Below, piece by piece: positions 1 to 31,467 of a DNA stretch of 31,467 bases; the first letter of the stretch is position 1; every line of letters starts with the position of its first letter. The notes beneath the pieces were generated by a model, which had not been told where the DNA came from, did not search any database, and saw only the letters and a program-made list of their open reading frames with translations. A program made the position numbers and the translations under genes. The stretch spans positions 1-31,467 of the forward strand of contig JAHLWH010000219.1 of assembly GCA_019058015.1 (NCBI GenBank). Reading direction: 5' to 3'. This DNA comes from Promethearchaeota archaeon (GTDB lineage: Archaea; Asgardarchaeota; Lokiarchaeia; Sigyniarchaeales; SOKP01).

Positions 1-12
1 AGATAAGAAGCT

Positions 13-691
13 GTGAAATTAGACAAAGAAATTTAAGTATGGATTAATTGAACAAAAATTAGCAAATTTTCCACCACTGGAGTTAAATTCTTCTGAATTA
101 AGAAAATCTGCTGTAATTATTCCAATTAAACCAACGAAATCGAGCTATAATATAATTTTTACTTCTCGTTCTCCAAAATTGAAACATCATACAGGTGAAA
201 TAAGTTTTCCTAGAGGCATTTTTGATTTAAATCTTGATAATACACTCCAAGAAACTGCTTTAAGAGAGAGATATGAAGAAATTGGAATCCCTCGTGAAAA
301 TTTAAAAATTAATGGAAGACTTGATGATTTACCAACCCTTAAGGGATTTATAATTCGACCTTTTATAAGCTTAATTATTAATTCAAATAAAATAGAATTC
401 AATATAAACCATAAAGAAGTAGAAGAACTAGTTGAAATCCCTATTGAATATATTACCCAAAAAAATCTTTTTTGTGAAATCCCATTCCCAAAGGATCCTA
501 AAAATTGGAAAATGCTAAGTTTTAAATTTAAAGATCCTTATACAAATCGTATTTTCAATATTTGGGGCGCCACAGCTCATATGCTCCAAGAATTTATAAA
601 AAAATTATACGATATGAAGGTCATTACTCCTGAATATAAAAGACCTACTCTTCCAGAATGCGTAGAATTTTTGCAAAAAAAGAAATCATAA
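13..691 (+). CDS. Nudix hydrolase, CoA pyrophosphatase (NudL/PCD1-like); 5' end apparently frameshifted, possible pseudogene
   Basis: The frame of ORF 179..691 is open back to nt 23 and reads SAVIIP...IIFTSRSPKLKHHTGEISFPRG...LQETALRERYEEIG...IWGATAHML (CoAse motif, Nudix box, IWGATA). The best start, GTG at 13 (MKLDKEI*), is in another frame. Confidence 0.85.
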
Positions 692-793
692 AAATTACAA
701 AAAGAAAAATTGAAAAAACATATGTAATTAGAAATTTCAAACAATTTTTTTAATTAATTAACGAATTCAATATTGCAGAGTGAAGTATAGAAA

Positions 794-1384
794 ATGTTTG
801 AGAATTCTGAAATTTCAGAAGAATTTATACTGAAAGATGGTAGGGTTGTACTAATTAAACGATTGTCAATTGAGGATTATGAAAAAAATAACAATTATGA
901 ATTTACCCATAACTGGCTAAATCAAGTTAATAAATATTTATTAGGAGAATTTGAGAAAGAAAATTTACAGCAAAATAAAGAATATTTTTACAACAAATTA
1001 TCTAATAAAGCGGAGGACTTAATGATAGGGGCAATTTATAATCAGAGGATTATTGTTTCAGCAGGTGTTAGCGTAAATCTGAAGTTAAAAAAAATAAACC
1101 ATGTTGGTAATTGGGGTATATCTGTACATCCAGATTTTCAAAATCAAGGATTGGGCGCTAAAATATTGAAAATTATAGAGGATATTGCCAAAGAAAGAGG
1201 GTTAAAAAGACTTGAAGCAGATTTTTATGAAGGAAATGAAATTGCGGAATATCTCTATGTTAAAAAATTGGGTTATGAGATTGAAGGAAGACAAAAATAC
1301 GCAGCCCTCTTGAAAGATGGAACCTATGTTGATAAAATCACAATGGGTAAAATAATAGATAAATCTCTGAAAAAAAATAAATAA
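794..1384 (+). CDS. GNAT family N-acetyltransferase
   Basis: Acetyl-CoA binding motif A (ISVHPDFQNQGLGAKIL), plus NEIAEYLY..LGYEIEG and GTYVDKITMG typical of YhhY/RimJ-like GNATs. Confidence 0.9.
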   Translation: MFENSEISEEFILKDGRVVLIKRLSIEDYEKNNNYEFTHNWLNQVNKYLLGEFEKENLQQNKEYFYNKLSNKAEDLMIGAIYNQRIIVSAGVSVNLKLKKINHVGNWGISVHPDFQNQGLGAKILKIIEDIAKERGLKRLEADFYEGNEIAEYLYVKKLGYEIEGRQKYAALLKDGTYVDKITMGKIIDKSLKKNK

Positions 1385-1452
1385 AATTTCTTTCTTTCGA
1401 TAATAACAATATAAACAATTTCTATTATTTTTTTATAATAGATTTCTATAAA

Positions 1453-4002
1453 TTATGTTTTTTCTTTCAATTTTTCTTGTAATTCTTTAATCTCTATGAG
1501 CTGATTATCTATTTTTTTTATCAAAGATTTTCTTGTTTCGAAATCACATAAACAGGTGTTCGTAATCTTTTTCCCTTTTTCAATATTTTCTATTGCCAGC
1601 TCAATTTTTCCAAGCTCTTTATAACATGTACCCATTTTATTATAAGTTTCGTTAGTAAACCATCCATATGGATCAAGTTTTAATGCTTTTTGAAACTTTT
1701 CTATCGCTTTTTCATATTCTTTAAACTCCATTAAAATTTCGCCGTATGAATCATAGTAATTTCCATCATTAGGAACGAGTTCTATTAAATTTTGAATTGT
1801 TTCTATTGCTTCCTGTTTATTTTTCATATATATAAACCAATAAGCTTTAGTATTAAGAAGGTTATAATCTTCTGGGTACAAATTAATTAAATTTTCGATT
1901 ATTTCTAATCCTTCATCAAGATTCCCTTTTAATTTAAGAATCCATGCTTTTTTCAAATAAAAATTCTTATTATCATTAGGAAATTCTTTTATTTTATCCC
2001 CTATTAATGATAATGCTTGCTCTAGTTGATTATTTGAAACTAAAATTTTGGTTTTTGTAAAATATAAATCTATTATTTTAGGATCCAAATCAATACCACT
2101 ATCGATTGCATTAATGGCTTCGTTATGTTTCTCCATTATTTGTAATATAATACTTTTAAATTGATAATATCGAGCTTTATTAGATTTATTGGGATCTAAA
2201 GAAATTGCTTTATCAATATCATCTAAAGCATAATCTTCATTTGCTTTTTCTTCGTTATAAATATAGATGATGTTATATCCAAGGACTAATGCTTTTGTAG
2301 CATAAGAAATCGGATGGTTAGGATAAAGTTCAAGCATCTTTTTAGCACTATTTAAAGCAACTTCAAAGTTTCCACGTGCTATGTATGAAAAAGCTAACAT
2401 GAAAAAATAAGAAGTATAAATTTGGTCATCTTTTATAACAGGAGACCCCTTAATTCCTCTCTTCAAAGTTTTTATTGCTTTTTTAAATTCTTTTAATAGA
2501 CATAGAATTTTTGCTTTAAAAATAATAAGACCTAAATCTCTTTGATTTAATTTAATTGCAGAATCTACTTTTTTTAGAGCTTTATCATATTCTGCCTTCT
2601 TTATCATATTCTGCCTTCTTAGATCTTTATCATATTCTGCCTTCTTAATTAAAGGTTGGATATTTTTATAAATCTCCCCGATTTTTGATGAAAAAAAAGG
2701 ATCTATTATTTCAAGAATCGTTGGGTCTATATAATAATTATATTCAGAACTAGTAGGATAATAGTTCTTTACTACTTCTTGAATATTTTGCCACACAATC
2801 CCTTCCAATTTATCAAAAGTATCTATTAATCGTTTTTCAGTTTCAATTTTATAAGCCAAATATTTAATATATTCTGGTAAAAATTCTCTTAATGATTCTA
2901 TTAAATTTTTATTAAATAGACTATCACAGATATCATCTAATATATTATCTAATAAATGTGTTGAATCTAAAGATGGATTATTGTTTAATGCTTTTTCATA
3001 AAGTTTATTCAAATAAGTAAATTTTATGATATAATCTTTTACAATAGCTCTTAATACTTTCTCTATTCTCTCATTCGCTTGAAAAAAATAGATTTTCTCT
3101 TGTTCATCTTCTAATTTAAAAAATTTTATTGGATAAAAATTCTCTTCTACAATTTTATAAACGTAATAATCAAGAATTGTTTTTTTAATATCATATTTGC
3201 TAGAGAATTCCTCAGGTGAAATATATTCAGGATATTGATTCGGATGATTTAGGGAAAGAAAAAGTAAAATTTTGTCAAAATCTTCCTCATTACTTAAAGT
3301 ATTTTTAACTTTAGCATAATCTAATTTTAGTATATTATTTAGAAATCGAAACTTTAATTCGTCATCTTCTATTTCATATTTTTCAAAAATTTTTATAGTT
3401 TTCTTCGTAATATCTTCAATTCTTTTGCTTTCTTCTTCCAAAATTGATTGTCGGTCTAGATCATATAATTTCAATACTTTTGAGTATTCCGTTTTACCAT
3501 CTGGAGTAATCTTATATTGCTTATTTTCATTTATTACAAATCCTTTGGTCATTAATAAATTAAGATTTTTTGATAAAGAAGATTGATTAATTGAAAGAGG
3601 TTCTTCACGAAAATCTGACCATTTACAATAATCATTGTTATTAACCATCCAAAGTGTAACATGATCGTAATTCCTTTTACTTATAATTGCTTTTGGAGGA
3701 TAATTTAATTTTCTTCTACCAGATTCTTTTAAATAGGCCAATTCACTTAGTCTTTCTTTGCCTGCTGGTGTAATTTGATAGTAATCTCGCTCAGGTTTTT
3801 CAACAAGACTTTTACTAATAAGATTATTTAACTTACCTGACAGTGTTGACTCACTTATTTCAACTTTAAAATCTGACCATCTACAAAACTTGTTGTTAGA
3901 AAGCATCCATAAAATAATTTGTTCATTATCTCGATTACCAAAAGGAGGACTTAAGACATTCTCAGGTGGATACATTATATTTATATTTTCTGAGTGACTC
4001 AT
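1453..4002 (-). CDS. TPR-repeat protein with two tandem N-terminal winged-helix-like domains
   Basis: C-terminal TPRs (e.g. YYDSYGEILMEFKEYEKAIEKFQKALKLDP). Duplicated N-terminal module YPP...LWM.NN..C.WSDF...S.LS..LN.L..K..V...Y.ITP.GK. The ORF extends to 4044, but ATG at 4002 is the likelier start. Confidence 0.8.
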   Translation of the reverse strand: MSHSENINIMYPPENVLSPPFGNRDNEQIILWMLSNNKFCRWSDFKVEISESTLSGKLNNLISKSLVEKPERDYYQITPAGKERLSELAYLKESGRRKLNYPPKAIISKRNYDHVTLWMVNNNDYCKWSDFREEPLSINQSSLSKNLNLLMTKGFVINENKQYKITPDGKTEYSKVLKLYDLDRQSILEEESKRIEDITKKTIKIFEKYEIEDDELKFRFLNNILKLDYAKVKNTLSNEEDFDKILLFLSLNHPNQYPEYISPEEFSSKYDIKKTILDYYVYKIVEENFYPIKFFKLEDEQEKIYFFQANERIEKVLRAIVKDYIIKFTYLNKLYEKALNNNPSLDSTHLLDNILDDICDSLFNKNLIESLREFLPEYIKYLAYKIETEKRLIDTFDKLEGIVWQNIQEVVKNYYPTSSEYNYYIDPTILEIIDPFFSSKIGEIYKNIQPLIKKAEYDKDLRRQNMIKKAEYDKALKKVDSAIKLNQRDLGLIIFKAKILCLLKEFKKAIKTLKRGIKGSPVIKDDQIYTSYFFMLAFSYIARGNFEVALNSAKKMLELYPNHPISYATKALVLGYNIIYIYNEEKANEDYALDDIDKAISLDPNKSNKARYYQFKSIILQIMEKHNEAINAIDSGIDLDPKIIDLYFTKTKILVSNNQLEQALSLIGDKIKEFPNDNKNFYLKKAWILKLKGNLDEGLEIIENLINLYPEDYNLLNTKAYWFIYMKNKQEAIETIQNLIELVPNDGNYYDSYGEILMEFKEYEKAIEKFQKALKLDPYGWFTNETYNKMGTCYKELGKIELAIENIEKGKKITNTCLCDFETRKSLIKKIDNQLIEIKELQEKLKEKT
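2582..2645. repeat. Three exact copies of 19-mer TTATCATATTCTGCCTTCT within the TPR gene
   Basis: Copies at 2582-2600, 2601-2619 and 2627-2645. Confidence 0.95.
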
Positions 4003-4181
4003 TATAAAACACAAAAAAAATATTATTAATAATAAATAATTCAATCATATTTAAATACTTTGCACTTCACATCGGCTTTTGAACTTCGTGTGAAGTTCGG
4101 CTTCATAACCTATATATGAATTATTTTCTTTATTAAAATTAATAATAAAAAATTGAAAAAAATTAGAAGTGATAAAAAAAA

Positions 4182-4427
4182 ATGGCCCCCCAAGTATGTG
4201 CAGAAAATGAAGCACTTTGCGATAGTGTTGAAATAGAAATTGTTTTAGAAAAACTCCCTGAATCAAGAAAACAAATCGAGAAAAAAAAAGTTGATGATAA
4301 ACAAGATAAATCACGATTATTGAAATTATTTAAGAAAGCAAAATATAACGCTAAATATCATGCAGAGTTAATTGAAATAAAGAAATTTAAAAGCCAGATT
4401 CATTTTAGAAACTATGGAGTTTTTTAA
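4182..4427 (+). CDS. Small hypothetical protein (81 aa, basic C-terminal half)
   Basis: ATG-started ORF divergent from the TPR gene, with plausible protein composition and no recognised motif. Confidence 0.55.
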   Translation: MAPQVCAENEALCDSVEIEIVLEKLPESRKQIEKKKVDDKQDKSRLLKLFKKAKYNAKYHAELIEIKKFKSQIHFRNYGVF

Positions 4428-4498
4428 AAAATCTAAATAAATTTTTTCATATTATATATTAAAAAAAAAATAAAAAATCACAAAAGAGGGAAAAAAAA

Positions 4499-4588
4499 AT
4501 GAAAACAAATAGAAGAAATAAAGAAAAACAAGTAAAAAATATAAAAAATTATCCTACAGGATATAATCCTCAGTATTTTAGATATTAA
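4499..4588 (+). CDS. Putative 29-aa peptide MKTNRRNKEKQVKNIKNYPTGYNPQYFRY
   Basis: Read manually. GAGGG lies upstream and a T-tract lies immediately downstream. Below the ORF-track size cutoff. Confidence 0.3.
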   Translation: MKTNRRNKEKQVKNIKNYPTGYNPQYFRY

Positions 4589-4696
4589 AAAATCTTTTTT
4601 TTTATTTTTATTATATTTAATTTTTGGAATTAATTGCTTCTACTTAAGGTTATCATTTTTGTGTTAATTTTTTGCATTATTTAAAATAATTTAGTA

Positions 4697-5095
4697 TTAA
4701 TGGTCATGCAGAAAACCATTGGGAAGAGTTTCTCCACATAAACATTGACTTGGATGACTATATACTTCGCAAATTCTTACAATTAAATCACAAGAAATAA
4801 CATTTGCAATTTTTCTGGCTTCTTCATGAGCAAATTCTTCGGAAAGATTCAAAGTATCCATTAAGAAATGGGCAACCAGATGTTCATGCAATTTAAAATG
4901 CTGAGCTTCTTTCTTCCCGGCAGCAACTAACTCAACACTTCTATAAGGTTCCCATCTTACAAATCTTTTTTCAACTAAACGTTTCACTGCACTATTCACA
5001 GTGCTATGTTTGATATTTAAGGCTTTAGAGAGAACACCTACACTTATTGAGCTGTTTATTTTTTCTAGATAATTCAAAATTTTATCTTCAAGCAT
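4697..5095 (-). CDS. DtxR/MntR family metal-dependent transcriptional regulator
   Basis: HTH (LSKALNIKHSTVNSAVKRL..RFVRWEPYRSVEL), H(E)HLVAHFL, AHEEARKI and C-terminal HPSQCLCG (canonical PxxCPHG). Confidence 0.9.
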   Translation of the reverse strand: MLEDKILNYLEKINSSISVGVLSKALNIKHSTVNSAVKRLVEKRFVRWEPYRSVELVAAGKKEAQHFKLHEHLVAHFLMDTLNLSEEFAHEEARKIANVISCDLIVRICEVYSHPSQCLCGETLPNGFLHDH

Positions 5096-5144
5096 AGTAA
5101 ATCATTTCTTATTTTTTTGTATATTTCCTTTAAAATAATTAAAG

Positions 5145-5924
5145 TTAAACGTGCACTTGAAAGACTAATATCATGGTTCCTATTCCAGCCATCATTAAAA
5201 GAAATTGCCTAAGTGTATGTTTTAATTCTATATTACGATGTTGTAATTCAGGATATAAATCAGATAAAGCAATGTAAATAAAGCTAGCAGCAGAAAATGC
5301 CAAGATATAAGGAATCGCAGCTTTTGTAATGTCTAATATAAAATAACTCACAATTGCTGCAGGTATGGTCGATGAGCCAGATAAAGTATTGTAAAATAAT
5401 GCTTTCTTTTTTGAATAATCTTGATCAAGTAGTATTCCAAAATCACCTACTTCCTGAGGAACTTCATGAGCAATAACAGAAAGGCTTACAGCTATACCCA
5501 TTGCAAAACTAATTAAGAAACTAGATGCAATAATAATACCATCAATAAGATTGTGGAAAGAATCTCCAATGAGAATAATTGGACCAGGAGCACCATGCAC
5601 TTCACAATTTGTTACATGACAATGGCGCCAAATTATCAATTTTTCAAGAACAAAAAAAACAATCAATCCTATTAAAATAGTTGCTAATATCAATGATATA
5701 TTTTGATTAACTTGTTCTATTACGGTGATATTTTCAATAGCATGTTCTATAGCATGTGGTATCATTCCTAAAAAAGCTGTAGCAAGTAAAGTCCCGGTAG
5801 CATATGAAATTAAGCATGGAATAAGTGTATTCTGTACCTTATCATTAAACAGCAAAAATGCACCCGCTGACAATATTGCTCCAACACTGCCCAAAATACT
5901 GAATAGAATAACCCATATTAACAT
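5145..5924 (-). CDS. ZIP family metal (zinc) transporter
   Basis: ZIP signatures GDSFHNLIDG and AHEVPQEVGDFG, His/Cys loop WRHCHVTNCEVH, about 8 TM segments. Confidence 0.95.
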   Translation of the reverse strand: MLIWVILFSILGSVGAILSAGAFLLFNDKVQNTLIPCLISYATGTLLATAFLGMIPHAIEHAIENITVIEQVNQNISLILATILIGLIVFFVLEKLIIWRHCHVTNCEVHGAPGPIILIGDSFHNLIDGIIIASSFLISFAMGIAVSLSVIAHEVPQEVGDFGILLDQDYSKKKALFYNTLSGSSTIPAAIVSYFILDITKAAIPYILAFSAASFIYIALSDLYPELQHRNIELKHTLRQFLLMMAGIGTMILVFQVHV

Positions 5925-5970
5925 TTTTTCATTCTCTGTTATAATTTATTTTAAAAATTATTAAAAAAAA

Positions 5971-5986
5971 TTACGATATGTCGTAA
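5971..5986. promoter_or_regulatory. Palindromic operator 1, TTACGA-TATG-TCGTAA
   Basis: Inverted repeat 47 nt upstream of the ZIP start; a second copy lies at 6023. Confidence 0.75.
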
Positions 5987-6022
5987 ACTAGTATAAATAA
6001 AAAATAATCAGAAATTTAAACT

Positions 6023-6038
6023 TTACGATAAATCGTAA
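6023..6038. promoter_or_regulatory. Palindromic operator 2, TTACGAT-AA-ATCGTAA
   Basis: Second copy of TTACGA-N4-TCGTAA, adjacent to TTTAAA (6015-6020). Confidence 0.75.
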
Positions 6039-6074
6039 TTATACAATTTTATTAATTACTATCTTATTTTTTTA

Positions 6075-7772
6075 TTAGACAAAGTAAGATGCTAAATATA
6101 TAGATGTACCGATTATAGTCGCAATAATTATTATTATAATAAATAATAACCTTAAAAGTAAAGTTTTTTTAAGTGGTTTTGATAATACTGCTTTAAAATT
6201 AAACTTTTCTCGAGATTTTAAAGTTACTGGTATGTAATAATTTATTGTAGAAGTCTTAAATTTTACTTGGTCTAATGGAACACATAAGTATATAAAAATC
6301 AGACAGCATACAACGACCATAAAAATTGTACTGATAACAGAATCAAGAATTAAAACTGTTGATGTTGCTAGAGCCCAACTTTGTGTTATTTGTAAAGAAA
6401 TAAAGAATAACAATCCCGGGATGGCAGCTACATCAAAAAAATCTAATTTTCTAAATTGCTTAGCAAGTTTTAGCTCAGTGGGTTTGTATGTGCGAATTTT
6501 GAAGAATTTATAACGAAATTTTCTTTGAAATTTTAAAATCTTATCGGAATCATTACATTCGATTAGATCACCATTAACATTACTAAAATCCTGCGAAATT
6601 GCTCTTATAACTAAAATTGAACCGAAAATGATTGAAAACCACCAATAAAGAGTGCCAAATAAAATAAAAAAATTCCACATTACAACAGAAGTAGCAATAA
6701 AGAAAATCCCCAAAATGAGGTTAGTATAAGAACGGTGAGTTGTACTAATTTGATTACTTTTCATAAATTCAGAAATTTCTTCTTTTTTCATAGAACATTC
6801 AAAAACTTCTGATATATCCTCGGTTATGGGATCTATTTCTTTTAATCTTATTTTAGATTTCTCAGGCTCAAACCACATTTCATATAAATCATCCTTGGTT
6901 GCAATTTCAAAATAATGCTGAGGAGTTAAAACCAAAAAGAACAAAGCAAAACACTCCATAATAGCTGAAAAAATTAATAAGATTCCCTGAATTGGGTTTT
7001 CTAATCTTGGAATTGCGGACATGTTTATGAGATAAAAACCTTCAATAAATGATAAAACGATAAAAGGCATTAACAGCACCACCCAAATAAGTTTAGGTCC
7101 TAAGTGGTTGTTTTGATACCGTAATGCTTCAATATCTTTTTTAAGAATTTTTGTAGTCCATGGAGAAGTAGGTCTAAATTCATGAAAATACAAATTATTT
7201 TTAGAATTTGAAAAGACACCTCGAAAAGAGCTTATCATTACATACAAAAATAAACCGATCCCAAAAAGACTGGGAAAAAGACCAACAGTATAGAAATAAG
7301 AAGGACCACCTAAAACTATTGCTTGACCGAATGGAGCCGAGTGGTGAGAAAGACCTCCAGTTAAAATGAATAGATCTACAAAACCCAAAATAAGGAATAA
7401 TAATGAAGCAATTAATCTGCTAAATGCAAATGAATAAAATCTTATGGATTTTTCTGGTTTCTCATTAACTTCGAAAAACTTATCCAAATAATAAGAAACT
7501 ATGTGCGGTTTGGGAACTCTCATTATTGTAATCTTTATACACAAAAATAAGCCAAAACCAAATAAAACCCACCCAAGAATGAAAGCAACTTCAAAATCAA
7601 TACCTGCATCTATAAATTCTACAGTATAACTTAGAACAATTATAAAGAAACCAAGAATTAATAAAAATGCTCCTAAGATAAGAATTATTAAAATTAAACG
7701 TCTTGGTTTCTCATATAATTCTTTAATTATATCAATCTCAACGGTTTGGTTTCTCTCTTCCATCTTAACCAT
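6075..7772 (-). CDS. Hypothetical polytopic membrane protein (565 aa), apparently internally duplicated
   Basis: About 11 hydrophobic segments alternating with beta-rich soluble stretches; no family recognised. Confidence 0.8.
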   Translation of the reverse strand: MVKMEERNQTVEIDIIKELYEKPRRLILIILILGAFLLILGFFIIVLSYTVEFIDAGIDFEVAFILGWVLFGFGLFLCIKITIMRVPKPHIVSYYLDKFFEVNEKPEKSIRFYSFAFSRLIASLLFLILGFVDLFILTGGLSHHSAPFGQAIVLGGPSYFYTVGLFPSLFGIGLFLYVMISSFRGVFSNSKNNLYFHEFRPTSPWTTKILKKDIEALRYQNNHLGPKLIWVVLLMPFIVLSFIEGFYLINMSAIPRLENPIQGILLIFSAIMECFALFFLVLTPQHYFEIATKDDLYEMWFEPEKSKIRLKEIDPITEDISEVFECSMKKEEISEFMKSNQISTTHRSYTNLILGIFFIATSVVMWNFFILFGTLYWWFSIIFGSILVIRAISQDFSNVNGDLIECNDSDKILKFQRKFRYKFFKIRTYKPTELKLAKQFRKLDFFDVAAIPGLLFFISLQITQSWALATSTVLILDSVISTIFMVVVCCLIFIYLCVPLDQVKFKTSTINYYIPVTLKSREKFNFKAVLSKPLKKTLLLRLLFIIIIIIATIIGTSIYLASYFV

Positions 7773-7804
7773 CTAATATTTTTTTTTAACAATTTTATTT
7801 TTTC

Positions 7805-9343
7805 TTAACTTGAAGGTGGTGGAATAATTCCATAAGCACGCCCCATCCAATAAACACAGTTATACACTCGACCATCTCCTTCAGTTAAACTATTCGCTTG
7901 GCGCCCACCATCTTCCTCAAATGGATTGTCACCCCAGAAATTGCCAGGATCATAATACATCATGTCAACAGTGGCAGGTTGCATCCAGAGCTCATCGGTA
8001 AAATCAATTTCAAGTGCAATAGGTGCATATAGAAAGCCCAATGGTCCATTCAGAATTTGATTCCATTTTTCTGGTGCTGGATTCTTCGTATGCCATGAGG
8101 GGCGTTCTGTTGCATTGAAGTTTATATAACCTCCCTTGCCCCATTCAACATTCTCTTGAAAACGCATTAATTGATCAAAAATATCATTACGAATTGTTTG
8201 GTTTTTATCTCCTGTCCAAACAAGATATATCATATTAAAAAACGCATTACGATGATATCTTATGAGCGGATAAGTGCCTTGAATATATTCATTAATAAAA
8301 AATTGCTTTAAGTTAGGATCTTGTGTGGTCATAATTAGATTGAAGAGGTCCATGTGTCCAAAATTCCATCCGTAATATTCTTCAATTATATTGAAATTTG
8401 AACCCTCTCCGATGCCATTCATATACATATTTTTTGTTGCGTAATAATGCCATAAATCATCATAAACACCAGGATACGCTATTCGACCCAAATTTAATAA
8501 TGATAAAACCCATTCTCCTGAGCCTAAGGTGGCTTTTAAGTCAGTTCCGCAGGGATTTCCATCTCCTCCAATAACCAACCAATTAGTTTTTCTAAATCCC
8601 TCTATTAATTGAGCAATTAATAATTTTACACGTTCTTGTACCCACGGGTCATCACATAACTGAAGTGCACGTCCCAGACCAAATAAATATCCCCCCATTT
8701 CATCTTTGGAAGTGTATAATCTACAACGCCAGTTTTTATAATCACCGGAACCATTAAAATGTCTTACATGGGGGCTTAGCATCCAATTGGTGACATGTTC
8801 ATATCCTGGAATATTTTTATGCTCAGGAGCCCAATAAAATCTGGCTGGAATTCCCGGATAATCAGGGCCAATTCCACCATTTGGAACAGCGAGCATATAA
8901 GAGAATCCGGTTAGTAATCCCTTTATTATTCTCAATGCATCTTCCATCATTGTTATATTGCCTTCATCTTTTGCTGCTTTGTATTTAAAGCAATAAGTAG
9001 CTAGTGACGTTCCAGTTGATAACCCAGCATTATCGGTGGAATGGTAATATGCAGGAGTCGTGTAATTATAATCTGTAAATGTAATTGTCAAGGATAAATT
9101 TGAAGCCATATGAAACTGTTCAAATCGATCATCTATTTTTGCAGCCCATTGAGCCATTTTATTAAAATCTGGCTCAATAAAATCAGTTGTATTTAACCCG
9201 ATTGTATAAGTAAAGGAGGCTAGGTCATCAATAATATAAAACACACCACCAACATATCCCAAAAATGAACCAAATGGGAGAAAAAATAACAATACTACAA
9301 GTAAATTATGTCGTTTTAAATGTTTTTTTGATCGAATTCTCAT
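7805..9343 (-). CDS. Secreted or membrane-anchored hypothetical enzyme (512 aa), possibly an alpha/alpha-barrel glycosidase-like fold
   Basis: N-terminal basic plus hydrophobic signal/anchor; Trp/Tyr/Gly-rich; motifs TDNAGLSTG, TSKDEMGG and HRNAFFNMIY. The fold is an inference. Confidence 0.7.
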   Translation of the reverse strand: MRIRSKKHLKRHNLLVVLLFFLPFGSFLGYVGGVFYIIDDLASFTYTIGLNTTDFIEPDFNKMAQWAAKIDDRFEQFHMASNLSLTITFTDYNYTTPAYYHSTDNAGLSTGTSLATYCFKYKAAKDEGNITMMEDALRIIKGLLTGFSYMLAVPNGGIGPDYPGIPARFYWAPEHKNIPGYEHVTNWMLSPHVRHFNGSGDYKNWRCRLYTSKDEMGGYLFGLGRALQLCDDPWVQERVKLLIAQLIEGFRKTNWLVIGGDGNPCGTDLKATLGSGEWVLSLLNLGRIAYPGVYDDLWHYYATKNMYMNGIGEGSNFNIIEEYYGWNFGHMDLFNLIMTTQDPNLKQFFINEYIQGTYPLIRYHRNAFFNMIYLVWTGDKNQTIRNDIFDQLMRFQENVEWGKGGYINFNATERPSWHTKNPAPEKWNQILNGPLGFLYAPIALEIDFTDELWMQPATVDMMYYDPGNFWGDNPFEEDGGRQANSLTEGDGRVYNCVYWMGRAYGIIPPPSS

Positions 9344-9533
9344 TTTTTATACACAAGATTGCATTAAATAAAAGATTGGATCTACAATTATATAAAATTT
9401 AAATTTTAGATTTGTTAATTTAGGATAATTATTAAAAAGATGAAATAAAAAATATATATTAAAAATATGAAATTTCAAATAATAATTATTTCAAGAATAA
9501 TATTAAGTTAAAAATATTTAAGAGATTTTTAGA

Positions 9534-10313
9534 GTGTTTTTTCAAGAGATTAGTCAGCTGGCTCACATTTCCGGGATAACTGCATTTATATCTATTTTGG
9601 TGGCATTTCTTTTAGCGGGGATAATATTAGGTAAAGCAATTAAAGAAAAATCTCGAATTTTATTTGAATTTTCTTTTTGTGTTGTTTTTACAATATCACC
9701 ATGGTTCCCCTCAGGTGTGGGTTATTTATATTTTTTGATTACAGGAGTACATCTCCCATATGAGATCTATATAATTATCGGAAATTTATTCCTACCCTTT
9801 GCAATTATGTTTTGGCTTGATATTTATCTTACTACAGTTAGCCCAAGTAGAAGAAAGTTAATCTTAAGTATATATATTATATTCTCAATAATTTTCTGGA
9901 TATATGCTTTCTATTTCATATATTTTTCTCCACATGCTCCTGTTGAAGAGATGTTAGGAATAATAGATGACCCGACAAATCCATTTGATATTGATTACAA
10001 AGGGTTTGTTTTAGTGTATTTAGCAACTAGTATATTTACATCATGTGCAACCGGCTTTCATTTTGCTGCAAAATCTTTAAAAATAGAAGATAAAGAAATT
10101 CATTGGAAGGGGAGATTTTTATTAATCGCATTTTTATGCTTCGGAATAAGTGCTATCGCAGATTCAGTTATTCCAATGATTGAGATTTCATTGGTGATTT
10201 TCAGAATAGTATTAATTTTAGCAAATTTGTTTTTCTATATTGGTTTTATTCTGCCTAAGTGGATAAAAAAGATTATCTTTCGTGAGGATAAAACCCAAAC
10301 CAGTGGAGTATAA
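9534..10313 (+). CDS. Stand-alone 7-TM membrane protein (HisKA_7TM-like sensor topology)
   Basis: Seven hydrophobic helices, C-terminal YIGFILPKWIKK, GTG start. Confidence 0.75.
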   Translation: MFFQEISQLAHISGITAFISILVAFLLAGIILGKAIKEKSRILFEFSFCVVFTISPWFPSGVGYLYFLITGVHLPYEIYIIIGNLFLPFAIMFWLDIYLTTVSPSRRKLILSIYIIFSIIFWIYAFYFIYFSPHAPVEEMLGIIDDPTNPFDIDYKGFVLVYLATSIFTSCATGFHFAAKSLKIEDKEIHWKGRFLLIAFLCFGISAIADSVIPMIEISLVIFRIVLILANLFFYIGFILPKWIKKIIFREDKTQTSGV

Positions 10314-10410
10314 ATATTAATTATATTTATTATTTTTTTATCATATATTAGATTTCATTAATGAATTTTACATTTTAAATTGAAAGAGAATTTTTTGGGC
10401 ATAAAATGAA

Positions 10411-10785
10411 ATGCGACTAAATAAAAAATTTCAAAAAGAATTTCAGGATTACGATTTTTCCCCGATAAAAGAAAAGAAGATATTTTTAGTAGGTTCAGCA
10501 AGAGTTCGTGATTATTTCATTAAGATTGAGTCAATCTTACAAATAAAATATAAAAAATTAGTTTCTATTGCCTCGGTGGATGGGCTCTTGAATAAAGATA
10601 TGTTTTCAGAAGATGAATGGGAAATTTTACAAGAGATTGCCTTATCTAAATTAAAAGATCAGGAAGCAATTTTAGTTTTAGATATAAACGGTTACATTGG
10701 AGATCATACAAAACAAGAGATAAAATTCTTTCAGAATGAAATACATAGACCTATTTATTATTTTTCACGATTAAGAATTCCTTAA
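10411..10785 (+). CDS. Nucleoside 2-deoxyribosyltransferase-like (DUF4406-like) small protein
   Basis: IFLVGS.R...KL...EAILVLDINGYIGDHTKQEI...RPIYY resembles the GS.R / GYIGEST..EI / KPI.Y pattern of this fold. Confidence 0.6.
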   Translation: MRLNKKFQKEFQDYDFSPIKEKKIFLVGSARVRDYFIKIESILQIKYKKLVSIASVDGLLNKDMFSEDEWEILQEIALSKLKDQEAILVLDINGYIGDHTKQEIKFFQNEIHRPIYYFSRLRIP

Positions 10786-10804
10786 ATTTTAAGAGGAAGT
10801 TTTT

Positions 10805-10835
10805 AGTAATATCTGGATATTACTTTTTTTTTTTT
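10805..10835 (+). terminator. Hairpin AGTAATATC-TG-GATATTACT followed by T12
   Basis: Perfect 9-bp inverted repeat plus T-run, 20 nt after the stop at 10785. Confidence 0.65.
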
Positions 10836-10896
10836 ACTAATTTAAATACTTAGAATTAGAAGTAGACTAACTCATACATAATAGATTTTTGGATAT

Positions 10897-11652
10897 TTGA
10901 TGATTAAGGATATTTTTATTATAAAGGATGGAGTTCCCCTCTTAACTGAGCAATGTCCAAAAGTAAATGGAATCCTAAGTAATAATGATAATGCACTTAT
11001 GATTTCTGGGTTTTTCTCAGCCTTGGATTCTCTATCGGACCAATTTCAAGATTTTGGAAATATTAGTGAATTAAAATTATCTAATGATATGAAATTATCT
11101 TTTATGAGGGACCCCAAAATTGATAATTTAATCTATATAGCATCAACAGATACAAAAAGTGATGAGAAATCAGTTAAAAAAATATTAAAAAAAATATCCT
11201 CTTCATTTTCAAATAAATATAATGCAAATATGTTAGAAAAATGGAGTGGTAAGCGAGCTGATTTTAAAGATTTTAAAGAAGAATTAGAAAAAATTTATAA
11301 TTATGATGATAATTTGGAAGAGTCTAATAGCAATCAAGTTATAGAAGAAAAACCGGTTATTCAGAAAAATCACGAAGAAAATAATGATGAAAACAATTAT
11401 AAACAAGTTATTGAAGTAAAAACTCCCTCTAAAAAAAATCCCTTTTCAAATGCAAAACCAATATTAAGAATTAAATCAAATTCAAATCCAGAACGGTTTT
11501 TAACAGGGGAAAAGGCAAAAAAGATATTTAAGGAAATAAATGGAAATAATAATATTGCGAATATTGCTCAAAAATTACAATACGATGAGGTAGAGGTTTT
11601 TAATATATGTAAAAATTTCATAAAAATGGGGCTAATCGCTTTTTCCATGTAA
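10897..11652 (+). CDS. Longin/roadblock-like domain protein with acidic linker and C-terminal winged helix
   Basis: IKDIFIIKDGVPLL...LMISGFFSAL...ISELKL...LIYIASTD is the Asgard longin pattern. C-terminal IFKEINGNNNIANIAQKL..DEVEVFNICKNFIKMGLI is wHTH-like. Confidence 0.75.
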   Translation: MMIKDIFIIKDGVPLLTEQCPKVNGILSNNDNALMISGFFSALDSLSDQFQDFGNISELKLSNDMKLSFMRDPKIDNLIYIASTDTKSDEKSVKKILKKISSSFSNKYNANMLEKWSGKRADFKDFKEELEKIYNYDDNLEESNSNQVIEEKPVIQKNHEENNDENNYKQVIEVKTPSKKNPFSNAKPILRIKSNSNPERFLTGEKAKKIFKEINGNNNIANIAQKLQYDEVEVFNICKNFIKMGLIAFSM

Positions 11653-11675
11653 TTAAAAAAGGTAAATTTATAATT

Positions 11676-14600
11676 TTAAATACTACCATGAATTGGTATA
11701 ATATATCTAAAATCTATTAGATCATATGTATTAGCAACTATTTCTTCCTTCGATTTTTTAGGTAAGGCTGAAATTAAGTAAGTTAATAATTTACTGATAA
11801 AAAATGATTTGTAATCTATTTCTAATGTCTTGGCTAAAGAAATTATGTTTTTCTGAAGGAGATTTAATTTTATTCTATGTGGATTTTTATTTACAATGTG
11901 AGGAAAAGATAAATTCAATTTTAATACTTGATTAATAAGTTCCATATGATCACTGAAAGGTCTAAGATCACCAGAGAATACTTCTAAATATTTTTCGTAT
12001 TTTTTCTCAAATTCTTCAATAAATTGCGAAACTAATATCTTTAGATTCTCTGAAGGTTCAGATCTTAATGTTAATGCCAATCGAATAAATTTTCCATCTT
12101 GAAGAAAAATAATGTAATCTTGGTAATCTATTTTAAAACCACCCGTAGATTCTTCCAATTTAGCACCTGGCTTTAATGCATATTTGAATTGTGTAATTGC
12201 TTGAAGGAAACCACTCACTAAAGTACCATCAAATTTAATTTGTCCAAATTCCTTCGTTATTAAACCAAGGCCACTTAATTTATGGATAACTATTAAATAT
12301 TCAATGTTCAGTATATCTGAAAATTTATTAGTTTTTTCGTACCAAATTTGTTTTCTCTTCTTTTTCCTTGAACTTTTTACAATAATATAAGAGGCAATTA
12401 CTAATAAAAAGCCTGCAATAAAAGGAATCAAAAGTAAAAATTCTAAAATAAATTGCTCTGTTGTTGATCTAACATCTATATTCACTATATTGGTACTTGA
12501 GTTTCTATTTTTAATAGTTCCGTCGAAAAGAACTTTTATTTCTAATGAATCAACTTTTCCTATAATATGGTGTACAATAGCATATCCATTGCTATCAGTA
12601 ATTGTGGGAATGTTAATAATTAATAAATCTCCATTCTCAGAGATTTCTATTATTTGAAAAATAATTGTTTCATTTGCTAATGGATTTTCTCCAGATTTTA
12701 AAATCACTTCAATTTCAATCAAATCGTCCCAAACATAAAAATCCTTTAAATTATTAAGTAATTCTAAACTACTATTTTCTTTTTTCAATACAGTTATAAT
12801 TATTGATGCTTCTACTGGTGTGTAGTCAGAAGCATTCATTTCAATTTTAACTTCATATATTCCTGGATTTAAATTACCAAGATTTAAAGTTCCTTGATAC
12901 CACCCAAAATTTGAGACTACTGGTATAAATTCGTCAGAATATGGAATAAATCCTTCGATTTTCATCCTAACTTGTGCTCCTAAAATGTCTTGTTGTCGAA
13001 AAGTGTCTTTTAATATAACAATTAAATCGAGATCTTGTTCTTGATATAGAGTTATATTATGAAAATCCTCGGGAATTTCAATATATGAAGGATACGGATG
13101 AATATAGACAGATCTTTCCTCAAAATAAGGATTAAATTTAATTTTTGTTATAGTAATATTAAATTTATATGTTTCATAAATATTGAGATTGGTGGAATCT
13201 AAAAAGAGCTTGAAAATGCCAGGCTCAGTCAAAGCAAAACTCAATTTATTTTCTCCCAGATAAGCATTTATTAAAGCTGTTTCAATTGGACCGTAAGCAT
13301 ATGAGAGATTGAGAATTACACTTTTACTCAGGTCATTTGTATAAACGACGGGAATCGGATCAAGATCAACATTAAAATCTGCTGGTATAAATGTCAGATT
13401 ATAATTTATACTTGATTCATTATAAGTAATATTACTTTCACGAGCTTTGCTAGCTTTTATGGTTAAATTATAATAACCAATATCTAAATAATCTAAAAGA
13501 AAAGTGATATTGTATCTATTTGGTATTTCTGAAACAATATATGCACAAGAGGAAATTAAATCAGTCCCATTATTAATTATAAATTGTCCATTAGTTAGAT
13601 TTTCTTTTTGAGCTGTGCTTTCATCATAGAATCTCACGCATACAAATGGAGTATCTCCATATATAACATTTTGGGGTGAATGTGAAAGAATTGTTAAATT
13701 AGTAATATGCGGTGGGTTAGATAATTTGAATGTATCATTTTGATTAACTTCTAAATAACTTCCAATTTTTATCGCATAAAATTCAATAGTTAAATTTTCC
13801 AATTCTCTACCATCAAATAATATTTCAGTTAATAATGTGATATCATAGTTTCCATCATTATGATCAAAAATATTATAAGCTATATCACTTATGGATTGCC
13901 TTCCACCATTTTCTGCTGAAAAATTTACCCAAATTGAAAAATCAACATCAGAAACACTTTCATTAGTAATAGAATCATTTAAGTAAATATAGTAAGTAGC
14001 ATAATCTCCTAAGACAAATATTCTATTTTCTTTATTAGCTCCAGTAATTGTCATATTAAGGGATCTACATTTGATATTTAAAGTTGAATTATACGTATAA
14101 CTATAGAAATACATATTTTCTGCTGTAAAGTTAATAAGATAATCTCCAGCAGGTAAATCAGGTTGGGTTGTATCAATTGTTATATTTAATAATCCCGTAT
14201 TTATTGAATCGATGTAATAATGCTTATATTCCGATAATGACCTCCAAGTGCCAGAGGTGGAATTTATTTGAACGATTAAATCGTCTAAATCTAATGATTC
14301 ATTATTATATGAATTATTTACAGAAAAGAGATAAGAAGCAAAATTATTTTTATAAACTGAAGAATCAGATTCTAATAATATCATATTCATTTGAGATAAG
14401 GTTACATTAAATGCTAATGTTTCAATTCCTGCCATAGTGCCATTATTAGAATGAATTTGTAATCTAATTTGTGTATTATTTTCTTTCGCACCAGTATCCT
14501 GATCAGGGCGCCATATAGGAAAGAAAAAATTACTTTCAGTAATATTATCTTCAAGTATTACATCTAATACAGAAGTATATATATACATTGAAGTAGCACC

Positions 14601-16055
14601 ATTGGAATTATTAAATTGAACAGAAACTTTTATATAATCCGTTATATTAGCAAAATTCACAATATTAATCCATGTTTGATTATTATTACTTGATTGGATT
14701 TGAGTGCTTAAAATTGCATTAGTTTGATTGAAGGTGCATCTCCAGTTATTGTTTGAGATATTAAGAAGATCAATAAAATTTGGATTAACAATAACTTCAG
14801 CATCGTTAAATAACACACTTTCATTATAGGTGCAATTATATCTCCAGAATTTAGGTTTATAAAAACGTGCAGTATTATTTCGAGAATCACTTGGAAATTG
14901 ATTAATAAATAAAGTTGAATTCCAAAAGATGTCTTTTCCAACTGTCGCATTAAAAGTAGAATTAGATTTTGTATTATATTTAAAATTTCCTAAAAAGGAT
15001 ACATTATATTTTACCTCATTAAACCATAATGAAGATATTGGAATGTGAAATTGATTATTTTCGTTTGGAAAAAAGGCTTGATTATGATAAATTCCTGAAG
15101 AATTAACTGGTGTGCCAAATACGGTTAAATTTATTTGATCTGGTGTTGGTGCGTTGGTTAATGGAGCTAAATTTACTTTGAGTAAGCCATTTTTTCCAGT
15201 TTGTTCAATCCATGAATCACTTAAGGGAATTCTTTTATAAAAAATATTTTCATATTGATCATTTGGTTCTTCGAAAGCATAGAAAATAAAACCCTGTTTT
15301 TTTATAAATCCAATATCTGGAACATTGATTGCATGAAATACAGCAAAAAAGGTATTGTTAACTGTTTTAGAAATATTTAAAATCACGTTCGTATAATTTG
15401 CTTGATACCATCGAGCTGGTTGTTGATATTGTTTATTTGTTAAATCAAAAGTGAAATTATCATAAACATCATCTAAAGCCTCATTTGGAACTATTTTACT
15501 GTCTTCATCAATAGTAGCATTATAAATCCTAATAGTAAATTTGGAATCTTTTATTATTGATAGAATTCCTCCCGGATATTGAATAAACATTGAGATATTT
15601 CTAACATAACATGAATTTGGAATTTCAAATGATGAGGAATAATAATAGTCAGTATCATCAAATTCATCAGTATCACCACTTCTTATTTCAAAGGGAATAT
15701 ATTTTTCAGTAGTATATAGACTTGTAAAATTTAACTCAAAATTTGTCATATTCCAACCTGGAAAGGAATTAGAGATTATAATACCAGCATCTTCAGTAGT
15801 TTGATTTATAAAAGTGAAATTTCTAGAGGAATAGAGAGAGACATTTTGAGAAAGACCCACATCGACAAAAGAACCTTGGCCAATTTCGGCAGAATTTTTA
15901 AGTTTCTGACCATAGGAATCTTCATATATAATTTCATTATTATCTGATTTTAAATCATTTCCAAATAGAGTAAGATCTGAAATAACTATTTGAAAAATTG
16001 ATATAGTAACAATTAAACAGCCTAAAAATATTATACACTTATTATTTTTCCTCAA
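11676..16055 (-). CDS. Large single-pass surface glycoprotein (beta-sandwich ectodomain) with cytoplasmic longin-like domain and short wHTH-like tail
   Basis: Signal peptide, about 1170 aa of beta-rich sequence with dozens of N-x-S/T sequons, a TM helix followed by KSSRKKKRK, then IEYLIVIHKLSGLGL...DGTLVSGFLQAITQF. TTG start. Confidence 0.8.
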   Translation of the reverse strand: MRKNNKCIIFLGCLIVTISIFQIVISDLTLFGNDLKSDNNEIIYEDSYGQKLKNSAEIGQGSFVDVGLSQNVSLYSSRNFTFINQTTEDAGIIISNSFPGWNMTNFELNFTSLYTTEKYIPFEIRSGDTDEFDDTDYYYSSSFEIPNSCYVRNISMFIQYPGGILSIIKDSKFTIRIYNATIDEDSKIVPNEALDDVYDNFTFDLTNKQYQQPARWYQANYTNVILNISKTVNNTFFAVFHAINVPDIGFIKKQGFIFYAFEEPNDQYENIFYKRIPLSDSWIEQTGKNGLLKVNLAPLTNAPTPDQINLTVFGTPVNSSGIYHNQAFFPNENNQFHIPISSLWFNEVKYNVSFLGNFKYNTKSNSTFNATVGKDIFWNSTLFINQFPSDSRNNTARFYKPKFWRYNCTYNESVLFNDAEVIVNPNFIDLLNISNNNWRCTFNQTNAILSTQIQSSNNNQTWINIVNFANITDYIKVSVQFNNSNGATSMYIYTSVLDVILEDNITESNFFFPIWRPDQDTGAKENNTQIRLQIHSNNGTMAGIETLAFNVTLSQMNMILLESDSSVYKNNFASYLFSVNNSYNNESLDLDDLIVQINSTSGTWRSLSEYKHYYIDSINTGLLNITIDTTQPDLPAGDYLINFTAENMYFYSYTYNSTLNIKCRSLNMTITGANKENRIFVLGDYATYYIYLNDSITNESVSDVDFSIWVNFSAENGGRQSISDIAYNIFDHNDGNYDITLLTEILFDGRELENLTIEFYAIKIGSYLEVNQNDTFKLSNPPHITNLTILSHSPQNVIYGDTPFVCVRFYDESTAQKENLTNGQFIINNGTDLISSCAYIVSEIPNRYNITFLLDYLDIGYYNLTIKASKARESNITYNESSINYNLTFIPADFNVDLDPIPVVYTNDLSKSVILNLSYAYGPIETALINAYLGENKLSFALTEPGIFKLFLDSTNLNIYETYKFNITITKIKFNPYFEERSVYIHPYPSYIEIPEDFHNITLYQEQDLDLIVILKDTFRQQDILGAQVRMKIEGFIPYSDEFIPVVSNFGWYQGTLNLGNLNPGIYEVKIEMNASDYTPVEASIIITVLKKENSSLELLNNLKDFYVWDDLIEIEVILKSGENPLANETIIFQIIEISENGDLLIINIPTITDSNGYAIVHHIIGKVDSLEIKVLFDGTIKNRNSSTNIVNIDVRSTTEQFILEFLLLIPFIAGFLLVIASYIIVKSSRKKKRKQIWYEKTNKFSDILNIEYLIVIHKLSGLGLITKEFGQIKFDGTLVSGFLQAITQFKYALKPGAKLEESTGGFKIDYQDYIIFLQDGKFIRLALTLRSEPSENLKILVSQFIEEFEKKYEKYLEVFSGDLRPFSDHMELINQVLKLNLSFPHIVNKNPHRIKLNLLQKNIISLAKTLEIDYKSFFISKLLTYLISALPKKSKEEIVANTYDLIDFRYIIPIHGSI

Positions 16056-16272
16056 AAATACTCAATATTTTAAAATTGAAAATTTTAATCTTAAGATTTA
16101 CTTGTGAGAATAATAAAAATTATGGATAATAAATCTTTTTTTTTTTTATAAAATAATTAAAAAATGGAATAATGGATTTGATCTTATTTTACATCTAGTT
16201 TTATTGGAAATCTTATTAAATAATTACCTTAAATTGAAAAATTTTAAAATTTTTTTTCAGATTTTAAGAGGG

Positions 16273-16298
16273 AATAGGTGATAATTTAATCACCTATT
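16273..16298. terminator. 10-bp perfect inverted repeat AATAGGTGAT-N6-ATCACCTATT (terminator or operator)
   Basis: Lies 38 nt downstream of the 16336 stop and upstream of the large surface protein gene. Confidence 0.5.
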
Positions 16299-16335
16299 TT
16301 AATTCTGCCACAAGTTTGAATTGAAATAGAATTTT

Positions 16336-16632
16336 TCATTTTTTTTTCTTTTTGGCTTTCACATCTTTTTCTTTTGCAAGAATAGCCTCTTCCATAGACT
16401 CATTAAGTTCTTTTGATTTTCCTTCTAATCTAAATTTACCAAAAATCTTACTTTCCTCTCTCTGCCCAGATGTTGAAATTTTTTCAAATGTTAAAGTAAC
16501 ATCTCTCTCGTTCTTAAGAGCATAATTAACGAAGTTTATAAATCCAATATGTTTACTGGGAGCAATATTAAACTTTATTGATGAATCTTTTCCTTTCTTG
16601 TTTTTTACTTTTAAAACTAGCCTTAACTTCAA
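16336..16632 (-). CDS. Small basic hypothetical protein (98 aa)
   Basis: Well-formed beta/alpha ORF with Lys-rich tail, divergent from TBP, TTG start. Confidence 0.75.
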   Translation of the reverse strand: MKLRLVLKVKNKKGKDSSIKFNIAPSKHIGFINFVNYALKNERDVTLTFEKISTSGQREESKIFGKFRLEGKSKELNESMEEAILAKEKDVKAKKKKK

Positions 16633-16921
16633 GATTTATTAACCTACTTAAGAGGAAATTTATATTTAATTATATTTCTACAATTAATAATTATATTAAA
16701 AATTAATAGATATTAAAAAATACCGATATTAAAAATTTGGACAATTGAAAATAGGTTCAGAATCATTTCAGATTGTATGTTTTTAAAAATTAAAAAAAAA
16801 AAATTTAAAAATTCCTACTTATTATTTTTATTTTTTATTTAATTATTCTAAAAAATATTAATTACTTATATTAATTATTAGATAAAGATATAGAAAAAGA
16901 AATAAAAAAAAGTAGAATCGT

Positions 16922-16942
16922 AAAAGCTTTATTTCTATAAAT
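16922..16942 (+). promoter_or_regulatory. Candidate BRE/TATA promoter for tbp
   Basis: AAAAGCTTTATT followed by CTATAAAT upstream of tbp. Weak evidence in AT-rich DNA. Confidence 0.3.
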
Positions 16943-17019
16943 ACTTTAAGTACCTAAAGATTATTAAATGGTTATTTTGATTTATTGTTAAAGATCATTA
17001 TTCTTAGAGTATAAGAACC

Positions 17020-17676
17020 ATGAATAAAAATTCCGGAAATAAAAAATTAAAAGTAATAGATGAATGGGACGGCTATGATTATGTTGCTAATTTGACATAT
17101 AAAATTGAAAATGTTGTTGGGACAGTAGTTTCAGATATTATCGAGCCAGTTGATTTGAATCTAATTGCACGCCATGATGAAAATGTTCAATACAATCCTG
17201 AAAGATTTCCGGGGTTAGTTATGAGAATTGAAAAGCCGCGTGGTACCGCATTGATATTTTCTACAGGAAAAATGGTTATTACTGGTCTTAGAGCAGCATC
17301 TGAAGCAGATAAAGTTGTTCAAAAAATTATCAAAAATATAAAGAAAGTGGGAATAGAGATAAAAAATCCGGTAATAACCGTTCAAAATATTGTAGCGAGT
17401 GGGGATCTCCATACAAATATTGATTTAAATATGGCAACTGTCGTAATGGACGATGCGATGTATGAACCTGAGGTTTTCCCTGGATTAATTTATAGAATGA
17501 AAGATCCAAAAACAGTATTTCTTGTTTTTTCAACTGGAAGAATTGTCTGTACCGGGGCAAAAACCAAATTAGCAGTTCGGAAAGCTGTTCTTAAATTAAA
17601 CAAGTATGTTCGAGAGATTGGAATTGCTAAGAAGAATTTGGAACCATATGATTATGATGAATTTGATTTTCTCTAA
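17020..17676 (+). CDS. tbp: TATA-box-binding protein
   Basis: Two TBP repeats: IENVVG...YNPERFPGLVMR...LIFSTGKMVITG and VQNIVAS...YEPEVFPGLIYR...LVFSTGRIVCTGAK. Acidic tail. Confidence 0.98.
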   Translation: MNKNSGNKKLKVIDEWDGYDYVANLTYKIENVVGTVVSDIIEPVDLNLIARHDENVQYNPERFPGLVMRIEKPRGTALIFSTGKMVITGLRAASEADKVVQKIIKNIKKVGIEIKNPVITVQNIVASGDLHTNIDLNMATVVMDDAMYEPEVFPGLIYRMKDPKTVFLVFSTGRIVCTGAKTKLAVRKAVLKLNKYVREIGIAKKNLEPYDYDEFDFL

Positions 17677-17679
17677 CTA

Positions 17680-17693
17680 TTTTTTTTTTTTTT
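17680..17693 (+). terminator. Oligo-T archaeal terminator after tbp
   Basis: T14 run 4 nt after the stop codon. Confidence 0.6.
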
Positions 17694-17820
17694 AAGTTTT
17701 CTTTTTAATACTTTAAGATTTATTATAAAATAATTTTATTAATATATTACATTGAGTAAAATATTTAATAGAGATTGACAATAATATTAGTTGAATTAAT
17801 TATTAAAACTGATTAGAAAC

Positions 17821-18612
17821 ATGTCTTCAAAAATTTTCTCATACTTATTGAAAAATAATCAATGGATAAAGTCTGATGCGATTTCCATTGATGATGTCAC
17901 AGTTTTAGTGGATACTAGAAGAGATATCATTTGGTATTTAGAAGGAGAAAAAGCTACAGCAAGAACAAAATTTGATGCTAGAGGGCTTTTAGGAGAATTG
18001 AAGAAAAAGTATATACCATATAAATTTAAAAAAATAGATAGTAGAGCCCCCATTGATGTTTTACACAAAATAGAGGAATTGAAGAAAAGCACTTCACATC
18101 TAAGTATGAAATTTAGAGGTAAAGAGATTCAAGAATTTTCAAAATACTTGTATTCTTTAAATATTGTTGCTGGAATATTACAAATAATTGGCATGATAAT
18201 AATCACATGGGCACTTTCTTGGCCCCAGATTTATGATTCTCAATCTTATTTGAATTATATTATTAATTCTAATCACTTTTACTTATATATAGAATTAGAT
18301 TCACTATTACTCTTTTTCTCCTTGATAATTTTTATATTTACATCATTTTTTGGAATAATTTTAAGAAGAAAAATATTCACTACGAGTTCAATATTTTTAG
18401 CAGTAATAATATTTTTATCATTAGTATATATTAGAATTGGACCTACATTATTATATTTTCAGGCCACCACACCTTTTCCCAATATTTTAATACGACTAGA
18501 TGCTTTTTTATTTTTCATTATTGGAGTAGATATTATATTATTAATATCTATTGTGGGCTCAGTTATCCCAGGAACATATTGGTTAATAAAGAAGAATATT
18601 AAAAAAATTTAA
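17821..18612 (+). CDS. Membrane protein: N-terminal gelsolin-like domain plus 4 TM helices
   Basis: DDVTVLVDTRRDIIWYLEGEKATARTKFDA resembles the gelsolin repeat core; four hydrophobic helices in the C-terminal half. Confidence 0.6.
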   Translation: MSSKIFSYLLKNNQWIKSDAISIDDVTVLVDTRRDIIWYLEGEKATARTKFDARGLLGELKKKYIPYKFKKIDSRAPIDVLHKIEELKKSTSHLSMKFRGKEIQEFSKYLYSLNIVAGILQIIGMIIITWALSWPQIYDSQSYLNYIINSNHFYLYIELDSLLLFFSLIIFIFTSFFGIILRRKIFTTSSIFLAVIIFLSLVYIRIGPTLLYFQATTPFPNILIRLDAFLFFIIGVDIILLISIVGSVIPGTYWLIKKNIKKI

Positions 18613-18645
18613 GATTTCATTTAAGTTATTTTTAAATGTAAAATA

Positions 18646-19278
18646 ATGCCATCAAAATTTCGATTACGCTACATTTTTAGACCGCTAATTAATAAGTTAG
18701 CAAAAATATTAGGAAGAATTGGTCTTACTCCGAATTATGCAACTGCAATTATGCTCATTTTATCTTTTTTTTGTTTTATTTTTCTTACTGTTTTGAAAAT
18801 TGAATGGCTATTTGGGATTTTTGTTTTTTTAGTAGGTATTTTCGATGGAGTAGATGGCGCAATTGCAAGATTTTTGAAAAAAGAATCAAAATTTGGAGGA
18901 TTTTTGGATTCAATTGCTGATAGATTCTCCGAAATTATAATTTTCTTAGCAATTTTACTCTATTTTGAGAACCAAAAATTTTGGAATTTGATTGAAATTA
19001 ATTTTATTATTTACATTTCATTGGGAGCCTCCCTTCTTATTAGCTATGCTCGAACACGAGCACAAAATAGTTCTCCAGGAGATTATGATATAGGATTAAT
19101 GGGACGATCTGAAAGATTATTTTTTATCTCAATATCTTCTATTTTAGGGTGGCTTTGGGAGTGCCTTCCCATATTTATGATATTAACGGTTAGCACGGCC
19201 ATTTTTAGATTAGTTAAAGCCTATTTAATCATTAAAAAAGAAGAATTTTTAAAATCTAACTCGAATAGTAAATTCTGA
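18646..19278 (+). CDS. CDP-alcohol phosphatidyltransferase (archaetidylinositol phosphate synthase/PgsA-like)
   Basis: LTPN, DGVDGAIAR....SKFGGFLDSIADR, ISYARTRA and GLMGRSER. Confidence 0.95.
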   Translation: MPSKFRLRYIFRPLINKLAKILGRIGLTPNYATAIMLILSFFCFIFLTVLKIEWLFGIFVFLVGIFDGVDGAIARFLKKESKFGGFLDSIADRFSEIIIFLAILLYFENQKFWNLIEINFIIYISLGASLLISYARTRAQNSSPGDYDIGLMGRSERLFFISISSILGWLWECLPIFMILTVSTAIFRLVKAYLIIKKEEFLKSNSNSKF

Positions 19279-19473
19279 AATAGAATGATAATTTTTAGAT
19301 AGAATAAAATATTAAAACATTACCCAAGTAATAATAAGTTTTAATAACAATTATGTAAATCTATATAATAATCAATAAGATTAAAGAAGTTTATTTAAAT
19401 ATCACGATTAGTATATAATATATTAAGTCCAATGAAAGTATTTTTTAAGATAGTCTAGTTCAAGGTGTAAAAG

Positions 19474-20004
19474 ATGCGAGATGCCGTTTTCAAGATGTTT
19501 ATTTGTGGAGAGGGTGGTGTAGGGAAGACTACATTAACTAATCGATATGTTACAGGGATTTTTAAAGACCAATCGATGACTATTGGACTTGATTTTTACC
19601 TCAAAGATGTTGAAATTGAAGGTAGAAAGGTTTCTCTACAAATATGGGATTTTGCTGGTGAATCACGTTTCAGAGCTTTAATTGGTGGTTATGTGAGAGG
19701 AGCTACGGGAGGAATTTTCATGTATGACATCACAAGATATTCTACTTTAATAAATATAGATGAGTGGTTAGACATAATTCATCGTAATTTAAAGGATAGT
19801 TATAGTGATATTCCTATTATTTTAGTTGGGGGAAAAGCAGATTTAGATGAAATTAGATCTGTAACTAAAGAAGATGCAATAGAGGTTGGAAAGTCACGAC
19901 ATCTATACGGATTTATTGAATGTTCCTCTAAATCCGGTCAAAATGTTGAATCAGTATTTACAAGCTTAGCACGTGCAATGATGGAAAATGCTAATTTAAT
20001 TTAA
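19474..20004 (+). CDS. Rab-like small GTPase (Ras superfamily)
   Basis: G1 GEGGVGKT, G2 MTIGLDF, G3 WDFAGE, G4 GGKAD, G5 CSSK. Confidence 0.95.
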   Translation: MRDAVFKMFICGEGGVGKTTLTNRYVTGIFKDQSMTIGLDFYLKDVEIEGRKVSLQIWDFAGESRFRALIGGYVRGATGGIFMYDITRYSTLINIDEWLDIIHRNLKDSYSDIPIILVGGKADLDEIRSVTKEDAIEVGKSRHLYGFIECSSKSGQNVESVFTSLARAMMENANLI

Positions 20005-20112
20005 ACTTGTATGTTTTCTTCTATAATTTATTAATTATCTCATTTTATAATAATAATAAAATTTTTAATTAATTTTATGAAATATTATCAAAATTTAAGG
20101 AATAGATGAAAA

Positions 20113-20787
20113 TTGCTTCAAAAATTTAAAAAAAAAAATGATGAAAAAAAAAAGAAATCTCGTAAAGTGAAAATACAAGATCTCTTCATTCAATCTGCAG
20201 AAAAGATTGAGGTATCTTTTATCAATATGAACAATGCCATTTACGCGTTATGTGACGGTAAAACAAAGGAGATTAAAAAATATTGCGAAGCTATAGTAAT
20301 AGCAGAAAAGGAAGCAGATAGAATATTCGAAGATATTTCAGCACGCTTGTTTTCCCGAGAAGTAATGGTTTTTTCGCGAGGAGATCGATTATACATCGCA
20401 AAACACGTTGAGGAAGTTATAGACGCAGCAGAAACCGTTGCGCGGAGATTATTGATTCATAAACCCAAAGTTTTTCCAGATTTAAGTGAAATGTTGAAAG
20501 ATGTAGCTGCCAAAGCAAAAAATATTGGGCAAATACTTAAGAAGGTAATAGTAAAGATTTTCGACGATTTCGATGAGGCAGAAAGGTTAGTTAATCAAAT
20601 TCAGGATATTCGACACGATGCAAGAAAGGTGGAATACCGATTTCTCGAGAAATTGTACGAATTTAAACCTGAATACACGGATTTTATTTTTTATGACCAA
20701 ATTATCAAAAAGACTTTATCAGTGATAAATAAAGCAGAAAATTTTGGCGATGGCATTCGAGGTTTAATTTGGAAGTATCGATTTTAA
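20113..20787 (+). CDS. DUF47 family phosphate transport regulator (PhoU-like)
   Basis: EKEADRI...LF...FSRGDRLYI...EEVIDAAE helical repeat; directly upstream of PiT. Confidence 0.88.
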   Translation: MLQKFKKKNDEKKKKSRKVKIQDLFIQSAEKIEVSFINMNNAIYALCDGKTKEIKKYCEAIVIAEKEADRIFEDISARLFSREVMVFSRGDRLYIAKHVEEVIDAAETVARRLLIHKPKVFPDLSEMLKDVAAKAKNIGQILKKVIVKIFDDFDEAERLVNQIQDIRHDARKVEYRFLEKLYEFKPEYTDFIFYDQIIKKTLSVINKAENFGDGIRGLIWKYRF

Positions 20788-20827
20788 AATCTATTTTGTT
20801 TGAAAAGATAAAGGAATTAAATGGGAT

Positions 20828-21835
20828 ATGGACTGGGTTATAATAATTCTCATAGTTTTAGCATTTGCCCTAGCTTTTGGAATCGGTAGTAACGACGAGA
20901 CTATGGCAAATGTAGTTGGAAGCGGGTCTTTAAAACTTAAAAGAGCAGTAATTCTCGGAGGAGTGCTGGCTTTTTTAGGAGTCATTTTTCTTTCTGGAAA
21001 CGTTGGTAAAACAATCGGAAAAAGTTTATTAGGTCAATCTGTAAATTATAATTCGTTCATGATGATCGCAATCCTGCTTAGTACCTCAATTTGGTTGATC
21101 TTTTCATCTAAAACTTCTGTACCTATCAGCACAACACACAGCGTGGTCGGCTCAATTTTCGGGATTAGCTTCGTGTGGGCAATTTCAACTGGAGAAAATT
21201 ACTTCCTTAGCATTAATTGGGTAAAAATTAGTGAAGTTGTTTTAGGATGGTTTATTTCACCAATTTTAGGTTTTTTTGGTGCGATAGCGATGCAATTAAT
21301 CATTAAACGGTTCATGAAATATCGTAGTGCGGGTTTATTAGAGGTGGAAAGTACCGAAAAATATTTGCAATATGTCATTTTGACATTTGTCTGTATTAAT
21401 CAAATTAGTCGTGGAGGTAACGATTCCGCTAACGCCCTCGGAGTTTTGATTGGTTTGACGGGATCTGATAATTTGACGCAGGAAGTTGTTACGATCTTAA
21501 CTTTTATTATTGGTCTTATGCTCATGGCAGGATTGATTTTTGTAGGAAAAAATGTTATCAAAAATATCTCAACAACGACCGGTAAAATGAGACCTAGTGA
21601 TTCATTGTCAGCAGAAGTATCCACTAGCATGATAATGCTTGGAGCGACCATATTAGGTTTGCCTGTATCAGGTAGTCATATTTTAGTATTTGCTTTAATT
21701 GGCAGCGCTCGCATGAAAGGAGAAAAACCCGATAGAAAATCATTCCGTAGAATGGTATCATCATGGTTTTTAACCTTCCCTGTTGCGGCGATCCTTTCAG
21801 CTGTTATTTATTCTGTACTCTTATTTTTTTTCTGA
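20828..21835 (+). CDS. pit: PiT family inorganic phosphate transporter
   Basis: GSND, PISTTHSVVGSIFG, GGNDSANA, GLPVSGSH and SWFLTFP signatures. Confidence 0.95.
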   Translation: MDWVIIILIVLAFALAFGIGSNDETMANVVGSGSLKLKRAVILGGVLAFLGVIFLSGNVGKTIGKSLLGQSVNYNSFMMIAILLSTSIWLIFSSKTSVPISTTHSVVGSIFGISFVWAISTGENYFLSINWVKISEVVLGWFISPILGFFGAIAMQLIIKRFMKYRSAGLLEVESTEKYLQYVILTFVCINQISRGGNDSANALGVLIGLTGSDNLTQEVVTILTFIIGLMLMAGLIFVGKNVIKNISTTTGKMRPSDSLSAEVSTSMIMLGATILGLPVSGSHILVFALIGSARMKGEKPDRKSFRRMVSSWFLTFPVAAILSAVIYSVLLFFF

Positions 21836-21928
21836 TCTTTAAAATCATATCAAAATTTTCTTAAGGGAAATAAAAAAAAATTATAACAATTTTTATAAAA
21901 AATAAAAGCATATAGGAGTTGATACTAA

Positions 21929-22192
21929 TTGCAAAAAGAATCTATTAAAAAATTCATTATTAACTATGGAAGTAAGATAGCTTATTGTCTCTTAGGTGCA
22001 TGTTTAGTAATAATTATCTTATTAATTATAAACATTCCTCTACAATTTTGGGATGATTCACTTTCAGATTTCATGGACAAAATTGTTAATCGAACTTTAA
22101 TGCTAGTAGGAATTAATACACTACTTTTTTCAGCAGTGATAAAAGCAATTGTTGCCAATAGCAAAGAAGCAGAGCAAAAGGAAGAAAAATAA
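21929..22192 (+). CDS. Small 2-TM hypothetical protein
   Basis: Two hydrophobic segments; AGGAG upstream of the TTG start. Confidence 0.65.
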   Translation: MQKESIKKFIINYGSKIAYCLLGACLVIIILLIINIPLQFWDDSLSDFMDKIVNRTLMLVGINTLLFSAVIKAIVANSKEAEQKEEK

Positions 22193-22217
22193 TTAAAAAT
22201 GATAATCCTATTTTCTT

Positions 22218-22928
22218 TTAATGTGTATTATTAAGCAGTATAACTATTTTATCTCCATCCTTTATATTTAGTTGATCTCTTAGGTATGGTTCTGCAATGA
22301 TTTCAACTACATGCTTTTTGTGGAAAGTTCTTTCAATTTGTAAAACTGCCCCCATACTTGTAATATTTGGATTATGTAATTTGTAAACAATTGCTGGAAA
22401 ACATAAAACAGCACCAAACCCACGATTTTCTTCTGTAAAACCTTCAATTATCACAGGTTTAATACGATCTAATTTTTGCGTGAGGATCATAAAATGATGA
22501 TCTGAGAGTTCCAAATTTAATGTTCCTTTATAAGGATTATATCCTAATTTTTTTTTAAATTGCTCGTAATATCCCTTAATGGAAACATAATATCGCCCTT
22601 CATCGGCTCCAGAAATCAATATTCCAATTACATGAAAGCTCTCATAAATATCCTTAATTTTTTCATAGATCTGAAAAATTATTTGATAACCATTATCAGT
22701 TATCTCAATTTGTTGAGCATTGAACATTTTTTTCCTAATAATCCATCCCTTTTTCTCAAGATTTTGAAGCCGCCTTGAAGCGGTTTGTTGACTTGTGCCC
22801 AAAGTTTTACAAAACTCTGTGCTTTTCACTCGAATTTCAGATTTCTCAGTTAAAATATGAGCTAAATTGATAAGTGCAAACCACTCAGCGTAATCATGAT
22901 AATTAAATTTAGACTCTTTTTTCTTCAT
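22218..22928 (-). CDS. ribK: CTP-dependent riboflavin kinase with N-terminal wHTH (RbkR-type)
   Basis: SQQTASRRL HTH; ISG..EG.YY, KLGYNPYKGTLNL, GF..ENRGFGAV, ERT.H..VVEIIA..YLR..L..KDGD. Confidence 0.95.
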   Translation of the reverse strand: MKKKESKFNYHDYAEWFALINLAHILTEKSEIRVKSTEFCKTLGTSQQTASRRLQNLEKKGWIIRKKMFNAQQIEITDNGYQIIFQIYEKIKDIYESFHVIGILISGADEGRYYVSIKGYYEQFKKKLGYNPYKGTLNLELSDHHFMILTQKLDRIKPVIIEGFTEENRGFGAVLCFPAIVYKLHNPNITSMGAVLQIERTFHKKHVVEIIAEPYLRDQLNIKDGDKIVILLNNTH

Positions 22929-22933
22929 TTAAA

Positions 22934-23398
22934 TTATGTCCTTTCCTTCTTATTTTTTAAATAATCTTTAATAATTTTCTCTTTAATTAATGTAGATGAA
23001 TGGAATTTGTGCTTATTATAAAATTTCTCTAATCTAATAATCTTAATTTTTTCAAGACCCTTTTCCTTTAAACCCTTTTTGATCATTTTAATAGTTACTT
23101 TCTGATTAGGACCCAGCATAATAATATCGGGATTAATTTCTTCAATAATCTTCAAATAATCTGAATCTATTTTTCCAAATATTGCTTTTTTAACATTTTT
23201 TAAATTCTGCACCATTTCAAGTCGTTGATCTTCAGGGAGTATAGGAGATTCACCCTTAAATTTTTTTACATTAACATCCCTCGCTACAATAACATAGACT
23301 TCACCTAATTTTGATGCCTCGTTTATTAAAAAAATATGTCCTGGATGAACGAGATCAAAAGTCCCCGTAATTACAATTTTCTTTTTTATTTCTAACAC
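22934..23398 (-). CDS. ribL: FAD synthase (FMN adenylyltransferase, cytidylyltransferase family)
   Basis: GTFDLVHPGH, VIVARD, PDIIMLGPNQ, SSTLIK; adjacent to ribK. Confidence 0.9.
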   Translation of the reverse strand: MLEIKKKIVITGTFDLVHPGHIFLINEASKLGEVYVIVARDVNVKKFKGESPILPEDQRLEMVQNLKNVKKAIFGKIDSDYLKIIEEINPDIIMLGPNQKVTIKMIKKGLKEKGLEKIKIIRLEKFYNKHKFHSSTLIKEKIIKDYLKNKKERT

Positions 23399-23423
23399 CT
23401 AATTATTCAAATTGCATTTATAT

Positions 23424-24044
23424 TTAATCCTTCAATTCTTTTTCTTTAAGAGATAAATTTAATCGGTCCATTTGAATTGATAAGGATATATTTCTTCTCA
23501 AATTTTCTAACGTTTTTCTTACACCGTCGATTTTCGATCTAAGATTTTTTAAAAGTCCTTTTGGATAATCCAAATTAAATAAATTATCATAAATCAATTC
23601 CATTATTTCAAAATAATGATTTAAATTTGAGATTTTCCCTTCTCTAATCATATTTAAACACATTCTGTTCATTTCACCAATAAGATCCGCCATACCAAGA
23701 ATATAAGAAAGAGGTTCTAAATTTAAATCCCTTGAAGAAGGAAAATCTTTATTTAATAAAACTGCTTCAAAAAGTACGGCTTCGGTATATTCTTGCTCGG
23801 GGGTCCAAAGATATTTGGCAAAATAAAGCGGATTCTTATTAATAAGTTTTTTAAGTTGAATATGCTGCTCTTTAATAATCTTAATTTTTATTTTAAAATC
23901 TTCATAATCTTTACGATGCAGAGATTTAATAATCTCGCTACAGTTTCTTACCATTACACGAGAGAGTTTTAGTATATCTTCTCTCACTGTATCTAATTCG
24001 TCAAGATCTTTAATTATTTCTGTAAAAATATTGTTTAAATTCAT
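23424..24044 (-). CDS. Translin/TRAX family protein (archaeal C3PO-like)
   Basis: REDILKLSR, QEYTEA and YILGMADLIGEM.R motifs. Confidence 0.9.
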   Translation of the reverse strand: MNLNNIFTEIIKDLDELDTVREDILKLSRVMVRNCSEIIKSLHRKDYEDFKIKIKIIKEQHIQLKKLINKNPLYFAKYLWTPEQEYTEAVLFEAVLLNKDFPSSRDLNLEPLSYILGMADLIGEMNRMCLNMIREGKISNLNHYFEIMELIYDNLFNLDYPKGLLKNLRSKIDGVRKTLENLRRNISLSIQMDRLNLSLKEKELKD

Positions 24045-24114
24045 CTAAAAACAACCCAATAATAGAGATTTACTACTCAATTAATTTTAAAAAAAGAATG
24101 AATAAGAATTAAAC

Positions 24115-26184
24115 TTATCTGAAATTAATTTTTGTTGAAAATTTTCGGAAGGGTACCGGTAATTTATGCTTTGGATATCCTTCTGTATCTTTTTTTAACA
24201 TTTCCAACAAAAATTTAAGTTTAACATCGTTATAACTCACGGTCGTACTTTTATTTTCACCATATGGCTGATTTATCAGTCTTTGCCGAATAGAGATTGT
24301 ATTGCTTTCTAATTCTTTCTCACCGACAATTATTGTATAAGGGATCCATTCCACTTCCGAATTTCTTATCTTCTTACCTAATTTCTCATTTCGATCATCT
24401 AAATCTGCTCTGTATCCTAAATTATTTACCTCATTCATCAATTTTTCAGCATAATCCAATGTTTTCTCTGAGATTGGTAAAATTCTAACTTGAATAGGAG
24501 AGAGCCAAGTTTTGAAACCAGGAATTAATTTATCTTGATTTCTTATAGCACTCTCTAATAAACCCCAAACGACTCTTTCGACGGCTCCACTTGGTGAATT
24601 ATGGAGAATAATTGGATGTTTTACTACTCCATCATCATCAGTGAATTTGATATTATATTTTTCTCTTTTTTTATCTCCTTGCATTATATAATCTAAACTG
24701 CTCTCAACATCAATTTGTATAGTCCCTAAGGTTGCGCTTTTACCAAATTTACCAGCAGATACAACATTCCGTTCAAATTTCAATACGAAATAATAATACC
24801 TATCTTCCCATAACTCGAGCAATGCTGGAATTCCTTCTTGTTCAACTAAATCTAAAATCCATTCTTTATTTTGTTCATAAAATTCTCGTGTTGACCTAAA
24901 AGTGATATAAGAAGGGAGACCAAAAGCATCTGAAATTTCTTTTACCACATCATATTGTTTTTTAAACTCATCTATCGAAGATTTCAAATCTTTACAGAGC
25001 GTGTGTAGATCTGGCATAATGAAACCTCTTAAACGTCGGAGTCCGCTTAATTCACCTTCTTGCTCTCGTCTGAAAGCATATTGCACGTATTCATAAAGTC
25101 GTAGTGGAAAATACGTTGGCTTTAAAAGCATATCACTAAACATCTGAAATTGAAGAAAATCTCCAGCAAACCGTAATAAATAACGATTAGACCCAGAAAT
25201 AACCCAATAACTTTTTGCAGGAAAACGTGCTGTTTGAGCAATTAATTTTTTATTTTTCGCCGAATACATAATTGGTGTATCAACAATAATCGCTCCAAAA
25301 TCAATCACTTTATTTTTCACATACTCTCGAATAAGTTCTGTTAAAATAACCACTTTAGGATACCACCGAAAATTTCCACTATCTGTATTTTTATCAAAAT
25401 CAACTAATTCAAATTTTTGCATATACTTAATATGAGCGGGTTCTTCGCCTAAATCCTCCCTAGCCTTTCCTAGTTCAGAATCAAAAAAGAATTTAAGATC
25501 TCCATATCCTAGCTTCCTTAATTCCTCTGGAAATATATAGTTTCCATTTGAATCGTACTCAATTTCAAATTCTTTTTTCTCGGGAGTTAAAATCTTAAAC
25601 ACTGCGCTCTTAATATGTTCCTCTGGTTCAATATATAACTTTACATCCCTATACATTTCTGCTAATTCATGCCCCAAACAATTAATTTTAAAAGCCTTAT
25701 ACCACCCAAACGGAGAATATGATGCGTCTATACCCCGATCCTTTAATAATTCGGCAATCTTTGGACATACATCCATAGCTTCCTTATCATTGCTTAAAAA
25801 CTTACTTAAATGAGCCCAAGGATACACTAATACTTTATCTACTTTATATTTTGATTCATCAAGAATTAACTCCTTTTCTTTTCTGAGTTTTCCTTTTCTT
25901 TCACCCTTCTCAACTTTTAAATTGAATTCTTGAATTTCTTTATTTTGTTGGCGGATTTTTTCGGGAAACCCTTCAATCTGATAAATTGCATCTTCAATTA
26001 CCTCTGCACCTTGATTAGCAATGACGTTAGTATCATACGTATCTTGATCTTCTATAGAGACATATGCTACAAGAATTAAACCGTCTAATTCTATTTTATC
26101 TTTCTTAAACTCCTGTGGTTCCGAAGTAGCTGGCTTTTTTTTATATACTTCCAAGCCTTCTGAGTGTATTAATAATATTTTCAT
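24115..26184 (-). CDS. thrS: Threonine--tRNA ligase, archaeal type with N-terminal editing domain
   Basis: MKILLIHS, VYPWAHLS, PFGWYKAF.I.C.GH.LAE, motif 2 FRREQEGEL.GLRRLRGF.MPDLH, ILHNSPSGAVER, and an anticodon-binding domain. ATG at 26184 preferred over TTG at 26208. Confidence 0.98.
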   Translation of the reverse strand: MKILLIHSEGLEVYKKKPATSEPQEFKKDKIELDGLILVAYVSIEDQDTYDTNVIANQGAEVIEDAIYQIEGFPEKIRQQNKEIQEFNLKVEKGERKGKLRKEKELILDESKYKVDKVLVYPWAHLSKFLSNDKEAMDVCPKIAELLKDRGIDASYSPFGWYKAFKINCLGHELAEMYRDVKLYIEPEEHIKSAVFKILTPEKKEFEIEYDSNGNYIFPEELRKLGYGDLKFFFDSELGKAREDLGEEPAHIKYMQKFELVDFDKNTDSGNFRWYPKVVILTELIREYVKNKVIDFGAIIVDTPIMYSAKNKKLIAQTARFPAKSYWVISGSNRYLLRFAGDFLQFQMFSDMLLKPTYFPLRLYEYVQYAFRREQEGELSGLRRLRGFIMPDLHTLCKDLKSSIDEFKKQYDVVKEISDAFGLPSYITFRSTREFYEQNKEWILDLVEQEGIPALLELWEDRYYYFVLKFERNVVSAGKFGKSATLGTIQIDVESSLDYIMQGDKKREKYNIKFTDDDGVVKHPIILHNSPSGAVERVVWGLLESAIRNQDKLIPGFKTWLSPIQVRILPISEKTLDYAEKLMNEVNNLGYRADLDDRNEKLGKKIRNSEVEWIPYTIIVGEKELESNTISIRQRLINQPYGENKSTTVSYNDVKLKFLLEMLKKDTEGYPKHKLPVPFRKFSTKINFR

Positions 26185-26399
26185 TTTCCATACACGCTTA
26201 TCATTCAAATAAATATAATTTACTTTATCGAGACTTTCAATAAAAAATTTGTTAAATTTTTCAGATTTTTTCTCTTCTTGAGCAAATTGAAACTATTTTT
26301 TAAATTAAGGATTCAAATATGAAGAGTGTTCAAAATAAAAATATTTTAAAGCACGTAATTAGTTAGAAAATAAGGGTAATTTTTATTTTTAAAAAAAAA

Positions 26400-26942
26400 T
26401 TACATTTGAGATTCCTCAAGACACCTTCTAGCGATAAATTGAAAGGCTTTCTCTACATTCTCGCCTGTCTTCGCTGAAGTTTCCAAATATTCACACTTTA
26501 AGCGCGTTGCCAATTCTTCACCTTCTTCATTACTAACTTTACGCTCTAGATCAATTTTGTTCCCAAGCAATATCATTGGGATTTCCTTATTTACTGATTT
26601 ATTAATTGAGCTAACCCAACCTGGTATTTTCATTAGAGAGTCGGAACTAGTAACGTCATAGACTCCTAAAGCGCCATTTGAACCCTTAAAGTAAATTCGT
26701 CTTAGCTTTTGAAATTGAGCTTGACCTCCTATATCCCACAAGAGGAGTCTTACTTTCTTATTGTCGATATTAACATCTTTGATAAGGAAATTACTGCCAA
26801 TGGTCTTTTTGAGATCTTCATTAAAGGTTTTTTTTATGTAGCGCAACAGAAGACTAGTTTTGCCAACTCCTCCCGCTCCAAAAAGAGTGATCTTATATTT
26901 ATAAACTTCATCTGATTGTTCTAAAATTTTAAATCCCTCCAA
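26400..26942 (-). CDS. Rab-like small GTPase (Ras superfamily)
   Basis: G1 GAGGVGKT, G2 TIGSNF, G3 WDIGGQ, G4 NKID, G5 TSAK. TTG start. Confidence 0.95.
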   Translation of the reverse strand: MEGFKILEQSDEVYKYKITLFGAGGVGKTSLLLRYIKKTFNEDLKKTIGSNFLIKDVNIDNKKVRLLLWDIGGQAQFQKLRRIYFKGSNGALGVYDVTSSDSLMKIPGWVSSINKSVNKEIPMILLGNKIDLERKVSNEEGEELATRLKCEYLETSAKTGENVEKAFQFIARRCLEESQM

Positions 26943-27067
26943 TCATTAAAAACTTGGATTTTATATTGTATAGAATTGTTTTTTAAATGTTAATTATTTT
27001 ATAATGATTTTCTTATTTAATAATTTACATTAAAATACTGATAAAGCCAATTTTAAAAAAAAAAGAT

Positions 27068-27104
27068 AGATTATTATAAAGAAAAGATTATTATAAAGAA
27101 AAGA
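27068..27104. repeat. 17-bp tandem duplication AGATTATTATAAAGAAA x2
   Basis: Exact copies at 27068-27084 and 27085-27101, plus a partial AGA. Confidence 0.9.
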
Positions 27105-27118
27105 GAAAGAGGTTTAAA

Positions 27119-27586
27119 ATGTTGGCATCATTACTTTCAAAGGCTAAAGAGGTAAATTATTTCTCTTATATAGGTGTAATTGGTGGGATATTTGTCATTT
27201 TATCAGAATTTTTACCATGGTTTAGTGATAATAATTTAATTTTGATATATTTTTTATCCCCATTTGACCCTGATGCATTTGTGTATTTCTTTCCTCTTAT
27301 GTCAGGGGTCATCTGCCTTTTCGGAAGCATTTTATATACAATTCGTCAAGATTTAAAGATCAATTCTATTATAATCCAATTAATTGGCTTGGGGTTTAAC
27401 ACAATATTCATTTTAAATTTTATAGTAAATCAAATGGCGTTTATTTTAACAATTCAGCTTGGATTTTATTTTTTCATAGTTGGATTTTCATTAATTTTTA
27501 TTGAGATTATTGTTAAATTGACTTGGAAAGAAGAGATACCGGCAAACCAAATAGAAGAAAGAAAAAATACCCAAATCGAAGAATAA
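27119..27586 (+). CDS. Hypothetical 4-TM membrane protein
   Basis: Four hydrophobic helices, FLPWF motif, LGFYFF near the C-terminus. Confidence 0.75.
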   Translation: MLASLLSKAKEVNYFSYIGVIGGIFVILSEFLPWFSDNNLILIYFLSPFDPDAFVYFFPLMSGVICLFGSILYTIRQDLKINSIIIQLIGLGFNTIFILNFIVNQMAFILTIQLGFYFFIVGFSLIFIEIIVKLTWKEEIPANQIEERKNTQIEE

Positions 27587-27621
27587 TTAAAATTTTTTCT
27601 AAATTTTGTGTGGTATAGTTA

Positions 27622-28491
27622 ATGGATTCAGAAAGAAAAGAACCCAATCATAAAGAAGGAAATTTCTATTCAGCTTTAAGTCATGAAATTCGACGTAAAA
27701 TGCTTAAAGTTATTGGTGAGCAAGGATATTCATCCTTTACAAACTTTAAAAAAGTATTAGGGGTGAGTACAGGGACAATTTATCATCATTTAGAGGTATT
27801 AAAAGATTTAATTTTTCAGGAGAAGAATAAAAAGTATTATCTGACTACTCTCGGAGGCCATGCCTATAAATTCCTTGATCAAAATATAGATTCAATTGAA
27901 TCTACGAAAATTTCTGAAAAGGAAATAAAGTCACCTTTTTTAAGAGGTATTTTGTCATTTACGCCGAAAAAAATGTTGCTCGGTAATCCAAGAGAAAATA
28001 TCTTAACTATAGTTATATCAATAAGTATAATGATAACAGGAGCAATTTTAGCGGGTTTTTCTGGGTTAAGTACATGTATTTTATTTTTTCAAGATTCTGT
28101 TGAATTTCCATTACTTTTAGATCCTTTTTCCAAACTTGTCTTAGGTCTTATTTTTGTTTTAAATTATTTCGCCCTTTTTGCTTTAGCTGAATTCTTTAGT
28201 TATTTGTTCTATAGAAAAAAAGAGAATTCTTTTAAAATTTTTCTTAACTTTGGGTTGATTTATCTACCAATTTTAATATATCTAGTAATTCATTGTATTT
28301 TATTAATTTTAAACCTTAATTATTTAACGATTTTAGATAATTCTCTACTGATCTTTTTTCAAATTTGGACTTTGTGGCTTTTGACCTATAATTTAAGTGT
28401 AAATAAATATATAAAAATTGAGAGAGCCTTGATTATAAGTTTGGTTATTCATTACGGAGCGTTTATTGTATTATTTATTATTTCTTTATGA
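27622..28491 (+). CDS. ArsR-type winged-helix domain fused to a Yip1-like multi-TM domain
   Basis: FYSALSHEIRRKML...LGVSTGTIYHHLEVL...YYLTTLG; five TM helices including FGLIYLP and IWTLWLL...L...IERALII. Confidence 0.8.
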   Translation: MDSERKEPNHKEGNFYSALSHEIRRKMLKVIGEQGYSSFTNFKKVLGVSTGTIYHHLEVLKDLIFQEKNKKYYLTTLGGHAYKFLDQNIDSIESTKISEKEIKSPFLRGILSFTPKKMLLGNPRENILTIVISISIMITGAILAGFSGLSTCILFFQDSVEFPLLLDPFSKLVLGLIFVLNYFALFALAEFFSYLFYRKKENSFKIFLNFGLIYLPILIYLVIHCILLILNLNYLTILDNSLLIFFQIWTLWLLTYNLSVNKYIKIERALIISLVIHYGAFIVLFIISL

Positions 28492-28493
28492 AA

Positions 28494-29789
28494 TTATAAG
28501 AAATTTTTAATATTATTTTTAATATTTTGCAGTTTCTTTTCCGAATCTATTAAAGACTTCTCGTTTGTCGCAACAAATGACGAAAAATTAAATCCATCTA
28601 TAGATATTGGAGGTGTGATAATTTCTGGAATATCTTTCAGAAAATGAATTTCAACTCTATTTGAATCTGGTTGTTTTTTAGAATTTATTTTTTCTTTTAA
28701 GGAAAAATCCAACCTGCGATAATGTGAAAAGCTAATTGGATGAGGATCAAAATCTTTTATATTACCAAGTTTGGAGTTACATATAATTTCGAAAATATTT
28801 TCTTTCAAAATATTTCGAATTCCCAAATAACTTGTTGTCAATCGGGGATTAATTTCAATAAAGTATATTGGATTTGGATTTGAAGTACATTTAATGAAAT
28901 CAACGCCAAAATACCCTTCTACTTTGAATTTTGATAATGCTGAAACTAATTGGTTTAAATAATTCATTGGAACACTTACTATAGGTGAATATCCACCAAA
29001 ATATTGGCTTGGTTCAGTTGATTTTGAAATATTTAGGATTTGGGCATTAATACAGATGGGTAAAGGTTTATAAGAATTTTCGATTAAATTTAATTTCCTC
29101 CCAATAAAAGAAACACTAAGATCTTGTCCGGAAACATATTCTTGAATTATAAAAGGTCTCTCGATAAAACTTTCCTTATTGGAATTCATTTGTTTTATAA
29201 ATTCATTTAGTCTTTCAACATTATCGATTAAAAAAATAGATTCAGCACCGACTCCATCTTCTGGTTTTAGAATAATTGGTCTTCTTAATATTTCAAAAAT
29301 GTTTTTTAAAACTTTAATATTTAAACCATTGTTATTAGATGGAATTAAATGCGTTTTGGGGGTGTTTAGGTTCAATGATTGAAAAAATTGATATGTTTTA
29401 TATTTTGAAGTGAATTGTTGTATAAAGCTAGAGCCTACACTTAAGAGCTTTTTATTATTTTCTTCAGCCAACTTAGTGAGATTATATAAAATATTTTGAA
29501 ATTCTGGTGCAACTATAAATGCAAAATCATTATTTAAGAGAATTTTTTTAAATATTTTTATAAAATCATCATTTTTTTTTACAATCGAAATAGTATCTGC
29601 CACAAGAATTTCATTTAATTTTGAAATTCGATCATCTAGAAGGGTTTCAATTTCAAAATCAAGAGATTTAAAATCTTCTATAGATGCTCGAAGCATAGCA
29701 AATCCTTCACAAAATAAAGAGATTGGTAAAGTTCCCTTATTAAAACCACCTCCCGAAATAAACTCAAAAATGAAAATCTTATTAGACAT
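28494..29789 (-). CDS. ATP-grasp protein, tyramine--L-glutamate ligase (MfnD)-like
   Basis: IFIFEFISGGG...EGFAML, VAPEF, ILKPEDGVGAE, QEYVSG, GYFGVDF and IEINPRLTTSY. Confidence 0.85.
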   Translation of the reverse strand: MSNKIFIFEFISGGGFNKGTLPISLFCEGFAMLRASIEDFKSLDFEIETLLDDRISKLNEILVADTISIVKKNDDFIKIFKKILLNNDFAFIVAPEFQNILYNLTKLAEENNKKLLSVGSSFIQQFTSKYKTYQFFQSLNLNTPKTHLIPSNNNGLNIKVLKNIFEILRRPIILKPEDGVGAESIFLIDNVERLNEFIKQMNSNKESFIERPFIIQEYVSGQDLSVSFIGRKLNLIENSYKPLPICINAQILNISKSTEPSQYFGGYSPIVSVPMNYLNQLVSALSKFKVEGYFGVDFIKCTSNPNPIYFIEINPRLTTSYLGIRNILKENIFEIICNSKLGNIKDFDPHPISFSHYRRLDFSLKEKINSKKQPDSNRVEIHFLKDIPEIITPPISIDGFNFSSFVATNEKSLIDSEKKLQNIKNNIKNFL

Positions 29790-29923
29790 TATTAATTATT
29801 GAAAAGCTCACATATCAAAATAAAATGAATAAGGATATATTTTATAAATAATAAGAGGATATAAAAATCTATAAAAAAATCTAACAAAAAAAATCTAACA
29901 AAAAATTATGGATATTGATTGAA

Positions 29924-31141
29924 ATGCCTTTTTTTGAACAAGAAGAAGTGCAGAAAATTAGATTTCTGCATTTTACTATTAAAAAATTAGAGGAGAAGTT
30001 GAAAAATGACGAAGATTTTACAATCGATGAATTAAACAATATTTTAGATTATACTATGATACTAAACAAGAATTATGGAAATATAAATCACTTGAGAATC
30101 TTAAATGAAATGGATATTACGAAAGACTATATTGATCCATTAGAAAATAAGCCAATCCAAATAAGAGACCTATATTTTGAATGTGCCCGTGTATTAGAGG
30201 TATTGGGGCAAGGGTATGAGAAATTATCACAAAAAAGAGAAGAGGAAGATTTCCCAGAAGATGCAATAATTTCAATGCTAGAAAGTAGTAAAATTTTAAA
30301 GGCATCTGCATACTTTTCAGCTGCAGCTATGCATCAAAATTACAAGGGAAAATCATTACTTTCATTAAATTTAGAGATAAAATCTGAAGAAGCACGCTTG
30401 TTTGCGCAAAGTATTTCTGCTCTTAATGAAGAAATGAAGGGAAATTTAATATTTGCTTCCAAATTATATGCTGGATTAAGTGCTTTATCAAAAAGAATTT
30501 TTTATTTGAAGGAACATGATGAAATTAAGAAAAACCAATTAAGAGCACAAATGCATTTTGATATGGGAAAAGCATGTACATTAGTTGTTGAAGTTGCCTT
30601 GGATTACAGCATAGATGAACATCGAGTAGAAAACCTCAAACAAAAAGCATACTTCTATTTTAATAAAGCAAAAGAGATTTGGGAAGAAATGATTAATACA
30701 ATCCTAAATTTGAAAGTAGAGGAGATACAAAATATTAAAGATAATATTACTGTATCAGATGATATTTTAAAAGAAATAAAAATCGAAGAACTTCCTTATG
30801 AGAAAATTAAAAAGATCCAAGATCCAGAACCTGTTATTATTATCCCGGAAAATCTTGCACCTTTTGTACCTAAGGCGACTATTTACTTATCTAAAATAGT
30901 TCCTAAAGATCTAAATATTACAAGGTTCAAAAAATTCAAAAATAAGAAAATCGAGAAAAAAACATCATATTCAGAACAGGAGGAATTAGGCAGCCAAAAA
31001 TTCGGAATTTCCAGAACGATATTAGAACTAAAAAAAATGAAGAAAGAAGGAGAAATTAGTTTAGAAAATTACACCAAACTATATGAAAAATATAAAAATA
31101 AACTTAATGAAATTGAAACGAAGATAAAAAATTTGAAATAA
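29924..31141 (+). CDS. All-helical hypothetical protein, possible Bro1/TPR-like domain with C-terminal coiled coil
   Basis: Helical solenoid-like pattern (LYFECARVL...AQ...ASKL) and a C-terminal GEISLENY helix pair. The ORF track starts at TTG 29915. Confidence 0.6.
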   Translation: MPFFEQEEVQKIRFLHFTIKKLEEKLKNDEDFTIDELNNILDYTMILNKNYGNINHLRILNEMDITKDYIDPLENKPIQIRDLYFECARVLEVLGQGYEKLSQKREEEDFPEDAIISMLESSKILKASAYFSAAAMHQNYKGKSLLSLNLEIKSEEARLFAQSISALNEEMKGNLIFASKLYAGLSALSKRIFYLKEHDEIKKNQLRAQMHFDMGKACTLVVEVALDYSIDEHRVENLKQKAYFYFNKAKEIWEEMINTILNLKVEEIQNIKDNITVSDDILKEIKIEELPYEKIKKIQDPEPVIIIPENLAPFVPKATIYLSKIVPKDLNITRFKKFKNKKIEKKTSYSEQEELGSQKFGISRTILELKKMKKEGEISLENYTKLYEKYKNKLNEIETKIKNLK

Positions 31142-31158
31142 AAAAATATTAGAAATTT

Positions 31159-31467
31159 TTATTCAATTTTACCTAATTTTTTAATGCCAAAGAATAGTAC
31201 GGGAATCGCAAATCCACCTCCTATAAGGAATAAAGGAAATGGTAAAATGAATTTCACTAATTCAAGAGGTGGATCTATTATTGCAAATATTGCTATGCTA
31301 GAAAATATAGTAACGAACATGGTAGCCATATTAATTACAACAATTAGAAGTATATTTAATTGCATATCACCACCTTTCTCTTCGAATGCAGGATTAATGC
31401 ATTGTAATCCGATCGCCTGAGAGAGTGTTATCATACAGTAAATTACAAAGAGGAAAAAGAAATATAT
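31159..31467 (-). CDS. C-terminal part of a polytopic membrane protein (ABC-permease-like), truncated by the window edge
   Basis: The frame stays open to the window end (IYFFFLFVIYC precedes the M at 31434); three TM segments around INPAFEEKGG. Confidence 0.7.
   Translation of the reverse strand: MYFFFLFVIYCMITLSQAIGLQCINPAFEEKGGDMQLNILLIVVINMATMFVTIFSSIAIFAIIDPPLELVKFILPFPLFLIGGGFAIPVLFFGIKKLGKIE

Follow-up and report, generated by a model that had tools for sequence, protein, structure and literature searches.

The window, by which we mean the whole stretch of 31,467 nucleotides of Promethearchaeota DNA that was analysed, contains a gene for a 263-residue protein that joins a gelsolin-type domain to a putative four-helix membrane domain. 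Profile searches and structural models support the reading of the N-terminal ~90 residues as a divergent domain of the gelsolin/cofilin type, closest to the ProGel type of Asgard archaea, and the remainder is predicted to span the membrane. These results suggest an architecture, an N-terminal gelsolin-type domain followed by a four-helix membrane domain, that we have not found described for either eukaryotes or archaea. Judging from its sequence and from the models, the protein is a good candidate for a direct link between the actin skeleton of these archaea and the cell membrane. The gelsolin-type domain, the membrane domain, the topology and the fusion rest on profiles and predictions, while actin tethering and phosphoinositide control are what we infer. 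The parts of the gene and of its product are the following.

17821..18612 (stop codon included), + strand: whole gene of the 263-aa gelsolin-domain/four-helix membrane protein, predicted (ORF list, homologues, AF2 mean pLDDT 90.8)
17821..18051, + strand: core of the putative gelsolin/cofilin-type domain, residues 1-77 (AF2 secondary structure, profile matches, Foldseek, sub-threshold PF00626)
18052..18144, + strand: second helix of the gelsolin-type domain running as a stalk helix into TM1, residues 78-108 (AF2 DSSP helix 78-133)
18145..18219, + strand: predicted TM1, in to out, residues 109-133 (hydropathy, models)
18220..18276, + strand: outside loop 1 with a predicted beta-hairpin and an acidic composition low in Lys/Arg, residues 134-152 (models, charge counts)
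18277..18363, + strand: predicted TM2, out to in, residues 153-181 (hydropathy, models)
18364..18378, + strand: predicted cytoplasmic loop 2 (RRK), residues 182-186 (charge counts)
18379..18450, + strand: predicted TM3, in to out, residues 187-210 (hydropathy, models)
18451..18495, + strand: outside loop 3, a predicted hairpin with R225-x-D227 at its end, residues 211-225 (models, conservation)
18496..18579, + strand: predicted TM4, out to in, residues 226-253 (hydropathy, models)
18580..18609, + strand: basic tail (KKNIKKI), predicted cytoplasmic, residues 254-263 (alignment, charge counts)

According to the ORF list, the reading frame starts with ATG and encodes 263 residues, and the homologues returned by protein searches indicate that it is a real gene. 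When 5.8 billion proteins were searched by word index, 13 showed 36-100% identity to the window protein. An exhaustive phmmer comparison with 1.84 billion representatives yielded 33 matches at E<=0.001, among which three are fragments (P0021, P0023 and P0025) and one is spurious; profile searching added 11 further members of the family. The spurious match, P0045, is a Glu-rich protein of 2379 residues that looked like a multi-repeat relative, owing to its five matched stretches, and it was dropped because the N-terminal profile did not match it at E<=10. The single-sequence phmmer search of the 1.84 billion representatives returned the protein's own family and no soluble gelsolins, which argues for a separate, divergent family. 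Single-sequence scans of the window protein against Pfam and NCBIfam gave no informative family match.

The fusion of the two domains is retained in 52 of the 56 proteins retrieved, each of them at least 206 residues long and each with the N-terminal domain and the hydrophobic peaks (four peaks in 47 proteins and three in 5, at the threshold chosen); the other four are three fragments and one spurious match. Twelve of the 52 lay outside the training set of the N-terminal profile, and all of these were matched by it at E<=2e-25. The most distant members share about 18% identity with the window protein, and the fusion is therefore old within the group. Where members have a name, it is “hypothetical protein” and the source is an archaeon of the Promethearchaeota or Candidatus Lokiarchaeota; none carries a precomputed Pfam domain. 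The nearest cluster of the ESM Atlas (score 0.94) has 73 members, which are 100% archaeal, with Promethearchaeota as the commonest group.

The initial annotation of this DNA, which was made from the letters of the sequence, had proposed a gelsolin-like domain at residues ~20-65 followed by four transmembrane helices and, 33 nt downstream, another gene. The ORF list and the hydropathy scan bear out the reading frame, the position of the motif, the number of helices and the spacing, and the motif quoted, ISIDDVTVLVDTRRDIIWYLEGEKATARTKFDARGLLGEL, corresponds to residues 21-60 of the window protein. The resemblance to gelsolin lies below the level at which Pfam would report it. In a Pfam scan, PF00626 (Gelsolin repeat) gave no match to the window protein at E<=1, and its gathering cutoff of 21 bits was reached by none of 33 homologues. 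Sub-threshold matches to PF00626 are present in four of these 33 (E 0.003-0.05, 13.8-17.7 bits, residues ~3-67), all of them N-terminal and all aligned to one same part of the model.

Profile searches of PDB sequences gave a result that depended on the depth of the alignment. With a profile of 12 sequences, the sole gelsolin match was Thor 2DGel3, at an insignificant E of 3.3. A deeper search, based on the 34-member family alignment and with E-values calibrated against 177,635 PDB sequences, matched villin (9jus_v; E 8.8e-12), whose six repeats all align to query residues ~15-62, and Thorarchaeota ProGel (7c2f_B; E 3.4e-7), in one stretch that pairs query residues 18-73 with residues 24-79 of the chain. 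Weaker matches of the same profile include 2DGel3 (E 0.011), Loki 2DGel (E 0.02), gelsolin, CapG, severin and adseverin. At the level of the 34-member profile, the similarity to bona fide gelsolin domains is significant.

The family consensus reads LF-Y......W.E...L...DIAL..D.....IY..EG..S..R....A...LG.LK.KY..YKF.......P, and Y8, W15, D25, D31, G42 and A53 are conserved family-wide, with D31 and G42 each present in 31 of the 34 members. The position two residues before G42, where gelsolins usually have the Trp of the WxG motif, is more variable, being W in 13 members, Y in 7, F in 7, L in 5, H in 1 and R in 1. The window protein has Leu40 at this position, as the initial annotation had remarked in calling the domain divergent. 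After the long helix there is a conserved basic and aromatic stretch, L60-K61-x-K63-Y64-x-x-Y67-K68-F69.

The predicted fold agrees with the profiles. The full-length AF2 model, built from the alignment of 34 sequences, has a mean pLDDT of 90.8 and a pTM of 0.69, the latter value making the orientation of the two domains relative to each other less certain. In this model, strands at residues 5-11, 14-17, 26-31 and 36-41 are followed by a long helix (47-63), a strand (68-71) and a second helix that starts at residue 78, which is the beta-beta-beta-beta-alpha-beta-alpha order found in gelsolin; the mixed sheet, the long helix and the second, shorter helix of the gelsolin/cofilin fold are all present. 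A Foldseek search, one of the checks that the initial annotation had suggested, was run with this model against PDB and placed ProGel (7c2f_B) first, with E 8.3e-5, a target-normalised TM-score of 0.68 and 18% identity over 78 columns. Gelsolin G4-G6, adseverin and villin rank directly below it. The search gave 18 matches at E<=0.001 and, with a single exception, the matches listed are chains of the gelsolin family or segment 1 of gelsolin in complex with actin. That exception, chain G of 4pkg, is a low-quality match with an rmsd of 22. The gelsolin-like domain of the initial annotation is thus upheld by profiles and by the predicted fold, below the Pfam gathering threshold.

For the C-terminal part of the protein, a Kyte-Doolittle scan (window of 19) identified hydrophobic segments at about residues 109-133, 153-181, 187-210 and 226-253, in agreement with the four helices that had been proposed. 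Both models show one DSSP helix of residues 78-133, in which the second helix of the gelsolin-type domain passes unbroken into TM1, and pLDDT falls to 57 in the stalk, at residues 91-100. When the membrane part was modelled alone from a 40-row alignment, it formed four long helices with a pLDDT of 92.6 and a pTM of 0.85. Beta structure is predicted in both outside loops, and the conserved positions in this part include W134 (21 of 34 sequences), R225 (19 of 34) and D227 (23 of 34). An internal duplication, in which TM1-hairpin-TM2 would correspond to TM3-hairpin-TM4, was considered and found unsupported (hhalign probability of 15%). The more distant members of the family have C-terminal tails of 40-140 residues.

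Like proteins of the claudin/TARP, tetraspanin and MARVEL types, the protein is predicted to cross the membrane four times, with both termini in the cytoplasm, and to have beta structure in its outside loops. Its membrane domain has, however, no significant structural match to them, the TARP chains being found at E of about 0.55 with a probability of 0.13-0.15. Indeed, a Foldseek search with the membrane domain alone against solved structures gave no match at E<=0.001; the best of the insignificant matches was cytochrome oxidase subunit 3 (E 0.16), followed by designed helical bundles. The four-helix domain may be a mere anchor. That it is conserved and has two structured loops on the outside nevertheless suggests a further role of its own, for instance in contacting the S-layer or a partner.

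The orientation of the protein can be predicted from the distribution of charges over 34 sequences. Loop 1, between TM1 and TM2, has 22 K/R against 70 D/E, and loop 3, between TM3 and TM4, has 24 K/R against 37 D/E, whereas loop 2, which has just 5-8 residues between TM2 and TM3, has 68 K/R against 1 D/E, and the C-terminal tail has 274 K/R against 161 D/E. By the positive-inside rule taken by itself, this bias predicts a cytoplasmic location for the gelsolin-type domain, for loop 2 and for the C-terminus (N-in/C-in). The Kyte-Doolittle scan found no hydrophobic segment before residue 109. Both the orientation and the conservation of the fusion had been named at the outset as points on which the idea of a membrane-bound gelsolin could be examined; the N-terminus is predicted to be cytoplasmic from the charge bias of the 34 members, and the two-domain architecture is, as described above, kept in 52 of the 56 proteins retrieved.

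Eukaryotic gelsolin-family proteins are soluble or peripheral and are regulated by calcium and PIP2, and we know of none with transmembrane helices. The window protein shares the domain fold and the motif of the PF00626 repeats of gelsolin, villin, adseverin, CapG and severin, but it joins a single such domain to transmembrane helices, whereas those of eukaryotes carry three to six repeats. Full-text searches of the literature, with the matches judged by title and abstract, found no description of a transmembrane or membrane-anchored gelsolin. The sole match for such phrases concerns gelsolin bound to PIP2.

Among archaeal proteins, the closest comparison is with those studied by Akil et al. 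(2020; PMC7444086), who described three Asgard architectures, namely ProGel, 1DGelX, in which X is a predicted coiled coil, and 2DGel. They crystallised Thor ProGel on rabbit actin, where it occupies a site common to gelsolin G1 and cofilin (PDB 7C2F), and they reported that ProGel is without calcium sites, that its binding to rabbit actin is weak (Kd 337 uM) and that at high concentration it alters the organisation of filaments (PMC7444086). The window protein is like ProGel in having a single gelsolin domain and in the pattern IY-x-W/aromatic-x-G ... A ... Y-P-x-Y-K/R, which a HMMER alignment shows in both; unlike ProGel, which is soluble and has about 90 residues, it continues through a stalk into four transmembrane helices. 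It is also like the Asgard 1DGelX proteins, given that one N-terminal gelsolin domain (about residues 1-90) is followed by a C-terminal extension of another type. Domain X of Thor 1DGelX, however, is predicted to be a coiled coil, and the protein was treated as a soluble one, whereas the extension of the window protein is a predicted four-helix membrane domain. In a later study, Akil et al. (2022; PMC9433394) described 2DGels with linker and zinc-binding extensions, and reported that MK-D1 has two 1DGelX genes and GC14_75 three. Members of the family described here may have been counted among these Loki 1DGelX genes without comment.

The view that the characterised Asgard gelsolins are soluble, from which the initial annotation started, agrees with what is described in PMC7444086 and PMC9433394, and the word “transmembrane” is absent from the main text of the former. 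More recently, a 2026 Nature paper on crawling motility (PMC13716822) reported that L. ossiferum has nine proteins with gelsolin homology and that a Lokiactin co-IP enriched five of them. The word “transmembrane” does not occur in the main text of this paper either and, where its supplementary tables give gelsolin InterPro or asCOG identifiers, no transmembrane form is named.

A protein of this kind would be of interest for the biology of these cells. Asgard archaea have been described as having actin-filled protrusions (PMC9834061) and as crawling (PMC13716822). The actin regulators discussed in the latter paper are soluble profilins and gelsolins, a discussion that leaves the attachment of filaments to the membrane unexplained. 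A conserved family in which a gelsolin-type domain is fused to four putative membrane helices provides a concrete and testable candidate for this attachment. If the candidate is correct, the gelsolin superfamily would extend to an integral-membrane architecture, and the protein could represent a primordial linker between membrane and cytoskeleton behind the actin-filled protrusions of Lokiarchaeal cells. In that case, the outside loops might also couple filaments with the surface layer or the substrate, in an adhesion-like role.

The mechanism that we propose is that of an integral membrane protein of Promethearchaeota whose one ProGel-type domain would face the cytoplasm, with the last helix of this domain leading through the stalk into the first of the four transmembrane helices. 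The gelsolin-type domain would bind Lokiactin as a monomer, along the side of the filament or at its barbed end, using the cleft that ProGel, cofilin and gelsolin G1 use, and actin would be held or regulated at the inner face of the membrane. Tethering to the membrane would give a weak binder a higher local concentration at this face, and monomers, filament sides or ends could thus be held there. On balance, we infer that the partner of the tethered domain is actin, that is, Lokiactin. We advance more tentatively, and with some doubt, the stronger proposal that no integral-membrane member of the gelsolin superfamily was known before this one and that it acts directly on Lokiactin filaments at the plasma membrane, by nucleating, capping or holding them. 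Observations that run against the actin reading are the negative PF00626 result, the Leu in place of the WxG Trp and the weak affinity of ProGel for actin.

Regarding its regulation, gelsolin G1 has an Asp-Glu pair after its WxG motif. The window protein has Arg48-Thr49 at these positions, as mapped by motif spacing rather than computed, which suggests that it is not under calcium control and is consistent with ProGel being without calcium sites.

The most serious competitor to these proposals is that the domain has kept the gelsolin/cofilin fold without binding actin and serves as a cytoplasmic module for some other partner, in a manner similar to Sec23/Sec24, with the main function residing in the four-helix domain, for example as a small transporter, as a channel or in the handling of lipids. 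In fact, the conservation of the membrane domain, its structured outside hairpins, its R-x-D motif and the quality of its model (pLDDT 92.6, pTM 0.85) go beyond what a bare anchor needs, and the retention of the WxG Trp in just 13 of the 34 members would fit a partner other than actin. There is also a precedent in Sec23a, which the legend of Fig. 4 in PMC7444086 names as having a gelsolin fold for which actin binding has not been shown. Nevertheless, both the profile and the predicted fold find their closest relatives among gelsolins that bind actin, Asgard ProGel being the first of them, and no Sec23/24 chains are present among the profile and Foldseek matches listed. Similarly, the four-helix domain has no match at E<=0.001 to solved transporters or channels (best E 0.16). 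Thus, we regard it as unlikely that the domain serves a partner other than actin.

A second proposal would add to the actin reading instead of replacing it, and it comes from the gene that follows in the window:

18646..19278, + strand: CDP-alcohol phosphatidyltransferase, archaetidylinositol-phosphate-synthase-like (Pfam, NCBIfam, solved relatives)

The spacer between the stop codon of the gelsolin-membrane gene and this gene is 33 nt (18613-18645). The downstream product matches Pfam CDP-OH_P_transf at 61.9 bits, above the cutoff of 22, and the best of 11 CDP-alcohol transferase models is that of archaetidylinositol phosphate synthase, NF040950 (128.8 bits, E 2.1e-37), although the equivalog cutoff of that model, 180 bits, is not reached. 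The nearest solved relatives of the enzyme are phosphatidylinositol(-phosphate) synthases. An inositol-phospholipid-synthase-like gene adjoining at 33 nt, as originally noted, is therefore confirmed by the Pfam match and by NF040950 being the best model, albeit below its cutoff. In such a scenario, the gelsolin-type domain would be coupled to inositol-phospholipid synthesis, being regulated by the product of the downstream enzyme or recruiting it.

The order of genes provides some support for this coupling. The transferase gene directly follows the gelsolin-membrane gene in all four related loci, including L004, the locus at 53% identity, where the TBP and Ras genes are absent from the block. 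The conserved basic and aromatic stretch L60-K61-x-K63-Y64-x-x-Y67-K68-F69 would be compatible with it as well, and the control of eukaryotic gelsolin by PIP2 is established (PMC6080781). However, the four loci are all from Promethearchaeota or Promethearchaeia MAGs and were found with a 12-sequence alignment whose patterns are specific to the closest subfamily, and they therefore represent close relatives only. These loci also share orf98, PhoU, PHO4, riboflavin kinase and cytidylyltransferase genes. The adjacency is thus part of a larger conserved block of housekeeping type, may be inherited gene order and argues only weakly for a functional link. Of the synteny that the initial annotation had raised, the adjacency stands in these four loci of close relatives, within the larger shared block. 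The 33-nt spacer holds a T5 run and a TATA-like sequence, so separate transcription is possible, as is co-transcription of the two genes, and the enzyme itself stays below the NCBIfam equivalog cutoff. Taken together, the synteny among four related genomes points only weakly to phosphoinositide regulation of the gelsolin-membrane protein, and we consider the coupling improbable.

Finally, the gelsolin-like domain might be extracellular, or the protein might be an unrelated membrane protein in which a gelsolin-like motif occurs by chance. Both could be argued from the negative single-sequence Pfam scan and from the topology being a prediction, but they are very improbable in view of the lack of a signal at the N-terminus and of any hydrophobic stretch ahead of residue 109, the strong and consistent charge bias, and the profile E-values of 3.4e-7 and 8.8e-12, with which the fold search independently agrees.

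As for the wider surroundings of the gene, a scan for sigma-70-type promoters and terminators, a method ill-suited to archaea, gave 33 sites against 31.4 expected. On the downstream side, the CDP-alcohol phosphatidyltransferase gene is followed, in order, by genes for a Ras-family small GTPase, a PhoU_div protein and a PHO4 phosphate transporter, and on the upstream side there is a TBP gene (17020-17676) and then a run of 14 T.

Three features lie upstream of the gelsolin-membrane gene in the window:

11676–16055, minus strand: 1459-aa protein, recognized by its ORF, its sequons, and a hydrophobic stretch
16336–16632, minus strand: Lys-rich small ORF of 98 aa, identified by ORF calling and its conservation in related loci
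17682–17695: run of 14 T residues directly 3′ of the stop codon of the TBP gene

The T run is a plausible archaeal terminator between the TBP and gelsolin-membrane genes. The 98-aa ORF gave no Pfam match at E ≤ 10, and it is present in all four of the related Promethearchaeota loci with identities of 68 to 96%. At L004, one of these loci, it was observed immediately upstream of the gelsolin-membrane gene, in divergent orientation.

The 1459-aa protein carries many N-x-S/T sequons and a single hydrophobic stretch around residues 1180–1241, followed by a tail of about 220 aa that is predicted to be cytoplasmic and for which a Pfam scan returned no match at E ≤ 10. The protein resembles a large glycoprotein of the surface or of S-layer-like type, bearing an uncharacterized domain on its inner side. 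Seven ORFs in the window, of 124 to 565 aa and located within 6075–11652 and 27119–31141, had no Pfam match at E ≤ 0.001:

6075–7772; 7805–9343; 9534–10313; 10411–10785; 10897–11652
27119–27586; 29915–31141

The window also encodes two Ras-family small GTPases:

19474–20004, plus strand: first Ras-family GTPase (Pfam Ras, E 1.5e-43)
26400–26942, minus strand: second Ras-family GTPase (Pfam Ras, E 2.5e-51)

The first begins 195 nt 3′ of the CDP-alcohol phosphatidyltransferase gene, a position that is conserved in three of the four related loci. In the window, this GTPase gene separates the phosphatidyltransferase and PhoU_div genes. At L004, the most distant of the four loci compared, one ORF resembles both of the flanking proteins:

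L004, 6412–7710, plus strand: 432-aa ORF, similar to the window phosphatidyltransferase (66% over 208 aa) and PhoU_div protein (68% over 213 aa)

This ORF is apparently the product of either a gene fusion or an assembly artefact.

Among the homologs retrieved, P0045 (2379 aa) aligned in five stretches to residues 17–75 of the window protein, but it is Glu-rich, contains a CBM_21 domain, and was not matched at E ≤ 10 by the profile of the family's N-terminal gelsolin-type domain, and we therefore discarded it as a compositional false positive. Distant members of the family have C-terminal tails of 40 to 140 residues that are cytoplasmic according to predicted topology, whereas the window protein has no such extension. 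The tails of P0033, P0034, P0035, and P0039 share a K-P-S/T-I/L-L-R/Q-D motif (columns ~315–345 of A2, the 34-sequence family alignment), which might be an additional short binding motif.
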